From: Verrucomicrobiota bacterium
GTDB taxonomy: Bacteria; Verrucomicrobiota; Verrucomicrobiia; Limisphaerales; JAYTXL01
Assembly: GCA_043742955.1 (NCBI GenBank)
Contig: JAYTXL010000027.1
Coordinates: 2,745 to 66,744 of the forward strand
Reading direction: 5' to 3'
DNA length: 64,000 nucleotides
Made by a program: the position numbers and the translations under genes
In this document: positions 1 to 64,000 of the stretch, in pieces
Numbering within the stretch: position 1 is the stretch's first letter
How the letters are laid out: each line of letters starts with the position of its first letter
Notes under the pieces: generated by a model
Databases searched by the model: none
The model's input: the letters and a program-made list of their open reading frames with translations, nothing else
What the model was told of the DNA's origin: nothing

Positions 1-318
1 GGCACCATTCATCCGACGGTTTCGATCCTGCTGTTGGCGATCTGGGAATGTGGCGTCGGAATCATGTTGGGTTTTCGACTTTGTCGGCGCGCGACGTTGT
101 GCCTGTTATTCCTCCACATGGTTTGCACCTTTTCACCGATCCTGTTCTTCCCCGGGGAAGTGTTCACCTATTTTCCCTACGGCCTGACCTTGGAGGGGCA
201 ATACATCGTCAAGAATCTCGTCCTGATGAGTGCCGCCATGATGCTTTGGCCGGCGGCGCAAGGGATCCAGCCAACTCCTTCGTCCGGCAAAACCAGGTCG
301 GGTCTAGTAAGTCAATAA
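1..318 (+). CDS. Membrane protein, C-terminal part (5' end outside window); DUF417/YkgB-like by weak resemblance
   Basis: Frame 1 is open from base 1 (GTIHPTVSILLLAIWECGVGIML...) with hydrophobic helices and a stop at 316-318. The tail FPYGLTLEGQYIVKNLVLMSAAMML recalls the C-terminus of E. coli YkgB/RclC as I remember it. The family call is tentative. Confidence 0.45.
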   Translation, partial: GTIHPTVSILLLAIWECGVGIMLGFRLCRRATLCLLFLHMVCTFSPILFFPGEVFTYFPYGLTLEGQYIVKNLVLMSAAMMLWPAAQGIQPTPSSGKTRSGLVSQ

Positions 319-1317
319 ATCGAGCCACTGCACGCCGTGACTGGCCAGCTCCCAGTGACCGCTTTTCTTGGACACGAGTTTGCGCCCTGGGTTTTTTAGC
401 TGCTCGGCTTCGTTCACCGACAGGAGCTGGTAATTGGCTTGACCCTTGATTTCCTGGGCGGCTCGCGGGGTGAGTTGGAAGGGCAGGCCGTTGAAGTTAA
501 ACACGATTTCGTAACCCGCGACCCCGGCTTTTTCGGCTGCGGGATTGCGCTGAACCAACGCCGGGTAACGCTTCAACCAGGGGAAATCCCGTCCGCGCAC
601 CAGGACCCGGCATAACTCGGTCTGACCGCGCACGAACTGCCGCAGGCTGAAAGATGCGCCCTTCGATTTTTGCTCCAGCAAGATCAAGCGCGGATCCAGC
701 CCCACCAGGTTTTGGCCGTTCCATTCGCCGTGGTCGTTCCGTTGGTCGGGCAGATGTTTTTCGTGCCAACTGGAAAAACGGTTGTTAACGAGGAGGTTCA
801 GTTCAAAGTGAAGATGGGCGCGATCTTTGGAAATACCCTGGCGGGTATTGGTGCTCCGTCCCATGCGGGCGATGTTTTCGCCGGCTTTGACTACGTCACC
901 CACTTTCAAGCCGGCGCGAATCTCCCGCAGGTGCGCGTAGAGGGAGTAAATCTCCAACCCGTCCAGACGGTGGCGCAGGACGAGGTAGTTTCCGTAATTG
1001 GAAAGCGACGGCCGGGTGTTGAGATAGGCGACGGTGCCCTCCGCCGTGGCCAGGACGGGATCGGCGGGCTCGCCCTGCCGGTCGGGTTGGAGGCTTTTGA
1101 TGTCGAGTCCCTCATGCACCTGCCACCCCCCGGAGCGGACGCAGCCAAAGGTGCCGCTGATCCACGGCTTACCGACCGTGCCGACAAAATACTTCTCCTC
1201 GGCACCCGGTTCAAAAATAGTGCGGTTGGCTGTGGGGAGCTGAAATGTTTGGGGCTGGGCAACTTGAGGCAACCACCAAACCCAGCCGCCGAGGATAAGA
1301 ACGAGAACGCGTTTCAA
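304..1317 (-). CDS. M23 family (LytM-like) metallopeptidase, secreted
   Basis: 337-aa ORF with a signal-like N-terminus MKRVLVLILGGWVWWLPQVAQ. It has the HxxxD motif (VHEGLDIK) and HxH motif (AHLHFELN) typical of peptidase M23. Confidence 0.85.
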   Translation of the reverse strand: MKRVLVLILGGWVWWLPQVAQPQTFQLPTANRTIFEPGAEEKYFVGTVGKPWISGTFGCVRSGGWQVHEGLDIKSLQPDRQGEPADPVLATAEGTVAYLNTRPSLSNYGNYLVLRHRLDGLEIYSLYAHLREIRAGLKVGDVVKAGENIARMGRSTNTRQGISKDRAHLHFELNLLVNNRFSSWHEKHLPDQRNDHGEWNGQNLVGLDPRLILLEQKSKGASFSLRQFVRGQTELCRVLVRGRDFPWLKRYPALVQRNPAAEKAGVAGYEIVFNFNGLPFQLTPRAAQEIKGQANYQLLSVNEAEQLKNPGRKLVSKKSGHWELASHGVQWLDLLTY

Positions 1318-1325
1318 GGGGATTG

Positions 1326-1910
1326 CTATTTGATCAGATCATTCTTTTTGAGTTTCGCCGCGACGTTGTTCAAGCCGCGGACGATTCGCTCGGCTTCCGT
1401 GCGCGTGGCGTCCGGGGTGAACGTGAGCGAGCCATCGGTGATCCGGTGCTCAATAACCGGCGCGGCCAGGAAACGGGCATCGCCGAACTGGCTGAACAGG
1501 ACGATGTGTTTGCCCGAATTGGCGGACGTGATATTCTCGAGCAGCAAGGTGCCGGAACGGTCGAATTGAATCCGGATGCTCAACAGACCGCCGCCCTCTT
1601 CCTCCACCGTCGCCTTGATGATGTGAGCTTCATTGAGGAACGATGCCCGCTCCACGTTTATTTGCAGCGGATTCTCCCGGAACACCAGGGCCGGCGCATT
1701 GCGGTCCGTGCCATCGGCGTTCACTTGCAGGTGGAGGCTCAGGGTGCTGAATTCCTTGCTGGATTTCTTGGAGCCGGAGTGGGCGGGGGAGGCGGGTTTG
1801 GGAGCTTTGGCCGGCGGGGTTGTCTCGCAGCCGGTCAGTCCCGAAACCAGCCCCACCAACAAATAGGTGTTGAAAGGTTTCCAGTGGCTCTTCATATTCC
1901 GGTTAAACAA
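1326..1910 (-). CDS. Lipoprotein of unknown function
   Basis: 194-aa ORF with a hydrophobic signal followed by the lipobox LVSGLTG|C. It ends 8 nt upstream of the M23 gene on the same strand, so they are probably co-transcribed. Confidence 0.6.
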   Translation of the reverse strand: MFNRNMKSHWKPFNTYLLVGLVSGLTGCETTPPAKAPKPASPAHSGSKKSSKEFSTLSLHLQVNADGTDRNAPALVFRENPLQINVERASFLNEAHIIKATVEEEGGGLLSIRIQFDRSGTLLLENITSANSGKHIVLFSQFGDARFLAAPVIEHRITDGSLTFTPDATRTEAERIVRGLNNVAAKLKKNDLIK

Positions 1911-1940
1911 CTGAATTGTTTAAGCATTGTAAAGACACTT

Positions 1941-2039
1941 ATGGGAAAACAGCATAACAAAGGCGAAAAACGGAAACGGCGGACGGCATACAACAAGCGC
2001 AAAACTGCGGCAGCCAAAGTGAAAGTTAAAAAAGTGTAG
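1941..2039 (+). CDS. Candidate 32-aa highly basic small protein
   Basis: ATG at 1941 encodes MGKQHNKGEKRKRRTAYNKRKTAAAKVKVKKV, with the stop at 2037-2039. A strong same-strand intrinsic terminator starts 24 nt downstream. The ORF lies between two minus-strand genes and appears in the ORF track only as the tail of the spurious ORF 1323..2039. Confidence 0.4.
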   Translation: MGKQHNKGEKRKRRTAYNKRKTAAAKVKVKKV

Positions 2040-2062
2040 GTCCGCCCAGTCGGTTCCAATCA

Positions 2063-2090
2063 GGCCACCCTGTCGGGTGGTCTTTTTTTT
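2063..2090 (+). terminator. Rho-independent terminator
   Basis: ggccaccc-tgtc-gggtggtc forms an 8-bp stem (one G-U pair) with a 4-nt loop, followed by tctttttttt. The T-run is only on the + strand. Confidence 0.65.
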
Positions 2091-2103
2091 GGCGCGACCG
2101 CGC

Positions 2104-3558
<1,455 letters not shown>

Positions 3559-3656
3559 GAGTCGATTAGGAGCTGGGCGGGACCGTGGATGGCCGGTGGG
3601 AGGAGCCTGGGAAAGACATGTTCGCGAATGGGGTAACTCGACAGTGACAAGGTGGA

Positions 3657-4655
3657 TTATGTTTTCCTTCCCAAACCCAGGACCTCCCGGCAATAACGCA
3701 GGCTGCGTTCCAGCTCCGCCTTTTGAAATTCCTGCTCGGCCCCGTGCGCGGCTTGTCCCGCGCTCCCGGTGAAGGGCGGCCGGGGTGTGCCGCGCCGGGC
3801 GAGGGCGATGAAGTTCATGAATTCCGACGTGGATACGCCGGCATAAGCCGACCAAAAATCGGCCTGCAAATAGGGAATCGGGATGGGCCGGCCGGAAATA
3901 ATTTCCAGCTGCACCGGCACCTGTGGACACAATTCCCCGTAGCGTTGGAAATAGGCCGGCCAATCCACGGCACCCTCGCCCATCGCGGTCCATTGCAAGG
4001 TCGCGCCGTCCGCGGTGTCCCACAACGCGGAATCACGGATGCCGGTCGAGAGCGCGTAGGGGCCGAGAATTTCCAGATTCTGCCGAGGCGTTTCCAAGGC
4101 CCAGGTGGCGTTGCCGGAATCCATGGTCGCCCCGACAAAGTCGCGCCCCGCCGCTTCGATCAAGGCGACCAACTCCTCTGCCCGCAGGTCGCCCGCGTGA
4201 TTTTCGATGGCGATTTTGACGCCCGAATCCACGGCTTGGGCGCGGATATTTCTGAGCACGTGCACGGTTTCCTTGATCCGCGCCGCGATGCCGCCCGGGC
4301 TTCGCCGATCACCCACGATCCCGAGCACGCACCGCGCCACCGGTGAGCCGAGTGCCTGCGCCACGCGAATTGTTCGCTGCAATTGTGCTTCCGCCGAACC
4401 CCGTTGTGGATCGAACAGGATGGACGAGGGACAAATGCTCAACATCCCCACGTGAACTTCGAGGCCCAAAGCGTCCGCCTGCGTCCGTATCTCCCGCAGG
4501 TGCGCCGCACTGTCGTTTTCGTAAACCTCGAGATCGGAAAGCAACAGCGTGTCGACTTTCAACGACGCCGCGTAATCGAGCAATCGTGCGGCTTTCCACC
4601 CCAGCGAATTCAGCGAGTAATTGTCGAAGCCGAGTTTTAGTTTGAGGGGCATCAT
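3657..4655 (-). CDS. Sugar phosphate isomerase/epimerase (xylose isomerase-like TIM barrel)
   Basis: 332-aa [14 protein letters not shown] and the overall pattern fit the AP-endonuclease-2/xylose-isomerase-like TIM barrel family. Confidence 0.8.
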
Positions 4656-4805
4656 TGATGTTTTGTGCGATTGACGAAATCAAGGTGACCGCCGCACCCT
4701 ATTCCAAGCCAGCGCCCTTGACGAGGGAATTCAGCCGCCGGATTGGCGTTGCTTCCATCACCACTTCCGCATATAACGAAGCCCACCAAACCGATTATCT
4801 CAATC

Positions 4806-7040
4806 ATGGTTCACACTAAGGAAATGTCCGTGCGATCTGCCCGCCAATTATTTACCGGCCGTTTGATGGTGACCCTCGGTCTGCTGGCGGGCTGGGTTGG
4901 CTGGGCCACGCCGGGGTTTGGGGGGCTAAAACAATTCGACGTGTTTCTGGGCTACGGCGACATTGTGCGCGAGGCCAACTGGTTTCCGGTGGCCTGCGAA
5001 ATCAACAATGACGGCCCCGGCTTCACGGCTGTTTTTGAATTGACCAACGACCGTGGCACCGGCGGGCAGATGCGCCAGGTTCGCCTGGAATTACCGAGCA
5101 ACACGCACAAACGGTTTGTGATTCCGGTTTATGCTTCCGGCGGACGATTCGGGTCCTGGACCGCCCGGCTGCTGGATGAACGGGGCAAAGTCCGTGACGA
5201 AAAGACCAACCTGCGCGCCAAGGTTGATGTGGCCGCGGACAGCATCCTGCTCGGCGCCCTGGCCCGCACTTTCAGCGGCTTGCCGACGCTGCCGGAAATC
5301 CGTACCAAGCAGCAGCGGTCGGACTTGCAACCAGCGGTGGCCCGGATGGAAAGCTCCTATTTCCCCGACAATCCCATCGCCTTGGAAGGTCTGGATGCCC
5401 TGTATTTAAACTCGGAGAAAGCCCTGGATTTGAAAGTGAACCAAGTCAGTGCGCTGATCGCCTGGCTCCATGGTGGAGGGCATTTGATCATCGCGGTTGA
5501 GCAACCCACTGACATCAATGGCACTCCCTGGTTGCGCGCGTTGTTGCCGTGCGAGTTCGCTGGTGTCGCTCAAGTGCGAATGGACGGGGAGTTTCAGCAA
5601 TGGCTGCAAACCAGCCCGCTGGGGAAGTCCGGGCCGCCGGCCGAAAGCTCGGTTCCCAAGGCGGGGAACAGTCGCCGTAATCCGCCTCCCGCAGCACCCG
5701 GAGGGAACCTCCTGTCGTTCAGTGCGGACGGAGATTTTGACCAGGCGGAGATACCGGTGGCAACCGGGACGCTGCGCGATGGCCGGCCGGTGGTTTCTTT
5801 GGGAACTGTGCCGGTCGTGATGGAGGCGGAACGGGGTCGTGGAAAAATCACCGTGCTCGCCTTCAGTCCCGAGCGGAAACCCTTTCAAGCGTGGAAGAAT
5901 CGCGCCTGGTTCTGGGCGCGCACGATTAATATCCCGCCCGCCCTTTTCGATTCGGGCGATTTCAACCGCGGCACCGGCTGGAGCATTGACGGAGTCTTCG
6001 GGGCGATGATTGACAGCAAGCAGGTGCGGAAACTCCCGGTGAGCTGGCTGCTGCTATTGCTCTTGGTGTATCTGCTGGTCATCGGGCCAGTGGACCAATA
6101 TTGCCTCAAGAAAATGGGCCGGCAGATGCTCACCTGGGTGACCTTCCCCACTTACGTGATTTTGTTTTCACTCTTGATTTACTGGATCGGTTTCATGCTG
6201 CGCGCCGGCGAAACGGAATGGAACGAACTACACGTGGTGGACATCCTGCCCCGCGGCACGCAGGCCGAGCTGCGCGGGCATACCTTTGCCTCGGTATATT
6301 CCCCGGCCAACGTGCGCTACCAGCTCGCCAGCGACAAAGCCACCACGTTTGCCACGTTACGCGGCGAGTTCCAAGGCGCGTGGGGCGGCGGCCAGGACAG
6401 CAGTCGGGTGAATGTCCAACAACGCGGGGACGGCTTCACGGCGGACATCTTTGTGCCGGTCTGGACCAGCCAACTGTACGTGAACGACTGGTGGCAATCG
6501 GCTGCGCCACCGCTCATCACCAAGGTCAGCCGGCTGGTAAACGGCCATAAAGTCACCCTCGAAAACAAATTGGATCGGCCGTTGAAAAATGTGAAAATCA
6601 CGGTCGGCGGCCGGATCTTCGATCTGGGTGAAGTGGCTGGTGGTAAAACCATGGAAACAAACATAAACTTCAGCGCGGGGATCCTGCTCCGGGAATTTGT
6701 GGTCCAACAGGGTGGCGGTTTCCAAAGCGCCATCGGCAGCCGTCGCCAGGCCCTCGGCGATGATCGTTTGGGCCGTCTGGAGGCCAGTCCGGACCATGTC
6801 ATTGCCGCCTCGTTCACCGAGCAACTAAACAAGAATCTGGGCACCGCCCAGAATTACCAGAACCGTTGGGAAATTCCCGCGCGCTTCGACCTGACCACGC
6901 TGGTGGAGCGCGGTGATGCCGTGGTGCTCGCCTGGGATGCCGGCCATTCGTTTCTACCCACTCCCGTCAACCAATTCAAACCGCGACGCAGCAGCCGCGA
7001 CACGCTCTTGCGCCTCGCGGTTCCGGTGACGAACAACTAA
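4806..7040 (+). CDS. Large membrane protein of unknown function, upstream partner of the ABC transporter
   Basis: ORF 4743..7040. The first in-frame ATG is at 4806 (alternative at 4824). It has an N-terminal TM segment (LMVTLGLLAGWVGWA) and a central cluster of TM helices (LPVSWLLLLLLVYLLVIGP..., TWVTFPTYVILFSLLIYWIGFML). It ends 13 nt before the ABC ATPase gene. It may be a GldG-like auxiliary component, but that is not demonstrated. Confidence 0.6.
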   Translation: MVHTKEMSVRSARQLFTGRLMVTLGLLAGWVGWATPGFGGLKQFDVFLGYGDIVREANWFPVACEINNDGPGFTAVFELTNDRGTGGQMRQVRLELPSNTHKRFVIPVYASGGRFGSWTARLLDERGKVRDEKTNLRAKVDVAADSILLGALARTFSGLPTLPEIRTKQQRSDLQPAVARMESSYFPDNPIALEGLDALYLNSEKALDLKVNQVSALIAWLHGGGHLIIAVEQPTDINGTPWLRALLPCEFAGVAQVRMDGEFQQWLQTSPLGKSGPPAESSVPKAGNSRRNPPPAAPGGNLLSFSADGDFDQAEIPVATGTLRDGRPVVSLGTVPVVMEAERGRGKITVLAFSPERKPFQAWKNRAWFWARTINIPPALFDSGDFNRGTGWSIDGVFGAMIDSKQVRKLPVSWLLLLLLVYLLVIGPVDQYCLKKMGRQMLTWVTFPTYVILFSLLIYWIGFMLRAGETEWNELHVVDILPRGTQAELRGHTFASVYSPANVRYQLASDKATTFATLRGEFQGAWGGGQDSSRVNVQQRGDGFTADIFVPVWTSQLYVNDWWQSAAPPLITKVSRLVNGHKVTLENKLDRPLKNVKITVGGRIFDLGEVAGGKTMETNINFSAGILLREFVVQQGGGFQSAIGSRRQALGDDRLGRLEASPDHVIAASFTEQLNKNLGTAQNYQNRWEIPARFDLTTLVERGDAVVLAWDAGHSFLPTPVNQFKPRRSSRDTLLRLAVPVTNN

Positions 7041-7053
7041 TACCGCAACGCTT

Positions 7054-8010
7054 ATGGCCAACGCTTCCGCCCCGCCCATTCCCGCCGTCCAGACCTACGG
7101 TTTGTCCCGCACTTACGGGGCAATGACGGCGCTCAGCGCGCTGGACCTCACGGTCAACCAGGGCGACCTCTTCGGCTTCATCGGCTCCAACGGCGCGGGC
7201 AAAACCACCACGCTGCGCATCCTAGCCACCTTCCTCGCCCCGTCCGCCGGCCGCGCGGAAGTCTTGGGCCATGATGTCGTGAGCGCCGCCGACGCCGTGC
7301 GCCACGTCATCGGTTACATGCCCGACTTCTTCGGTGTCTACAAGGACATGGAAGTGACCGAGTACCTGGATTTCTTTGGGGCGTGCTACAAAATTCCGAC
7401 CGCGCAGCGCGAGAAAACGGTGAGCGATGTTTTGGAGCTTGTTGGTCTGAGTGAAAAAAAAGGCGCGCTGATCGGGGCGTTGTCCCGCGGCATGCAGCAG
7501 CGGCTCGGTCTGGCCCGGGTGCTCATTCACGATCCCAAATTGCTCCTGCTCGACGAACCGGCCAGCGGTCTCGATCCGCGCGCGCGCATCGAAATGATGG
7601 CCATTTTGCAGGAGCTCCAGCGCCTCGGCAAAACCATCATCATCTCGTCGCACATTCTCAGCGAACTCCAGACGCTGTGCAACCGCGTCGCGATCATCGA
7701 AAAGGGCAAATTGATTTACAGCGGACCGGTGCAGGGCGTGCGCGATCAAATGTCGTCGGGCCGAATCTTTTGGGTCACGGTGGGGGCCGATCCCACCAAG
7801 GCCATCGAACTGCTGAAGGCGCGCGCGGAAGTGGCGGAGGTTGTCCCGGTGGATGGGAAGCTGAAGGTGCTGATGGCCAACCACGAGATCGACCCGAGTT
7901 TTATCCCCGACCTGCTCGTGCCCGCCGGCATCAAGCTCAATGGCCTGCGCGAGGACGAGCTTGGCCTGGAGGAAGTCTTTCTGCGAGTCACGCGGGGCGA
8001 GACGCAGTAA
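7054..8010 (+). CDS. ABC transporter ATP-binding protein
   Basis: Walker A GSNGAGKTT, ABC signature LSRGMQQRL, Walker B LLLLDEPASGLD and H-loop SSHIL. Confidence 0.95.
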   Translation: MANASAPPIPAVQTYGLSRTYGAMTALSALDLTVNQGDLFGFIGSNGAGKTTTLRILATFLAPSAGRAEVLGHDVVSAADAVRHVIGYMPDFFGVYKDMEVTEYLDFFGACYKIPTAQREKTVSDVLELVGLSEKKGALIGALSRGMQQRLGLARVLIHDPKLLLLDEPASGLDPRARIEMMAILQELQRLGKTIIISSHILSELQTLCNRVAIIEKGKLIYSGPVQGVRDQMSSGRIFWVTVGADPTKAIELLKARAEVAEVVPVDGKLKVLMANHEIDPSFIPDLLVPAGIKLNGLREDELGLEEVFLRVTRGETQ

Positions 8011-8096
8011 TCCGTTCAAGGTTCTCAATTTGATGCTCGAAGTTCGCCGTGGAGGTCCTCGACTTGGAACCTTGAACCCAGAACCCTGAACGGATT
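8009..8096 (+). promoter_or_regulatory. Long-range stem-loop spanning the whole ATPase-permease spacer
   Basis: aatccgttcaaggttc (8009-8024) pairs with gaaccctgaacggatt (8081-8096) at 15 of 16 positions, enclosing 56 nt. The left arm overlaps the TAA stop of the ATPase gene and the right arm ends 1 nt before the permease ATG. Confidence 0.4.
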
Positions 8097-8097
8097 C

Positions 8098-9771
8098 ATG
8101 ACCTTCCTGCCCATCGTCGAACGCGAATTGCGCACGGCCTCGCGCCGCAAGAGCACCTACCGGACGCGGCTCGGTTCGGCGCTGGCGGCGATCTGTCTCA
8201 CGACCTGGCTGCTGCTCACCATGGATTCGTTGGGCGGATCGCCCGGCATGTTGAGCAAGTCCATCTTCGGCACGCTGACCACGATCGCCTTCGTCTATTG
8301 CCTGCTCGCTGGCGTGCGCAACACTGCCGACTGCCTCAGCGAAGAAAAACGCGAAGGCACGCTCGGCCTGCTGTTCCTCACCGACCTGAAAGGCTATGAC
8401 GTGGTGCTCGGCAAACTGATCGCCACGTCGCTGAACTCCTTTTACGGTTTGCTCGCGATCTTTCCCGTCTTGGCGATTCCGCTGTTGCTCGGCGGCGTCA
8501 CCGCGAGCCAGTTCTGGCTGACCGTGCTGTGCCTCGCCAACACGCTGTTCTTTTCGCTCGCGGCGGGAATGTTCGTTTCCGCCATCAGCCGCCACGAACG
8601 CCGGGCCATGAGCGGCACGTTTCTGGTCATTTTATTTTTCACCGCCGGATTGCCGTTGATCTACGGAATGCTTCATCTGTACTTCAAACCAACAATTATG
8701 AAGGGTGCTGAAATTGCGGGTTGGCTCAAGTGGTTCAGTCCGGGTTACGCCTTTGGTTTGACCTACGGTTTCGCGTTCACCCCCACCGGGCGTTTGGAGT
8801 TCTGGTACTCAAACCTGACGATGCACCTGGTCGGTTGGGCGCTTTTGGTGGCGGGCAGTTATCGGCTGCCGCGTGCGTGGCAGGACAAACCGAGCACCGC
8901 CAAAGCGAGCCGGTGGCGGGAGAACTGGACTCGCTGGAATTATGGCAAAGCCGAGCAACGCGCGGCGTTTCGGCAACGGTTGCTGAATGCGAATCCCTAC
9001 TTGTGGCTCGCGTCGCGTGATCATCTTAAGTCCGCGTATCTCTGGACGTTTCTTATCGGGGTCGCCAGCGTCTGGGGGTGGGTTTGTAGTGAAAGCGGTT
9101 GGAGGAGCAGCGATTGGGTGTCGTGGGCGTTCACCGCGATATTGCTGCTGCACACGGCGATGAAAATCTGGTTCGCTTCCGAAGCTGGCCATCAACTGGG
9201 CACCGACCGCCACAGCGGCGCGTTGGAACTGGTCCTGTCCACGCCATTGAGGGTCGAGGAGATTTTGCGTGGTCAATGGCTGGCGCTGCGACGCCTCTTC
9301 ATCAGGCCGTTGGCGGTGGTGCTGCTGGCCGACATGGCCTTCATGCTTTTTCTATTCGTGGAAGGGGTCAAATCAAATTTCACGAATAACAGGCTCGCGA
9401 TCATGACTCTGGCGGGCGCGCTTATGTTCGTCGCCGACATCGTCACGCTTGGCTGGGTGGGCATGTGGCTCGGCCTGTCCGCCAAGCAGACCAATCGCGC
9501 CATCGGTGGATCGATTGCCCGGATCATGCTCCTGCCGTGGCTGATCTTTATCGGAGTGGGGATGCTCATAGCTTTTGGCCGCATGACTTTTAGATTCAAT
9601 CTCGGCTACGAATTCTTCCTGGGACTCTGGTTTGGCATCGGGATCGTGATCGACATTGTCTTCCTGGACTGGGCCAGAAACAATTTGCGCCGGCACTTCC
9701 GCGAAGTCGTGACGCAGCGGTTTGATTCCAAACCAACGCGATCCTGGTGGAAACGCTCGTCGTCAAAATAA
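8098..9771 (+). CDS. ABC-2-type permease, internally duplicated (paralog 1)
   Basis: 557-aa polytopic membrane protein. The N-half carries CLSEEKREGTLGLLFLTDLKGYDVVLGKL and the second half repeats the pattern as HSGALELVLSTPLRVEEILRGQWLA. This matches the ExxxGTLExLL motif of NosY/GldF-like ABC-2 permeases. Confidence 0.8.
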   Translation: MTFLPIVERELRTASRRKSTYRTRLGSALAAICLTTWLLLTMDSLGGSPGMLSKSIFGTLTTIAFVYCLLAGVRNTADCLSEEKREGTLGLLFLTDLKGYDVVLGKLIATSLNSFYGLLAIFPVLAIPLLLGGVTASQFWLTVLCLANTLFFSLAAGMFVSAISRHERRAMSGTFLVILFFTAGLPLIYGMLHLYFKPTIMKGAEIAGWLKWFSPGYAFGLTYGFAFTPTGRLEFWYSNLTMHLVGWALLVAGSYRLPRAWQDKPSTAKASRWRENWTRWNYGKAEQRAAFRQRLLNANPYLWLASRDHLKSAYLWTFLIGVASVWGWVCSESGWRSSDWVSWAFTAILLLHTAMKIWFASEAGHQLGTDRHSGALELVLSTPLRVEEILRGQWLALRRLFIRPLAVVLLADMAFMLFLFVEGVKSNFTNNRLAIMTLAGALMFVADIVTLGWVGMWLGLSAKQTNRAIGGSIARIMLLPWLIFIGVGMLIAFGRMTFRFNLGYEFFLGLWFGIGIVIDIVFLDWARNNLRRHFREVVTQRFDSKPTRSWWKRSSSK

Positions 9772-9877
9772 GCGAATGGACGTTCGGCTTGGATTATTAT
9801 CTTGAGTTTCGGGTTCCACGTTTAGAATCGGCGGCGATGCGGCGTCCACTGTCAAACCCAGTTTCCCCAGGTGTCGG

Positions 9878-10369
9878 ATGACCTGGCTGCCCATCGTTGA
9901 ACGCGAACTGCGCGTGGCCGCCGGGCGCAAAAGCACGTTTCGCCTCCGCCTGCTTTCCACGGTGCTGGTGACGGGCGTCAGCGCGCTGTTCTTGTTGATC
10001 GCCGCGTTCGACCGCTCCCCGCGTCTGGGCGTGCCGCTCTTTTACACCTTGAGCCTCTACGCGCTGGTGCTGTGCGTGCTCGCGGGGGTGTTCACCACAG
10101 CCGATTGTTTGAGTGAAGAGAAACGCGAAGGCACCCTCGGCCTGTGGCTTGCATTAACAATCAAGAAGCCGCAATACGCTGTTGCCCTGACGTTGCTTTT
10201 TGTGGTGTTCCTTCCCGGTCTTCTTTTTTGCGTGCCTAAAATTGCGGTCGATCTCTTCTGCATATTCTGGTCACGCGACAAACTCCGCCAGGGATTGCGT
10301 GACCAGCTGCGGCGGGTCGCGCTGCCGCACTCGGCGATTGGGCCACCGCCCCGAATCGCGCGCACCTGA
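9878..10369 (+). pseudogene. Internally deleted mini-paralog of the flanking permeases (possibly still expressed)
   Basis: The first ~89 aa (MTWLPIVERELRVAAGRKSTF...ADCLSEEKREGTLGL) are collinear with paralogs 1 and 3 and break inside the GTLGLLFLTDL motif. The last ~70 aa (one TM segment plus the basic tail WSRDKLRQGLRDQLRR) resemble the paralogs' C-terminal TM and tail (DWARNNLRRHFREVV). About 400 codons are missing. Confidence 0.6.
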
Positions 10370-10459
10370 AACGTGGCTGAAATCTTTTGTATGAAAGGGT
10401 GGAAGACGATATGATCCGCTCAACCTGCATCCTGACTTTTCAACCCGGAACCCGCGGGC

Positions 10460-12103
10460 ATGACTTTTCTGCCCATCGTTGATCGCGAACTGCGCGTGGC
10501 CGCGCGTCGTCGGGGTACCTACTGGACCCGAGTGCTCGCCGCGTTGGCCGCCGTGAGCATCAGCGCATGGTGGCTCCTGGTCATGGCTCGGCAGCCTTCG
10601 AATGTTATCGGGGAAGGCCTTTTTCAAGCCTTGTCCACGCTCGCCTTCAGCTACGCACTCCTGGCCGGGGTGCAAATCACGTCGGATTGCCTGAGCGAGG
10701 AGAAACGGGATGGCACGCTCGGCTTGCTCTTCCTTACCGATTTGAAGGGCTACGATGTCGTGCTGGGAAAACTGGCGGCCACCTCGATCAACGCCTGTTA
10801 CGGCATGGTGGCCATCTTTCCTGTGATGGCCATTCCGCTGTTGCTGGGCGGCGTCACGCCCGCCGAATTCTGGCGCGTTACTTTCGTCTGTCTGAATACG
10901 CTTTTTCTCTCCCTGGCTGCCGGCATGTTCGCGTCGGCCATCAGCCGCCAGGAGCGCAAGGCCATGGGGGCAACCTTTCTCTTTTTGCTGCTGCTCACGC
11001 TGGGCTTGCCCGTGCTGGCGGAATATCTCCATTACCGTCGCGTAATTCCCAACGACGAGCCAGCCTTTTTGCGAGCTTGTCCGCCGTACTCGCTCGCGCT
11101 GGCATTTGACCGAATGTTTCGCACCCAGGCGGCTGCTTTCTGGCAATCGCTGGCCACGGTTCACTTGCTCGGCTGGAGTTTTATTCTGCTGGCGAGCCGC
11201 ATCGTTCCGCTGACCTGGCAGGACCAGGCGGCTTCACCCCGCCGCGTCCGCTGGCGCGAGCGCTGGCAGCTTTGGAGTTTCGGCGATGCGCAGGAGCGGC
11301 GCGCTTTTCGCACCCGTTTACTGGAGGGGAATCCCATCCTCTGGCTCGCTGGCCGCGACCGCCTCAAGTATTCCTACGTCTGGGGTTTCCTGGGGGTTTG
11401 CGGCTGCCTCTGGTTGTGGGGTTGGATTAAAAATGGAGGCGCATGGCTGGACGAAGCTAATTTCATCTTCACCGCGTTCATGCTGCACACCGTGTTCAAG
11501 CTTTGGCTTACCTCGGAGGCCTGTCAGCGATTTCAGGAGGACCGGAATCTTGGCGCGCTCGAACTGCTGCTGTCCACGCCACTGAGCGTCAGCGAAATCA
11601 TCGGCGGGCAACTGCTCGCGTTGCAGCGCCAGTTCTCGGGAGCGGTCCTGGCGGTTTTGGCGGTGGACATTGTTTTGCTGTTCGCCTCGGTTCAAAAAGC
11701 GTCCCCGGACAACAAACACACGGTGGCCTTGATGTTCGTCGCCGGTATGACCATGTTCGTGCTCGACCTCGTGGTGCTGAGCTGGGTCGGTATGTGGCTC
11801 GGCCTAACCAGCAGGCGTGCCAACCGGGCCTTCACGGGCACGATTGTTCGGGTGCTGTTTCTCCCCTGGCTCGTGTTTGGCCTCCTCATGATGGGGCTGG
11901 GTATCCTGGAACAAATGAACCGGATCCGGCTATTCCGCCTGTTGGAGGCGGAGCCCCGGTCCTTGCTCGAACTCGGCCTCTGGTTCGGGGTATCGCTATT
12001 GCTGGCCTTAGCTTTCGGTTCCCTGGCCTGCTGGCGGCTGCACCGGCAATTCCGCAGCCGGGCCATGGATCGCTATTCCCCCGCCACCCGGGGTCGGGGA
12101 TGA
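10460..12103 (+). CDS. ABC-2-type permease, internally duplicated (paralog 3)
   Basis: 547 aa, collinear with paralog 1 (MTFLPIVDRELRVAARRRGTY..., CLSEEKRDGTLGLLFLTDLKGYDVVLGKL, NLGALELLLSTPLSVSEIIGGQLLA). Confidence 0.8.
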   Translation: MTFLPIVDRELRVAARRRGTYWTRVLAALAAVSISAWWLLVMARQPSNVIGEGLFQALSTLAFSYALLAGVQITSDCLSEEKRDGTLGLLFLTDLKGYDVVLGKLAATSINACYGMVAIFPVMAIPLLLGGVTPAEFWRVTFVCLNTLFLSLAAGMFASAISRQERKAMGATFLFLLLLTLGLPVLAEYLHYRRVIPNDEPAFLRACPPYSLALAFDRMFRTQAAAFWQSLATVHLLGWSFILLASRIVPLTWQDQAASPRRVRWRERWQLWSFGDAQERRAFRTRLLEGNPILWLAGRDRLKYSYVWGFLGVCGCLWLWGWIKNGGAWLDEANFIFTAFMLHTVFKLWLTSEACQRFQEDRNLGALELLLSTPLSVSEIIGGQLLALQRQFSGAVLAVLAVDIVLLFASVQKASPDNKHTVALMFVAGMTMFVLDLVVLSWVGMWLGLTSRRANRAFTGTIVRVLFLPWLVFGLLMMGLGILEQMNRIRLFRLLEAEPRSLLELGLWFGVSLLLALAFGSLACWRLHRQFRSRAMDRYSPATRGRG

Positions 12104-12150
12104 TTTTGGAAACCTCGGCCAGCAGAGCAGCGCCGGGAAGCGACTGGGCC

Positions 12151-12369
12151 TCAGCGGTGGCGGAAAGTAATGCGGGCTTTGCCAAAATCGTACGGGGACA
12201 TGGCAACCTCCACCTTGTCACCCACACTGATTCGGATGTAGTTCTTCCGCATTTTTCCGGAGATATGGGCGAGGACTTCATGGCCGTTGGGAAGGCCGAC
12301 GCGAAACATGGTGCCGGGCAATACCTGGGTCACCGTGCCGGAGAGTTCAATGGCTTCTTCTTTAGACAT
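12151..12369 (-). CDS. infA: Translation initiation factor IF-1
   Basis: [72 protein letters not shown] is a canonical 72-aa IF-1 S1-fold sequence. The track ORF start at 12396 is 9 codons too long. Confidence 0.95.
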
Positions 12370-12566
12370 GCCAGTAAAAAATACGCTCACGGACATTGTC
12401 CACGGTGACCTGGGAAATCAAGCCGAATTCGGACCCTGTGGGGGCACTTGAGCGGCGTGGAAAGTTACTGGTTTGAGGGCGGGGACGAGGGGCACCGCCC
12501 AAAGTCACAGTTTCTGCTTTCAACGCGCGGCCAATTGGCGTTTATTCGCGCCGGACTTTTGAATTT

Positions 12567-13796
12567 ATGAAAATTATATTAGCTTACTCAGGCGGTCTTG
12601 ATACGTCGGTTCTCATGTCGTGGATCAAGGAAAAATACCACGCGGAGATGATTGGCTTCTGTGCCGATATTGGGCAGGAGGAGGAACTCGACGGTCTTGA
12701 AAAGAAGGCCCTCAAGACGGGCGCCTCCAAAATCTACATTGACAATTTGCAGGAAGAATTTGCCCGCGATTTTATTTATCCCATGATCCGGGCCGGGGCG
12801 ATTTACGAGGGACAATATTTCCTCGGCACGAGCATCGCCCGGCCGCTCATTGCCAAGCGGATGGTGGAGATCGCAAAGCAAGAAAACGCCGATGCCATTG
12901 CCCACGGGGCCACGGGCAAGGGCAACGACCAAGTCCGTTTCGAGCTTACGGCGGCCGCGCTCGCTCCCGACTTGCAGGTCATCGCTCCGTGGCGCGACGA
13001 GCGGTATCGCCGGGAATTTCCCGGCCGCCAGGAGATGATTGACTACTGCGCCACGCACAAGATTCCCGTGCAGGCCAGTGCCAAGAAGCCGTATTCAATG
13101 GACCGCAACCTCCTGCACATCTCCTACGAGGCCGGCATTCTCGAAGACCCATGGTTTGATGCTGGCGATCTGAAGAATCGTGACTACTTCACCACGCTTT
13201 CGGTGTTTCCGGAAGATGCGCCGGATAAGCCTGAGTTCGTCGAACTCGATTTCGTGAAAGGGGATTGCGTTGCGGTCAACGGCAAAAAATTGAATCCGCT
13301 GGGCGTGATGAAGGCCTTGAACAAGCTTGGTGGCAAGCACGGCGTGGGCCGTGTGGACATGGTGGAGAATCGTTTCGTCGGCATGAAATCGCGCGGCGTG
13401 TATGAGACGCCCGGCGGCGCGATCCTGCATTTCGCGCATCGCCAGATGGAGTCGCTCACGATGGATCGTGAGGTCATGCACCAGCGCGATGCGCTCATCC
13501 CCAAGTATGCCGAACTCGTCTATAACGGCTTCTGGTATGCGCCCGAACGTTACGCGCTCCAGGCCTACGTCGAGGAATCGCAGAAGAACGTCACCGGCAC
13601 GGTGCGGGTGAAACTGTACAAGGGCAACCTCATGGTCGCCGGTCGCAAGTCCAAGGTCAGTCTCTACAATCCGCACATCGCCACGATGGAAGCCGACCCG
13701 ACCAAGGCTTACAACCAGGACGACGCCACCGGCTTCATCCGCCTGAACGGCCTGCGCCTGAAAGTCGCGGCCAAGGTGCATGGAAAGAAGAAGTGA
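12567..13796 (+). CDS. argG: Argininosuccinate synthase
   Basis: [15 protein letters not shown] (N-type ATP pyrophosphatase motif), a 409-aa length and collinear ArgG motifs ([31 protein letters not shown]). Confidence 0.97.
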
Positions 13797-14006
13797 AACG
13801 CGAACAAACTTGAGGTCATAAATTCGCAGCTGAGGGAGCCACGGGCGATGGCATGTTGAAGCATCGCATCATGCTCCGTTCGCTTGGCATGTTGCTGGGC
13901 CTGCACTCTTTTCCGGCGGGGCTCGACGCCACCTTTGTCGTCACCATAAATGCCGGAGCCGAAGAGGATTCGCTTGGTCAGCCGTGGCCGGGACGGGCGG
14001 CGCAAG

Positions 14007-14801
14007 TCAGGGCAGCTTGCTGTGGGTGCCGTCGCAGAACGGCGGGTTTTGGCTGTATTTGCAGGCGCACCAAGCGACGTGCTGAGTCTCGGAGATCTCG
14101 ACCTGCCGGGGATTGATCCCGGTGCCTTGGTGTGAGCCGTCGCAGTAGGGCTGGTTTTTGGAGCGGCCACAGGCACACCACCAATAGCTGCCGGGGAGGA
14201 GTGTTTCCATCATCGGCCGCTTTTGGCAGATGACCGGAGGTTCGATTGGCGCTTCGATTGGCACCGAGGATTCGGCGGGCGCTGGCACGGTCTCGGGCGT
14301 AATTTCTGCGGGCACCGGATCCGTTGCATCCATCTTGCGGAAGAGAGCGCCCGCGTCGGTGACATTCAAGTCAGTCAGGTCAAAGACCACGCCTGGGGCG
14401 CGTTGTTGGGCGATCTGGAGTTGATTAGCCACGCTTTGGATGGTGGCGGCCGCGTAATGTTTGATCAACCCGACACTCAGGCTGGAGCTGAAAAGAATGA
14501 CCAGAATACAATGCTCCTCGATGTTCATGATCAAGGTGCTGATTTTTTCACCCTGTTGGAACATCCCGGTGAAGTTTGGCTCATCACTCAGGCTGGCCAT
14601 GAATTGCGTGGCCGCGAAGGAATTCGCCGCCAGCGTCGCCAGTTGGTCGGCCCCGCCGTGGACGGTGCCGCATTGGTGAATCAAATGTCCCGCCTTTTCG
14701 ACAATCAAAACCATGCTGGCCTCACTCTTAGCCAGCAGGGCATTCAGGGCTTCGTCGAATTTCTGGAAATCATCATGGGTCAACTGAGGGAAATTGGCCA
14801 T
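14007..14801 (-). CDS. MglB-like Roadblock/LC7 protein fused to a C-terminal double CDGSH iron-sulfur domain
   Basis: Residues 1-135 have an MglB/Roadblock-like pattern (SMVLIVEKAGHLIHQCG...HCILVILFSSSLSVGLIK). A Pro/Glu-rich linker follows, then two CDGSH motifs: CACGRSKNQPYCDGSH and CACKYSQNPPFCDGTH. The start lies 1 nt after the mglA stop. Confidence 0.85.
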   Translation of the reverse strand: MANFPQLTHDDFQKFDEALNALLAKSEASMVLIVEKAGHLIHQCGTVHGGADQLATLAANSFAATQFMASLSDEPNFTGMFQQGEKISTLIMNIEEHCILVILFSSSLSVGLIKHYAAATIQSVANQLQIAQQRAPGVVFDLTDLNVTDAGALFRKMDATDPVPAEITPETVPAPAESSVPIEAPIEPPVICQKRPMMETLLPGSYWWCACGRSKNQPYCDGSHQGTGINPRQVEISETQHVAWCACKYSQNPPFCDGTHSKLP

Positions 14802-14802
14802 A

Positions 14803-15420
14803 TCAGGACGACTTTCGCCCGGATTCGTTGATGAACTTATGGAGCAGGAGACGGGTGATCATGTTGAGCGTTTCAAAAACGCCCTCGCTCTTGGAAGCGG
14901 TGGCCACAAAGGAAGGGACCTGAACTTCGCGATTATTCAGAAGGTAATCCATGAATTCTACCGGCGCGGGATTTGGCATGTCCCGTTTGTTGTATTGCAA
15001 GACGTAGGGAATGTCGGCGAGGTTCAACTTAAGGGTTTTAAGGTTGTCCTCGAGGTTCGCAAAACTCTCCACGTTCTCGGCCATCTTGTCGTATTGGGAA
15101 TCCGCCACGAAGACAATGCCATCGACCCCCCGGAGCACGAGTTGTCGGGTGGTGTTGTAGATGACTTGGCCGGGCACAGTGTAGAGTTGGAATTTGGTTT
15201 TGAAGCCTTTGATCGCCATTGCTTCCAACGGGAAAAAGTCGAAGAACAAGGTGCGGTCGGAACTGGTCGCCAGGGACACCATTTTGCCTTTTTCTTCTGG
15301 CTTGCTGGTCTGAATGTTTGCGTGAACCTGCTCCAAATTGGTGGTTTTGCCGCATTTTGCCGGGCCATAATACACGATCTTGACCTGCAGTTCTTTGGTT
15401 GCCTGATTGATGATCGCCAT
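14803..15420 (-). CDS. mglA: MglA-family Ras-like small GTPase
   Basis: KIVYYGPAKCGKTTNL (P-loop), DRTLFFDFFPLE and LYTVPGQV are near-identical to the Myxococcus MglA motifs as I remember them, including the intrinsic Arg and the catalytic Gln of PGQ. NKRD is the G4 motif. Confidence 0.9.
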   Translation of the reverse strand: MAIINQATKELQVKIVYYGPAKCGKTTNLEQVHANIQTSKPEEKGKMVSLATSSDRTLFFDFFPLEAMAIKGFKTKFQLYTVPGQVIYNTTRQLVLRGVDGIVFVADSQYDKMAENVESFANLEDNLKTLKLNLADIPYVLQYNKRDMPNPAPVEFMDYLLNNREVQVPSFVATASKSEGVFETLNMITRLLLHKFINESGRKSS

Positions 15421-15430
15421 AGGTTTTGAT

Positions 15431-17137
15431 TTACTGTTTGTTTTGACGTCCGATCTCTGCGGCTATTGGGTTTATTTGGGCCGAAGGCAAGCTTTCTCCG
15501 GCGCGGGCCACCACGGCTAAAAACAGGTTTCCGGTTTTGCTGAGTTGCCAGGTCACATTGTCCACGACGAAGGTCAGCACGCTGAGCTCACCCAGGTTCA
15601 TTTCCTTGGAGTTTTGGCTGAGACGGCCAAATATTTGCGGTAAAAATGCCGCGACGGTTTCGGCTTTGATCGGGGGCGGTAATTGTTGCGCGACCACAAA
15701 TCCATCCTGCGATACGAGCACGGCACCTGCCACTCCGGGCAGCCCGCATAGCTTTTGAACGGATTGGTTCGGAGTTATCGGAGGTGCCGGCGGCGGCGGT
15801 GGTGCGGCGGGAGCGGGCGGCGGCGGAACCGGGGTTGGGTCGGCGGCAGTCGGAGGTGCCGGTGGGGCTGGGACCTTCTTGCTGCCGGGGGCGAACATGT
15901 CCGGAATGTTTTCGTCAAAGTTGGCTTTGCGTTGGGCCTTAGCCGGTTGACTCAAGGCCATGAAGAGCGGCACGATTACGGCCGATGGTAACGTGAGCGC
16001 AGCGGCATCCTCGGGGGAACTGGCCGTTATTGGTGCGGGTCTGATCCAACCTCGAAGTTGTTTCCAAGTGAAAACAATTCTGCCCGAGCGAACCGCCGTG
16101 CCCAAGTCGGCGGCGGGCAAAGAAAGCGTTGAATCCGGTTTTAAAGATTTCAACTCGGCCTGCACTGCCTCGGGCCAACCCTTGCTTACTTCCGCCAGCG
16201 GAATGTTCAATTCGCCCACATCCGCTGTGGGTGCTGCCGGCACCGCAGGGGGCGCCGGTGTGGGTGGTTTTGGTGCCGTCGGCGGAGCCGCCGGTGCGGG
16301 CGGTTTCGGGACCGTGGTTGAGGGTGAGGGCGCGGGCGGCTTTGGCACCGCCGGCGGGGGAGGTGTCGGTGGCTTGGGAGCGGGCGGTTTTGGCGGTGCC
16401 GAAGCGGACGTCATCATTTCCCGGAGGGCCGGCGAGATCGCAATGGCGGAAGGAGATGCGGGCGGCTTGGGAGCGGGCGGAGGCGCGGGAGGCGCGGGAG
16501 GCGCGGGAGTTGGGGCGGGCCCCTTGGAGGTGGCTGTTTCCGCAGTTGGGGCGTTTGGTTTTACTGTCGTCGGTTGGGGCGCTGCGGGGGCAGGGGAGGT
16601 GGGCGCGTGGGTCGTCGGGGGCGCGGTTGGCATTTCACCCTTATGGAACAGACCGGTGACGTCATCCGGTACCGCCACCATTTTTTGGGAGGCCCGCCGT
16701 TTCAAGAGCGCGGGGTCAATTGACGCCCTGACCTCGCCCAACGGAAGGATTACCGATGTCTGGTCGAGGCTCGCATCATCGGAGAATACTCCTGGCGGCG
16801 CCGATTTGCGCAATGACCCGAAGGTAACCTTCACTTTACCCGAAGGCATCTGTTCGAGGATGGTCTGGGTGGATACTTGGACCATTACCTTACCACCGGG
16901 ATCGGACTTCACCGACCCTTTTAATTCCGCCGGAAAACTGGCTACAATGGCTTCCAAATGAAGGGCGGTGGTTTCCACTGACACGGGGGCCGCAGGAGAA
17001 GCTGGTTTGGCCGGCGCCGGTTGGGCGCCGGCGGGGGCAGCAGATTTGCTGGGCGGGGCGGCGGGGGCAGCCGCTGGAGCCGGTGCGGGTTGCTTGTCGT
17101 CACTTTTGCCAAAAAGGTTTTTAAAGAATCCAAGCAT
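15431..17137 (-). CDS. Proline-rich scaffold-like protein with C-terminal Roadblock/LC7-like domain
   Basis: 568 aa. The N-terminus is MLGFFKNLFGK. There are long PAPxP tracts and two copies of an ~85-aa module (FPAELKGSVKS...VILPLGEV and WPEAVQAELKS...LTLPSAVIVPLF). The C-terminus LPGVAGAVLVSQDGFVVAQQLP...LSVLTFVVDNVTWQLSKTGNLFLAVVA is Roadblock-like. The gene ends 10 nt before mglA. Confidence 0.75.
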   Translation of the reverse strand: MLGFFKNLFGKSDDKQPAPAPAAAPAAPPSKSAAPAGAQPAPAKPASPAAPVSVETTALHLEAIVASFPAELKGSVKSDPGGKVMVQVSTQTILEQMPSGKVKVTFGSLRKSAPPGVFSDDASLDQTSVILPLGEVRASIDPALLKRRASQKMVAVPDDVTGLFHKGEMPTAPPTTHAPTSPAPAAPQPTTVKPNAPTAETATSKGPAPTPAPPAPPAPPPAPKPPASPSAIAISPALREMMTSASAPPKPPAPKPPTPPPPAVPKPPAPSPSTTVPKPPAPAAPPTAPKPPTPAPPAVPAAPTADVGELNIPLAEVSKGWPEAVQAELKSLKPDSTLSLPAADLGTAVRSGRIVFTWKQLRGWIRPAPITASSPEDAAALTLPSAVIVPLFMALSQPAKAQRKANFDENIPDMFAPGSKKVPAPPAPPTAADPTPVPPPPAPAAPPPPPAPPITPNQSVQKLCGLPGVAGAVLVSQDGFVVAQQLPPPIKAETVAAFLPQIFGRLSQNSKEMNLGELSVLTFVVDNVTWQLSKTGNLFLAVVARAGESLPSAQINPIAAEIGRQNKQ

Positions 17138-17263
17138 TGGGTCAGTTAGTTAGGTTTCCTTGAGTCGTGGTACTATTCGCCAATACAATATTTTGAGCGC
17201 TTGCCTTTTCTGGACTAAAACTATTTGATTGGCAAGGAAGAACAATTACGTTTCTGACGAATT
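17138..17263. promoter_or_regulatory. Divergent promoter region between the two polarity-module operons
   Basis: 126-nt spacer that is AT-rich relative to its surroundings (..caatacaatattttgagcgc..aaaactatttgattggcaagg..), lying between divergently oriented genes. No specific -35/-10 boxes are asserted. Confidence 0.3.
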
Positions 17264-18340
17264 ATGTCTGGGCCCCACAAGCTATTGGTTTTGGACGATG
17301 AGCAGGACTTGCTGGAAATGTACCGCGAGATTCTTTCCCGTCTGCCGAGCCAACCCCAAATTCACACGGCCAACTCTGGGGCCCGGGCCCTGGCCTTGTT
17401 GGAATCCGAGCCATTTTCCCTGCTGCTGACCGATCTAAACATGCCCGGCATGGACGGTTTTCAGGTGCTCACCATCGCCCGACGTAAATATCCTTCCATG
17501 CGCACGGTGGTCATGACGGCGGTGGCGGACGACCAGTTTCGGGCGCGGGCCTATGCGATGGGCATCGACCTGTTTGTTTTGAAGCCGAAGTCCAGCCAGG
17601 AGATTGACCTGTTTGTGGACTGCATTGATTCCTTGCTGAACCGGGAACAGTTGGGCGGTTTCCGTGGTGTCCAGAGCAAGAGTTTGGTGGATATCATCCA
17701 GTTGGAATGTTTGTCGCAAGCCTCCTCCGTGCTCAAAATCACCAACGGCGCGGTGGAGGCAAAAATCTGGATTTTGAATGGCGAACTGATTGATGCCACG
17801 GTGGGCGAATCGATGGGGGAGGAGGCTTTCATGAAAATTCTTACCTGGAAGACGGGTAATTTTGAAAGCCTGCCGGCCGAACCTGGCCGTCCGCGCGCCA
17901 TCATGAATTCGTACCAAGGCCTCCTGCTGGACTCGGCGCAAAGCATGGATGAGTCGGACGCCAAGGACAAACCCGGTGAGCCGATGCCGGAGGACGGCAA
18001 CGCCGCCCCGGGCTCGCGGCTCGCCAAACTGGCCAGTTTTAGCGGGGTCGAGTTTGTCCTCAGCGTGGCCACCGCCGACAAGAAGAAATATGAGCAGTGG
18101 GGGGTGCAGGACGCCGACGCAGTCGCCGCCTGGACGCAGGCGACGGCGGCTAATTTTCGCGCGCTGGGGGAGCGGTTGAAAGCTGGACAATTGAACCAGA
18201 TCGAAGCCCTTGGTTCCCAGCATCATCTCGCGCTGATCGCCCACCCGGAGAAGGATTTGTGCGTTGGCTTTCAACGGGCGCTCACGCACAGTCAGGTGCA
18301 GGAAACAATGAAACATATTCAAACCAAATGGGTTTCCTAA
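17264..18340 (+). CDS. Response regulator: REC domain + DUF4388 (PATAN-associated) domain + C-terminal Roadblock-like region
   Basis: REC motifs LLVLDDEQD, LLLTDLNMPGMDG (phospho-acceptor Asp) and VLKPKS. The DUF4388 pattern is LVDIIQLECLSQASSVLKITNGAVEAKIWILNGELIDATVGESMGEEAFMKILTWKTGNFE. The C-terminal ~110 aa look weakly Roadblock-like. Confidence 0.85.
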   Translation: MSGPHKLLVLDDEQDLLEMYREILSRLPSQPQIHTANSGARALALLESEPFSLLLTDLNMPGMDGFQVLTIARRKYPSMRTVVMTAVADDQFRARAYAMGIDLFVLKPKSSQEIDLFVDCIDSLLNREQLGGFRGVQSKSLVDIIQLECLSQASSVLKITNGAVEAKIWILNGELIDATVGESMGEEAFMKILTWKTGNFESLPAEPGRPRAIMNSYQGLLLDSAQSMDESDAKDKPGEPMPEDGNAAPGSRLAKLASFSGVEFVLSVATADKKKYEQWGVQDADAVAAWTQATAANFRALGERLKAGQLNQIEALGSQHHLALIAHPEKDLCVGFQRALTHSQVQETMKHIQTKWVS

Positions 18341-18621
18341 ATCTTTTTTCCAAACCGGTTGAAGCCGGCCTGGTCCGTTTGCCCAAAGGGAGCTTTACGG
18401 TTGATCCGACCGGAAGAATCCTTTCGCAGACATTGCCGCAGTCTTTTCCTGAGGCGCACGCGAAGGAAATCGGGCGGGTCGTGCTGACGACCTTCAAGTC
18501 GGCAAAGGAATTAAATCTGCCGTTGCGGGAAATCTTCATTCATTTCGCCGGATTAAAATTGACCGCGAAGGAATTGCGCGGCGGGGCGATGATTTTTCTT
18601 GCACCCCTTTCGGTCAAATGA
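18328..18621 (+). CDS. Small protein (97 aa) of unknown function, possibly Roadblock-like
   Basis: The ATG at 18328 overlaps the end of the REC gene (stop at 18338-18340). Its N-terminus MGFLNLFSKP echoes the MLGFFKNLFGK of the Pro-rich protein. Confidence 0.5.
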   Translation: MGFLNLFSKPVEAGLVRLPKGSFTVDPTGRILSQTLPQSFPEAHAKEIGRVVLTTFKSAKELNLPLREIFIHFAGLKLTAKELRGGAMIFLAPLSVK

Positions 18622-18656
18622 GATCAAGCCCCAGCCGAAGTTAATCAAATTTGCCT

Positions 18657-19061
18657 ATGGATAAAAAGACCCTGGATCAACTCGTGAGCCAATTGGAGAA
18701 CTTCGTTGAGTGCTGGAAGCAGTTCAACAACTACGTGGCCATGGCGCGGACGAAGAAATTCACGCAGGACGATGAAATTCAGTTTCTGGAAATCAAGAGC
18801 GTGATTATCCAGGAGTTGGAAATGATTATTGGGGCCATTGAACAGGGCGGCCCCAACAAGGATGAAATTCACGCGCTCATTTGCGCCGCGCCGTCCATTC
18901 GCTACGTGAGCGAGCTTCAGGAGGGTTCGGTGCGTGCCATCGAGACGAACTGGCACAAAGTTTTTCTCGGCATCCAGGCGTTGGTGGGCCAGCTCAAGGT
19001 CGCCCAAAAAAATGCCGCCGGAGAGTCGATCTGGAGTTCCATGTTCGGCCGGAAGAAGTAG
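18657..19061 (+). CDS. Hypothetical helical protein (134 aa)
   Basis: ORF 18651..19061, with the first ATG at 18657 (MDKKTLDQLVSQLENFVECWKQF...). It is on the same strand as, and close to, the preceding genes. I recognise no motif. Confidence 0.5.
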   Translation: MDKKTLDQLVSQLENFVECWKQFNNYVAMARTKKFTQDDEIQFLEIKSVIIQELEMIIGAIEQGGPNKDEIHALICAAPSIRYVSELQEGSVRAIETNWHKVFLGIQALVGQLKVAQKNAAGESIWSSMFGRKK

Positions 19062-19123
19062 GCCCGGGTCCGCTCCGCGGGCGAAGGTTCTGCGGCGCGC
19101 GACCCGGCTGGTATGCGTCGTCT

Positions 19124-19543
19124 TTAGGGTGGGGCTTGCTTCGTGTAGATGCTCAACGACTTGATTTGTGCCGCTTGGGCCGCGTCACGCACTTCCAACA
19201 ACTTTCCCACGGGCGCATCCTTGTCCGCCCGGATCGCCAGCGTGAGTTTGGGGTTTTTGACGGAGCGCGCCGTCAGTTCACGCTGCAATTTATCCGCCGT
19301 GATGGGTACAGAATCCAAATATATATATGGCGACTGCTTGTTAATCGTCACTTGAATGGTGACGTTGTCACTGGCGCCGGCCTTCGGCGCCTGTTTGGAT
19401 TCCGGCAGCGCGATCTTCACTGCGGGGGATTGCTTGAAAGTGGTGGTTACCATCAGGAAAATCAACACGACGATCAGCACATCGATGAGCGACACGATGA
19501 TGACCGCGGGCGGATGCCGCCGTTTGCGGGTCGCGAATTGCAT
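19124..19543 (-). CDS. exbD: ExbD/TolR biopolymer transport protein
   Basis: 139 aa. RRHPPAVIIVSLIDVLIVVLIFLMV is the typical single N-terminal TM segment. The gene sits 2 nt downstream of exbB. Confidence 0.85.
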   Translation of the reverse strand: MQFATRKRRHPPAVIIVSLIDVLIVVLIFLMVTTTFKQSPAVKIALPESKQAPKAGASDNVTIQVTINKQSPYIYLDSVPITADKLQRELTARSVKNPKLTLAIRADKDAPVGKLLEVRDAAQAAQIKSLSIYTKQAPP

Positions 19544-19545
19544 GG

Positions 19546-20142
19546 TTAAGGCTTCCCGTTGTTGCGGTAGTGCTGCTGGAGGAATTCGTCGCAGACGGTC
19601 GCCATCTCGACGGCCAACGTCTCCACTTTCTTGCTGTAATAACTCCAGGCGACCAGCGAGGGGATCGCCGTCAGCAAGCCGAGCAGGGTGGCGTTCAAGG
19701 CCAGCGCGATGCCCTTGGAGAGCGCGGCGTTGTCCCCCAGGCCACTCTCGCCCAGGCTGGCGAATAAGGAAATCAAACCATAAATGGTCCCCACCAGGCC
19801 GAGCAGCGGGGCCACACCAATGACAATTTCCAGTACCACCAGGCCCCGATCCAGCAGATCCACTTCATGCCGCGCCCGCGTTTGCAGGGAATCAACATTC
19901 TCTGCCTTGGGCCAGTCCCGGTGTTCGACCGCCGCCAAAAGCAGCCGGCTTAAGGGCGATGGATTCTGTTCGCAGATGCGTCGCAGCATGGGTACCTCCG
20001 CTTCCGTCCGGCAATTCTCCACGGCCTCCTCCACACTCTCTGGCACGACCTTGCTCCGGCGCAAGGCCAGGCCGCGTTCAACGATAAAGGTCAGGCCGAT
20101 GATCGAGGCCAGCACCAGCAGACCGATGATTAATTGTTCCAT
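19546..20142 (-). CDS. exbB: MotA/TolQ/ExbB proton channel protein
   Basis: Three-TM pattern with the conserved C-terminal region PLLGLVGTIYGLISLF...ALNATLLGLLTAIP. The start is probably the ATG at 20142 (MEQLIIGLLVLASI) rather than the track start at 20205. Confidence 0.85.
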   Translation of the reverse strand: MEQLIIGLLVLASIIGLTFIVERGLALRRSKVVPESVEEAVENCRTEAEVPMLRRICEQNPSPLSRLLLAAVEHRDWPKAENVDSLQTRARHEVDLLDRGLVVLEIVIGVAPLLGLVGTIYGLISLFASLGESGLGDNAALSKGIALALNATLLGLLTAIPSLVAWSYYSKKVETLAVEMATVCDEFLQQHYRNNGKP

Positions 20143-20271
20143 TAGATTTAAGAGTTTCCCCAGTTGGCGCGGCGGAATTCCCTGGCGGAATCGGGCCCCG
20201 GACAAAACGAGGTGCGATTCAATCGTGGTTTCAACTGCGAACGCAAGCTTGAATCGCTTTTTACCAGCCAG

Positions 20272-21321
20272 CTAATTGTAATAGAAAGTAAACCGCACTT
20301 CGCGAAAGTCCGCGCCGACCAGACGGCGCATGTCGCTGGGCCACGGTTCGTATTTGGCGGGATCCAGCACTGCCCGCTGACAAAACAGACTGTACAATTC
20401 ACCCACCTCGTTCTCGACCACGTGCATCTCCGAAACCCGTCCGTCCGGATGCATGCGGAATTCCAGGACCACTTTGCCCTGGGGGTTGGCACGTTCACCG
20501 ATCAATTCATACCAATGTTGTTGAATGGCGTGAATAATTTTTGCGTCGTACGCGCCGAAGGGAGTGGCCCGCACATCCAGGGAGGATGAATCCAGCCGCA
20601 GATTCTTCACCCCGCCATCCATTTTCATTCTTTCGCCGACCAAACCGCTGTTTTGCAGACGCGCCTTCGCCTCCGCCAGGGTCCGTGGTTTGGGTAATGC
20701 TTTTTCCATCGCCTCACCCGCCTTGCTGTCGGCCTTGCCGACGCTCGGTTTGAGGGTGTCCACCGGCTTGGCCATGGCGAGATCGCCCGGTTTCAGGCTC
20801 TCCTTCGGTTTGGGCGGCGTTTCCTTTTTTTCAGGCTGTGGTTGCGTTTCCACTTTGGAAGCGGGCGCTGGCTGCAAGGGCTGGGGCTGGGGGCGGAGCA
20901 CCTCCACGGTCTTGATGATCTTTTCCTGTTTGCCTTCGATCTTGGGTTGGTCGGTGTCCCGCCGGGTGTCGGGATTGGCGGCGACGGAGTTGGCGGCGGA
21001 ATAGTATTTCGCAGCCTTCGGCGGGGCGGGCGAAACCTGGGTTGGATCTACCTCCACGAACAACAGGGGGATTTCGGGCTGGAGGGGCGACGGCGCTTTC
21101 TTGGTTTGGACGGCAGGCGTTGCCATGGCCTTGGTAAGCGGTTGGGTTAGCTGCAGGAACTTTAACCACGCGGGTGGTGGCAAACGGTCCCAGCCCATCT
21201 TCTTGCGCACCTGTAATCCACCCCATAAGGCCAGGTGGAACGCCAGCGAAAAGACAAGCGCCGCCGCGAGGCGGTTGCTCGCCAGCTGCCGTCGCCATTC
21301 GTTTGATTGAAAACCGACCAT
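20272..21321 (-). CDS. TonB-like energy transducer
   Basis: N-terminal TM segment (AAALVFSLAFHLALWGG), a central Pro/Lys/Glu-rich spacer and a C-terminal TonB-like fold pattern (GKVVLEFRMHPDGRVSEMHVVENEVG). It lies upstream of exbB-exbD on the same strand. Confidence 0.7.
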   Translation of the reverse strand: MVGFQSNEWRRQLASNRLAAALVFSLAFHLALWGGLQVRKKMGWDRLPPPAWLKFLQLTQPLTKAMATPAVQTKKAPSPLQPEIPLLFVEVDPTQVSPAPPKAAKYYSAANSVAANPDTRRDTDQPKIEGKQEKIIKTVEVLRPQPQPLQPAPASKVETQPQPEKKETPPKPKESLKPGDLAMAKPVDTLKPSVGKADSKAGEAMEKALPKPRTLAEAKARLQNSGLVGERMKMDGGVKNLRLDSSSLDVRATPFGAYDAKIIHAIQQHWYELIGERANPQGKVVLEFRMHPDGRVSEMHVVENEVGELYSLFCQRAVLDPAKYEPWPSDMRRLVGADFREVRFTFYYN

Positions 21322-21663
21322 GCTTCAGAAGTTTGCCGGAGCTGACGCCATGGGGCAACAGTTGATTCAAACCCAGTTGTGCGACTTTGTCAGCGGGGAG
21401 ACTTTTGGCCTGGCCGATCCCGACGCGACGGTTGATGTGCGGACCGACGTGGCACTGCAGTCGATCGTACCGTTGCATCAATATTCTGGCAGCTGGTAGC
21501 CGCAATCTTCAGTTGCGCGAGCGTGCGAAAGATCAAGGCCCGGGTGCGGCGGGTTGGGGGGCGGGGACGCAGCCTCAAGGCGTGCGGCTACGGGAAGTTG
21601 ATGTCGGGAAATGGATTGGGGACAGAATTGGTTCGGCAAACGCCGTTGATTCTGTAGATTCCA

Positions 21664-22716
21664 ATGCGCATGACATACCAAGACCATATTCCCGTAACGG
21701 TGCTGACTGGCTTCCTCGGTGCCGGCAAGACGACGTTGCTGAACGATTTGCTGACGCAACGGCACGGGCACAAGTGCGCGATCATCATCAACGAATTTGG
21801 AGCGATCAGCATCGACAACCAGTTGGTCGTGGGCGCGGACGAGGAGATCGTGGAACTCAACAACGGCTGTCTTTGTTGCCGGGTGCGCGGCGACCTGGTC
21901 AAAAGCCTGGCGAACTTGTTTCAGAAGCGGAAGCGCTTCGACTACGTGTTGATTGAAACCACGGGCTTGGCGGATCCCGGGCCCATTGCCTATACGTTTC
22001 GGATGTCCGAGTTGGCGACGAAACTGCGGCTCGACGCCATCGTGACCGTCGCGGACGCCAAGCATTTGGAGCAGGAGCTGGGGGCGGCGCCCGAGGCGAC
22101 CTCGCAAATTGGTTTTGCCGACGTGATCCTGCTGAACAAGACCGATCTGGTATCGCCCGCCGACCTGGAGCGGGTGGAGGCGCGGATTCGGCGGCTGAAT
22201 CCGCTGGCGAAAATACATCGCACCCGGAACTCAAAAATAGACTACCAAAAAATATTCAACCTCAAGGCCCGCGACTTGAAGGCGCCGTTTTCAATGGCTG
22301 CGGCGGCGCAACCGGCGGACCAGCTCACGTTGGAGGTGTCGTCGGGCGGTCAGGAACACGCGGCCGGGCTGGATCATGGCCTGCAGCCTGGCGAAGCCCA
22401 CGCACATGCTCACAATGAGAGCGTGGGTTCCTTTTCTTTTTGCGAGGAGCGCCCGTTGGATTTGAAGAAAGCGGAAGCCTGGCTGGGGGCACTGCGGAAT
22501 GCACACGGCGGTGACATTTACCGGAGCAAAGGCATTTTGCACATTCAGGGCGAGCCCAAGCGCGTTGTGTTCCAAGGGGTGCAGATGATGTTCGACGCGC
22601 AGCCCGAACGCTTTTGGAACCCGGGCGAAAAACGGCAGAGCCAGTTGGTTTTTATTGGCAAAGAACTGGACGAGACGAAGATCAAGGCGGGATTTGCCGC
22701 ATGCCTGGCTCCTTGA
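21664..22716 (+). CDS. COG0523/CobW-family G3E GTPase (putative metallochaperone)
   Basis: P-loop [12 protein letters not shown], metal-binding CxCC ([11 protein letters not shown]), a His-rich linker ([21 protein letters not shown]) and a CobW C-terminal-like end. Confidence 0.9.
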
Positions 22717-22750
22717 CATTGGAGCGTGCAAGCTAAACTTTGAACCTGAT

Positions 22751-22996
22751 ATGCCGCTTTACGAATACGAATTGTGCGAAGGCAGCTGCGCCGCCTGCGG
22801 GGGTAAGTTCACCCTGCGCCGCCCGCTCACGGCCGCGCCGCTGACCAAATGTCCGGCGTGCAAGAAGCCGGTCCGCAAGTTGATCTCGGGGTTCAGCTCG
22901 CCGATGAAATTGAAGCCGTTGTCCGTCTCCGATGCCAAGAAAGCCGGCTTCAGCATCTACAAGAAGCTCGGCAAGGGCGAATACGAGCGACAGTAA
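22751..22996 (+). CDS. FmdB-family zinc-ribbon protein
   Basis: MPLYEYELCEGSCAACGGKFTLRR...KCPACKKPVRKLIS shows the CxxC...CxxC putative-regulatory zinc-ribbon pattern. The track ORF (22655) is N-terminally over-extended. Confidence 0.8.
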   Translation: MPLYEYELCEGSCAACGGKFTLRRPLTAAPLTKCPACKKPVRKLISGFSSPMKLKPLSVSDAKKAGFSIYKKLGKGEYERQ

Positions 22997-23001
22997 CACG
23001 C

Positions 23002-23018
23002 CTCCCCAGACCGGGGAG
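23002..23018 (+). terminator. Weak hairpin downstream of the zinc-ribbon gene
   Basis: ctcccc-agacc-ggggag, followed by tgccatttgac. The T-tract is poor. Confidence 0.3.
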
Positions 23019-23138
23019 TGCCATTTGACTCCGGGCTATTTAAATAACCGCTTGCGCTCGGGCAGTGGTATTTTATAGTCATTCGCCAGTCGAACTTAAC
23101 GCGGATCGAATTAATCAACAACAAACCCACGACCCACT

Positions 23139-23753
23139 ATGGCTTACCAATACGTCAACAAACAGGAAGCGCTGCTTGCGAAGGTGAAAGGCAAGACCGG
23201 AAAAATTTCGGATAAAACGCACGAGGAACACCTCAAGCTTTACACCGGCTACGTCAACAAGACCAACGCCATCCTGAAGGAGTTGGAAACTTTGTCGGCA
23301 ATTCTTGACCCGGCCAACCCGGCACACGCCAACCAGATTTACAGTGAAATCCGCTCGCGCAAAGTGGACTACTCCTTTGCCCTGGGCGGGATCATCAACC
23401 ATGAGATTTATTTCAATAATCTCGGGGGCAAAGGCGGTCCGGCCACGGGCAAGGTCGCGGAGCTCATTGAGAAGAGCTTCGGCAGTTTCGAGGCCTACAA
23501 AAAGGATTTGAAAGCGACGGCGATTGCGGCCCGCGGCTGGGTGTGGACCGGTTACGACGCCACCACCGGGTTGCTGTTTAATTATCTGGGTGATGCGCAG
23601 AACACTTTCCCGATCTGGGGGGTGAAGCCGATTCTGGCGCTCGACACCTATGAGCATGCCTACTACGCGGACTTCTTCACTGCCCGCGGCGCGTATGTGG
23701 ACGAGTTCATGAACTTCATCGATTGGGATGTGGTAAACGCCAACCTGGGATAG
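23139..23753 (+). CDS. Fe/Mn superoxide dismutase family protein (atypical N-terminus)
   Basis: The C-terminal metal-ligand motif LDTYEHAYYADF (D-x-W/Y-E-H-A-Y-Y) and GGIINHEIYFNNLG are present. The N-terminal region (THEEHLKLYTGYVNKTN) deviates from the usual HHxKHHxxYV. Confidence 0.75.
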   Translation: MAYQYVNKQEALLAKVKGKTGKISDKTHEEHLKLYTGYVNKTNAILKELETLSAILDPANPAHANQIYSEIRSRKVDYSFALGGIINHEIYFNNLGGKGGPATGKVAELIEKSFGSFEAYKKDLKATAIAARGWVWTGYDATTGLLFNYLGDAQNTFPIWGVKPILALDTYEHAYYADFFTARGAYVDEFMNFIDWDVVNANLG

Positions 23754-23874
23754 GTAATCTTTGCCGGAACGCAACCGCGCGACTCCCACCGGGGCGCAGG
23801 GCGCGTCTGGGGCGCACGGGCAGGGTTCATTTTACTTGCGCTGATCAAGGCGCAAAATAATCATTGCCGACGTC

Positions 23875-25449
23875 ATGCCTGCCCAACCAAACCGGTGGTT
23901 ATTAGCGGTTCAGTGCACGGGGGCGATTGCCTGCCTGGGGTTCGCCCTGGCGGACAGCGCAAGGGCGCAAACGCGCCCACCGGCGGGGGGCACCACCGGC
24001 GCGGCCAACCTGAAACTGCCGGAAATCCCCAACACCAAACATCGCAACGTCATTTTCATTCTCGCGGACGATCATCGCTTCGATGCGCTGGGTTTTCTGG
24101 GTCATCCGTTTTTGCAGACGCCTAATCTCGACATGCTCGCCCGCAATGGTGCGCATCTGAAGAACGCCTTCGTCACCACCTCGCTCTGCTCGCCCAGCCG
24201 CGCTTCGATTCTGACCGGATTGTATGCCCACAAACATCGCGTGGTAGACAACAACAATCCGGTGCGGGCCGAGCTGGTTTTCTTTCCGCAATACCTGCAG
24301 CAGGCGGGCTACGAGACGGCGTTCTTTGGCAAATGGCACATGGGTGGCGATAGCGATGAGCAACAGCGCGGCTTCAATCATTGGGTGGGATTCAAAGGGC
24401 AGGGGAGTTACCTGCCCGGCAAGCAACTGATTAACGTGAATGGAAAACGGGTGCCCCAGAAGGGGTACATTACCGATGAGCTGACCGATTACGCGCTGGA
24501 TTGGTTGAACGCCCGGAATCCCAACAAGCCGTTTCTGTTGTATCTTTCGCACAAGGCCGTGCACGCCGAATTTATTCCCGCTGACCGCCACAAGGGCCGT
24601 TACAAAGACAAGCCGTACGTCCCGCCCCGGACGCAGGCGAACCTCCCGGAGAACTACGAGGGCAAGCCGATGTGGGTTAAGAATCAGCGTAACAGCTGGC
24701 ACGGCGTGGATTATCCGTATCACGGCACCCTCGATGGCGTGGAGCAGTTTTACAAACGCTATTGCGAAACATTACTAGCGGTGGATGAGAGTCTGGGGCG
24801 CGTGATTGATTATCTAAAGGCTCAAAATCTTTTGGAATCGACCCTCCTGATCTACATGGGCGACAACGGATTCATGTTTGGTGAACATGGCTTGATCGAC
24901 AAACGGGTGGCGTATGAGGAATCCATGCGCGTGCCCCTCCTGATGCATTGCCCCGAGCTCATACCGGGTGGGGTGGAAGTCTCCCAGTTGGTCGCGAACA
25001 TTGACATCGCCCCTACCATTCTGGATGCGGCAGGGTTGAAGGCGCCGGCGCACCTGGATGGGCGGAGCTTTTTGGCGCTCGCGCAGCGCCTGAACATTCC
25101 CTGGCGGGACGCCTTGCTTTACGAATATTATTGGGAGCGAAACTTTCCCCAGACGCCGACGATGCATGCGGTGCGGGGCGACCGCTACAAGTACATTCGC
25201 TATCAGGGTTTGTGGGACATCGACGAGTTCTACGATTTACAAAACGATCCGCAGGAGACCCGGAACCTGATTCGCAGCACGCAGCATCAACAGCTCATCA
25301 AGCAGTTTAACACGATCCTTTTCAACGGCCTGGCCGCCACCGATGGCATGCAGATTCCGCTGCTGCCGGATGCCGGCGGGCAATCCAATTTGCGCAGCCC
25401 GAACGGCGCGCCACCCGCACCGTTTCCGCCGCACTTCCTGGGTAAATAA
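23875..25449 (+). CDS. Sulfatase (Cys-type), secreted
   Basis: Signal-like N-terminus, NVIFILADDH and CSPSRASILTG (C-x-P-x-R). Confidence 0.9.
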   Translation: MPAQPNRWLLAVQCTGAIACLGFALADSARAQTRPPAGGTTGAANLKLPEIPNTKHRNVIFILADDHRFDALGFLGHPFLQTPNLDMLARNGAHLKNAFVTTSLCSPSRASILTGLYAHKHRVVDNNNPVRAELVFFPQYLQQAGYETAFFGKWHMGGDSDEQQRGFNHWVGFKGQGSYLPGKQLINVNGKRVPQKGYITDELTDYALDWLNARNPNKPFLLYLSHKAVHAEFIPADRHKGRYKDKPYVPPRTQANLPENYEGKPMWVKNQRNSWHGVDYPYHGTLDGVEQFYKRYCETLLAVDESLGRVIDYLKAQNLLESTLLIYMGDNGFMFGEHGLIDKRVAYEESMRVPLLMHCPELIPGGVEVSQLVANIDIAPTILDAAGLKAPAHLDGRSFLALAQRLNIPWRDALLYEYYWERNFPQTPTMHAVRGDRYKYIRYQGLWDIDEFYDLQNDPQETRNLIRSTQHQQLIKQFNTILFNGLAATDGMQIPLLPDAGGQSNLRSPNGAPPAPFPPHFLGK

Positions 25450-25616
25450 CCGCGACCGCCGTGCTGTTCACCGGCTTGCTTTCCGGCTGGATCCACTGGG
25501 ACGTCGAACCTTGAACGGATCTGATGCGGCCAAGCGGCGACCCAGTGGGAACGACCCAGCGGGATCAAATCGACTTTGACACTTGCGCTTCCAATTTCAG
25601 CCGGTAAGTTCGCCCC

Positions 25617-25898
25617 ATGTCGAAGCTGCCAAAGAAAACGTCCAAAGCGAAGGTGCCAAAAGCAATCCTGCTGGGTGTGGGCCTGGACTCCGATGGTCAT
25701 AAACGCGTGACCACCGGTCCCAACTTCGCCCTGGTGGGGGGCACGCAGGAGACCCATGAATTGATGACCGAAAAGGCCCTCAAAATTAACGAGAAATTGG
25801 CGGCCAAGGGGAAACAACTGGACGAAGTCAGCCTGCAGGAGTTCGACGACATCGCGCAATCCGTCGGCCTGCACCCTCATAATCCAAACCGCAATTGA
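25617..25898 (+). CDS. Hypothetical 93-aa protein
   Basis: The ORF has plausible coding composition (MSKLPKKTSKAKVPKAILLGVGLDSDGHKRVTTGPNFALVGG...). I recognise no motif. Confidence 0.45.
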   Translation: MSKLPKKTSKAKVPKAILLGVGLDSDGHKRVTTGPNFALVGGTQETHELMTEKALKINEKLAAKGKQLDEVSLQEFDDIAQSVGLHPHNPNRN

Positions 25899-26008
25899 CG
25901 GCTTCATTTCTGAGCGTTGCTTATACTTGAGCGCGCATCTTGACGCCTCTGTGTTGCAACCGCTAGCGTCGCTTGTGGTTTTCTTAACAAAGAAAGATTT
26001 TGGCACCG

Positions 26009-26398
26009 ATGCCCGTTGATACGTCAGCCCAATCCAGCCCCTACTTCTTCCTGACCGTGTTCCTGGGAGTGGCGCTGCTCTTTCCGCTTGTGCCGCTGGG
26101 GCTGGCCCGGCTCTGGGCGCGGATTTATTCGCCGCAGAAAACCGGCGATCAAAAGAACGCCACGTACGAGTGCGGCTTGGAATCCAAAGGGGATGGCTCG
26201 GTTCAATTCCAGTCGCACTATTATCTCTACGCCATCATCTTTCTGATTTTCGACGTCGAGGTGATTTTTCTGCTGCCCTTTGCGGTCGCCTTCTCGGGTC
26301 TGCCGGTGGGAGCATTTCTAGCGATCCTGATATTTTTGTTCCTGCTGGTCGAAGGATTGGCCTGGGCCTGGCTGAAGGGAGTGCTCACATGGAAATGA
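26009..26398 (+). CDS. nuoA: NADH-quinone oxidoreductase subunit A
   Basis: Three-TM protein of ~130 aa carrying YECG (ATYECGLES), the NuoA/ND3 hallmark. The ATG is at 26009 (the track start at 26000 is TTG). Confidence 0.9.
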
Positions 26399-26432
26399 AG
26401 TACACCGGCCAGCCTGGCCCAACGCGCCGCCA

Positions 26433-27059
26433 ATGGACTGTGACATGGACGAGGGATTAAAAAACGAATTGAGCAAGCAAGGCGTGTTCACCACGACCTT
26501 GGAGGACTTGTACAACTGGGGGCGTAAGAATTCTGTCTGGCCGCTGTCATTCGGGTTGGCGTGCTGCGCGATTGAGATGATTGCCGCGAGCATGGCGCGC
26601 TTTGACCTCGCCCGCTTTGGCGCGGAAGTGTTCCGGCCGTCACCGCGCCAGGCGGACCTGATGATTGTGGCCGGCACGGTGACCAAGAAAATGGCGCCGC
26701 AAGTCGTGCGCCTCTACAATCAGATGCCCGAGCCAAAATATGTAATCGCGATGGGCGCGTGTGCGATTTCCGGCGGCCCGTTCAAGCAGGGTTACAACGT
26801 GCTCAAAGGGATCGACCGTTTTATTCCGGTGGATGTGCATATTCCGGGCTGCCCCCCCCGCCCGGAGGCGCTGATCCACGCGTTCATGACGCTACAAAAA
26901 AAAATCGATTCGCAAAAACTCACCGGCCCGAGCCGCCCGCGCCATCTGGACGCCGCGGCTCCGAGCGAATTTCCCGTGCCGGTTTTCGGGGAGCATGACT
27001 TGCTTCCGCCCAGCAATCCCAATCTATGGAGGCCGACCAATGTGGTGCGGAGCGCATGA
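26433..27059 (+). CDS. nuoB: NADH-quinone oxidoreductase subunit B
   Basis: [21 protein letters not shown] and GCPPRPE provide the N2 cluster ligands. There is a ~45-aa C-terminal extension. Confidence 0.95.
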
Positions 27060-27165
27060 AATGGCCCTGGCTGATAGCCGCCCGCCTTCAGGTTGTGAGG
27101 CTGGGCGCGGGAATCCTCCGCGACTGACGCAAGCTAAAGCAGGCGGCTACAGCTGACGCTGGCCA

Positions 27166-27813
27166 ATGAAAATTGCGATGGAATTGCTCGAACAAATCAA
27201 AGCCCGCCTTGAAGCCGCCGTTCCCGGTGCGGCTCTTGAGGTGGTTCCGAATGACAGCCCGTCCGCGCAGCGGTCCTTGCTCGTGGGCCCCGCACACGCC
27301 GTGGCGATCGCAAAATGCCTGCGCGATGATCCGCAGCTTCTTTTGGACTACTGTTCCAACGTGACGGGGGTCGATTGGCCTGAAATGGAACTCACTGAAA
27401 AGGTGAAGGTCAAGCAGGTAGTGGAGGGGGTGGAGAAGGAAGTTGAGGAAGTCAGGAAGAAGATTCGTCCCGGTGTTTTGGAAGTGGTTTATCACCTGTA
27501 TTCGATGACCTTGAAGCACGGTCCGGTCATCATCCGGATGCGGACGGTTAACCGGACCGACCAGGTTCAACTGCCCTCCCTCACCCCCGTCTGGCGCAGT
27601 TGCGATTTTCAGGAGCGCGAGATTTTTGACTTGTATGGAATTCATTTTGAGGGGCATCCGGATCTGCGCCGCATTCTCATGTGGGACGGGTTCCTAGACC
27701 ATCCCATGCGCAAGGATTATGTCGCGCCGGACGACTATGAATACGAACCGACCCCGCACGATGAAGTTCTGGAGCGTGTGAAAGCCCGGCCGGCGGCGGA
27801 GGCGAAGCGATGA
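27166..27813 (+). CDS. nuoC: NADH-quinone oxidoreductase subunit C
   Basis: The end of the protein, [14 protein letters not shown] ([26 protein letters not shown]), is typical of NuoC/30-kDa subunits. A charged insertion is present ([22 protein letters not shown]). Confidence 0.9.
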
Positions 27814-28988
27814 TCACTTCGGTTGAATCCCCCGCCCAATCCAATTACGAGATCGTGCCGAAGAGCGCGCCGGACGGGACAATCCTGGCCGGCGAGTTGC
27901 TCGAAGTCGCCATGGGACCACAGCACCCCTCCACCCACGGCGTGTTCCGCATGGATGTGGTGCTCGACGGAGAGACGGTCGTCAAGCTCAAGCCGGTTTT
28001 TGGCTACCTCCACCGCAACCACGAAAAGATTGCCGAGGGCACGAGCTATCTTGGCTCCATGCCCTATACCGACCGGCTCGACTATTTTTGCTCGATGTCC
28101 AACAACTGGGCCTATGCCCTCAGCGTGGAAAAGCTGGCGGGCCTGGCCGTGCCCGAGCGCGCGGAATACATCCGCGTGATCACGGCGGAACTGACGCGCC
28201 TGATGAACCACGCCTGTCTCATCGGCTTCCTGATGCAGGACATGGGGGCCTCGGGCACGCCCCTCATGTATGCCTTCCGCGAGCGCGAGAAGATTCTCGA
28301 CCTGTTCGAGTCGCTGAGCGGCTCGCGCATGATGTGTAATTATATGCGCTTCGGCGGTTGTCGTTGCGATTTGCCGGAAGGGTGGCTCACGCAGGCCCAT
28401 AAGGTCGTGGATGCCTTCCCGCGATTCAATGACGAGTTCGAGCGGTTGCTCGCGGACAACGAAATCCTGATGGCGCGGACGCAAGGCGTGGGCGGAGTAT
28501 CGCGTGAACTTGCCATCAGCGCCGGTCTCACCGGTCCGATGCTGCGGGCGGCGGGAGTGGATTACGACCTGCGCAAGGTGGACCAATACGGCATTTACGA
28601 CCGCTTCCAATTCCGGGTGCCCCTCGGGGATCATGGCGACACGTACGACCGGTATATGCTCCGCGTGCTCGAGATGCGCGAGAGCGTGGTAATTCTTCAG
28701 CAGGCGCTCAAGGGGATCCCCGCCGGGCCGGTCATCGACCCCAAGGCCAAGCTGCGCGGCTTTCGTCCGAAAGCGGGTGAAGCCTACGGCCGGATCGAAT
28801 CACCAAAGGGCGAGCTGGGGTTCTACCTCATTAGCGATGGTTCGCCGAACCCGTATCGTTATCGGGTGCGACCGCCCAGCTTGATTAATCTGACCGTGCT
28901 GGAGGACATGTGTCTTGGCCGCCCCATCGCGGACGTCGTCATCATTCTGGGCAGTGTGGACATTGTGCTGGGCGAGGTGGACCGATGA
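27810..28988 (+). CDS. nuoD: NADH-quinone oxidoreductase subunit D
   Basis: [13 protein letters not shown] and the C-terminal DIVLGEVDR. The gene has a 4-nt overlap with nuoC. Confidence 0.95.
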
Positions 28989-29064
28989 GCGACACGGATT
29001 CCACAGATTTGCACGAATTGAATTCCGAATTCGTGTCGCTTCGTGTAATTCGTGTCTGATTTTT

Positions 29065-29748
29065 ATGCTCGGCACTGGCATTCTCAAAGGCATGGCGGAA
29101 ACGGCGCGCAACTTCGTCGGCAGTTACACCGACGCGGAGCGGCTCACGACCGTCGAGTATCCCGAGGAGCGCCTCGCACCGAAGGAGGCCGCGCGCAATT
29201 TCCCCTTCCTCGTGTTTGACACCGAAGATCCGCAGGCCGGACTGCGGTGTGTTGCGTGTCAGATTTGCGAGAAGGAATGCCCGCCCAAATGCATTTATAT
29301 TGTCAAGAGCAAGGACAAGAAGGCTGATTTTGTAGGCAAACCGCAGTTCTATCCAGCGACGTTCGACATTGATGTCTCCGTCTGCATGAGCTGCCAGATC
29401 TGCGTGGAAGTCTGTCCGTTTGAGGCCATCAAGATGGACACCGAGTTTGAGCTGAGCAACTCCGACCGTTTTGACGCGTTGCTGTTGCGCAAGGAACACC
29501 TCGCGAAGCCCAACAGTTACTACCGGAAAATCCACCCCACGGAAGCCGCGGAAGTGGACGCGCGGCTGGCCGGTGACAAGGCGAAGGCCGAGGCGAAATC
29601 CCGGGCAGACGCGGACGCGAAAGCCAAGGCCGCGTTGGCCGCGAAGGCAGCCGTTTTGGCAACCCCCGCGCCTGCTCAAACTCCGGCCGCCCCCCCCCCT
29701 GACGCATGCAGTTCATCTGGGATTTCCTTAACGCATTGGTCGGCATGA
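29065..29748 (+). CDS. nuoI: NADH-quinone oxidoreductase subunit I (2x[4Fe-4S]) with Ala/Lys/Pro-rich C-terminal tail
   Basis: CVACQICEKECP and CMSCQICVEVCP. The ATG at 29065 (MLGTGILKGMAETARNF) is the plausible start. The gene directly follows nuoD, with no nuoEFG in between. Confidence 0.9.
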   Translation: MLGTGILKGMAETARNFVGSYTDAERLTTVEYPEERLAPKEAARNFPFLVFDTEDPQAGLRCVACQICEKECPPKCIYIVKSKDKKADFVGKPQFYPATFDIDVSVCMSCQICVEVCPFEAIKMDTEFELSNSDRFDALLLRKEHLAKPNSYYRKIHPTEAAEVDARLAGDKAKAEAKSRADADAKAKAALAAKAAVLATPAPAQTPAAPPPDACSSSGISLTHWSA

Positions 29749-30941
29749 TCGGGAAGGTGCTGGGCGAACAGCCTGACCCGAAAGCGCAGTTCCTGGTGTT
29801 CTTCCCTGAGGCCATTCAGCCCGTTGTTTCCGCGCTGCTCTCGATCGCGCCGATATTGGCGGTGTTCCCCCTGCTGTTTGCGCTTACCACCGTGGTGGAG
29901 CGCAAGGGGCTCGCCCGTATTCAAAATCGGCTGGGCCCGAACCGGGTTGGTCTGCCTTGGACGAAGCTGCGGTTGTTTGGCTTTGGTCAGTTCATCGCAG
30001 ACGGCATCAAGTCGATTATCAAGGAGGACGTGGTGCCGCGCGCGGCGGATAAGGTGGTGCACTTCCTGGCGCCCATCGCGTTGCTGGTGCCGGTGCTAAT
30101 CGCCTACTCGGTGTTGCCGGTGGGGCGGACCCTGGTGGCGATCGATCTCGATGGCGGTTTGCTCTTTTTCTTTGCCGTCGGCGCGGGCACGGAGCTGGCC
30201 GTGTTTATGGCGGGCTGGTCGAGCCATAATAAGTACTCGCTGCTCGGAGCCATGCGCGGCATTGCGCAAATGATCAGCTACGAAATGCCGCTCATCCTTT
30301 CAACCATCGGCGTGGTCATGGTGGTCGGCTCCCTGTCCCTGCCCAAAATCGTCGAGGCGCAGGGCTTTTTCGGGGGTTGGTTGCCGCATTGGCACGTCTT
30401 TACGCCCTGGGGTTTTGCGGGCTTTATTTTGTTTCTGATTGCCGCCACCGCGGAGTCAAACCGTTCGCCCTTTGATTTGCCGGAAGCGGAGTCGGAAATC
30501 ATTGCCGGTTATTTCGTGGAATATTCCGGTTTCAAGTTCGCCCTCTTTTTCCTGGGGGAATATCTGGGGCTTTTTGCCATCAGCGGCATCGCCATCACGC
30601 TGTTCCTGGGCGGCTGGCAGGCGCCGGTGTCGTTCCTGACGTGGGTGCCGGGCTACCTCTGGTTCTTCGCGAAGCTGGTCACGCTGATTGTGCTGTTCAT
30701 CTGGGTGCGCGGAACGGTGCCCCGATTGCGCATGGATCAACTCATGAACCTCGCCTGGAAATTCATGCTCCCATTGGCGCTCATTAACATTCTGGCGGTC
30801 GGAATTTGGCGCTTCATGGAGGCGGGCGTGGGCCGCTGGATGGTGTGTACGCTCCTGATCGGCGGCGCCTATGTGGTTCTCGGCAGGACGCTGAGCAGCG
30901 GTCCCGGCCTCGGGAAAAGAATCTATCGCTATGCGGACTGA
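29706..30941 (+). CDS. nuoH: NADH-quinone oxidoreductase subunit H
   Basis: ERKGLARIQNRLGPNRVG and a polytopic NuoH/ND1 pattern (YSLLGAMRGIAQMISYE, AESNRSPFDLPEAESE). An alternative start at 29745 forms an ATGA overlap with the nuoI stop. Confidence 0.9.
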   Translation: MQFIWDFLNALVGMIGKVLGEQPDPKAQFLVFFPEAIQPVVSALLSIAPILAVFPLLFALTTVVERKGLARIQNRLGPNRVGLPWTKLRLFGFGQFIADGIKSIIKEDVVPRAADKVVHFLAPIALLVPVLIAYSVLPVGRTLVAIDLDGGLLFFFAVGAGTELAVFMAGWSSHNKYSLLGAMRGIAQMISYEMPLILSTIGVVMVVGSLSLPKIVEAQGFFGGWLPHWHVFTPWGFAGFILFLIAATAESNRSPFDLPEAESEIIAGYFVEYSGFKFALFFLGEYLGLFAISGIAITLFLGGWQAPVSFLTWVPGYLWFFAKLVTLIVLFIWVRGTVPRLRMDQLMNLAWKFMLPLALINILAVGIWRFMEAGVGRWMVCTLLIGGAYVVLGRTLSSGPGLGKRIYRYAD

Positions 30942-31458
30942 AATCATGACGTTCCTGAGCCTGCCTTTCATCGTCCTCGCGCTGCTTACGCTCAGCAGCG
31001 GCTTCGCCGCGATGCGCCTTCGTAACCTGGTGCATTGCGCTCTCTGCCTGGTGCTGACCTTCGCGGGGTTGGCGGGGCTTTACCTGCTGCTCGACGCGGA
31101 GTTCGTCGGCCTGGCGCAAATTCTCGTCTATGTCGGCGCGGTGGCGATACTGATAGTCTTCGCCATTTTGCTCACCCGTAATACCGAGCCGGACGCCAGC
31201 TCGTCCACGGTTTCCTCCTCGTGGCTGGCTGGATTGGCCGTGACCGTGCTGACGGCAGGCAGCATCATCTTCGCCATCATGACCAGTGCGCGAGTCGGAC
31301 GCGCCCTGCCGCCGAAGCCCGATGCCAGCGTCAAGCACATCGGCGAACTATTAATGACGCAATACATCCTGCCGCTCGAAGTCATCGCCCTGCTCCTGAC
31401 CGTGGCGATGATTGGCGCGGTCATCATCGCGATGAAAGATAAGGAATCGAAGCAATGA
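30931..31458 (+). CDS. nuoJ: NADH-quinone oxidoreductase subunit J
   Basis: 175-aa five-TM protein with the NuoJ/ND6-like pattern (VHCALCLVLTFAGLAGLYLLLDAEFVGLAQILVYVGAVAIL). Confidence 0.85.
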   Translation: MRTEIMTFLSLPFIVLALLTLSSGFAAMRLRNLVHCALCLVLTFAGLAGLYLLLDAEFVGLAQILVYVGAVAILIVFAILLTRNTEPDASSSTVSSSWLAGLAVTVLTAGSIIFAIMTSARVGRALPPKPDASVKHIGELLMTQYILPLEVIALLLTVAMIGAVIIAMKDKESKQ

Positions 31459-31472
31459 CAATCCTTTTCAAC

Positions 31473-31530
31473 GCGGAGCCGCGGAGCCGCGGAGAAAAAA
31501 AGCATTCTCTCCGCGCCTCCGCGCCTCTGC
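31473..31530 (+). repeat. Long imperfect hairpin (REP-like) in the nuoJ-nuoK spacer
   Basis: The arms gcggagccgcggagccgcggaga and tctccgcgcctccgcgcctctgc form a 23-bp stem with two C-C mismatches and one G-U pair. The loop is aaaaaagcattc (12 nt). The left arm is a 3x tandem gcggagc heptamer. No T-run follows. Confidence 0.6.
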
Positions 31531-31540
31531 GGTTCAACTT

Positions 31541-31852
31541 ATGACGCCACTAACCGGATATCTAATTGTGTCCGCGTTGCTCTTCGCCATCGGCCTCGCG
31601 GGCGCGCTCACGCGGCGAAACGCCATCCTCGTGCTCATCGGCATCGAACTCATGCTCAACGCGGCGAACCTGAACTTCATCGCTTTCTGGCGTTACGGCC
31701 CGAACCCGGAAGCGCTGACCGGCGTGATGTTTGTGCTTTTTTCCATCGGGATCGCCGCCGCCGAAGCCGCCGTTGGCCTGGCGCTCATCATCGCGATTTA
31801 CCGGCACTACCGGACGACGAACCTTGACCAGATTGATTCGATGAAAGGCTAA
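31541..31852 (+). CDS. nuoK: NADH-quinone oxidoreductase subunit K
   Basis: 103-aa three-TM protein with LIGIELMLNAANLNF and the conserved Glu residues of NuoK/ND4L. Confidence 0.9.
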   Translation: MTPLTGYLIVSALLFAIGLAGALTRRNAILVLIGIELMLNAANLNFIAFWRYGPNPEALTGVMFVLFSIGIAAAEAAVGLALIIAIYRHYRTTNLDQIDSMKG

Positions 31853-31855
31853 GAC

Positions 31856-33205
31856 ATGGAAGAAACCACCAAGTCGAACAATGTCCTGGCCAGTGCCGTC
31901 GTGCGTCAGCACTTCAGCACCATTCTTTGCGAGAACCTCATCACGGCCATTCGGACTTTTCCAGAGCCATCGCGCGTGGATTTGCAGTTCGGTTTGGATT
32001 GGCTTTTCACCAAGCGATTCAAAGCGCGTCTGGTCGGCGTTCATGCACTGTACGCGCATGAAACACTTACCTTCGCGCACCTGATCAGCGAGGGGAGCTA
32101 TCCCGTGCAGATTGGGCCGCTGCAGCACGTCGAAATGGACGTCGGCGAAGCGTTGCCCGCACGTTGTTTGAAACAAGGTCTCTGGCTTTCTGAGGAGAAC
32201 GGGGTTCTGTTCGCCGTCCTGCTCACGCCTGCCGAGCGCTTCGGACATTCGGCGGGAGTCCATGTCGAAGTCGCCATTCCACCTGGTGAAGCCGGCCTGG
32301 AATTATCCCGGGCATTCTTCGACGAGGTGGAGAAGCTCATCAACCAGACAGGTTCTTACCGGGGGAAGGTTATTTCTCTGGAAAAGACGCAGGGATTTGC
32401 CGGGTTTGGCGCCGGCGGCGTCAAGGTTCACCGACTCCGTTCGGTGCAGCGGGAAGAAGTCATCCTCCCGGAGAAAACGCTGCGCTTGCTCGAACGCAAC
32501 GTAAGCGATTTCATCCAGCAGCGCGACCGGCTCAAAAACTTGGGCATGGCGATTAAGAAGGGCCTGCTCTTTTACGGCCCGCCGGGCACTGGCAAGACTC
32601 ATACCATTCATTACCTGGCCGGCCAACTGCCAAACCACACCACATTGCTCATCACTGCCGAACAAGTTGGATTGCTGGATGAATACTTCCAGCTCGCGCG
32701 TTTTCTCCAGCCAGTAATGGTGGTCATCGAGGACGTGGATCTCATCGCGCGTGCCCGCGAGCAAATGCGGGACGCGTGCGAGGAGAGCATCCTCAACAAA
32801 TTACTCAATGAGATGGACGGCTTGCGCGAGGACGCGGCGATTCTGTTCGTGCTCACTACGAACCGGCCCGAACAGCTCGAAGCCGCCTTGGCATCGCGTC
32901 CGGGGCGCATTGACCAGGCCATCGAGTTTCCGCTGCCCGACGAGGAAGGCCGGGCCAAGCTCGTCCGGCTTTACGCGCGAGGCCTCTCCGTGCCCATCGA
33001 GGTTGTGGAAACCATCGTTACCAAGACCAAGAAGGCGAGTGCAGCGTTCATCAAAGAACTGATGCGCCGCGCCGCCCAATATTATCTCCAAGGCCAGGGC
33101 GAAGGGGCATTAAGCGCGGCGCATGTCGAGGCCGCCTTGGACGAAATGCTGTTCAGCGGCGGCAGCCTGAACCTGAAGCTGTTGGGGGGAGCTGTGGAGG
33201 AATGA
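31856..33205 (+). CDS. Classic-clade AAA+ ATPase (single AAA module, ~220-aa unique N-domain) embedded in the nuo operon
   Basis: Walker A LLFYGPPGTGKTH, Walker B VMVVIEDVDLI and a second region of homology TTNRPEQLEAALASRPGRID. It starts 3 nt after the nuoK stop, and its stop overlaps the nuoL ATG (ATGA). Confidence 0.9.
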   Translation: MEETTKSNNVLASAVVRQHFSTILCENLITAIRTFPEPSRVDLQFGLDWLFTKRFKARLVGVHALYAHETLTFAHLISEGSYPVQIGPLQHVEMDVGEALPARCLKQGLWLSEENGVLFAVLLTPAERFGHSAGVHVEVAIPPGEAGLELSRAFFDEVEKLINQTGSYRGKVISLEKTQGFAGFGAGGVKVHRLRSVQREEVILPEKTLRLLERNVSDFIQQRDRLKNLGMAIKKGLLFYGPPGTGKTHTIHYLAGQLPNHTTLLITAEQVGLLDEYFQLARFLQPVMVVIEDVDLIARAREQMRDACEESILNKLLNEMDGLREDAAILFVLTTNRPEQLEAALASRPGRIDQAIEFPLPDEEGRAKLVRLYARGLSVPIEVVETIVTKTKKASAAFIKELMRRAAQYYLQGQGEGALSAAHVEAALDEMLFSGGSLNLKLLGGAVEE

Positions 33206-35635
33206 CCTGGACTGCCCAAAATCTCTGGTTGATTCCGGTGCTGCCGCTGGTGGCGGCGGGGGTGAGTGCGTTGCTCAAGCAGCGACAGCGTGCGCTCGCA
33301 GCGACGCTGGCGATTGGCTCGATGGCCGTGGCGTTCCTGCTCGCGTGCGGTGCTTTTGTGCAAACACTCGGCGGGCATGTGGAACGGCAGGTTCATAACT
33401 TTTCGTGGTTTCAGTTCGGCGAGACCACACTCCAGCTCGGCTGGGTGCTCGATCCGCTCACGGCGGCGATGCTGGTGATGGTCACGTTCGTCGGCGCGCT
33501 CATCTTCATCTACAGCGTCGGTTACATGGCACACGACGAAAACTTCACGCGGTTCTTCTGTTTCCTTTCACTGTTTGCGGCGGCGATGCTCGGCCTGGTC
33601 ATCGCGAACACCCTGCTGCTGCTCTTCATGTGCTGGGAGTTGGTCGGCCTGGCGTCCTACCTGCTCATCGGCTTCTGGTATCACAAACCCAGCGCGGCGG
33701 CGGCGGCGAAAAAGGCGTTCATCACCACGCGTATCGGCGATATCGGTTTTTTCATCGGCATCCTGTGGCTCTACCATGAAACCGGCACGCTGTTGTTCTA
33801 CGACGGCGGCAATGGATGCCTCGAACAATCTGCCATCGTAAAGCTGGTTGCCCAGACGACCTTGGGCGGCATGGCGGTGAGCACGGCGATTGCGCTGCTG
33901 ATTTTCTGCGGCGCCATCGGCAAATCCGGCCAGGTGCCGTTGCAAGTGTGGTTGCCCGATGCGATGGAAGGTCCGACGCCGGTGAGTGCGCTGATCCATG
34001 CCGCGACGATGGTGGCGGCGGGGGTGTTTCTGGTGGCGCGCGTGTATCCGCTAATGGAAGCGGTTCCTGCGAATTCGAGGTTGGCACTTCCAAGTTCTCA
34101 AACTGAAATGGTCCGCCCTCACTCCGGCCCGCTCCCCCAGGAGAGGGAGTTAGCGGCAACGACTCCTGATGGCTTCAAACCCATAAAGCCATCAGCAGCA
34201 CAACCCGGCAGAACCGAAAGCAGTACCGGAGCGGACGCTGAACGAATCACCAGAACACAGGCCAATGTTCCCCCTCTCCCCGGGGGAGAGGGCCGGGGTG
34301 AGGGTGAGCATTCAACCCCTTCCACAACCGTTTCCACCGCCCGCCAGATCGTTACTTGGATCGGCGCGATTACGGCGATTTTCGCTGCGCTTATTGCCGT
34401 CGCACAGACCGACATCAAACGCATCCTCGCTTACTCCACCGTGTCGCAACTCGGCTTCATGTTCATCGGGCTCGGCACCGGCGGGCCGGCGGTGGGCATG
34501 TTTCACTTGCTCACGCACGCGTTCTTCAAGGCCCTGCTGTTTCTGGGCGCCGGTTCGGTGATTCATGGTTGCCATGAGGAACAGGACATCAGGCACATGG
34601 GCGGCTTGCGTCGGCTGATGCCGGTGACTTTCGCGACCTACGCCATCGGCATGATGGCATTATCGGGCTTCCCGCTGGTGTTTTCCGGTTTCTGGAGCAA
34701 GGACGAAATTCTCCACAGCGCCTGGCTGTGGGAACCGAGCAAATGGCCCTTTGTCCTCGCCGCCCTCGGCGCCCTGCTCACGGCATTCTACATGACGCGG
34801 CAGATGTATTATGTATTTTTTGGAAGCTCCCGGAGCGCGGCGGTCCCCAGCCGCAGCGCGCACGACGCACACAGCGGCTCTGAATCACACGTGACGCAGG
34901 GAACGTCAGCCCCTCTCCCCGGGGGGGAGGGAGAAATATTCGCTGCCCTCCGCGCATTCGGAAGCGTACTTGACCTCGCCCGGCGCTGCGGCTGGGGACA
35001 GCCGTGTTCCACACGAATCCCCGGCGGTGATGACCCTTCCGCTCGCCCTGCTGGCGGCTTGCGCCATTCTCATGAGTCTCTTCGGCACGCCGATCTGGCC
35101 ATGGTTTCACGATTACCTTTCCGGACATGAATCCCATTTCCGCCCGGCCATCGATCTGGGGGTGGCCCTGACGATGCTCTTTTCGGTCGCCCTGGTGGGC
35201 ACTGGGGTCGGACTGGGCTGGCGGCTGTATGGTCGTAAACCCCTCACGGATGCGGCGGCGCCGGATGCGCTCGAGCAACTGCAGCCTGCCGCTTTTGGGG
35301 TGCTGCGCGGAAAATTCTACATCGACGAGTTGTACGAAATATCGGTTATCCGTTTTCACGCCTGGTGTGCCCGTGGCTCGCGCTGGCTGGATGATACGAT
35401 TTGGAATGGGGTGGTGAACGCGCTTTCTGGGTGCGTCCTCGCGTTGTCATGGTTGAGCCGGTTCATCGATGAGTTGGTGGTCAACTTCGGCTTTGATGAA
35501 GCCTGCCGCCGGGTGCGTGACGGAGCGAGGCTCACCGCGCGATTGCAGGATGGCAAAGTGCAAAACTACCTGCGCGTGATCGGCCTGTCCCTGGCGATTC
35601 TGTTGCTGTTCCTGATCTGGGGGCGCGGCCAATAA
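33202..35635 (+). CDS. nuoL: NADH-quinone oxidoreductase subunit L, enlarged; reading frame broken once (+1) inside a repeat element
   Basis: ORF 33202..35130 carries the NuoL motifs WELVGLASYLLIGFWY and AGSVIHG. ORF 34970..35635 (frame +1) carries the remaining NuoL part, HESPAVMTLPLALLA...FYIDELY...QNYL. The total span of 2434 nt equals 3n+1. Deleting one G of the G7 run at 34921-34927 gives a continuous ~811-aa protein. Confidence 0.8.
34116..34308 (+). repeat. Inverted-repeat-flanked structured element (MITE/REP-like) inserted in frame in nuoL
   Basis: The left arm ccctcactccggcccgctcccccaggagaggga (34116-34148) is approximately the reverse complement of the right arm ccctctccccgggggagagggccggggtgaggg (about 34272-34304). 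The right arm contains the perfect palindrome ccctctcccc-g-ggggagaggg. An internal 10-bp hairpin is ctgatggctt-N10-aagccatcag. The element translates as ...PHSGPLPQERE...PPLPGGEGRGEGE... Confidence 0.6.
34843..34999 (+). repeat. Second inverted-repeat-flanked element in nuoL, coincident with the frame break
   Basis: gtccccagccgcagcgc (34843-34859) is the exact reverse complement of gcgctgcggctggggac (34983-34999), a 17-bp perfect inverted repeat 123 nt apart. The interior contains cccctctccccgggggggaggga, related to the palindrome of the first element. Confidence 0.6.
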
Positions 35636-35646
35636 TTTACCAGCTG

Positions 35647-37200
35647 ATGCATTCATTTCCCCTCCTCACCGCGCTGACGTTCACCCCGTTCTTGGGGGCG
35701 GCGTTGTTGATCGGCTTGGAGTCGCGACACAAGGCCCTGGCGCGCCGGCTGGCGTTGGGCTTTAGCTTGATTGCACTGCTGCTGGCGGGCCGGCTCTGGT
35801 TTGATTTCAATCCCGCCACCCAGGAGCTGCAATTTCTGGAGCGCCACGCCTGGATACCCACGCTCAACGTGGAGTATTTTGTCGCGCTCGACGGTTTGGG
35901 CCTGTTGATGGTTCTGCTGACGGCCGTGGTCGTGCCGATGGCCATGCTGGCGTCGTGGCGGATGGAGGAGAAGGTTCCCCTCTATTTTGCGCTCGTGCTC
36001 CTGCTGCAGGGCGGCCTGTTTGGCGCGTTCACGGCCCTGAACTTTTTCCATTGGTTCATCTATTGGGAGTTGAGTCTCGTGCCCGCGTTTTTCCTGATCA
36101 AGCTCTGGGGTGGTGGGCGGCGCAGTGCGGCGGCATTTCAGTTCTTTGTATATACCATGGTTGGCAGCGTCACGATGCTGCTCTCCTTCGTGGCGATCTA
36201 TCTGGCGACCGGGACGTTTGATTTCATCGAGCTGGCCGACCTGGGCCGCAGCGGCGGTCTGGCTTCGGCGCTGAACGTTAAGCTCTGGTTTGCCCTCACG
36301 CCGAACCAGCTCACCATGCTCATCTTTGGCGGGGTCTTCCTTGGTTTCGCCGTGAAGGTTCCGCTGTGGCCCTTTCACACTTGGCTGCCGGCGACTTACT
36401 CCGAGGCACCCACCGGCACGACCATGCTGCTGACGGGGCTCATGTCCAAGCTGGGAGTCTATGGCTTCCTGCGCATTCTCCTGCCGCTCTTTCCGGAACA
36501 GATGAGGCAGGTGCTCACGCCACTACTTTGGCTCGCCGTGGCCACCATCGTGTTTTCCGCATTTGCCGCCGTCGCCCAAACGGATCTGAAACGAACCCTC
36601 GCCTACTCGTCCATCAACCACCTCGGCTACTGTCTGCTCGGACTTTTCGCCGCCCTGCAAGTCACCCCGAACGAGCCGCGGTGGGCATTGGAGAAAGCGG
36701 CCGCCCTCAACGGAGTCCTGCTCCAAATGTTCAACCACGGTCTGACGGCCTCGGCGCTGTTTTGCTTCGTCGGCTTTCTGGAGCAGCGCGGCGGCGGGTT
36801 ACGCGGGTTGAATGATTTTGGTGGGCTCCGCAAAGTGGCCCCGGTGTTTTGCGGTTTGATGGGGATCGCGCTCTTCGCGTCCCTCGGCCTGCCCGGATTG
36901 AATGGTTTCATCGGCGAGTTCCTCATTTTTAAAGGAGCTTTCCCCCTCGCGCCGTGGGCGACGGCCGGGTCCGCCATCGGGCTGCTGGTGACGGCGATTT
37001 TCATCCTGACAATTTTGCAACGGGTATTTAACGGGCCGCTGAATGAAAAGTGGTCGCGTCTGCCGGACCTTACCGTGGCTGAGCGGCTGATCGTGGTGCC
37101 GGCGGTCGCCTTGATGCTGCTGCTCGGTATTTGTCCTCAGATGGTGATCGGGCTGGCCAATGCAACCGTGCTGCAGTGGGTGGAGCACTTGAAGTTTTAG
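35647..37200 (+). CDS. nuoM: NADH-quinone oxidoreductase subunit M (copy 1)
   Basis: 517 aa with the ND4-type pattern FIYWELSLVPAFFLIKLWGGGRRSAAAFQFFVYTMVGSVTMLL, plus HTWLPATYSEAPTGTTMLL. Confidence 0.9.
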   Translation: MHSFPLLTALTFTPFLGAALLIGLESRHKALARRLALGFSLIALLLAGRLWFDFNPATQELQFLERHAWIPTLNVEYFVALDGLGLLMVLLTAVVVPMAMLASWRMEEKVPLYFALVLLLQGGLFGAFTALNFFHWFIYWELSLVPAFFLIKLWGGGRRSAAAFQFFVYTMVGSVTMLLSFVAIYLATGTFDFIELADLGRSGGLASALNVKLWFALTPNQLTMLIFGGVFLGFAVKVPLWPFHTWLPATYSEAPTGTTMLLTGLMSKLGVYGFLRILLPLFPEQMRQVLTPLLWLAVATIVFSAFAAVAQTDLKRTLAYSSINHLGYCLLGLFAALQVTPNEPRWALEKAAALNGVLLQMFNHGLTASALFCFVGFLEQRGGGLRGLNDFGGLRKVAPVFCGLMGIALFASLGLPGLNGFIGEFLIFKGAFPLAPWATAGSAIGLLVTAIFILTILQRVFNGPLNEKWSRLPDLTVAERLIVVPAVALMLLLGICPQMVIGLANATVLQWVEHLKF

Positions 37201-37295
37201 CACTGAATGGACACGATTAAAGACGCAGTTAAATTGGCCCGCCGCGATGAATTTGTCAGAGTGACTGAAAATTATCGAACTCCCGCGTTCTGACC

Positions 37296-38822
37296 ATGCT
37301 TGCCTGGACCATATATCTCTCGTTTCTGGGTGTGTTCGCGCTGCTGCTGCTGCCCAGGGAAGAGGCGCGCATGGCGCGCGTGACGGCGCTGCTCAGCGCG
37401 TTGGCGGGCTTGGGCGTTTCCCTCGCCGCGATTCTGCAATACCAGCCTGGGTCGGGGATTGTCACGGTCGCCAAGGCTTCCTGGGTGGCGTCGCTCGGGA
37501 TCGAATATCACCTTGCCGCCGATGGCATCAGCCTCACGCTGGTGTTGCTCACGGGGATCGCTTCGGTGGTGGGAATTTTATTTTCGTGGAATGTCGAGCA
37601 TCGCGCCCGGGAGTTCTTTGCATTTTACCTCGCTCTCATCGGCGGTGTGTATGGGGTGTTCCTAAGTTTTGACCTGTTCCTGTTGTTCGTCTTCTACGAG
37701 CTGGCGATTATCCCGAAATATTTCCTCATCGCCATCTGGGGTTCGACAAACAAGGAATATGGAGCGATGAAGCTGGCACTCTATTCCTTTGTCGGGAGCG
37801 CCCTGGTGCTCATCGGTCTGGTGGCCGCGTACGTCGTCTCTGGAGCGCACACGTTCGATTTGCTTGAGCTGGCAAAATTTCCGTTTCCGGAGGGCTTTCA
37901 ATACTGGGCATTCCCGCTGGTGTTCATCGGATTCGCCATTCTCGCGGGCTTGTGGCCCTTTCACACCTGGGCACCCACGGGCCACGTGGCCGCGCCGACG
38001 GCCGCCTCGATGCTGCTGGCCGGCGTCGTGATGAAACTCGGCGCGTATGGCTGTCTGCGCGTGGCCATGACTCTGTTCCCACTGGGGTTGGCGGCCTGGC
38101 GCCAGGAGATCGCCATCCTGGCCGTCATTGGGATCGTGTATGGCGCGATGGTGGCGCTGGTGCAGAAGGATTTCAAATTTGTGATCGGCTATTCCAGTGT
38201 GAGTCACATGGGTTTTGTGCTGCTCGGTTTGATGACGATTAATGAAATCGGCCTAAGCGGTGCGGTGTTGCAGATGTTTTCCCATGGCATCATTGCCGGT
38301 TTGCTATTCGCCGTGGTGGGCCGGATGGTTTATGAGCGCACGCACACCCGCGATTTAAATGCACTGTCAGCCATGGACCTGGGCCACGCGCTGCCCTTTG
38401 CCGCCGGCACGTTCGTGCTCGCCAGTCTGGCGTCCATGGGGCTGCCCGGCTTCAGCGGCTTTGTGGCCGAATTGTCGATCCTCTACGGAGCCTGGCAGCT
38501 CTATCCCCAGCTCGCCTTGCTGGCTGGTGGGGGGATTGTCATCGGGGTTGCCTTCATGATGCGGACGATGGTGCGCGCCTTTTTCTCGGATGAAGGCCGG
38601 GCGGGGACCTCACCGGAACTACATTTGGCGCCGGCGCAAAATGAGCCCGCCGGCGGTGCGTCACCATTTGAAACGATTTCCGTTCCCGAGCGGATTGGTG
38701 CCGCGATCCTGCTGGGCACCACGCTGGTGATCGGGTTGCAGCCGCATTTGTTGCTGGATTTGATAATGCCCAGCTTTCAATCGCCACTGATGCAGGTGCT
38801 GGTGAAGGGAGGGAGGCCGTGA
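37296..38822 (+). CDS. Second NuoM/ND4-type antiporter-like subunit (copy 2)
   Basis: 508 aa. FVFYELAIIPKYFLIAIWGSTNKEYGAMKLALYSFVGSALVLI and HTWAPTGHVAAPTAASMLLAGVVMKLG fit NuoM better than NuoN. Confidence 0.85.
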   Translation: MLAWTIYLSFLGVFALLLLPREEARMARVTALLSALAGLGVSLAAILQYQPGSGIVTVAKASWVASLGIEYHLAADGISLTLVLLTGIASVVGILFSWNVEHRAREFFAFYLALIGGVYGVFLSFDLFLLFVFYELAIIPKYFLIAIWGSTNKEYGAMKLALYSFVGSALVLIGLVAAYVVSGAHTFDLLELAKFPFPEGFQYWAFPLVFIGFAILAGLWPFHTWAPTGHVAAPTAASMLLAGVVMKLGAYGCLRVAMTLFPLGLAAWRQEIAILAVIGIVYGAMVALVQKDFKFVIGYSSVSHMGFVLLGLMTINEIGLSGAVLQMFSHGIIAGLLFAVVGRMVYERTHTRDLNALSAMDLGHALPFAAGTFVLASLASMGLPGFSGFVAELSILYGAWQLYPQLALLAGGGIVIGVAFMMRTMVRAFFSDEGRAGTSPELHLAPAQNEPAGGASPFETISVPERIGAAILLGTTLVIGLQPHLLLDLIMPSFQSPLMQVLVKGGRP

Positions 38823-40306
38823 ACTACGGAGAAATTCTCAGACTCGCCGCGCCTGAAACGATCTTGGTTTTGACCGCTTTGATCGTGTTGGGGGTGGATT
38901 TGTGGCGGGCGCACTCGCAGCCGGTGCGCCTGCGGATGCATCTGGCCGTGGCCTTGGGGGTGCTCGGGTGTGTGGCCTCCTTCCTGTGGATGTTCTATGT
39001 TCCCGCGCACGAAAATATTCTCCACGGCATGCTGGTAGTTGACCCGTTGACGCTGCTGCTCAAGCAGGCCTTGCTCGTGTTGTCGGTGTTCACCCTGATT
39101 ATTTCCTTCGAGGCGGATTTCACCGAGCACGTGGGGGAGTATGTGGGGGTGTTGCTCCTGGCGACGGTGGGCATGATGTTTCTGGTCAGTGCGGAGGATA
39201 TCCTGATGATTTTTGTCGCACTCGAACTGACCAGCCTTTCCCTCTATATTCTGACGGCCTTCAACAAACGAAACATTCACTCCGCCGAAGCGGCATTGAA
39301 GTATTTTTTGATCGGGAGCATGTCGGCGGCGTTCACCCTCTACGGTCTGAGCCTGATATATGGCCTGTCCGGTTCGACCAATCTGGTTCAGATTGCCAGC
39401 CACTTGACCGGCCAGCGGACCGATCCATTGTGGTACGCAGCCATCGTGATGACGGTGATGGGCTTCGGCTTCAAGGTCGCCGCCGTGCCGTTTCATTTGT
39501 GGGCGCCGGACGCCTATCAGGGAGCCCCGACCCCCAGTGCCGCCTTCATCGCCTCCGGCTCGAAGGTTGCCAGCTTCTTTGTCTTTGCCAAAGTCATGAG
39601 CATCGGCTTCGCCGGAGCGGAAGGCAGTGGCGCGTGGCACGCCTATGTTGCCGGTTGGATGCCGGTGATCGCCGTCCTCGCGCTGCTCTCAATGGTGCTG
39701 GGCAATCTGGCGGCCATCATGCAGACCAGCGTGAAAAGGTTGCTTGCGTATTCTGCCATCGCCCACGCCGGCTATGCCTTGCTCGGCTTGCTCGCGAACA
39801 GCCGCGCCGGCCTGGCCGCCCTGATTTATTACATCATCACATACGCGCTGACGACCGTGGGTGCGTTCGGCGTCGTGGCGCTCGTGGAGGGAAGGGGAGG
39901 GGATGATCGATTGGCGGTGTTTGCCGGCCTTGGTCGCCGGTCGCCCGGACTCGCCTTCTGCTTCATGATATTTATTTTGTCGCTGGCGGGTATTCCACCG
40001 CTGGCGGGTTTTTTCGGAAAGTTTTATGTATTTGTCGCCGTGCTTAAGGGTGATGCGCCGCACCTCGGCCTTCTCTGGCTGGTGATCCTGGCCATCGCGA
40101 TGAGCGCGGTGTCGCTCTATTATTATCTGCAACTGCTCAAGCAGGTTTATGTCCATGAGGCCCCGGCCTCGGCGGCCCCGCTGCTCACTCCGTGGCTCGC
40201 CCGCCTGGCGATTGCCCTGTTGGCACTGGCCGTGCTCGTGCTGGGCTGCGCCCCGGATCTGCTTTTGCAAACGGTGATCTCCGCGGTCCATGCCGCAAGT
40301 TGGTAG
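38819..40306 (+). CDS. nuoN: NADH-quinone oxidoreductase subunit N
   Basis: 495 aa with the ND2-type pattern FVALELTSLSLYILTAFNKRNIHSAEAALKYFLIGSMSAAFTLYG. The gene has a 4-nt overlap with the preceding gene. Confidence 0.9.
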   Translation: MNYGEILRLAAPETILVLTALIVLGVDLWRAHSQPVRLRMHLAVALGVLGCVASFLWMFYVPAHENILHGMLVVDPLTLLLKQALLVLSVFTLIISFEADFTEHVGEYVGVLLLATVGMMFLVSAEDILMIFVALELTSLSLYILTAFNKRNIHSAEAALKYFLIGSMSAAFTLYGLSLIYGLSGSTNLVQIASHLTGQRTDPLWYAAIVMTVMGFGFKVAAVPFHLWAPDAYQGAPTPSAAFIASGSKVASFFVFAKVMSIGFAGAEGSGAWHAYVAGWMPVIAVLALLSMVLGNLAAIMQTSVKRLLAYSAIAHAGYALLGLLANSRAGLAALIYYIITYALTTVGAFGVVALVEGRGGDDRLAVFAGLGRRSPGLAFCFMIFILSLAGIPPLAGFFGKFYVFVAVLKGDAPHLGLLWLVILAIAMSAVSLYYYLQLLKQVYVHEAPASAAPLLTPWLARLAIALLALAVLVLGCAPDLLLQTVISAVHAASW

Positions 40307-40364
40307 CCCCGTCCGGCAGTTTCAATGAACTCGGCGTTGTCTTTCGCCGAAATGGTGATAATTA

Positions 40365-42272
40365 TTGCGCGTGAAAAACCGAATGAACCTGAACCGCACC
40401 CGCTCATTTCTGGCGGCCACGTCCGTCATCCTCGCCCTCGCTGGCACGCCTGCCCCCGCCGCTTCGCCGACTCTGCCGGAGGGGGTGGTCAGCACTCAGG
40501 ATCCCAAGGATCAGCCGCCGTCGCCGTTGGACTCGTTGAAAAAGATCACGGTGCCGGAAGGTTTCAAGGTCACGCTCTTCGCGGGCGAACCGGACCTCAT
40601 GCAGCCGATCTCGTTTGACTTGGATGACCGCGGCCGCCTCTGGGTCGTGGAAAACTTTTCTTATCCGGATTTCAAAACCGAGAACAAGGACCGCATCATC
40701 ATTCTGACCGACCAGGATGGCGACGGACGGTTTGATGAGCGGAAAGTATTTTTGGAGAATGGCCGCCGGCTGACCAGCATTGTCAACGGCTTTGGTGGTG
40801 TCTGGGTGCTTTCTCCGCCGGAGCTGCTTTTCATTCCCGACGCGAATGGCGACGGCGTGCCCGACGGTCCGCCGGTGGTGCATCTGGATGGCTGGACGAC
40901 GAAAGCGTCGCACAACATGGTGAACGGGTTGATCTGGGGGCCGGACGGCTGGCTGTACGGGCGGCAGGGGATTCTCGTGCCCTCCCTGGTGGGCCAGCCA
41001 GGCACGCCCGAGCCGCAGCGAACCAGGGTGGGTTGCGGGGTCTGGCGTTATCATCCCACCCGCAAGATTTTTGAGATGGTGGCGGACGGCACGACGAACC
41101 CGTGGGGGATGGATTTTGACGAGCATGGCCAGGCGTTTATTTCCAACTGCGTCATCGCCCACCTGTGGCACGTGGTGCCGGGCGCCCATTGGCAGCGCAT
41201 GTTTGGTGAGGACTCAAATCCATTTTCCTACGGCTTGATGCCGGCGACGTCCGATCATTTTCACTGGGATACCCGGGAAAAGTGGAGTGATGTCCGCAAG
41301 CTGGGAGTCACGGACACCTCCAATCAGGCCGGCGGAGGTCATGCCCATGAGGGTGCGATGGTTTATTTAGGCGACAACTGGCCGGACCAATATCGCGGCA
41401 CGCTCATGATGGGCAACATCCATGGCAACCGCCTGCTCTACGACGTGCTGGAGCGAAAGGGTTCCGGTTACACGGCCCGTCACGGGAAACCGTTTTTGAT
41501 GGCCAACGATCCGTGGTTTCGCCCGATCACCATGGATTATGGCCCGGATGGCGGCGTGTTTGTCAGCGACTGGAGCGATCTCGGCGAGTGTCACGACAAC
41601 GACGGCGTGCATCGGACGAGCGGGCGGATTTATAAAATCACCTATGGCCAGCCCAAAGCGCTGGGTGATCTGAATCTGGCCCGGCTCAGCGATGCCGAGC
41701 TCGTCAAGTTGCAGCTGCACAAGAACGACTGGTATGTGCGGCATGCGCGCCGATTGCTCCAGGAACGTGCGGCGGCTGGAAAAATCAGCCCGGGAACAGC
41801 GGCGGCGTTGTTAAAAATCTTAAAGGACAATCCCGACGAGACGCGCAAGCTGCGCGCGCTATGGGCGCTGCACTCCGTGGGGCAGGCCGACGAGGGGCTG
41901 CTGTTGAAGCAACTCGACCAGAGGAGTGAACATGTCCGTTGGTGGGCGGTGCAGTTTCTGATGGAAGATAAGAAAGCATCACCCAAGGTGCTGGCCAAAT
42001 TTACGGAGCTGGCCCGCAACGATGCGTCGGCGCTCGTTCGGCTCGCTTTGTGTTCCGCGCTGCAGCGACTCCCGCTGACGGACCGCTGGGGGGTTGCGGA
42101 AGCCCTGGCCGCGCATGAAGAGGACGGCGCCGATGCGAACGTGCCGCTGATGCTGTGGTATGGCATTGAGCCGTTGGTGCCGGCTGATCGCACGCGAGCG
42201 ATTCAGTTCATGGCCAAGTGCAAGCTTCAAACCGTCCGCCAGTTCATCACTCGCCGATTGGCGGCGAATTGA
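40365..42272 (+). CDS. PVC-type 'membrane-bound dehydrogenase domain' protein with C-terminal HEAT-like repeats
   Basis: A signal peptide, then ITVPEGFKVTLFAGEPDLMQPISFDLDDRGRLWVVE (the beta-propeller glucose/sorbosone-dehydrogenase-like domain common in Planctomycetes and Verrucomicrobia). The C-terminus has HEAT-like helices (VRWWAVQFL..., ALVRLALCSALQRL). No CxxCH haem motif was seen. Confidence 0.7.
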   Translation: MRVKNRMNLNRTRSFLAATSVILALAGTPAPAASPTLPEGVVSTQDPKDQPPSPLDSLKKITVPEGFKVTLFAGEPDLMQPISFDLDDRGRLWVVENFSYPDFKTENKDRIIILTDQDGDGRFDERKVFLENGRRLTSIVNGFGGVWVLSPPELLFIPDANGDGVPDGPPVVHLDGWTTKASHNMVNGLIWGPDGWLYGRQGILVPSLVGQPGTPEPQRTRVGCGVWRYHPTRKIFEMVADGTTNPWGMDFDEHGQAFISNCVIAHLWHVVPGAHWQRMFGEDSNPFSYGLMPATSDHFHWDTREKWSDVRKLGVTDTSNQAGGGHAHEGAMVYLGDNWPDQYRGTLMMGNIHGNRLLYDVLERKGSGYTARHGKPFLMANDPWFRPITMDYGPDGGVFVSDWSDLGECHDNDGVHRTSGRIYKITYGQPKALGDLNLARLSDAELVKLQLHKNDWYVRHARRLLQERAAAGKISPGTAAALLKILKDNPDETRKLRALWALHSVGQADEGLLLKQLDQRSEHVRWWAVQFLMEDKKASPKVLAKFTELARNDASALVRLALCSALQRLPLTDRWGVAEALAAHEEDGADANVPLMLWYGIEPLVPADRTRAIQFMAKCKLQTVRQFITRRLAAN

Positions 42273-42305
42273 GCTGGTGCCGGCATTGGGTTGAACTTTA
42301 CTCCC

Positions 42306-42914
42306 ATGAAAATATTAATTTTAATTCTGGCCATTGGATTCGCCGATGCGACGTTTGGCGAAGATGCCAAACCCATTTTCGTTGAGCCTGGAAAACTTGT
42401 TGCCCAGCCCGATTTCAAGCGGCCGCTCGGTGCCGAGTGGAAGTCGCCGTACGGTTCGTGGGAGGTGAAGGACGGCGAGCTCGTCATCGCCGAGCATCCG
42501 GAGGACAAACACGCGGCGGTGCTCTGGCATCAGGTGGCGTTGCCGAGCGCGATCATTGAATGTGAGCTCCAGTTTGATGGCGGCAGCGGTTTTCTGATTG
42601 GCTGCGATGCCGCCGATCGGCATGTCGGCCGGCTGGTGGTCACGGCGAAGAACGTAAAGCTCGCGGAGGATTCCTCCGAGATCAAAGGCAAGCAGCCCGG
42701 CCAGACCCTCGACGAAACGGCGCTCGATCTGAAGCCCGGCCACTGGTATCCCGTCCGGCTCGAATGGGCTGGCGACAAGTTGGCCGCGCGCGTGGCCGGC
42801 AAGATGATCCAGGGCCAGCATCCCACCTTGTCGGCGACCAAGGCACGCTGGTGGTTTGCGGTCAGCGGTGCGAAGGTGCGGGTGCGCAATGTGAAAGTGT
42901 GGGCGGGGAAATAG
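42306..42914 (+). CDS. Secreted DUF1080 / 3-keto-disaccharide-hydrolase-like (LamG-fold) protein
   Basis: Signal MKILILILAIGFADA, GSWEVKDGELV near the N-terminus and VRVRNVKVW at the C-terminus, as in DUF1080 proteins. The call is tentative. Confidence 0.5.
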   Translation: MKILILILAIGFADATFGEDAKPIFVEPGKLVAQPDFKRPLGAEWKSPYGSWEVKDGELVIAEHPEDKHAAVLWHQVALPSAIIECELQFDGGSGFLIGCDAADRHVGRLVVTAKNVKLAEDSSEIKGKQPGQTLDETALDLKPGHWYPVRLEWAGDKLAARVAGKMIQGQHPTLSATKARWWFAVSGAKVRVRNVKVWAGK

Positions 42915-42933
42915 CGTCGCCTTTTTTCCGGGT

Positions 42934-44187
42934 TTAGGAGTGGCGCGAGGGCGTGTTCAAAAGGCGCCCCGGTTGGTCTGGAAGGAGCGGGTGGCCCGCG
43001 TCAAACCAAGCCGGCCGGCGGGCCCAGCGGAGCTTGGCGGGGGCAGAACGGGGGTTCGCATGGCATTCGGCGGGGGTGGGCCGGATGACTTCGCGGGCGA
43101 TTTCCGCGTACTGACCGGCGTGCAATCCGCCGGCCAGGGATTTTTTCACGCGCCGATCTTCCCCCGAATGAAACGTGAGAATGGCGACCCGTCCGCCGGG
43201 GTTCAGGCAGGCGGGAAGATTTCGCAGCAAGGTTTCAAGGGCGGAGAACTCGTCATTCACGGCGATGCGGAGTGCCTGGAAGACGCGTCGGATGGTGAGG
43301 ATCCGCTCGTCTTCATTGAGCCGGGGGAGGGCGATCTTGATGGCGGCGGCGAGCGACGTGGTGGAGGCAAAAACCTTTCCAGCCAGCCGGGAGGCGAGTT
43401 CGCGGGCGCGCGGTTCGTCGGAGTTTTCCATCAGCATGCTTTCCAGGTCGGCCGCCGAAATCTTTTGCAGCAGCAGCGCGGCGGACTGGCCGCGCTGCGG
43501 GTTCATGCGCATATCCAGCGGACCCTCCCGTTTCACCGAGAAGCCGCGTGTAGGATCATCGATTTGCATGGAGGAGACCCCGAGATCGGCGAGGATGACA
43601 TCAGCGCCGCCCAATATCGGAATCAATGTCTTCTCCCTCGCTCCGTTCAAGCGGGGCGAGGGTTGGGCGGTGGAAGGTGGATTTTGAAAACCGTCCGCCG
43701 CAGCTCCCGGGCCCGCTGCTCCGGTGCGGGAGGAGAAATACGCCGCCAGCACTTGCGGCAGGCCGGCGAAATTACTCCGGTAGGCGGTGAATTGTTCCGG
43801 GCCGAAACCGGCCGAGCGCAGGCGGGCCTCGGTCTTCGGCAGTTGGAGCGGATCGGCGTCCAAGCCGAGGAGGTGGCCACCGGGCGCGAGTCGGGTGAGC
43901 AACTCGCCGGCGTGTCCGCCATAGCCCAGGGTGCAATCCACGGCCAGCTCGCCGGGGCCGGGGGCGAGCGCGGCCAGGATCTCCGCAACCATGATGGGCC
44001 GGTGAGTTCCGGCGGGCGTTTTACCCGAGGCCAGCACCTTCGCCACGGTCTCGGCATAGCGCTCGGGATCGTGCTCCTTGTATTTCTCGTCGAAGCGCCG
44101 CGGGTTCCGCCCGGCGTACCGGGGTCGGCGGCGGTGCGGCGGGGTCGGCGATACGGAGGCAACAGGATTCACGGCGTTTTCGGACAT
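42934..44187 (-). CDS. rsmH: 16S rRNA (cytosine1402-N4)-methyltransferase RsmH, with N-terminal extension and internal insertion
   Basis: HRPIMVAEIL, DCTLGYGGHAGELL, ADLGVSSMQIDDPTRGFS and FHSGEDRRVK. The length is 417 aa, against the ~310 usual. Confidence 0.9.
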   Translation of the reverse strand: MSENAVNPVASVSPTPPHRRRPRYAGRNPRRFDEKYKEHDPERYAETVAKVLASGKTPAGTHRPIMVAEILAALAPGPGELAVDCTLGYGGHAGELLTRLAPGGHLLGLDADPLQLPKTEARLRSAGFGPEQFTAYRSNFAGLPQVLAAYFSSRTGAAGPGAAADGFQNPPSTAQPSPRLNGAREKTLIPILGGADVILADLGVSSMQIDDPTRGFSVKREGPLDMRMNPQRGQSAALLLQKISAADLESMLMENSDEPRARELASRLAGKVFASTTSLAAAIKIALPRLNEDERILTIRRVFQALRIAVNDEFSALETLLRNLPACLNPGGRVAILTFHSGEDRRVKKSLAGGLHAGQYAEIAREVIRPTPAECHANPRSAPAKLRWARRPAWFDAGHPLLPDQPGRLLNTPSRHS

Positions 44188-44264
44188 TGGAGGAAAACCT
44201 ACCCGAGCGATACAAATTGCGCGAGAAAGTTTCCCCCGCGGTTAAGTTCAGGTAATTTGCCCGG

Positions 44265-45530
44265 ATGAATGTGCGGCGTATCATCGTGGTGGGGGGCGGG
44301 GCGGCGGGATTTTTTGCCGCCATCACGTGCGCGGAGGCCGATCCGGATGCGGAAGTGATAATTCTGGAACGCGGGCCGCAATTTCTTTCCAAAGTGCGCA
44401 TCTCCGGTGGCGGGCGTTGCAATGTGACCCACGCCTGTTTTGAGCCGCGCGAGTTGACCACGCGTTTTCCACGGGGCGAACGAGCCCTGATCGCGCCGTT
44501 CCAACGCTTTCAGGCGCGCGACACGGTCGCGTGGTTTGCACGGCGCGGTGTGGAGCTGAAGGTTGAGGCGGACGGGCGCATGTTCCCGACGACGGATTCG
44601 TCCCAAACGATTATTGACTGTCTCCTGCAGGCGGCCAATGCGGCGGGGGTGAAGCTGCGTCCCAACGCGGGGGTGGCCGACGTGGTGCGTGTGCCGCGGG
44701 GCGGATTTGAAGTGCAATTGGAAAGTGGTCCGGCGGCTGCCGGCGCGACGGGTGAGCGACTCGTGGCGGATCGACTCTTGCTGGCCACCGGCGGTTGCCG
44801 GGCAGCGGTGGCGGGCCAACTGGCGGTTACGCTCGGTCACACCCTCGAACCTCCTGTCCCGTCGCTCTTCACCTTTCACATCGAAACGGCCTGGCTGCGC
44901 GCGTTGGCGGGGACCTCGGTGGCAACGGTTGAAGCATCGGTGCCGGGCGCGGGCTTGCGGGAGCGGGGGCCTTTGCTCCTCACGCACTGGGGATTGAGCG
45001 GGCCGGTGATTTTGCGTTTGTCGGCCTGGGGCGCGCGGGCGCTGCATGATTTCAACTACCGTTTCATTTTGCAGGTGAACTGGCTTCCGCCGCTCAACCC
45101 GGAGCAAGTCGATGCCGAGCTGCGCGCGCGGCGCCAGGCGCAGCCCGCCCGATTGGTGGTCAACACGCCGGTGGCGCCGTTGTCCGCGCGGTTGTGGGAA
45201 CAACTGGTTCAGGCCGCGGGAATTTCGCGCGCCACCCGCTGGGCGGTGCTGTCGAAGGCAGCGCAGCATCACCTCGTGCAGCAATTGGTGCGGACGGAAT
45301 TTCAAGTCTCCGGCAAGAGCCTGAACAAGGATGAGTTTGTCACCTGCGGCGGCGTGCGTTTGGGGGAGGTGAATTTCAAGACCATGGAAAGCCGACTTTG
45401 TCCGGGTCTGTATTTCGCCGGGGAATTGCTCGATATCGACGGGATCACCGGCGGCTTCAATTTTCAATCCGCCTGGACCACGGGTTGGATTGCCGGGCAG
45501 GCCATGGCCGGGGAGCGAGCCAGCGGGTAG
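44265..45530 (+). CDS. HI0933/BaiN-like FAD-dependent oxidoreductase
   Basis: IIVVGGGAAGFFAAI (dinucleotide-binding motif), RISGGGRCNVTHA and the C-terminal GELLDIDGITGGFNFQ. Confidence 0.85.
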   Translation: MNVRRIIVVGGGAAGFFAAITCAEADPDAEVIILERGPQFLSKVRISGGGRCNVTHACFEPRELTTRFPRGERALIAPFQRFQARDTVAWFARRGVELKVEADGRMFPTTDSSQTIIDCLLQAANAAGVKLRPNAGVADVVRVPRGGFEVQLESGPAAAGATGERLVADRLLLATGGCRAAVAGQLAVTLGHTLEPPVPSLFTFHIETAWLRALAGTSVATVEASVPGAGLRERGPLLLTHWGLSGPVILRLSAWGARALHDFNYRFILQVNWLPPLNPEQVDAELRARRQAQPARLVVNTPVAPLSARLWEQLVQAAGISRATRWAVLSKAAQHHLVQQLVRTEFQVSGKSLNKDEFVTCGGVRLGEVNFKTMESRLCPGLYFAGELLDIDGITGGFNFQSAWTTGWIAGQAMAGERASG

Positions 45531-45759
45531 CGGAAGATGCGGGTTGTGGTGAATCGTCAGCCCGGCGGGATCAGCAGCGCCGCCGGTTCGTGTCCGGGAG
45601 ACCTTCGCCGGCGGGTGGCGGGCGGCGGGCGAACCCCTCGCCAGAGGGTCGCCCGAAGAGGCCCCGCAAAAAGGGTGGATGATCTGCCAAAAACCGGTGA
45701 GCCACGCGAGCGGATCGTCCTTTAAGTAAAGGCAGATCCCAAATTGAGAAAGGCAGATT

Positions 45760-47022
45760 ATGCATCAGGAAGATCAAACGGAGGTCTTGGTCGTCGGCGC
45801 CGGCCCGGTGGGGCTGTTTACCGCGCTGCGGTTGGCGGAGGGCGGCCTGCGGGTAAAGGTGATTGACCAGGAAGCCCGGACGACCACCCATAGCCACGCC
45901 TGCGCCCTGCATCCCCGCACGATTAAGCTGCTGGCGCAGGTTGGCCTGGCGGACGAATTGATCAAACAGGGGCAGCGCATCGAGAGCATCGGTTTTTACC
46001 ACGGCCGGCCACGGCGGGCGGAGCTGAAACTCGGCGAGTTACCCGTGGATTATCCGTTTGTCCTGGTGGTGCCGCAAAGCGCGCTGGAGAACACGCTGGC
46101 AGAGAGGCTCAGCCAGATGGAGAATGTCGAGCTCTGCTGGAATCATCGGCTGGCGGAGGTGAAAACCGTGAATGACACCGTGGTGGCAACCATCGAGAAA
46201 TTCACCAAGTCAGCCAAGGGCTACATCGTTCCCGATTGGGATTTCATTGTGGAAAAAACCATGCAAACCCGGGCCCGTTTTTTGGTGGGTGCGGACGGAT
46301 CCAATTCCCATATGCGGCAGTGTCTGGGGATTGAATCTGAGCTGGTGGGTGCGGCGGAGACCTTTGTGATTTATGATTTTGAATGTGCCAACAGCGTCGG
46401 GTCGGAGATGCGCGTGGTGCTGGACGCGGCGGCGGCGAGTGTGATGTGGCCATTTTCAGAGCATCGCTGCCGCTGGAGCTTTCAGACCATCCTGGCGATG
46501 CCGGCGGAGGCATTTCCGGAAAAAGATCGCAACGTGTTCATGGTTGAAGAGGTGCCGGGCGAAGACGATAGCCAGCATCGCCTGCAACGTTTATTGGAAC
46601 GGCGCGCGCCCTGGTTTGAGGGTCAATTCAAGGAGTTGGAGTGGTCCACGGAGGCTCAATTCGGACGCCGGCTGGCGAAGCGATTTGGCGAGGGCCGATG
46701 CTGGCTGGTCGGCGACGCAGCGCATCAGACCGGGCCGATCGGGACGCAGAGCATGAACATTGGGTTCTGCGAGGGGGCCGAGCTGGCCGCCGGGGTGCGC
46801 CGGTTGCTGGTGGATCATGGTTCGCCGGATTTCCTGGCGGAATACAGCACCAGTCGCCGCGCGGAATGGCAGCGTATGCTGGGGCTGGATGGTGGTTTAA
46901 AATCCACCGCGACGACCGATCCGTGGATCTGGGATCATGCCGCGCAAATCCTGCCCTGCCTGCCCGCCTCCGGGGTCGAGCTCAAATGCCTCGTGAACCA
47001 GCTCGGGCTTGAATTTGCCTAG
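45760..47022 (+). CDS. FAD-dependent monooxygenase (UbiH/aromatic-ring hydroxylase family)
   Basis: VLVVGAGPVGLFTALRLAEGG, VGADGSNSHMR and GDAAHQTGPIGTQSMNIG. Confidence 0.85.
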   Translation: MHQEDQTEVLVVGAGPVGLFTALRLAEGGLRVKVIDQEARTTTHSHACALHPRTIKLLAQVGLADELIKQGQRIESIGFYHGRPRRAELKLGELPVDYPFVLVVPQSALENTLAERLSQMENVELCWNHRLAEVKTVNDTVVATIEKFTKSAKGYIVPDWDFIVEKTMQTRARFLVGADGSNSHMRQCLGIESELVGAAETFVIYDFECANSVGSEMRVVLDAAAASVMWPFSEHRCRWSFQTILAMPAEAFPEKDRNVFMVEEVPGEDDSQHRLQRLLERRAPWFEGQFKELEWSTEAQFGRRLAKRFGEGRCWLVGDAAHQTGPIGTQSMNIGFCEGAELAAGVRRLLVDHGSPDFLAEYSTSRRAEWQRMLGLDGGLKSTATTDPWIWDHAAQILPCLPASGVELKCLVNQLGLEFA

Positions 47023-47187
47023 CCGATCCAAGGCGGGGCGCTGTTTCAGGAAAGTCAGCGGGGTGCGGTCGGTTGCGTCTGTCGGTTGCGTCTGGCCAAG
47101 GTGCGAGCCCCGGCTGGCGGGGACCAGATTAAAAATCCGTGTGATTGTCCGCTTGGCGGAGGTGGGGGAGTCCGTTAGAATCAGAGC

Positions 47188-47580
47188 GTGCCGATCTTCC
47201 ACGAATGCCAGCGCTGCACGGCCTGTTGTCGGTGGCCGGGGCAGGTGCGCCTGGCGGCGGCGGAGATCACGCGCCTGGCGGCGTTCAAAGAGCTCAGCGA
47301 ATTCGATTTTATCCAGCAATACACCCGGCTCACCGCGGACCGGCTGGGGTTGGCTTTAAAGGATCAATCCGGCGGAGAGTGTGTTTTTCTGGCCGGGAAC
47401 GAGTGCGCTGTTCAGGCGGTCAAGCCCCAGCAATGCCGCGACTTTCCGAATCTCTGGAATTTTCCCGGTTTTGAAAAAGTATGTCGTGCCGTGCCCCGGC
47501 TCGTGGAGGCGGAGGAGTACGCGCGATTGATTGCGGCCGCCACCCGGCGCCCGGGCGGGGCTACAGTCCACGGTGCATGA
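47188..47580 (+). CDS. YkgJ-family cysteine-cluster protein
   Basis: N-terminal CQRCTACCRWPG (CxxCxxCC), plus the later CVFL...CAVQAVKPQQCRDFP. Confidence 0.8.
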   Translation: MPIFHECQRCTACCRWPGQVRLAAAEITRLAAFKELSEFDFIQQYTRLTADRLGLALKDQSGGECVFLAGNECAVQAVKPQQCRDFPNLWNFPGFEKVCRAVPRLVEAEEYARLIAAATRRPGGATVHGA

Positions 47581-48769
47581 TCTCGAGCGCGAGCACGGCG
47601 TAGGCCGTGGCGAGCACCGGATCCTTTTCCCACCAGCGATTGTTATCATTGGACCAGGAGCCGTCCTTTTGTTGGAGGTTGATGAGTTTCAAGGCGGCTT
47701 CTTTTCGCCAGTTCACTTTTTTGCCGCTCTTCAATTCGAGTTCGGTGCCGCCGTAGAGCGCGAGGGCTTTCGTCATGGTGTGGAGATAATAGTAAAGACC
47801 TTGCGGGCCCAGGCCCGGGTTTTCCTCGAGCGTGTAGTTGCCGCGCAGCCATTCCATCACCGCGACGACGCGCGGGTCGTCGCGTTTAACGTCGGCATAA
47901 ATATAACTGAGCAAACCGGCGTAGCTGGCACTGCCGTAGGAACGGAGGGCCACGCGACCGGTGGCGGAGTTGGTGACGCTTCCGGCCATGCTGTGGCCGG
48001 GATAGTAAATGAACCCGCCCTTGTTTTGCGGGTCGGCGGAAGCCCACGCCTCACGGTTCGACCCCGGTAAATTCTGACAGGTTTGCAAGAATTGAATCGC
48101 CGCCGGCCAATCCAGGTCGCGCGCCTCGGCCGCGCTTTTGTCCGCGACCAGGTGTTTGCTATAGTAGAGGGCCTCGAGCGCAAGCAGGGTGTTGTTCAGA
48201 TCCGAGTGGGCATATTTGCTGCCGTAGCCGACCCCGCCATCGAAGGGGGAATCCGATTCGCCTTTTTCACCCAGATCAATTTGGGAACGGACGAGGAAGG
48301 CGCGCGCCTGGCGCAGCACCGGATGGTATTCCGGCTGGTTTGCGGCCAGCAGCGCCAGCATCGAAACCGCCGTGTTATAGTTCGCCAATTCCTTTTGATA
48401 GATGCCGCCGTCGGTCTTTGCGCAGGCGAGCAGGAAATTGTAACCCCGTTTGAGTTCCGGAGTGACGGACGAATCAAAACGGCCCGTGGGTTCGCCCTGA
48501 AATGCAGTCAGCGCGAGGGCCGTGAGGGCGGGATGATCAGCGGTAGACCAGAAGCCGGCGGGGTCCTGACGTTTCTGCAACGCGGCCAAACCCCGGTCGA
48601 TTGCATGTTGGACCTCCTGGCGCAGGGAGATGTCGGTGGGGTTGGGGAGGGGGGCGGGCTTCGGCTGGGCGGGGGGCGCCGCGAAAATCAGCCCGCCAAA
48701 TCCAAGCTGAAGCGCGAGCGCAAATCCGAGGGTGAGCGGCGAGGCGTGCGCGGGGTTGAAAATATTCAC
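47561..48769 (-). CDS. Secreted prenyltransferase/squalene-oxidase-repeat (alpha-alpha toroid) protein
   Basis: Signal-like N-terminus and repeated terpenoid-cyclase-like motifs (QDPAGFWS, KTDGGIYQ, QQKDGSWSNDNNRWWEKDPVLATAYAVLALE). Confidence 0.75.
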   Translation of the reverse strand: MNIFNPAHASPLTLGFALALQLGFGGLIFAAPPAQPKPAPLPNPTDISLRQEVQHAIDRGLAALQKRQDPAGFWSTADHPALTALALTAFQGEPTGRFDSSVTPELKRGYNFLLACAKTDGGIYQKELANYNTAVSMLALLAANQPEYHPVLRQARAFLVRSQIDLGEKGESDSPFDGGVGYGSKYAHSDLNNTLLALEALYYSKHLVADKSAAEARDLDWPAAIQFLQTCQNLPGSNREAWASADPQNKGGFIYYPGHSMAGSVTNSATGRVALRSYGSASYAGLLSYIYADVKRDDPRVVAVMEWLRGNYTLEENPGLGPQGLYYYLHTMTKALALYGGTELELKSGKKVNWRKEAALKLINLQQKDGSWSNDNNRWWEKDPVLATAYAVLALEIMHRGL

Positions 48770-48806
48770 GGCCGTAATTGATGCGGGAGGCAGCCGCGTC
48801 GTCCAG

Positions 48807-49589
48807 CTATTTCCGGGCGGGTTTGGCCGTCAGTTGAATCGTTACCTGCACCGGGGTGCCGCGCGGTGGCAGTTTTTCTGAAATGATCTGCCAGTTGGAA
48901 TCATCCTCGCGGCCGGGGCGCGGGTTGTTGAACAGCGCGTCCTCGTCGGTGATAAGCGAGACGATGGAACCCTCGGTCTGCGCGATGAAGCGGCCGGCCC
49001 ACACGCGCGAGCCGTTGAAGGTGAAGGGGCCGGAGCTCATGCGTGATTTTTGCTTCACATCGAGCACAAGTTCCTCGAGGCGAAAGGACTTTTCCAAACC
49101 AGCCATTCGCCACCGGACCGCAAGGTTGACCGGGTCACCGCGAATCGGTTTGGTGTTTTCAGCGCTCAACTGCGCGCCCTTGAGGGGACCGCCGTCGGGC
49201 GCGTTCGTAAGCACGTGGGTAGGCGCGCCCCGGGCCCCGAGGAGCAGCATCGCGGTCTGAAGATGGTAGGGCTCCACTGCGGTTTGGAGCAGGCTCTCGT
49301 GCGTCTTGCCGGACGAATGGACAATCAGATATTCGATCAATCCCTCGTCCATGTTGATCGCGGCGGGGAAACTGACGATCCGCTGTCGTTGGTCGAGGCG
49401 CACGTCGCCGATTTGAAAAAGTCCCGGAGCGATTTCTTTCACCAGCGCATTGGTGGTGGTGGTGGCCGCCGGTGGCGCCGGTTCAGCGCTCGCGAGTACG
49501 TGGCTGGTGGCCAGCAGCACAAGCAGGAGGAAGCCTGATCTCGCTGGCGCGAGGCGGAAATGCCGCTGGGGGCGGACAGGCTCAATCAT
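48807..49589 (-). CDS. Hypothetical secreted protein
   Basis: 260 aa with the signal-like segment GFLLLVLLATSHVLASA. It lies upstream of, and on the same strand as, the prenyltransferase-repeat gene. I recognise no motif with confidence. Confidence 0.5.
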   Translation of the reverse strand: MIEPVRPQRHFRLAPARSGFLLLVLLATSHVLASAEPAPPAATTTTNALVKEIAPGLFQIGDVRLDQRQRIVSFPAAINMDEGLIEYLIVHSSGKTHESLLQTAVEPYHLQTAMLLLGARGAPTHVLTNAPDGGPLKGAQLSAENTKPIRGDPVNLAVRWRMAGLEKSFRLEELVLDVKQKSRMSSGPFTFNGSRVWAGRFIAQTEGSIVSLITDEDALFNNPRPGREDDSNWQIISEKLPPRGTPVQVTIQLTAKPARK

Positions 49590-49902
49590 CGGGTCACGCT
49601 ACGCCAAAGCGGTCCGGGTGCCAAATTGGAAATGGAGGGCAGCGATTTTTTTAGGGCCATCCCGAATAGTTCGCTTGCTGGTGAGAGTAGAAAAGAAAAA
49701 CCTAAAAACAGGAAAAATACTTTACAATATTTTTAATTTTGATAACAAGACTTCCAGTGCAGATCAGCGGCTATCTCCATCATTTGAATCACACCGCCAC
49801 CGCCCTAATGTTTAAGTTTTTGCCCCTTGCCTCGACCCAACTGGTGGTGCTGGACCGGCCCATTATCACCCTGCCGACAGACGGATAGATTTCTCGAAAG
49901 CC
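49590..49902 (+). promoter_or_regulatory. Long spacer with a strongly AT-rich core, putative promoter region of the giant-protein operon
   Basis: The 313-nt intergenic region contains the most AT-rich stretch of the window (about 49680-49760: gaaaagaaaaacctaaaaacaggaaaaatactttacaatatttttaattttgataacaag). The flanking genes diverge from it. Confidence 0.35.
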
Positions 49903-51741
49903 ATGAACCCTCCTTCCTTTTTTCGCCGCCTGTTCGGCGCCGCGCTGCTGGCGTCGGTGTTCACGCTGACGCGCCCGGCACACGCGCAATGGCAGACCCA
50001 GAGCGTTACTTTGAAGCCCGGTTGGAACGCCGTGTATCTTCACGTGGATGCCTCCCACATCTTGCTGGACGACCTGATCAACATCGTCGGAAATCCCATC
50101 ACCGAGGTCTGGCTCTGGCAGCCGCCCAGTTCCACCATTCAGTTCTTCGACACCCCCCAACAGCCATCCGCACCGAACAGCCAGTGGGCCATGTGGAATC
50201 GCTCACCCGTCATTGCGGACTCGCTCGTTCGGCTGCCGGGCAACTCCGCCTACCTGGTGCGCAACACCAACACCGTGGACTACGTCTGGACCATCAAGGG
50301 CAAGCCCGTGCCGCCGCGCTCTGATTGGACCAGTTCGGGTCAGAACTTCATCGGCTTCTCGACTCCGGCGGGCAGCCCGCCGACCTTCCAGGATTTTCTG
50401 ACTCCCGCACCGAGTAACTTGTTGTCCAAAGCGGAGATCTATCGATATATCGGGGGGGAGCTGACGAACAATCCGGCGAAAATAAATCCGCTGGTGTATC
50501 GCAGTGTGCCGGTGGCGCGCAACGAAGCCTATTGGATCCGGGCGGGCACCAATTTTTACAACCGCTATTTCGGGCCCGTGGAACTGTCGTTGCAGAACCC
50601 GGCCGGGGTTCTTTTTGGCGACAACAGCGGTACCTACGCCGTGCGGCTCAAGAATCTCACCGCCAACCCGGTCACAATCACTTTGAATCTCGTGAGTTCC
50701 GAGGCTCCCCCCAGCCTACAGCCGGCGTTGGTGGGGGGGAATACGCCGACGCCTCCGCCGCTTTTAGTGCGCGGCACCCTCAATCTCACCAACCTCACTT
50801 ATACCCACACCGCTTTAGCCGGCCAGCAGAGTTTCACGCTGGCGGCGCAGGGGCAGGTGGGTTCCGAGTTGGAAGTGGTGCTCGGCCTGAATCGTTCGGC
50901 CATGACCGCCTCGACCGGTTCAACCTATGCCGGCATTTTACGCTTCGCGGATACGGGCGGCCTGTCGCAGATGGATTTGCCGGTCAGCGCCACGGTGGCG
51001 GATGCCTCGGGTTTGTGGGTGGGGCAGGCGAGTGTCACTCAGGTGGGGCAATATTTGAAGACCTATCAGAAAGACGCCAATGGCAATCCCGTGCTCGCCC
51101 CCGTCACCACGAATGGGGCACCCTACATTGCCCTTGCCACGAACACCGCGCTCGGCTCCGTGGCCCGGCCTTTTCCGCTCCGGTTGATCCTGCATCATGA
51201 CCCCGCTGCGGGGGCGGTGAACCTGCTGCAACGGGTGTTTGTCGGCCTTGGCCCGGTCACGAACCTGGTGGTGGCCACGCGGGAGTCGCTGCTCAATCCC
51301 TCGCTCATCAGCTCCGCCCGCCGGATCAGCGCCACCCACCTTCCGTTTTCCGCGACAAATTCTTACTGGCCCAAGACCAGCGGCGCCTTCCAGCTGGGTT
51401 CGAATCTCGTTTTCAACGTCAGTCTGGACTACAATGACCACGCGTCGAATCCGTTTCTGCACACGTTTCATCCCGATCACGACAACCTGAAGCAACCGGA
51501 CTTCAAGACCGTCCAGCCGCTGGGGGTTGAGTCTTACACGGTGACCCGGCGCATCACGCTGGGTTTCACGGCGCCGGCGAATGACTTCACCAGCCTCACC
51601 GCCAGCACCCGTTCCTTTGGTGGAAATTACACCGAGGTCATCACGTTCTTCGGTTTTGACGGTCAAGCGCGGGAGTTCACCCTCGCTGGGATCTTCGCGT
51701 TGAACCGCATTAGCCCCATTTCCACCCTGACCAAGAACTAA
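49903..51741 (+). CDS. Secreted protein of unknown function (612 aa), first gene of the giant-protein operon
   Basis: Signal peptide MNPPSFFRRLFGAALLASVFTLTRPAHA|Q. The composition is beta-rich, and the conserved-looking motif NPFLHTFHPDHDNL lies near the C-terminus. Confidence 0.6.
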   Translation: MNPPSFFRRLFGAALLASVFTLTRPAHAQWQTQSVTLKPGWNAVYLHVDASHILLDDLINIVGNPITEVWLWQPPSSTIQFFDTPQQPSAPNSQWAMWNRSPVIADSLVRLPGNSAYLVRNTNTVDYVWTIKGKPVPPRSDWTSSGQNFIGFSTPAGSPPTFQDFLTPAPSNLLSKAEIYRYIGGELTNNPAKINPLVYRSVPVARNEAYWIRAGTNFYNRYFGPVELSLQNPAGVLFGDNSGTYAVRLKNLTANPVTITLNLVSSEAPPSLQPALVGGNTPTPPPLLVRGTLNLTNLTYTHTALAGQQSFTLAAQGQVGSELEVVLGLNRSAMTASTGSTYAGILRFADTGGLSQMDLPVSATVADASGLWVGQASVTQVGQYLKTYQKDANGNPVLAPVTTNGAPYIALATNTALGSVARPFPLRLILHHDPAAGAVNLLQRVFVGLGPVTNLVVATRESLLNPSLISSARRISATHLPFSATNSYWPKTSGAFQLGSNLVFNVSLDYNDHASNPFLHTFHPDHDNLKQPDFKTVQPLGVESYTVTRRITLGFTAPANDFTSLTASTRSFGGNYTEVITFFGFDGQAREFTLAGIFALNRISPISTLTKN

Positions 51742-51781
51742 TCTTAACAAGTATATTGAGCTTCACCCAAATTTTGCATTC

Positions 51782-53599
51782 ATGAAAACTCTCCCACTGT
51801 CCCAACCCAAACAACCCATGAAAAACATCCGTTCTCTCCTTCATTTCCTGGGGGTCGCGTGCGCCGCGATCCTCCTCGTGGCCGCCGCACCCACCGCGCG
51901 CGCGGCCACTCCAACCCCGCCCGGCAAGCTGACCTATCAAGGGTTTCTTACCGACGGCAACGGCCTGCCCTTGGGCAATGCGTTGCCCGTCAACAGCACC
52001 GTCATTTTCCGCATCTACAAGAATGCCACCGGGGTATCGGCTTCCGACATTGTGTGGTCCGAATCGCAGGTGGTGACGATTGACAAGGGTCACTTCAGCG
52101 TCCTGCTGGGTGAAGGCACGCTCGTGACGGGCGAACCGAACACCAACAACCTTGCGGGCGTTTTCACCGGCGCGGACGCGTCTGACCGTTTCATGGGAAT
52201 TACGATCGGCACCACCAATATCAGTCCGCGGCTGCAGTTCCTGCCCGCGCCGTATGCGATGCTGGCGAAGAGTGCCAATGTGGTGGTGGATGGGTTGGGC
52301 AACTCGGTGCTCACCACGGGGACGAGCACGATCGGAATCAACAAAGGCACGGGCGTTCCAGTGTCCGCCTTGGATGTTAATGGCACGGTTACGGCGACCG
52401 GTTTACAGGTGAATGGCACCGCCAGTGCCACGACTTTTTCCGGAGCCCATTCGGGTAACGCCTCGGGTTTGACTTCCATCCCCGCCGGCCAACTCACCGG
52501 CACGGTGCCGAATGCCCAACTCTCGGGCACCTACGGCAATGCGCTGACGCTGAACAACGCCGGGAACAGCCTTTCGGGTAATGGTTCGGGTCTGACCTCG
52601 CTCAACGGCAACAATATCACGGCGGGAACGATCCCTGACTCCAAACTGGCCACCATCACAACCGGGGGTAAAGTTGCGAACTCCGCGACCACCGCCACCA
52701 GTGGAAACAGCGGAAATACCATCGTAATGCGGGATGGAAACGGCGATTTCACCGCCGGCTCCATCGGCCTTGGTGGTGTGGCTGCAACGAAAGCGCCGTT
52801 GCAGATTAGCAGTTTTTACAATACCAGTGTGGGTCCAAATAGCGGCCTTGGTCTTGGTGGGGTGTTTTCAACTGCAACGACCGGAACTAGGTCCATTTCT
52901 ATTTATGCCGATCTCGATGTGAGCGCCCGCCAGTTCCTCGCTTTCTCGGACGAGCGGATCAAGCGTATTGAGGGGCGCTCAGATACCAGCCAAGATCTAA
53001 CCACGCTGCTCGGGATTGAGATCACGGACTATCGCTACAAAGACGTGGTTGGGAAAGGCAACGATCCGCATAAAAAGGTCATCGCCCAGCAAGTGGAGAA
53101 GGTCTTCGCCCAAGCGGTTAGCAAACACACCGACACGGTGCCCGACATCTACCAGAAAGCGCAGCTCAAGGATGGCTGGGTGGAGCTGGCGACGGATCTC
53201 AAGAAAGGTGAGCGCGTGAGGTTAATTTGCGACAAGGGTGAAGGCGTCTACGAAGTGCTTGAAGTGACCAAAACCAAGTTCCGCACCTCCCTCAAACTGG
53301 AAGGGAATAAGGTTTTTGTTTTTGGCCGAGAGGTGAACGATTTCCGCAACGTGGATTACGAGGCGATCGCGATGCTGAACGTGTCGGCCACGCAGGAACT
53401 GGCGAAACAGGTTCAGGCTTTGCAGAAAAGCGAGGCGCGCGTGGCTGAACTCGAACAGAAAGTTTCCAAAATGGACACTCTCGAGCGTGAGGTGGCGCAG
53501 CTGAAGAAGATGGTCGCGCAGCTGGCCGACCTGCGAAAGGGCGAACGTCCTGTCGCCGGGGCGGCGGCGAGTGAGCTCAAAGCCCAAGCCTCACGCTAA
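51782..53599 (+). CDS. Tail-fibre-like secreted protein with Peptidase_S74-type intramolecular chaperone motif and C-terminal coiled coil
   Basis: Signal peptide; an N-terminal YQGFLTDGNGLPLGN...FRIY...WSESQVVTIDKGHFSVLLGEG module; Gly/Asn/Thr-rich fibre repeats (GNASGLTSIPAGQLTGTVPNAQLSG, GNGSGLTSLNGNNITAGTIPDSKLA); the SDERIKRIEG motif (SDxRxK of endosialidase-chaperone domains); and heptad-rich ELAKQVQALQKSEARVAELEQKVSKMDTLEREVAQLKKMVAQL. An alternative start is at 51818. Confidence 0.8.
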   Translation: MKTLPLSQPKQPMKNIRSLLHFLGVACAAILLVAAAPTARAATPTPPGKLTYQGFLTDGNGLPLGNALPVNSTVIFRIYKNATGVSASDIVWSESQVVTIDKGHFSVLLGEGTLVTGEPNTNNLAGVFTGADASDRFMGITIGTTNISPRLQFLPAPYAMLAKSANVVVDGLGNSVLTTGTSTIGINKGTGVPVSALDVNGTVTATGLQVNGTASATTFSGAHSGNASGLTSIPAGQLTGTVPNAQLSGTYGNALTLNNAGNSLSGNGSGLTSLNGNNITAGTIPDSKLATITTGGKVANSATTATSGNSGNTIVMRDGNGDFTAGSIGLGGVAATKAPLQISSFYNTSVGPNSGLGLGGVFSTATTGTRSISIYADLDVSARQFLAFSDERIKRIEGRSDTSQDLTTLLGIEITDYRYKDVVGKGNDPHKKVIAQQVEKVFAQAVSKHTDTVPDIYQKAQLKDGWVELATDLKKGERVRLICDKGEGVYEVLEVTKTKFRTSLKLEGNKVFVFGREVNDFRNVDYEAIAMLNVSATQELAKQVQALQKSEARVAELEQKVSKMDTLEREVAQLKKMVAQLADLRKGERPVAGAAASELKAQASR

Positions 53600-53736
53600 C
53601 GAATAGTTTCTAGCCATGTTTTCGTTGCCCCTATGTTGGACCCGGCGCCTTCGCCTGGCTGCCAAATGCAGCGGCTCTACGTCGCTCTGGTTCTGGGCGC
53701 GTCCGCCCGTGGCGTTTATTTCAGTCTTTTGAATCT

Positions 53737-56700
53737 ATGAAACGGCTTTTATTCCTCGTGGCTGCCGCCCTCGCGCTCTGGGTATCGGCGGGCACGGCGC
53801 AGGTCATCCAGTTTGACCAGAGCGCGGTGCTTTATTCCACCAACTACCAGCGCGGCGTAAATTATCGGTCCATTCGCGGGGTGCCCATTTCCAACACCGC
53901 CAATGTTCCCCCGGGTTCAGACGGCCGGGAGCCGATTCCCAACAGCGCCCAGACCAACCAATTTCAGGGCTTCGTTTCTTATGGTGCCGTCGTCCGGCCC
54001 GTGACCAGTACGAATCTGGTGGGGACCAGCAGCTTTGCGCAGAACGCTTCAAATATCGGCCTGCCGCGCGCCACCAATTCCAGTGGGACGGTGCTGATCG
54101 TGCTGCGCTCGGCGCAAGTGGGTGCCCAATATTTCAGCCGACAGGTTTCCTTCTTCTACGGCGCGGTCATTCCGCCGCCCACGACGGACGTCGATGGTAA
54201 TCTGCTCGCGAACGCCAAGCCGGAGGATTATTGGGTGGCTGAGCCGTACACCACCAACGGTCACACCAACGCTCCCTATTATTGGAGTCCGCACGCCGGC
54301 GCGGTGTTTGCGGTTCAGCCCGGTCCGATCCAGGTCAGTTGGAAAAAAGCCCAGCCCAGCACCACGGTGCCTTCCGGGTATCCCAATACCAACCGTTACT
54401 ACTTTGATTCCGGGCTCTATTACACGTTTAGCAACGCGACCTATATCGTCTCCGGCAGCGCCGTGAAACCACCCCGCAAGATATATTGGACGGAAGGCGT
54501 GTTCCGGGCGACGGGCAAGCCCGTGGCCGTGCCGACAGCGCGGGTGGGCGCCGTGCAAATTGTTTATAATACCAACACCTTCCCCCAGCGGGTTACCAAT
54601 GAGTTTGTGGCGACCGGCCAGTCGTTCGTGGTGGACAATGTGACCAACCGGGTGCAAGAGCTGCGCACCCTTTGGTATGATACGCAGCAGGGGCAGATTT
54701 ATGCGTATAACCGGGAGGGGCGGGTATTTCTGGAATTGCTGGGCGACTCGCTCGGCGGCAACGTCCGGCGGCACCTTGGGTATGAGATCGTGGATGTTTA
54801 CCAACAGCCCACGCCACTCGACATCGTCGCCGAGCTGGGCGAGCTCATCACCCCGAATGTGGATGGAACTCCCGATGATACTTTGAATTCGGAGCTGGTG
54901 TTGGTCGGCGCGGCGCAGTCCTTTCTGTATTCGCACCCGATTCAAGGCAGTGACCGGACCGATCGCTATGCCGCAGAAGAGACGGTGAACCTGAACGATG
55001 TGCTGGTCCACTGGACTGAAGCAGGCATTGAAGGCCTGCGCTGGCCGTCGATCTATGGGCGTTACAAGCTGGTTTGGCCTGCCAACATTGCCAAATACAG
55101 CCACTACGTCCGCCCGCTGGTATCGACCGAGGCCGAGGCCCGGCTAACGGCTGTGCCGTTGCCAGCGGAGAATGTGCCGGCGATTCAATATCAGGACGCC
55201 TTGGACCAACCGCGTGCCAAGTTGACTGAATCCTCCAAGTTCTACACCTTTCTGGCGACAAATTACCCGGCGCATCGCACGCTCCTGCGGCTGACGGCGG
55301 GCGATAATGTGGCCTTCGAGCGGGTGTTCTCCTGGCTGGATGTGAATCTCAAGTCCACCAATTTCAACCGTACCTTGGCCACCAATTTGACGGCGGTCTC
55401 CGACTTCTATCTGACCGGCGTGGATTACCCGACCACCCCCGCCTATCTAAATGGTAGAACGCGCGGCGTGAATGGTGATTGGAAGCTCTATGTCCGGGAT
55501 ACTGCGGGGACTGATTCCGGCTCGATTGTTTCCTGGGCGATGCAGGTGGTGACCACCAACGCAGATTCCGGCACTTTGTCGACCACTGAAGTCCAGAACG
55601 CCAGCGGCATTACCATCCTGGACAACGCAAACGCGAATCCATACCCCTCTCCGCTCACGATTACCGGCATCACGGATGCCGTCGTCAAAATTCGGGTGAA
55701 GCTCAATGGCGTTACCCACACTTATCCAAAGGACATTGATATCCTGCTGGTGAGTCCAGCCGGAAAAGTATGTTCCATCATGTCGGCCGCTGGCGGTGGT
55801 AATCCGGGCATCATCGCGGTGAACCTTATCCTGGACGATGCCGCGAGCACTTTGCTTCCCACGACGCAGATCACCAGCGGCACATTCAAACCCACCCACT
55901 ATGGCGCTGATGAGGCGTTGCCTCCGGGTGCCACCGGCAGCATCCTGACCTCGCTGGCGGCACTTTTGGAAGCCGTGCCCGCGCCGCCCACCCCAACTCC
56001 CTGGCCGAGCGGCCCCACCGCACCCGGGGTGGTGAACCGAATTGCCTACGTGGGTGAGCGCATCGAGGCCAGCGGTATTGGAGAGCAACCCTTGGCGGGC
56101 TATATTCTGCAGAGCAAAGGCACTTCGTTTCATCCGGACGCTTACAAGGATCCGTTCGTGAGCGGATTCGACCTGGCAGGCCGAGGCGCGATCATCCCCG
56201 TGAACGCCATTCCCGGTGCCAACAACCTTGACATCTGGTGGTTCCGGGTCAACTCAACAGACGAGGTGAAGAATCTGGCCAACGGCTTCAAACCCATCTA
56301 TTGGCCGGAAGTTATCGGCCGTTATACCCTCGCGTGGCCAGCCAGCCCCCGTGAGATCGTGCTTGCGAGCAACGACGGCAGCGGGGCGATGGACAGCCTG
56401 CTCCAGCGCGGGACGATCTACACGCAGAATGATCCAACGAAGCCAGGCTTCAACCCGAACGAGGAACACGCGATCATGCTCGGGGGAACCGCCTATGCGC
56501 TGCGGGACGACCTGAATCTCACCGGGGCCACGGTGCCGGCGGTGCTATCCGGAGTGGGGGCGACCTATTCCTCCGATCCCTTCGTGCTGCTGGATTACAC
56601 CGGGGCGGATGGTCGTCCGGCGCTCCAGGCTTTCAAGGTGCTGCGGGAAAAGCCGTCGGAAGGGATCGTCTTTGACTATATTATCGAGGCGGGCAAGCAG

Positions 56701-64000: not shown

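Follow-up and report, generated by a model that had tools for sequence, protein, structure and literature searches.

Six genes in two divergent operons, in a Verrucomicrobiota contig of which we analyzed a 64-kb stretch (hereafter, the window), resemble a variant of the bacterial polarity switch: MglA and MglB are putatively joined by three more Roadblock proteins, including a phosphorylatable PATAN regulator. According to our reading, to which we give a probability of roughly 60%, they form a Verrucomicrobiota-wide MglA GTPase switch module, in which a Roadblock platform would set the state of MglA and type IV pili would be the likeliest output. The likeness to the Myxococcus polarity switch is one of analogy, and a role in polarity or motility is here putative. 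The six ORFs, the gaps of 1 and 10 nt, and the overlap between the REC gene and orf97 were all found as the first-pass annotation had described them:

14007–14801, minus strand: mglB::CDGSH, 264 aa (Roadblock GAP core, C-terminal extension, linker, tandem CDGSH)
14016–14240, minus strand: tandem CDGSH [2Fe-2S]-type module, MglB residues 188–262 (motif scan)
14803–15420, minus strand: mglA, 205 aa, Ras-like GTPase
15431–17137, minus strand: Pro-rich/Roadblock scaffold protein, 568 aa
15509–15757, minus strand: Roadblock/LC7 domain of the scaffold, residues 461–543 (Pfam Robl_LC7, E = 2.9e-8)
15893–16222, minus strand: repeat domain R2, scaffold residues 306–415
16643–16981, minus strand: repeat domain R1, scaffold residues 53–165
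17138–17263, no strand: divergent spacer, 126 nt, 39% GC
17264–18340, plus strand: REC-PATAN-Roadblock response regulator (REC-DUF4388), 358 aa
17285–17605, plus strand: receiver (REC) domain, residues 8–114 (Pfam Response_reg, E = 5e-21)
17681–17956, plus strand: PATAN (DUF4388/PatA_N) domain, residues 140–231 (PF14332, E = 6e-15)
18020–18334, plus strand: C-terminal Roadblock-like domain, residues 253–357 (AlphaFold topology)
18328–18621, plus strand: orf97, 97 aa, overlapping the REC-gene stop by 13 nt
18657–19061, plus strand: orf134, 134 aa

The spacer is AT-rich, as claimed, the GC content of the window being ~58%. A ~60-nt block inside it, containing CTTGCC...GGCAAG, is almost invariant among close relatives. 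The suggestion of a PVC host agrees with the named homologs, nearly all of which are from Verrucomicrobiota. A few homologs are labeled outside this phylum; these are MAG labels, and we suspect mis-binning.

MglA and an MglB Protein Carrying CDGSH Motifs

By its match to the PDB MglA structure 5ymx (E = 2e-61, 53% identity) and its motifs GPAKCGKT (19–26), DRT (55–57), TVPGQ (81–85), and NKRD (144–147), the mglA product is a genuine MglA-type Ras-like GTPase. The gene located 1 nt downstream encodes, judging from profile matches, its Roadblock-type partner MglB. Pfam places Robl_LC7 at residues 15–104 (E = 1.8e-8), the PDB MglB chain 6izw_B is matched with an E value of 1.8e-9, and the NCBIfam MglB model covers residues 8–142 with 61.6 bits, under its cut-off of 200. 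The C-terminal extension of the Roadblock core ends with ...ALFRK and is followed by a Pro/Ala/Glu linker and the tandem CDGSH module. Pfam zf-CDGSH matches two stretches (E = 4e-20, 72 bits), and the PDB matches include CDGSH 3tbn (5.8e-21) and CISD3 6avj (4.6e-19). A motif scan located CACGRSKNQPYCDGSH, starting at residue 209, and CACKYSQNPPFCDGTH, starting at residue 245. The fusion proposed from the sequence thus consists of one continuous ORF with Robl_LC7 and two intact CDGSH [2Fe-2S] motifs.

Most MglB orthologs of the module (156–183 aa) lack CDGSH and the linker is variable and of low complexity, as would be expected if the extension were an annotation or assembly artifact or a neutral domain accretion devoid of regulatory role. 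We consider this very improbable. The ORF is continuous both in the window and on independent contigs, and the fusion recurs in ~27 protein clusters, with identity down to 42%. The eight metal ligands of both sets are strictly conserved in 24 of the 27 fusion clusters, a sign that cluster binding is under purifying selection. From its sequence, MglB in this lineage is a protein with a tethered tandem-CDGSH module in which every [2Fe-2S] ligand is intact.

Three Further Roadblock Proteins and orf134

Four Roadblock domains are supported, those of MglB and of the scaffold C-terminus by Pfam, that of orf97 by AlphaFold and Foldseek, and that of the response regulator by model topology and sequence links. 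None of the four families could be linked to another by profile–profile comparison.

The scaffold, which has an ortholog upstream of mglA in each of the long loci, starts with MLGFFKNLFGK, followed by two copies of a ~110-aa unannotated domain that Pro-rich linkers separate and by the C-terminal Roadblock. The latter, already suspected in the Pro-rich protein, lies above the Pfam Robl_LC7 threshold (33.8 bits, cut-off 23); its best PDB sequence match is the Asgard Robl_LC7 structure 7f8m (E = 5e-4). The predicted internal duplication also held, at a length of ~110 aa and not ~85 aa. Comparison of the R1 and R2 family profiles by hhalign gave a probability of 99.4% (E = 1e-21, 110 columns); aligned as a pair of single sequences, the two copies do not reach significance (z = 2.1). 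On this profile evidence, the duplication is real and ancient. Pfam and PDB searches with the repeat domain gave no match.

The response regulator combines a REC domain, in which D11, D12, D57, and K107 are invariant across 57 homologs, with a PATAN domain scoring 55.8 bits against PF14332 (cut-off 25). The Roadblock-like tail attributed to this protein gains support from its predicted topology and from transitive sequence links to Robl_LC7. In the AlphaFold model (pLDDT 82 overall), residues 253–357 adopt an alpha-beta-beta-alpha-beta-beta-beta-alpha arrangement with a pLDDT of ~90. The top PDB match of the domain profile is the Asgard Robl_LC7 structure 7f8f, gapless over 82 residues with an E value of only 0.19. 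The domain-only profile matches exactly the Pfam Robl_LC7 segments of remote PATAN-Roadblock proteins (P0445, P0431, and P0440; E = 1e-6 to 4e-5, 149 sequences searched). A Foldseek search returned REC matches only and no direct Roadblock fold match. Together, model and sequence links support a predicted Roadblock domain at this C-terminus.

None of the 186 homologs of orf97 is annotated. Its AlphaFold model (pLDDT 86, pTM 0.72; beta-beta-alpha-beta-beta-beta) corresponds to a small Roadblock fold devoid of helix alpha-1. The fold proposed for this 97-aa protein is borne out by Foldseek, as the best 50 PDB matches are all Roadblock, LC7, LAMTOR, or MglB proteins (top 7yh1, E = 4e-5, TM 0.67). 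The N-terminal motif said to be shared by the scaffold and orf97 (MGFLNLFSK in the latter) is conserved within the orf97 family: M1 and L4 are found in 60/60 and G2 in 59/60 homologs, a conservation that is partly non-independent because the nucleotides of the first four codons also encode the REC C-terminus, KW[VA]S-stop. In the scaffold, the pattern M[LF]x[FI][FIL]Kx[LF]F is present in 11 of 22 proteins (that of the window and 21 orthologs, some starts having been mis-set by the ORF caller). orf134 ends with a basic ...WSSMFGRKK motif. The reading of these terminal motifs as amphipathic helices is plausible from their sequence; residues 1–20 of orf97 form no helix in the AlphaFold model.

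In 24 of 27 loci, the REC gene and orf97 overlap by exactly 13 nt. orf134 is always downstream of orf97, and five loci (L007, L008, L009, L011, and L014) carry the two as one in-frame fusion, which shows that they belong together. Pfam and PDB searches with orf134 gave no family, and RomX was not among the matches. orf134 keeps 56–57% identity where that of REC is only ~36%.

Conservation and Separability of the Two Operons

All the Verrucomicrobiota loci found that were long enough, in MAGs of Chthoniobacterales, Limisphaerales, and Verrucomicrobiaceae, have the six genes in the same order and orientation, and the flanks differ among relatives. The spacing ranges from 1 to 64 nt between mglB and mglA and from 3 to 27 nt between mglA and the scaffold gene where both are intact. 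Neither of the two outcomes that the first-pass annotation had named as contrary to its proposal, extra proteins without a Roadblock fold and synteny limited to mglA-mglB, occurred.

It is nevertheless conceivable, although in our opinion unlikely, that two independent systems are neighbors here: an MglA–MglB–scaffold operon, and a REC-PATAN-Roadblock/orf97/orf134 phospho-signaling trio acting on another target or GTPase. Such independence would account for the trio occurring without a neighboring mglA in more distant relatives (L093 and L095); in L093, the REC gene comes immediately after argG, whereas in the window the whole mglB-mglA-scaffold operon lies between them. Conversely, L089 (scaffold-mglA-mglB::CDGSH) and L090 carry the mglA operon without the trio alongside. 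However, all loci of sufficient length, from three or more verrucomicrobial orders or families, retain the divergent adjacency despite turnover of the flanks. In addition, Roadblock domains, the defining platform fold of small GTPases, are encoded on both sides of the spacer, and an MglA/MglB–PATAN neighborhood is reported separately in other phyla (PMC4316618). We favor a single switch module.

Proposed Mechanism and Comparison with Known Systems

Roadblock domains serve small GTPases as dimeric platforms, as in MglB, MglC, and Ragulator. For this reason, the four Roadblock domains probably form homo- and heterodimeric platforms that would bind MglA and control whether it is in the GTP or the GDP state. 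Likely pairs would be REC-Roadblock with orf97, whose genes are coupled in translation by the 13-nt overlap, and MglB either with a second MglB or with the scaffold. At the termini, the short hydrophobic-basic motifs resemble the membrane-targeting helix of MinD and probably serve to anchor the platform, either on the membrane or at a shared docking site. One proposed input is phosphorylation of the REC domain by a kinase; a second would reach the GAP through the redox or cluster state of CDGSH. The output would be spatial control of an envelope machine. Since MglA sorts pilus ATPases in Myxococcus and PATAN binds PilB/PilC in cyanobacteria, type IV pili are the likeliest candidate. In Synechocystis, PATAN suffices for output and has PilC and the N-terminus of PilB1 as binding partners, and MglA/MglB homologs are regularly encoded beside PATAN proteins (bioRxiv 10.1101/2021.06.11.447907; PMC4316618). 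A membrane-tethered platform with phosphorylation and redox inputs is probable, and its action on pili possible. The roles of the scaffold repeat domain and of orf134 are guesses, as neither has known relatives.

Alternatively, the module might serve MglA-family signaling outside motility and polarity, in development, division, envelope remodeling, or transcription, like the actinobacterial conservon or the Group 3 MglA systems. The 64-kb window contains no pilus or other motility genes, the flanks in relatives are housekeeping (undecaprenyl-diphosphatase-like, LysM-like, and sulfatase-like genes by sequence inspection), and MglA-family GTPases in non-motility contexts are described (PMC4316618). 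We judge such a role quite unlikely, as this MglA is 53% identical to the M. xanthus motility MglA with the hallmark residues present, Pfam detects no histidine kinase or DUF742, which are conservon features, and no DNA-binding domain in the module, and type IV pili are the sole experimentally characterized PATAN outputs. The genomic context lends weak support to pili: in two relatives, PilB-PilT-PilB genes sit at a distance of ~3 kb from the module, this adjacency being confined to one lineage. A switch with pili as candidate output is the reading retained below.

The MglA/MglB–PATAN neighborhood is already known (Makarova 2006, via Wuichet and Sogaard-Andersen 2015, PMC4316618), with the same MglA/MglB pair and PATAN-gene association as here. 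In PMC4316618, it is described only as occasional, in Group 1 and Group 5 systems, and Verrucomicrobia are listed with Group 5 MglA only; the available text of that paper does not describe a fixed six-gene module, the PATAN-Roadblock fusion, the scaffold, orf97/orf134, or the CDGSH fusion. Our literature search found no description of the six-gene module, the REC-PATAN-Roadblock architecture, the CDGSH fusion, or the two unannotated families.

In Myxococcus, MglB/MglC Roadblock complexes and RomR/RomX operate (PMC4719450, PMC9481161, PMC13408092). The module shares with the M. xanthus system (MglA, MglB, MglC, RomR/RomX, RomY) an MglA bearing the hallmark TxxGQ and Arg finger, a Roadblock MglB encoded next to it, further Roadblock protein(s) comparable to MglC, a REC protein, a Pro-rich segment, and, encoded behind the REC gene, a small conserved protein whose fold is unknown. 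Unlike in RomR, REC and the Pro-rich region are on separate proteins and the Glu-rich tail is lacking; PATAN and Roadblock are added to the REC protein; there are four Roadblock domains instead of two; no sequence similarity between orf134 and RomX is detectable; MglB carries CDGSH; and the genes, scattered in Myxococcus, are all clustered.

The cyanobacterial PatA-type regulators (PixG, PixE, PilG, and PatA) likewise combine PATAN (PF14332), the documented output domain, which binds PilB1 and PilC, with a phosphorylatable REC. Here, the order is reversed (REC then PATAN), Roadblock is a third domain, and the gene is paired with mglA/mglB outside a chemotaxis-like Tax locus. Eukaryotic Ragulator/LAMTOR-Rag similarly assembles several small, partly truncated Roadblock proteins into a membrane-anchored platform for small GTPases, and the orf97 model matches LAMTOR subunits with TM ~0.6–0.66. 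This likeness is at the level of fold and architecture only and implies no lipidation machinery; the GTPase is of MglA and not Rag type, and the heterodimers are putative. Finally, CISD3/MiNT and bacterial tandem-CDGSH proteins (6avj, 3tbn; strong sequence matches, E = 1e-19 to 1e-21) likewise carry, on each chain, a pair of CDGSH motifs with 3Cys-1His ligands. Our literature search found no paper connecting CDGSH with Roadblock or MglB; in this lineage, the module is a C-terminal appendage of a predicted GTPase-activating protein.

Organization of the two operons

The first-pass annotation had described two divergent operons of three genes each, and all six ORFs, the gaps between them and the central spacer were recovered at its positions. 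The minus-strand operon encodes MglB, MglA and a Pro-rich protein, hereafter the scaffold; the plus-strand operon, or trio, encodes a response regulator (REC) and two small proteins, orf97 and orf134.

Genes of the module, with their positions in the window
14007-14801, minus strand: mglB::CDGSH, 264 aa
14803-15420, minus strand: mglA, 205 aa
15431-17137, minus strand: Pro-rich scaffold, 568 aa
17264-18340, plus strand: response regulator, REC-PATAN followed by a putative Roadblock domain, 358 aa
18328-18621, plus strand: orf97, 97 aa, starting 13 nt ahead of the regulator stop
18657-19061, plus strand: orf134, 134 aa, 35 nt after orf97

On the minus strand, 10 nt separate mglA from the scaffold gene and a single nucleotide separates mglB from mglA, a genetic coupling also seen in relatives (gaps of 1-64 nt). 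The divergent spacer is 126 nt long and has a GC content of 39%, compared with a window mean of ~58%. It includes a block of ~60 nt (17195-17255; GCGCTTGCCTTTTCTGGACTAAAACTATTTGATTGGCAAGGAAGAACAATTACG) that hardly varies among relatives with 81-86% protein identity. This block, in which the sequence CTTGCC...GGCAAG occurs, may represent an operator or a 5' leader element. A 19-nt inverted repeat in the spacer (17179-17233) was discarded because it is absent as a conserved feature in close relatives. No recognisable Shine-Dalgarno sequence was found within 30 nt 5' of the start of any of the six genes.

The end of the regulator gene and the start of orf97 overlap (18328-18340; AAATGGGTTTCCTAA), and at 24 of the 27 loci the length of this overlap is exactly 13 nt. 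The constancy of this overlap points to a translational coupling of the two genes. The regulator ends in a conserved KW[VA]S*, with which codons 1-4 of orf97 are dual-coded; as the overlap is fixed at 13 nt, this end and the MG[FL]L start of orf97 share the same bases.

Four of the six proteins carry a short hydrophobic-basic motif at one terminus.

Terminal motifs of the module proteins
Scaffold, N-terminus: MLGFFKNLFGK
orf97, N-terminus: MGFLNLFSK
orf134, C-terminus: ...WSSMFGRKK
MglB core, C-terminus: ...LFRK; orthologues without CDGSH have their true C-terminus here (...FFRKK)

We take these motifs to resemble the membrane-targeting helix of MinD. They could be membrane-targeting helices or, equally, docking peptides: ranked by hydrophobic moment among 11-mers of the six proteins, they range from the 11th to the 95th percentile, and neither this measure nor the AlphaFold model of orf97 separates the two readings.

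Domains of the six proteins

MglA is similar over its full length to the solved MglA proteins of M. xanthus and Thermus (5ymx, 6h17, and 3t12; E values of 2e-61 to 9e-59). It shares 53% identity with M. xanthus MglA over 191 aligned residues. Its hallmarks are a P-loop GPAKCGKT (residues 19-26), the motif TVPGQ (81-85), in which Thr takes the place of the G3 Asp (TxxGQ), and NKRD (144-147); the intrinsic Arg of the M. xanthus protein (R53) is matched by DRT (55-57). This level of identity would place the window MglA in Group 1 of Wuichet and Sogaard-Andersen.

The N-terminal 140 residues of MglB form a Roadblock domain (Pfam PF03259, 34.4 bits for a cut-off of 23, E 1.8e-8), matched at E 1.8e-9 by the solved MglB chains 6izw_B and 6h5b_B. 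The NCBIfam MglB equivalog model NF052242, built on Thermus-type MglB, gives 61.6 bits, under its 200-bit cut-off, and we therefore regard the window protein as a divergent member rather than an equivalog. The Roadblock core is followed by a C-terminal extension ending in ...ALFRK, a Pro/Ala/Glu linker, and a tandem CDGSH module related to bacterial 3tbn and human CISD3 (E 1e-19 to 1e-21; Pfam 72.2 bits, cut-off 29.5). According to the pattern C-X-C-X2-(S/T)-X3-P-X-C-D-G-(S/A/T)-H, present twice per chain in CISD3-like proteins, two intact motifs (CxCxxSxxxPxCDG[ST]H) start at residues 209 and 245. The fusion was found in about 27 protein clusters, with identities down to 42%, and both motifs are conserved in 24 of these 27. 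MglB orthologues of most lineages are 156-183 aa long and have no CDGSH, as might be expected if the module were a functionless accretion; with two motifs kept intact across such divergence, we consider this highly improbable. No paper joining CDGSH to Roadblock or MglB was found in the literature searched.

A second Roadblock domain lies at the C-terminus of the scaffold (residues 461-543; PF03259 33.8 bits, cut-off 23; Asgard Robl_LC7 7f8m in the PDB, E 5e-4). The scaffold also contains an internal repeat (residues 53-165 and 306-415). Pairwise alignment of the two copies gave z = 2.1, below significance; comparison of their family profiles by hhalign gave a probability of 99.4% (E 1e-21, 110 columns), and the duplication is unambiguous at the profile level. 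The repeated domain has no credible match in Pfam or among PDB sequences, and the same holds for orf134 in the same searches. Matches to AAR2 in the searches with the repeat domain and orf134 (E ~0.05) were dismissed as weak. In L091:6495-8313, a locus of a close relative (GCA_046593035.1), the scaffold is called at only 260 aa, and the ~1 kb upstream of it, Pro-rich and coding-like, is uncalled, probably owing to a frameshift or to a gene-calling problem in GC-rich Pro-codon repeats.

orf97 has 186 homologues, every one unannotated, and no Pfam match. Its AlphaFold model, computed with 60 homologues (pLDDT 86, pTM 0.72), shows ~20 low-confidence residues followed by a beta-beta-alpha-beta-beta-beta core. 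The best 50 Foldseek matches of this model in the PDB are all of the Roadblock family (Asgard Roadblock, LAMTOR/Ragulator subunits, dynein LC7, and MglB). The first of them, 7yh1 (E 4e-5, TM 0.67), is also the top sequence-profile match among PDB sequences, at E only 0.044. The topology of the core, the Foldseek matches and the profile match identify orf97 as a predicted Roadblock-fold protein that lacks helix alpha-1. The orf97 homologue of locus L095 has no MGFL motif at its N-terminus.

In the response regulator, the REC residues D11, D12, D57, and K107 are invariant among 57 homologues, and the PATAN domain (PF14332, formerly DUF4388, now PatA_N) scores 55.8 bits for a cut-off of 25. The AlphaFold model (pLDDT 82 overall) delimits REC (6-126), PATAN (132-234), a disordered linker (233-250), and a confident domain (253-357, pLDDT ~90) with the MglB-like order alpha-beta-beta-alpha-beta-beta-beta-alpha. 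In a fold search with the whole model, all matches listed were to REC. With a profile of the C-terminal domain, the best PDB match was the Asgard Robl_LC7 protein 7f8f, gapless over 82 residues, at E only 0.19; Pfam recognized Robl_LC7 in a single one of the C-terminal fragments of 24 homologues, at E 0.094. An exhaustive search with residues 130-358 led to three remote relatives, P0431, P0445, and P0440, to which Pfam assigns DUF4388 followed by Robl_LC7, two of them with the JGI label Roadblock/LC7/MglB family. The profile of the C-terminal domain matches exactly the Robl_LC7 segments of these three proteins (E 1e-6 to 4e-5, computed in a pre-selected set of 149 sequences). On this indirect but convergent evidence, we accept residues 253-357 as a probable fourth Roadblock domain.

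Direct hhalign comparisons among MglB, the scaffold C-terminus, the regulator C-terminus, orf97, orf134, and PATAN gave probabilities of at most 10.5%. As even MglB and the scaffold C-terminus, both Robl_LC7 according to Pfam, were missed, the method is insensitive here and says nothing against a Roadblock domain in the regulator.

PATAN-Roadblock fusions without REC occur on short metagenome contigs; the proteins concerned are P0431 and P0445 (about 390 aa), P0440 (232 aa), and P0453 (735 aa). Pfam matches nothing in the N-terminal ~175 aa of P0431 and P0445, and P0453 combines PATAN with a weak Laminin_G_3 match.

Conservation and genomic surroundings

Scanning one genome per species, we retrieved 23 loci that encode a relative of the regulator in full length. 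Almost all of them carry Verrucomicrobiota names (Chthoniobacter, Chthoniobacteraceae, Limisphaerales, Verrucomicrobiaceae, and Verrucomicrobiia). The divergent arrangement of mglB-mglA-scaffold and REC-orf97-orf134 is kept in every locus long enough to show gene order, and loci reached through metagenome proteins have the identical six-gene order. The flanks consist of unrelated housekeeping genes. The complete module with the MglB-CDGSH fusion is also present at locus L087. Within the trio, orf134 is the best-conserved member, with 56-57% identity where the regulator shows ~36% and orf97 33-38% (L095:3094-3489 and L093:10438-10845). In five loci (L007, L008, L009, L011, and L014) from Chthoniobacter and Verrucomicrobiaceae MAGs, orf97 and orf134, separate genes in the window (18328-19061), are joined in frame into one ORF of 238-240 aa (e.g., L008:11044-11757). 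By the Rosetta-stone argument, the two proteins would act together.

The two operons also occur apart. Loci L089 and L090 carry scaffold-mglA-mglB::CDGSH without an adjoining trio, and distant relatives of the trio, with regulators 30-37% identical, retain REC-orf97-orf134 but have no adjacent mglA. In one locus (L093:7566-10125), argG lies directly upstream of the trio, whereas in the window (12567-18340) the mglB-mglA-scaffold operon stands between argG and the trio; this operon looks like a block gained or lost as a whole. Such separate occurrences would suit two independent systems that happen to be neighbours. Given the invariant order wherever both operons are found together, we judge this reading unlikely and favor a single MglA-regulatory system, to which we assign a probability of roughly 60%.

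No pilus or motility genes were found within the 64-kb window and no che or tax genes in it; its content includes sulfatases, ABC transporters, and a nuo operon. For a 2819-aa ORF (53737-62196, plus strand), the sole match, to P_proprotein, is marginal; the ORF before it is 605 aa long and carries a Peptidase_S74 (endosialidase chaperone) domain. The 2819-aa product looks like a giant surface protein, a type common in PVC bacteria. Directly after the module (19124-21321, minus strand) lie genes for ExbD, ExbB, and a weakly TonB-like protein (TonB_C E 1e-3), which may encode a TonB system or an Agl-like motor. The same adjacency was observed in L002, L003, L091, and L092 and is missing in other verrucomicrobial orders. 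As it is confined to the lineage of the window and the TonB_C match is weak, we did not count these genes in the module as an MglA-linked motor. In L002 and L003 only, a PilB-PilT-PilB ATPase cluster lies 1-2 kb beyond them, which is a hint, not evidence, of a pilus output.

Proposed function and relation to known systems

To our knowledge, what is understood of MglA/MglB, the reference Ras-like polarity switch of bacteria, comes almost entirely from Myxococcus, plus some studies of Bdellovibrio and Thermus. The literature searched contained no paper on MglA function in Verrucomicrobia and described no MglA-driven process in Verrucomicrobiota. In the conserved module analyzed here, an MglA/MglB pair is accompanied by three further Roadblock domains and a phosphorylatable regulator with PATAN; MglB bears an intact tandem CDGSH and, in some genomes, orf97 and orf134 are fused. 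The finding is real, and the reading made from the sequence alone, of a divergent module of MglA with several Roadblock-like proteins, is supported.

We suggest that the Roadblock domains form dimeric platforms that would bind MglA and tune its GTP/GDP cycle, with the terminal motifs tethering them. The inputs would be phosphorylation and, for this lineage, the state of an iron-sulfur cluster; PATAN would pass the output to an envelope machine, with type IV pili as the most plausible candidate. In Synechocystis, PATAN is the output domain that binds the N-terminus of PilB1 and PilC (Han et al., bioRxiv 10.1101/2021.06.11.447907). Pili as the specific output are a tentative proposal, held with distinctly lower confidence than the existence of one system. 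The gene content of the window would also be compatible with an MglA signalling role outside motility, which, considering this pilus-binding precedent for PATAN, appears quite unlikely to us.

A bolder and rather doubtful interpretation is that of a bacterial counterpart of Ragulator, in which four Roadblock domains would build a heteromeric platform, tethered to the membrane, that serves a Ras-like GTPase, and the GAP would, in this lineage, be gated by a [2Fe-2S] CDGSH sensor. If true, the redox, oxygen, nitric oxide, or iron status would act directly on verrucomicrobial polarity or pilus deployment, alongside a phosphorelay, and the duplicated domain of the scaffold and orf134 would be new GTPase-regulator folds. 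Demonstration of a redox-gated GAP activity or of a Ragulator-like heteromeric platform would substantially raise the significance of the module.

The GTPase/GAP core and its association with PATAN were already known, and the module is not a new kind of system. Wuichet and Sogaard-Andersen (2015; PMC4316618), citing Makarova 2006, record the MglA/MglB-PATAN neighbourhood and, for Verrucomicrobia, give Group 5 MglA only; the MglAB-PATAN link is restated by Han et al. The fixed six-gene architecture, the REC-PATAN-Roadblock regulator, the scaffold with its duplicated domain, the orf97/orf134 pair, and the MglB-CDGSH fusion are undescribed in the literature searched. They make up a compact, fully clustered, and phylogenetically independent version of MglA/MglB in Verrucomicrobiota, in which all likely regulators adjoin the GTPase, so that the partner network is directly testable. 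The predicted PATAN-Roadblock fusion offers a concrete physical link for the long-noted, unexplained PATAN-MglAB association, and the CDGSH module on the GAP suggests an iron-sulfur input that would be new for a small-GTPase cycle. Two conserved unannotated families, represented by the scaffold repeat domain and orf134, are candidate new GTPase regulators.

Three known systems invite comparison. An actinobacterial conservon (CvnA-D) consists of a histidine kinase, a Roadblock protein, a DUF742 protein, and a GTPase; since none of the six proteins is a kinase or has a DUF742 domain, a conservon-like reading was ruled out. In M. xanthus, MglB works alongside MglC, itself a Roadblock protein, and RomR, a REC protein whose helical adaptor is RomX (PMC4719450, PMC9481161, PMC13408092). 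RomR joins REC, a Pro-rich linker, and a Glu-rich C-terminus in one chain, whereas the module has REC and the Pro-rich region on separate proteins and no Glu-rich tail; RomX, a bundle of three helices, binds both REC and MglA-GTP, and the orf134 profile gave no RomX match among PDB sequences. PatA-type regulators have PATAN N-terminal to REC and belong to a chemotaxis-like locus, in contrast to the REC-PATAN-Roadblock order in the window and its lack of che or tax genes. What the window regulator shares with them is the combination of PATAN with a REC domain that retains the phospho-acceptor Asp.

Follow-up and report, generated by a model that had tools for sequence, protein, structure and literature searches.

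A probable 12-subunit 2M-type complex I in Verrucomicrobiota, with an AAA ATPase gene lodged in its operon in one clade

What kind of enzyme is encoded by a bacterial nuo operon that has two nuoM genes and no NADH-binding module, and what is the gene for an AAA ATPase doing between its nuoK and nuoL? The operon occupies positions 26000-40306 on the + strand of the window (the whole 64-kb stretch of DNA that was analysed), and belongs to a MAG of the Verrucomicrobiota whose named relatives fall in Pedosphaera and 'subdivision 3'. Pfam and NCBIfam models agreed on the order nuoA-B-C-D-I-H-J-K-AAA-L-M1-M2-N, and the gene content, order and strand were as an earlier sequence-only reading had given them. 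Neighbouring genes of the operon are spaced by -43 to +106 nt (overlaps or gaps):

26000-26398, + strand: nuoA (PF00507, 102.6 bits), alternative start ATG at 26009
26433-27059, + strand: nuoB (PF01058; NF011394, 367.5 bits), with the four N2-cluster Cys
27166-27813, + strand: nuoC (PF00329, 124 bits)
27810-28988, + strand: nuoD (PF00346, 307 bits), with quinone-site motifs
29065-29748, + strand: nuoI (Fer4_7; PDB NuoI matches; NuoI models at 77-78 bits, below their cutoffs)
29706-30941, + strand: nuoH (PF00146, 360.9 bits)
30931-31458, + strand: nuoJ (PF00499)
31541-31852, + strand: nuoK (PF00420)
31856-33205, + strand: AAA ATPase, Bcs1/YjoB-like (PF00004)
33202-35635, + strand: nuoL, both frames together (PF00662 and PF00361 in the 5' part)
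35647-37200, + strand: nuoM1 (TIGR01972, 468.7 bits)
37296-38822, + strand: nuoM2 (TIGR01972, 443.8 bits)
38819-40306, + strand: nuoN (TIGR01770, 404.8 bits)

The nuoI reading frame is open from 28915; its start was placed at ATG 29065 because the resulting 227-aa product fits the orthologue lengths of 204-228 aa.

The operon combines the absence of an NADH-binding module with a second NuoM and a lengthened NuoL helix, features of an already described type of enzyme. The 2M class of complex I was reportedly described by Chadwick, Hemp, Fischer and Orphan (ISME J, 2018), and the match to it proposed from the sequence was upheld for both the second NuoM-type gene and the lengthening of the NuoL lateral helix (HL). 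The product of 37296-38822 had been called NuoM-type, and it remains so: besides its TIGR01972 score it carries the NuoM-specific TM12 Glu, which is present in both M1 and M2, and its best PDB matches are all NuoM, ND4 or NdhD. Models of NuoN were not among its top matches, and MrpD models reached at most ~173 bits versus 443.8 for NuoM. These results speak against a placement of M2 with NuoN or the Mrp subunits.

For NuoL, an HL extension of some 30 residues had been estimated. Alignment of the HL region with E. coli gave 29 gap columns and a lengthening of 29-31 residues overall, and the stretch from the Asp of FYIDELY to the C-terminus spans 103 residues compared with 72 in E. coli. Counted from the FxDExY motif, the C-terminal stretch is constant at 100-104 residues in ~110 NuoL orthologues, while after the DGxVN motif there are ~30 more residues than in T. 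elongatus NdhF1 and ~24 more than in Paracoccus. The HL is encoded at ~35267-35536, with TM14 and TM15 before it and TM16 after it; AF2 secondary structure predicts a helix of ~90 residues (88-177 of the NuoL 3' fragment). Papers citing the 2M description recognise such complexes by an additional NuoM combined with a longer NuoL, whose HL insertion they give as ~26 aa, versus ~29-31 aa here (PMC6606698, PMC9040806). Taken together, these features lead us to assign the locus to a 2M-type relative of complex I with 12 subunits, whose operon captured the AAA gene in one clade, with a probability of roughly 0.7.

The sequence-only reading had considered the combination of absent NuoEFG, two NuoM subunits and an embedded AAA gene unusual. 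The first two elements lose that status: an A-B-C-D-I-H-J-K-L-M-M-N layout recurs in at least 15 related operons and is the norm for a large Verrucomicrobiota group, which makes it commonplace in this lineage. Split clusters also occur, with ABCDI divergent from HJK...N at two loci (L002 and L010). The AAA gene is confined to a sub-clade and missing from the nearest relative.

The AAA protein has a single classical AAA domain (PF00004 over residues 237-360) with the Walker A motif GPPGTGKT and the Walker B motif VVIED (VVIEDVD), whose E292-D293 pair is invariant in 16 sequences. Carrying 'ED' instead of 'DE' at this motif is a property described for YjoB and Bcs1 (PMC9565160). In an AF2 model (pLDDT 72.9) an alpha/beta domain of ~200 aa forms the N-terminus, and the top full-length Foldseek matches of this model were YjoB (7w42; TM-score 0.55-0.61) and Bcs1. 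No sequence match to Pfam BCS1_N was obtained. Neither the sequence nor DSSP of the model revealed a hydrophobic helix that could form an N-terminal transmembrane anchor, so the protein is soluble, like YjoB. An identification as a Bcs1 orthologue was rejected for lack of such an anchor.

The gene begins 3 nt after nuoK and overlaps nuoL in an ATGA, and would thus be co-translated with nuoL. The same K-AAA-L junction is found in 12 operons (11 species-level genomes plus the window), in the contiguous arrangement as well as in the split ABCD(I)/HJK-AAA-LMMN arrangement, and the embedded AAAs form one clade. We suggest that an ancestor of one verrucomicrobial clade captured the AAA gene into the nuoK-nuoL junction. 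The nearest relative, L208, has Nuo subunits that are 82-95% identical and no AAA gene; a small Zn-ribbon-like ORF sits at its K-L junction instead. The AAA gene is missing from all five operons retrieved via M2 or NuoL homologues (that of L208 and four further 2M operons) and is therefore dispensable for the complex.

Does the AAA protein act on complex I at all? We give even odds to the gene being a mere passenger, that is, a stand-alone AAA chaperone gene that landed in a permissive junction and has no role in the complex. Besides its absence from those five operons and the different ORF in L208, this reading draws on the AAA family itself, whose members in five phyla share 56-78% identity and for the most part stand alone (~69 of 80 homologues, none with conserved neighbours), and on the embedded copies, which show no obvious divergence from the stand-alone ones. 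Moreover, orthologous operons host unrelated guest genes (Band_7 twice, HEAT_2, PDDEXK_3, ORF6N and HicA), so a role of the AAA protein in complex I is possible but unproven. Against a passenger stand the identity of the junction in all 12 operons across both arrangements, the monophyly of the embedded copies, and the close spacing to nuoK and nuoL, which implies long-term co-expression. In addition, Bcs1, the AAA protein's structurally closest characterised relative, is an assembly factor of a respiratory complex. That the AAA protein serves as a chaperone or assembly factor for the complex is plausible but unproven.

The integrity of nuoL raises a second alternative. The gene lies in two frames in this assembly, split near 34895-35010, and is not a single ORF; the sequence-only reading quoted motifs from both frames and overlooked the frameshift. 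The parts and insertions are:

33202-34925, + strand: nuoL 5' part, frame 1, TM1-13 (translation; alignment with 10 intact orthologues)
34107-34314, + strand: in-frame insertion of ~80-93 aa in the NuoL TM8-TM9 loop (DNA fold z = -7.26)
34832-35010, + strand: imperfect palindromic insertion of ~179 nt in the NuoL TM13-TM14 loop (DNA fold z = -4.85)
34895-35635, + strand: nuoL 3' part, frame 2 (translation; AF2 secondary structure)

The frame-1 ORF continues out of frame to a stop at 35130, and the conserved HESP...FYIDELY...QNYLRVIGL segment sits in frame 2. The frameshift falls inside the ~179-nt palindrome, whose length is 3n+1 and which is absent at this site in all NuoL orthologues examined. 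The TM8-TM9 insertion consists of two inverted REP-like arms of ~45 nt (core CCCCTCTCCCCGGGGGAGAGGGCCGGGGTGAGGG) around an interior of ~120 nt, and such arms recur, scattered over at least 120 metagenome contigs. With nuoL frameshifted, this copy may be non-functional; the interruption could be genuine and of recent origin, or else a mistake of the assembly. It is conceivable, though rather unlikely, that the locus is a decaying pseudogene cluster in which the repeat broke nuoL and respiration proceeds via another NADH dehydrogenase elsewhere. The palindrome is unique to this genome, an A-to-G change within the palindrome, not a homopolymer miscount, accounts for its G7 run, and the sole form of NuoL on record for the contig is a truncated 642-aa product. 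However, the remaining 12 genes are intact with their catalytic residues kept, and the out-of-frame 3' part runs for 247 codons without a stop and is 82% identical to an intact orthologue (P0243). Hairpin repeats are also prone to error in MAG assemblies, and many relatives tolerate in-frame repeat insertions within nuoL.

We now return to the 2M-type enzyme and its electron donor. As the sequence-only reading had stated, no nuoEFG adjoins the operon, and tblastn with E. coli queries (E<=1e-3) found no NuoE, NuoF or NuoG in the 64-kb window. The same subunits were not found within +-10 kb at 11 related loci (tblastn, E<=1e-3), nor in the Pfam tables of loci L002, L085-L087 and L208. The quinone-reducing module of NuoB, C, D and I appears intact from its residues: NuoB keeps the N2 ligands CC44-45, C110 and C140, NuoD keeps the quinone-site motifs QHPSTHG and RLDY, and NuoI, which ends in a Lys/Ala-rich tail of ~80 residues, carries the two CxxCxxCxxxCP motifs that hold the N6a/b ligands. 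The residue check called for in NuoB and NuoD turned up conservation, as it did for the Fe-S motifs of NuoI. With NuoEFG absent, the donor is most likely a reduced ferredoxin-type carrier that docks on NuoI/NuoD, as in cyanobacterial NDH-1.

Could the operon instead encode the core of an ordinary NADH:quinone oxidoreductase, onto which NuoEFG from another locus docks? The visible part of the genome is 64 kb, outside which nuoEFG could sit, and nuo clusters are indeed split elsewhere in the lineage. We nevertheless regard this as quite unlikely given the lack of E/F/G near the related loci. Furthermore, EFG-less complex I homologues are a recognised class that includes cyanobacterial NDH-1, the Nitrospira 2M clade 3 has neither NuoE nor NuoF (PMC6606698), and among solved structures NuoL is nearest to cyanobacterial NdhF1 (435 bits versus 308 for E. 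coli).

In the 2M-type enzyme the membrane arm would hold four antiporter-like subunits, probably in the order L-M1-M2-N in which the genes run, and the ~30 residues (~45 A) by which the HL exceeds the usual length would carry it across the additional subunit. The larger driving force of a ferredoxin-type donor would then cover the cost of a fifth proton for every two electrons. M1 carries the canonical Glu/Lys/Lys/Glu set. In M2 the TM7 Lys is replaced by Leu and an additional Lys is present in TM5; the canonical TM7 Lys is missing in 119 of 120 M2 homologues. This Lys is essential in E. coli NuoM. Its loss from M2 counts against the 2M-type reading. No solved 2M structure was among the PDB matches to M2. 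The low identity of M1 and M2 (33.7%) and the altered charged residues of M2 would also suit alternative subunits, built in one at a time to give two three-pump isoforms, but this is very unlikely, as the constant lengthening of the NuoL HL fits a permanently longer arm and every complete operon examined has kept both M genes.

What is new here is the Bcs1/YjoB-like AAA gene that one sub-lineage has retained at the nuoK-nuoL junction; the consulted papers that cite the original 2M description make no mention of it. A conserved, translationally coupled AAA gene offers a testable lead to a bacterial assembly factor for complex-I-type enzymes; should it prove to be a passenger, nothing would set the locus apart within a class already known. 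The boldest version seems doubtful to us: that the ATPase, as a soluble Bcs1/YjoB-like chaperone, is the first AAA+ protein in bacteria devoted to assembling a complex-I-type enzyme or controlling its quality, aiding the folding or insertion of one of the Nuo proteins of the four-pump complex (perhaps an Fe-S subunit or NuoL with its unusually long helix), and that the relocated Lys of M2 (Leu in TM7, Lys moved to TM5) marks a rewired proton path at the M-M interface. To our knowledge, 2M complexes are the sole natural form of complex I for which an altered ratio of protons to electrons has been proposed, and we know of none that has been purified or solved. In soil and freshwater Verrucomicrobiota, a large and abundant group has the 2M type as its standard nuo operon; this group includes sulfatase-rich heterotrophs and so widens the physiological settings for the fifth-proton idea. 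For mechanistic work, the Lys-to-Leu change in M2 provides a naturally occurring substitution at a position held to be essential.

Among known systems, the closest is the 2M complex I exemplified by Nitrospira CI_1 ('clade 3'), which shares the adjoining second NuoM, the lengthened HL and the absence of NuoE and NuoF; the present operon differs from clade 3 in that nuoH is present and an enlarged NuoG is lacking (PMC6606698), and from known 2M complex I in its verrucomicrobial lineage and its gene order, A-B-C-D-I-H. Complex_I_3 of 'Ca. Manganitrophus', with five pumping subunits, likewise has extra antiporter-like subunits and an HL insertion (~26 aa), but there NuoL is replaced by two MrpD-like subunits, whereas here one true NuoL is among the four pumps (PMC9040806). 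The ferredoxin-dependent NDH-1 of cyanobacteria and chloroplasts (11 subunits) has the same core of A, B, C, D, H, I, J, K, L, M and N without an N-module; the verrucomicrobial enzyme has an extra NuoM and a longer HL, its use of ferredoxin is what we infer, and the window showed no ferredoxin-docking subunits of the NdhS/V/O type. Rickettsia palindromic elements insert in frame into protein genes. The nuoL insertions resemble them as translated palindromic repeats within an essential-type ORF, tolerated in surface loops, yet they belong to another sequence family (core CCCCTCTCCCCGGGGGAGAGGG...) and one of the pair disrupts the reading frame. Finally, the AAA protein shares its one classical AAA domain and ED Walker B with Bcs1, the mitochondrial Rieske-protein translocase, and with B. 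subtilis YjoB (PDB 7W42). Its family occurs in Verrucomicrobiota, Acidobacteriota, Melainabacteria and others, not in Bacilli, and without the N-terminal membrane anchor of Bcs1 it stands nearer to YjoB.

Open reading frame listing and Pfam/NCBIfam scans resolved thirteen tightly packed genes on the + strand, confirming the gene content and order that the sequence-only reading had described around two NuoM-type genes (M1 and M2) and an AAA ATPase gene.

Genes of the complex I-like operon (ORF listing, Pfam/NCBIfam)
26000-26398, + strand: nuoA
nuoD ending at 28988, + strand: nuoB, nuoC and nuoD, in that order
29065-29748, + strand: nuoI
nuoK ending at 31852, + strand: nuoH, nuoJ and nuoK, in that order
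31856-33205, + strand: AAA ATPase
33202-35635, + strand: nuoL, split between frames
35647-37200, + strand: M1, NuoM-type
37296-38822, + strand: M2, NuoM-type
38819-40306, + strand: nuoN

The flanking genes (sulfatases, SOD, CobW, argG and a DUF7133-HEAT protein) are housekeeping or PVC-typical, and homologues are named for Verrucomicrobiota, Pedosphaera, 'subdivision 3' and Chthoniobacterales among them, which assigns the window, part of an 89,913-bp contig, to a verrucomicrobial MAG. A promoter and terminator scan performed at chance level and was uninformative. The DUF7133 and HEAT-repeat gene (40365-42272) lies 58 nt after nuoN on the same strand, holds the same position in the nearest relative (L208, 15769-17658) and may be co-transcribed with the operon. 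Residues ~150-227 of NuoI form a Lys/Ala-rich C-terminal extension of ~80 residues that E. coli NuoI lacks; the 3' end of nuoI overlaps nuoH by 43 nt, and the protein scores below the NCBIfam NuoI cutoffs. Elsewhere in the window, an ABC ATPase gene is followed by three tandem paralogous ABC-2-type permease genes (8098-12103), the middle one of which (9878-10369, 163 aa) is a partial duplication or remnant, since only the 5' third is present. A pair of Roadblock/LC7-domain proteins, one fused to CDGSH iron-sulfur domains, is encoded beside a DUF4388 response regulator (14007-17137, - strand), with a 2819-aa ORF almost devoid of Pfam matches further along (53737-62196).

The proposed absence of the N-module (NuoE/F/G) was borne out. 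Searches by tblastn with E. coli NuoE, NuoF and NuoG (NC_000913.3) gave no match at E<=1e-3 anywhere in the 64 kb window, nor in 11 related loci taken with +-10 kb flanks. For another five related loci, the Pfam tables list none of the three. The N2 and quinone-site residues of NuoB and NuoD, singled out earlier for checking, are all kept: NuoB retains the four N2 cysteines and NuoD the QHPSTHG and RLDY motifs, in which, by the numbering of T. thermophilus Nqo4, the His and Tyr of the quinone site lie. NuoI retains both CxxCxxCxxxCP motifs, and judged by its sequences the Q-module (NuoB, C, D and I) looks functional. In a Chthoniobacterales MAG (L002, 18365-19537), a 390-aa ferredoxin-NADP-reductase-like gene with FAD_binding_1 and NAD_binding_1 domains lies directly 3' of nuoN; its product could be a candidate electron-input partner, and no such gene was seen in the window or the other loci.

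Both NuoM-type proteins matched the NuoM model (M1, 468.7 bits; M2, 443.8 bits), with NuoN and MrpD models far lower for each. The TM12 position is Glu in M1 and M2 and Lys in NuoL and NuoN, and the best solved-structure matches of M2 are exclusively NuoM, ND4 and NdhD, identifying M2 as NuoM-type rather than NuoN- or Mrp-like. M1 and M2 share only 33.7% identity, close to the 36% that each shares with E. coli NuoM, and each belongs to its own conserved orthologous series across related operons; the duplication is therefore old. M1 has the canonical charged-residue set. In M2, leucine replaces the TM7 lysine (E. coli NuoM K234) in 119 of 120 homologues (P0121-P0240), changing the motif FAVKxPxxPxHxW to FAILAGLWPFHTW. 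A lysine is present in TM5 of M2, six residues past the conserved Glu (YELAIIPKYF), in 9/9 orthologues examined; the M2 comparison drew on the window and on orthologues in L002, L005, L006, L008-L011 and L015. These substitutions suggest a rewired charge pair, perhaps an adaptation to the M-M interface.

The predicted lengthening of the NuoL lateral helix by ~30 residues was upheld. Aligning NuoL with its E. coli counterpart and ten intact orthologues placed 29 gap columns in the E. coli sequence, in the stretch that separates the FxDExY motif from the last TM helix. Counted from the D of this motif, the C-terminal portion is 103 residues long in the window against 72 in E. coli, and ~110 orthologues have 100-104. 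Comparison with solved structures by phmmer gave, after DGxVN, ~30 residues more than T. elongatus NdhF1 and ~24 more than Paracoccus NuoL. An AlphaFold model of the C-terminal fragment (pLDDT 70.7) places helices at residues 88-92, 94-103 and 106-177 ahead of the terminal TM helix, giving a predicted lateral helix of ~90 residues. In PMC6606698 and PMC9040806, which cite Chadwick et al. 2018, the 2M class of complex I is defined by two traits, an additional NuoM and an elongated NuoL bearing a lateral-helix insertion of ~26 residues. Since both class-defining traits are present, the 2M classification is supported: M2 does not side with NuoN or Mrp subunits, the helix is extended and no nuoEFG lies adjacent. 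A literature search combining Verrucomicrobia with 2M complex I found nothing relevant.

Taken together, a complete Q-module, four antiporter-like subunits and a helix lengthened by ~30 residues (~45 A at 1.5 A per residue) were observed. By analogy with what is established for complex I and NDH-1, the lateral helix would clamp L-M1-M2-N, and five protons would be moved per two electrons. Electrons would come from a low-potential donor, ferredoxin for example, and the greater driving force so gained would cover the cost of the fifth proton. The closest solved structure to NuoL is cyanobacterial NdhF1.

As assembled, the window copy of nuoL is interrupted. In translation, frame 1 (33202-35130) encodes TM1-13 followed by out-of-frame sequence, and the conserved HESP...FYIDELY...QNYLRVIGL end lies in the next frame, open from 34895. 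The switch falls inside an imperfect hairpin of ~179 nt (34832-35010; DNA fold z = -4.85), of length 3n+1, with no counterpart at this site in any orthologue examined. A homopolymer miscount is not an obvious explanation for its G7 run: relative to the palindrome CCCCTCTCCCCGGGGGAGAGGG, the run reflects an A-to-G change that leaves the length as it was. No independent assembly covers the frameshift: exact look-ups led only to the same NCBI contig and a 1.8-kb Logan contig ending within the first 90 codons of nuoL. The other 12 operon genes are intact and the out-of-frame 3' part is free of stops and 82% identical to the nearest orthologue, so any inactivation would be recent.

A second insertion (34107-34314; DNA fold z = -7.26) is in frame and adds ~80-93 residues ('...RPHSGPLPQERE...PPLPGGEGRGEGE...') to the TM8-TM9 loop. 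Its two inverted arms (~45 nt each) are a dispersed repeat found on at least 120 metagenome contigs, with 0/80 of the retrieved contigs carrying the arm in nuoL; its interior is common to other NuoL orthologues only. The REP-like palindromic unit (~45 nt, core CCCCTCTCCCCGGGGGAGAGGGCCGGGGTGAGGG), surveyed in the window, L087 4586-4604 and L088-L167, occurs three times in nuoL, twice as these arms and once in the 34832-35010 insertion, and the remainder of the 64 kb window has no copy. Its 34-mer is present at unrelated loci on at least 120 metagenome contigs; the unit translates as PLPGGEGRGEGE or RPHPGPLPQERE, and no Rfam family matched the palindromic elements. Of the 120 closest NuoL orthologues, ~60% have insertions of 50-200 residues in the TM8-TM9 loop; all of these are intact ORFs, and many of the insertions read like translated repeats. 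Across the NuoL orthologue series (P0243-P0361), in-frame insertions of 50-200 residues resembling such repeats (LTPALSPxGGEG, ALTPALSLSERERENR, SPGRRDALPYV, KSEPPHVGSYE) are concentrated in two loops, TM8-TM9 and TM13-TM14. These insertions account for a NuoL length range of 674-896 aa; lateral-helix length is constant.

The sequence-only reading had called the combination unusual, which within the lineage does not hold for the EFG-less, two-NuoM content: all the related operons retrieved have A-B-C-D-I-H-J-K-L-M1-M2-N, some with ABCD(I) transcribed divergently from HJK...N. Close homologues of M2 and of NuoL number thousands each in soil and freshwater metagenomes, and the operon type is known and common in its lineage. 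Related operons carry guest genes at other junctions: HEAT_2 at C/D, PDDEXK_3 and two Band_7 genes at D/I, ORF6N at M1/M2 and HicA after M1. In L208, the nuoK-nuoL gap holds a different, small Cys-rich ORF (~110 aa). These guest genes were seen at L208 3241-4062, 5262-5639 and 8651-9001, L085 1541-3494, L002 14781-15335 and the P0304 locus.

The AAA gene occupies the nuoK-nuoL junction in 11/80 species-level genome loci, 11/11 of them verrucomicrobial, and its family is 56-78% identical across Verrucomicrobiota, Acidobacteriota, Melainabacteria, Planctomycetota and Gemmatimonadota. A neighbour-joining tree groups the embedded copies in one clade, within which two non-embedded sequences are nested, and so points to a single capture into the operon. 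The remaining homologues stand alone and have no conserved neighbour, no neighbour family occurring in more than 5 of ~69 loci. The gene is absent from 5/5 operons retrieved via M2 or NuoL homologues, including L208, which has the DUF7133 gene downstream as well and whose Nuo subunits are 82-95% identical to the window's; no remnants were found in AAA-less operons. With a 3-nt gap upstream and an ATGA overlap with nuoL downstream, the AAA gene is long-retained and translationally coupled, yet dispensable. We place an assembly or chaperone role at even odds or somewhat below, and give about equal weight to the gene being a passenger. A defence function was rejected: the PADLOC match to IetA (80 bits) reflects no more than generic similarity of AAA domains, and the NCBIfam IteA score was far under cutoff.

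The AAA product is a soluble 449-aa protein with a single classical-clade AAA domain and an N-terminal domain of ~200 residues lacking Pfam matches. Its Walker B motif reads VVIED, with E292-D293 invariant; ED instead of DE makes YjoB and Bcs1 exceptional among classical AAA proteins (PMC9565160). The top PDB matches of its AlphaFold model (pLDDT 72.9) are YjoB (7W42, TM-score 0.55-0.61) and Bcs1, which alone align over 425-475 columns; for FtsH, p97 and PAN the alignment is confined to the AAA domain. The embedded Bcs1/YjoB-like gene is an undescribed, clade-specific variant of uncertain relevance; its product has no membrane anchor and in this resembles YjoB rather than Bcs1.

Follow-up and report, generated by a model that had tools for sequence, protein, structure and literature searches.

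A one-base length defect in an intragenic palindrome resembling the Rickettsia palindromic elements breaks the nuoL reading frame on a Verrucomicrobiota contig

The nuoL gene in the DNA analysed here, a window of 64,000 nt from a Verrucomicrobiota bacterium, raises the question of why the reading frame of a complex I gene changes inside a hairpin-forming insertion, and whether the change represents a damaged gene, a faulty assembly, or a signal through which a complete protein is still made. The nuoL features and the nuo operon lie on the + strand. The deposited frame-1 ORF extends from 33202 to a read-through stop at 35128-35130 and encodes 642 aa (P0001). The 5′ part of nuoL, at 33202-34927, carries the Pfam domains Proton_antipo_N and Proton_antipo_M (PF00662 and PF00361 both match the product), and the product exceeds the cutoffs of the NuoL models NF005141 (578.9 bits vs 556) and TIGR01974 (550 bits vs 407.5). 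The conserved portion of frame 1 ends with ...YMTRQMYYVFFGSS and is followed by repeat-derived residues; these form a nonsense tail, about 65 aa long and closed by the read-through stop, in which EGEIFAALRAFGSV... and EGEIFAALRAFGSVLDLARR... occur. Frame 2 is open from 34895 to 35635 and codes for PHESPAVMTLPLALLA and the remaining C-terminus; the 3′ part of nuoL (34928-35635, stop at 35633-35635) holds PHESPAVMT... and the last C-terminal helices. The C-terminal 236 codons therefore sit in the +1 frame relative to the antiporter core, and the PHESP... segment, expected of a NuoL in the same frame as that core, is here found in another. The division of the NuoL motifs over two frames, the stop at 35130 and the opening of frame 2 at 34895 are all as the preliminary description had reported them.

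The same description placed the frame switch between 34895 and about 35010. Its lower limit stands, being set by a frame-2 TGA at 34892-34894, while the upper limit could be tightened to about 34975; within these bounds the switch is possible anywhere, and the G7 run at 34921-34927, which is present as previously described, is one candidate site. Removal of one G gives a continuous NuoL of 810 aa that can be aligned over its full length with orthologs of 690-830 aa encoded by single ORFs, with a loop insertion of about 54 residues over a basal TM14-TM15 loop of 8-10 residues, in agreement with the earlier estimates of about 811 aa and about 55 residues. The 3′ part corresponds to positions 440-576 of the 615 in the NuoL profile and is undecayed, with 82% identity to its closest ortholog (P0002), a value equal to that of the whole protein. 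Automatic gene calling retained just a 187-aa piece of it (P0125), starting at ATG 35072; for annotation purposes, nuoL should be flagged as frameshifted instead of being presented as two genes.

The gene belongs to a nuo operon spanning 25988-40306, in which Pfam and NCBIfam scans identified nuoA-B-C-D-I-H-J-K, an AAA ATPase and nuoL-M-M-N, with nuoL following nuoK and the inserted AAA ATPase and preceding nuoM. The 12 other nuo genes are all intact. Scores above the TIGR01972 NuoM cutoff were obtained for two proteins (468.7 and 443.8 bits vs 263.8), one protein passes the TIGR01770 NuoN cutoff, and no nuoE, nuoF or nuoG was found between nuoD and nuoI or nuoH. With two NuoM paralogues and without nuoEFG, the operon is by its gene content predicted to encode a 2M-type complex I. 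The alternative complex I with two NuoM subunits ("2M") is a recognised type (Chadwick et al. 2018, cited in PMC10579370), and the operon shares with it the two NuoM-type genes together with NuoN and NuoL and the absence of nuoEFG, a layout identical in the orthologous locus L082. An extended lateral helix of NuoL would be expected for this type. The likeness concerns the setting of the gene and offers no explanation for its broken frame.

In regard to the structure in which the break occurs, the perfect 17-bp inverted repeat at 34843-34859 / 34983-34999 noted earlier is present, and it widens to arms of 28 nt with 89% complementarity (34832-34859 / 34983-35010). The resulting outer hairpin of the TM14-TM15 loop insertion (34832-35010) has the strongest GC-rich inverted repeat within the 64 kb, and the fold of 34826-35016 reaches -106 kcal/mol (z = -5.4; 0 of 200 shuffles as good). 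Within the window, no second copy of the outer-arm family was found. A scan for promoters and terminators gave no promoter-like or terminator-like site in 34600-35300, and Rfam returned no match on the frame-broken element.

The preliminary description regarded the whole 157-nt inverted-repeat element as the disruptive unit, which the comparison with relatives contradicts, as hairpins of the same family occur at the same codon position and are translated in frame in four orthologous loci (L081, L083, L084 and L097). The difference resides at the hairpin apex, where the loop measures 223 nt here vs 153 nt in L081, L083 and L084. The net excess of 70 nt (3n+1) forms a lineage-specific quasi-palindromic segment placed by the alignment gap at about 34893-34962, boundaries that are approximate and not exactly definable, and its interior is base-paired in the minimum-energy fold. 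Since the net length of this segment is 3n+1, the deposited nuoL is frame-broken; the frame defect is the apex segment of about 70 nt and not the outer hairpin. The segment had no other copy in 1.3 Mb of compared sequence, with the exception of a 22-nt palindromic core, CCCCTCTCCCCGGGGGGGAGGG (34910-34931), that is 95% identical to 34271-34292 of another insertion in the same gene. A metagenome scan for the nested core, in which any length of the G run was allowed, found nothing.

The 22-nt core also bears on the G7 run, which had been put forward as the site with one G too many. The single difference between the two nuoL cores is an A-to-G change that turned G5-A-G into G7, so that a substitution, and not a length difference, separates the run from the canonical repeat core (GGGGGAGAGGG). 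Because G7 is equal in length to the canonical core, the run can be explained without a miscounted base, and its designation as the faulty site is less secure than it seemed, although the run itself is confirmed.

The other insertion, which the preliminary description did not mention, is a larger palindrome in nuoL, residing in frame at about 34066-34335 (arms 34116-34141 / 34279-34304) and adding about 90 aa that read ...HSGPLPQERE...PLPGGEGRGEGE.... Its fold has an energy of -107.8 kcal/mol (z = -6.85), and Rfam gave sub-threshold Whalefall-1 and miRNA matches on its arms only. It is found in frame in many orthologs, and its right arm is near-identical at the DNA level in four of them. The motif also occurs outside genes, between nuoH and nuoJ in L084 and in unannotated intergenic sequences of E. 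coli, which the arm (CCCTCTCCCC..GGGGAGAGGGCCGGGGTGAGGG) matches with 88-91% identity over 43 nt; the 22-nt core with G7 is part of this same arm motif. The E. coli copies, which we take to be the BoxC family, have a median number of 7 per genome and include an inverted pair between flgH and flgG. In an AlphaFold model of the repaired NuoL, itself poor (mean pLDDT 48.6), both insertions are non-helical and of low confidence.

The orthologs show the TM14-TM15 loop to be a landing site of such insertions. In most relatives the loop has 8-10 residues, while in one Verrucomicrobia clade the hairpin repeats that fill it belong to no fewer than five sequence families, and close sister lineages have different ones at the same codon position; given this rapid turnover, recent insertion events would be expected. 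The expanded loops of 8 other loci fold with z < -4. Related families recur within single loci, in both nuoL and nuoM of L099 and in nuoM of L084, and boxC-like pairs are intergenic in L081, L084 and L088. The presence of the same families between genes and in nuoM supports their being dispersed and presumably mobile repeats. The preliminary description had called for a comparison with orthologous nuoL, and this shows 77 of 77 other related loci in one frame at the loop, counting those scorable by the presence of both flanking motifs; the shifted loci are thus 1 of 78, the one studied. An additional scan of species genomes with the near-universal motifs LPDAMEGP and ALIHAATM returned mostly distant phyla and few useful loci. 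Short NuoL fragments on long contigs elsewhere were considered as cases of recurrent splitting at the loop, and were rejected as such because their starts lie at scattered positions. Of the four alternatives initially proposed, error and inactivation keep their weight, while the programmed event and the split subunit are weakened because all 77 scored relatives are in one frame.

The reading we favour, though tentatively, is a genuine and very recent lesion of nuoL, a pseudogene in the making and not a decoding device, in which the organism itself carries the extra base. According to this proposal, a hairpin-forming palindromic repeat would have colonised the TM14-TM15 loop in the manner of a Rickettsia palindromic element. 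An extra quasi-palindromic stretch of about 70 nt could then have arisen at the hairpin apex, around the 22-nt core common to the first nuoL insertion, and this nested expansion may have been out of frame from the outset or may have gained one base within. The outcome would be a truncated NuoL without the frame-2 C-terminal segment, in an otherwise intact 2M-type operon. The frame break and all of its coordinates were verified, and the outer hairpin is homologous to the four in-frame hairpins, with the net +70 nt found here. The fast turnover of families in the loop and the dispersal of the same repeats to intergenic sites and to nuoM likewise argue for this reading, as do the canonical length of the G7 core, reached by one substitution, and the other long homopolymers of the window, which stand in intact ORFs. 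Logan contigs from two separate sequencing runs (SRR22198267 and SRR23617268) match the window with 100% identity along 2.8 kb and 1.8 kb, a sign of accurate reads and of a clonal population. On the other hand, the junction is known from a single assembly, and with only one shifted locus among the 78, out-of-frame states are rare whatever their cause.

Alternatively, the extra base could exist only in the contig, as an indel of the assembly or of its consensus, the organism having an in-frame nested segment of 69 nt and an intact NuoL of 810 aa; this is a serious possibility that we rank second. The full conservation of the 3′ part and the integrity of the other 12 nuo genes are predicted equally by such an error, in favour of which the in-frame state of all 77 relatives also counts. 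In the break zone, G7 occupies the apex of a highly stable hairpin, and a homopolymer at the tip of a hairpin of 190 nt is an error-prone context. However, G7 differs from the canonical core by a substitution and not by an indel, the C8 and A9 of nuoB, another two runs of G7 and one A8 all stand in intact ORFs of the window, and no fewer than six other homopolymers of 7-9 nt are read correctly; the perfect matches to the two Logan runs suggest that the short reads were accurate and that G7 was no hard case. A second frame anomaly, at C10 (29690-29699), where nuoI is out of phase with a conserved stop, hints at problems with homopolymer length, yet the correction required at C10 is opposite in sign to that at G7. 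Another apparent frameshift, the overlapping ORFs at 2104-4023 and 3657-4655, proved to be two different genes, one for a sulfatase and the other for a TIM-barrel protein. Some public NuoL sequences from long contigs show plain frameshift damage (e.g., P0143), which demonstrates that errors of this kind occur in metagenome assemblies. As for independent copies of the junction, the exact 642-aa protein is found in NCBI on a contig of 89,913 bp, exact searches with the 642-aa and 187-aa products and with neighbour proteins led to this one NCBI contig and to no independent copy, two short Logan contigs end before the junction, and a protein search with the C-terminal part and the repaired loop revealed no further assembly of the strain. 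Since the repeats at this spot are in frame in relatives, the frame break is best explained by a true recent lesion or by an assembly error rather than by a special decoding signal, the first two being separable only with reads.

Recoding of the message or a split subunit, even when taken jointly, is improbable. As regards the first, a full-length NuoL would be obtained by a +1 shift on CCC-GGG-GGG-G or by a hop over part of the palindrome, which we consider very unlikely. The sequence CCC GGG GGG G would let tRNA-Pro or tRNA-Gly re-pair in the +1 frame, a Shine-Dalgarno-like GGGAGGGAG follows the run, and a strong hairpin surrounds it; furthermore, CCC occurs at 34918-34920 in frame 1 and at 34979-34981 in frame 2, making a hop of 61 nt formally possible, and continued expression would be consistent with the undecayed 3′ part. 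The junction peptide would then read ...APLPGGREKYSLPSAH... or ...APLPGAAAGDSR.... Against recoding, the shifted state is not conserved among the 77 in-frame relatives, four of which carry the same hairpin family, the candidate shift site is followed in the zero frame by GAG, which is neither a hungry codon nor a stop, and the nested segment is unique to the genome studied, which left a recoding signal no time to evolve. Programmed translational bypassing is known from T4 gene 60 and from the "byp" elements in mitochondrial genes of Magnusiomyces, and the resemblance lies in a short GC-rich hairpin insert through which a respiratory-chain gene loses its frame while its downstream part stays intact. 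Unlike in those systems, the interrupted state of nuoL is not conserved, no stop follows the take-off codon, and relatives translate their inserts. It is hardly to be expected that the palindrome, decoded by slippage on CCC-GGG-GGG-G or by hopping, is a bacterial chromosomal counterpart of the "byp" elements; if it were, out-of-frame palindromic insertions could persist in essential membrane-protein loops.

There is likewise only a faint prospect that G7 acts as a slipped-strand on/off switch of an accessory complex I in the population. Such phase variation would suit a homopolymeric G tract inside the break zone and an operon with two NuoM genes and without nuoEFG, which may be dispensable under some conditions; however, G7 is shorter than typical contingency tracts, it derives from one substitution whereas the other copies of the core have G5 or fewer, no relative has a comparable tract in the loop, and respiratory complexes are not known as targets of phase variation. 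Least probable of all is a naturally split NuoL with its C-terminal piece (about 34970 to 35635) made as a separate polypeptide from TTG 34970, ATG 35030 or ATG 35072, for although in-frame start codons are present, and the missing Shine-Dalgarno sequence is no counter-argument because most genes of the window are without one, the ATG at 35030, present in frame 2 as previously noted, codes for the Met that is invariant in the HESPxVMT motif and is not evidence for a start, ATG 35072 (P0125) lies 44 nt downstream of that motif and would give a product without it, none of the 77 relatives is split at the loop, and the frame-1 product would bear a nonsense tail of about 65 aa overlapping the second ORF.

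The frame break itself is ordinary, a matter of one base and of a fresh lesion or an assembly slip, and what was found is a one-base length defect in an intragenic palindrome similar to the Rickettsia palindromic elements (RPEs). RPEs are summarised as selfish palindromic repeats residing in frame within protein genes (Ogata et al. 2000, summarised in PMC10969869). Like them, the elements described here are hairpins of about 100-200 nt inside unrelated essential genes and translated with the host protein, they comprise several sequence families with dispersed copies between and within genes, and the nuoL insertions are located in loops between helices, a point which the structure model supports weakly. 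In-frame, translated insertion holds for the orthologs and for the first nuoL insertion and is untrue of the frame-broken copy (3n+1), and no target duplication is definable from alignments of the nuoL insertion. Unlike RPEs, the elements belong to another phylum, the Verrucomicrobia, and have unrelated GC-rich sequences, five or more families have settled in one and the same NuoL loop and change from one sister lineage to the next, and the nuoL copy studied is out of frame, the mobility of the nuoL elements being presumed and their terminal repeats putative.

The REP/BIME, BoxC, ERIC and MITE-like sequences of enterobacteria, which are intergenic stem-loop repeats (PMC2267715, PMC10969869), resemble the first insertion in that its arm matches intergenic copies in E. 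coli. However, those copies are intergenic while the nuoL copies are translated, and the outer hairpin of the frame-broken element represents another family.

Finally, in one Verrucomicrobia clade, two NuoL loops and one NuoM loop have repeatedly taken up translated hairpin repeats, one of which is almost identical in nucleotides to an intergenic repeat of E. coli. The picture of selfish DNA inside genes, known from Rickettsia, is in this way extended to free-living bacteria and to complex I, and the orthologous loops provide a natural series for studying how such elements choose their sites and why the loops of membrane proteins tolerate them.

In the preliminary description of this DNA, the NuoL motifs were assigned to two reading frames, and this division is borne out. 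Frame 1 starts at 33202, passes ...YMTRQMYYVFFGSS and continues into non-NuoL sequence, giving an ORF of 642 aa with its stop at 35128-35130. PHESPAVMTLPLALLA... and the remaining C-terminus of NuoL are encoded in frame 2, where a TGA at 34892-34894 precedes an open stretch running from 34895 to 35635; this piece matches positions 440-576 of the 615 in the NuoL profile. The perfect 17-bp inverted repeat (34843-34859 / 34983-34999) and the G7 run (34921-34927) reported there are both present, and deletion of one G indeed yields a continuous protein, of 810 aa, alignable over its full length with orthologs encoded by a single ORF. What breaks the frame is a defect of one base within a nested palindrome specific to this lineage; the loop in which it sits is one that hairpin repeats habitually colonise and where they are translated.

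The affected gene belongs to a nuo operon at 25988-40306 (nuoA-B-C-D-I-H-J-K, an AAA ATPase gene, nuoL, two NuoM-type genes and nuoN) that lacks nuoEFG. Complex I with two M subunits has been described as an alternative type (Chadwick et al. 2018, as cited in PMC10579370), and the operon in the window encodes such a complex; the nearest relatives are uncultured Verrucomicrobia, with 60-82% identity. Loss of other nuo genes had been named as a sign of plain decay, but every nuo gene except nuoL is intact, and codon-bias tiling of the whole window revealed no further obviously broken genes. The AAA+ ATPase gene between nuoK and nuoL (31856-33205; 449 aa, FtsH/PAN-like AAA domain) is joined to nuoL by an ATGA overlap and shows weak similarity to the anti-phage ATPase IteA. 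Among nuo loci of related genomes, the same slot holds a BrnT toxin and an Mrr-type nuclease in L083 and an unknown 180-aa gene in L084, and is empty in L081 and L082. In L084 the first nuoM is followed immediately by an inserted EcoRV-type endonuclease and D12-class methyltransferase (6944-8277), another sign of foreign cargo accumulating in the nuo operon. Elsewhere in the window, a DUF7133/HEAT protein conserved in the ortholog L082 lies downstream of the operon (40365-42272), one ORF of 2,819 aa, its coding signal very strong, occupies 53737-62196, and an AT-richer, imperfect 35-nt inverted repeat (8009-8096), possibly a terminator or another repeat, lies in the short gap between plus-strand genes 7054-8010 and 8098-9771.

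The 17-bp inverted repeat in nuoL extends to 28 nt at 89% and is the strongest GC-rich one in the 64 kb. The fold of segment 34826-35016 is a single long hairpin (-106 kcal/mol, z = -5.4), and all 200 shuffled versions fold less well. The same outer hairpin family, sharing the sequence CGGAG(C/T)GCGG...CCGC(A/G)CTCC, occupies the identical position in L081, L083, L084 and a further related locus, L097, where it is translated as RSAGVPARS...SAGGDARTPHESP, compared with RSAAVPSRS...AAAGDSRVPHESP in the window. Its arms vary among genomes by paired changes that keep complementarity (e.g., AGCC/GGCT vs GCCC/GGGC), and in L097 both arms contain a matched extra stretch of 7 nt. The outer hairpin itself is not the lesion. 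Thus, the inverted repeat of the 157-nt element proposed earlier stands, but its role as the disruptive unit does not, since the outer hairpin is in frame in all four relatives.

For a wider comparison, 166 related loci were collected and the distance from YMTRQ... to HESPxVMT was scored in all three frames. The motifs are in frame in 77 of the 78 loci having both, the window being the only shifted one; the comparison with orthologous nuoL suggested in the preliminary description therefore leaves all 77 other scored loci in frame at the TM14-TM15 loop. The basal distance is 60-66 nt, which leaves 8-10 residues for the loop; some 28 loci are expanded to 96-186 nt, and the 223 nt of the window exceeds them all. 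In nine of the expanded loops the fold is much better than in shuffled sequences (z -4.3 to -10.8), and the loop hairpins, which represent at least five unrelated sequence families, all begin just after a conserved Arg and stop just before PHESP. In a tree built from conserved columns, close sisters carry different families (the related proteins P0008 vs P0010 and P0005 vs P0012, and the window vs its closest ortholog, P0002), so the cassette at this codon position turns over quickly. In L099 one family sits in the nuoL loop and again, in frame, in a loop of nuoM (1480-1600), and another lies in frame in nuoM of L084 (5560-5680); both nuoM copies follow ...LLAS(W/G)R. These nuoM repeats of L084 and L099 (peptides SRREEAQTS...SLLTSAPTE and VGTSSTS...GDAVERLPT; folds reaching -66 and -52 kcal/mol) belong to families seen in nuoL loops. 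The loop hairpins behave like dispersed palindromic repeats, which lodge in protein loops that tolerate them and are translated there. A known precedent for translated palindromic repeats is provided by the Rickettsia palindromic elements, RPEs (PMC10969869), and by analogy the nuoL element can be regarded as an intragenic palindromic element of RPE type.

Upstream of this element, nuoL contains a first and larger in-frame palindromic insertion of ~90 aa (~34066-34335; inverted pair 34116-34141 / 34279-34304; fold -107.8 kcal/mol, z = -6.85), translated as ...HSGPLPQERE...PLPGGEGRGEGE. Many clade members share it, with peptide motifs HPGPLPQERE and PLPGGEGRGEGE, and its right arm hardly varies in DNA sequence among four orthologs, although the codons on either side differ at most of their third positions. 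The inverted pair also occurs in L084, in the interval from nuoH to nuoJ, and in L081, where it precedes nuoJ. Rfam searches with the arms gave only sub-threshold matches to Whalefall-1. Unannotated intergenic repeats of E. coli match this insertion at 88-91% over 43 nt, in a median of 7 places per genome (e.g., between flgH and flgG), and these are probably the BoxC family. An entry for BoxC appears in PMC2267715.

At the hairpin apex, the window has a net 70 extra nt (3x23+1) relative to L081, L083 and L084. This stretch is self-pairing, and the 1.3 Mb of sequence searched contained no other copies of it save for a 22-nt core, CCCCTCTCCCCGGGGGGGAGGG, which is 95% identical to 34271-34292 of the first insertion. 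The sole difference is an A-to-G change (GGGGGAGAGGG to GGGGGGGAGGG) that leaves the length unchanged, so the G7 run need not hold an extra base; other copies of the core have G5 or fewer. The surplus nucleotide may lie anywhere from 34895 to ~34975; alternatively, the nested apex segment may never have been in frame.

Tentatively, we place first a real and recent lesion in nuoL. As loop insertion and turnover are ongoing, a fresh out-of-frame event is plausible, and the canonical core length of the G7 run was also counted in its favour. An assembly indel at the junction comes a close second: the 3' part of nuoL is undecayed and, at 82% to P0002, conserved to the same degree as the remainder of the protein, the otherwise intact operon is what such an error would leave, out-of-frame loops are otherwise unseen among relatives, and in the break zone a homopolymer caps a strong hairpin. 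A second homopolymer anomaly, the C10 run at 29690-29699 that puts nuoI out of phase, points the same way, but the corrections needed at C10 and G7 are of opposite sign, intact ORFs contain C8 and A9 (nuoB), two other G7 runs and an A8, and Logan contigs of two separate sequencing runs agree with the window at 100% identity for 2.8 kb and 1.8 kb. Public protein, contig and metagenome searches found no independent assembly across the nuoL junction. The C10 run falls at the end of nuoI, and past it the gene misses the stop found at the conserved TGACGCATG nuoI/nuoH junction in L082. This makes nuoI 16 aa longer, so that it overlaps nuoH over 43 nt; adding one C or removing two would bring that stop back into phase. 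Several public NuoL entries on long contigs of related bacteria (P0143, P0165, P0191 and P0240) have internal starts or short out-of-frame stretches, so nuoL models with frame damage are no rarity among metagenome assemblies; their breaks are scattered, away from the TM14-TM15 loop.

Recoding, a split subunit and phase variation are, even jointly, unlikely, and a decoding mechanism is without positive evidence in this analysis. A +1 slip on CCC-GGG-GGG-G would be chemically possible, a Shine-Dalgarno-like GGGAGGGAG follows, and a 61-nt hop would be open to ribosomes between the CCC codons at 34918 (frame 1) and 34979 (frame 2); however, the shifted state is found in this genome alone, no slow or stop codon comes after the candidate slip site, and the inserts of relatives are translated. 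A separate NuoL C-terminal piece could start at the ATG at 35030, which is in frame as proposed but is the invariant Met of HESPxVMT, and none of the relatives has its NuoL divided at this loop; start-site context is uninformative because most window genes lack Shine-Dalgarno sequences. As a putative contingency tract for phase variation, G7 is short and originated by one substitution in the repeat core.

Taken alone, the frame break is ordinary. Worth following are the NuoL/NuoM loops as hot spots, together with a repeat common to two phyla.
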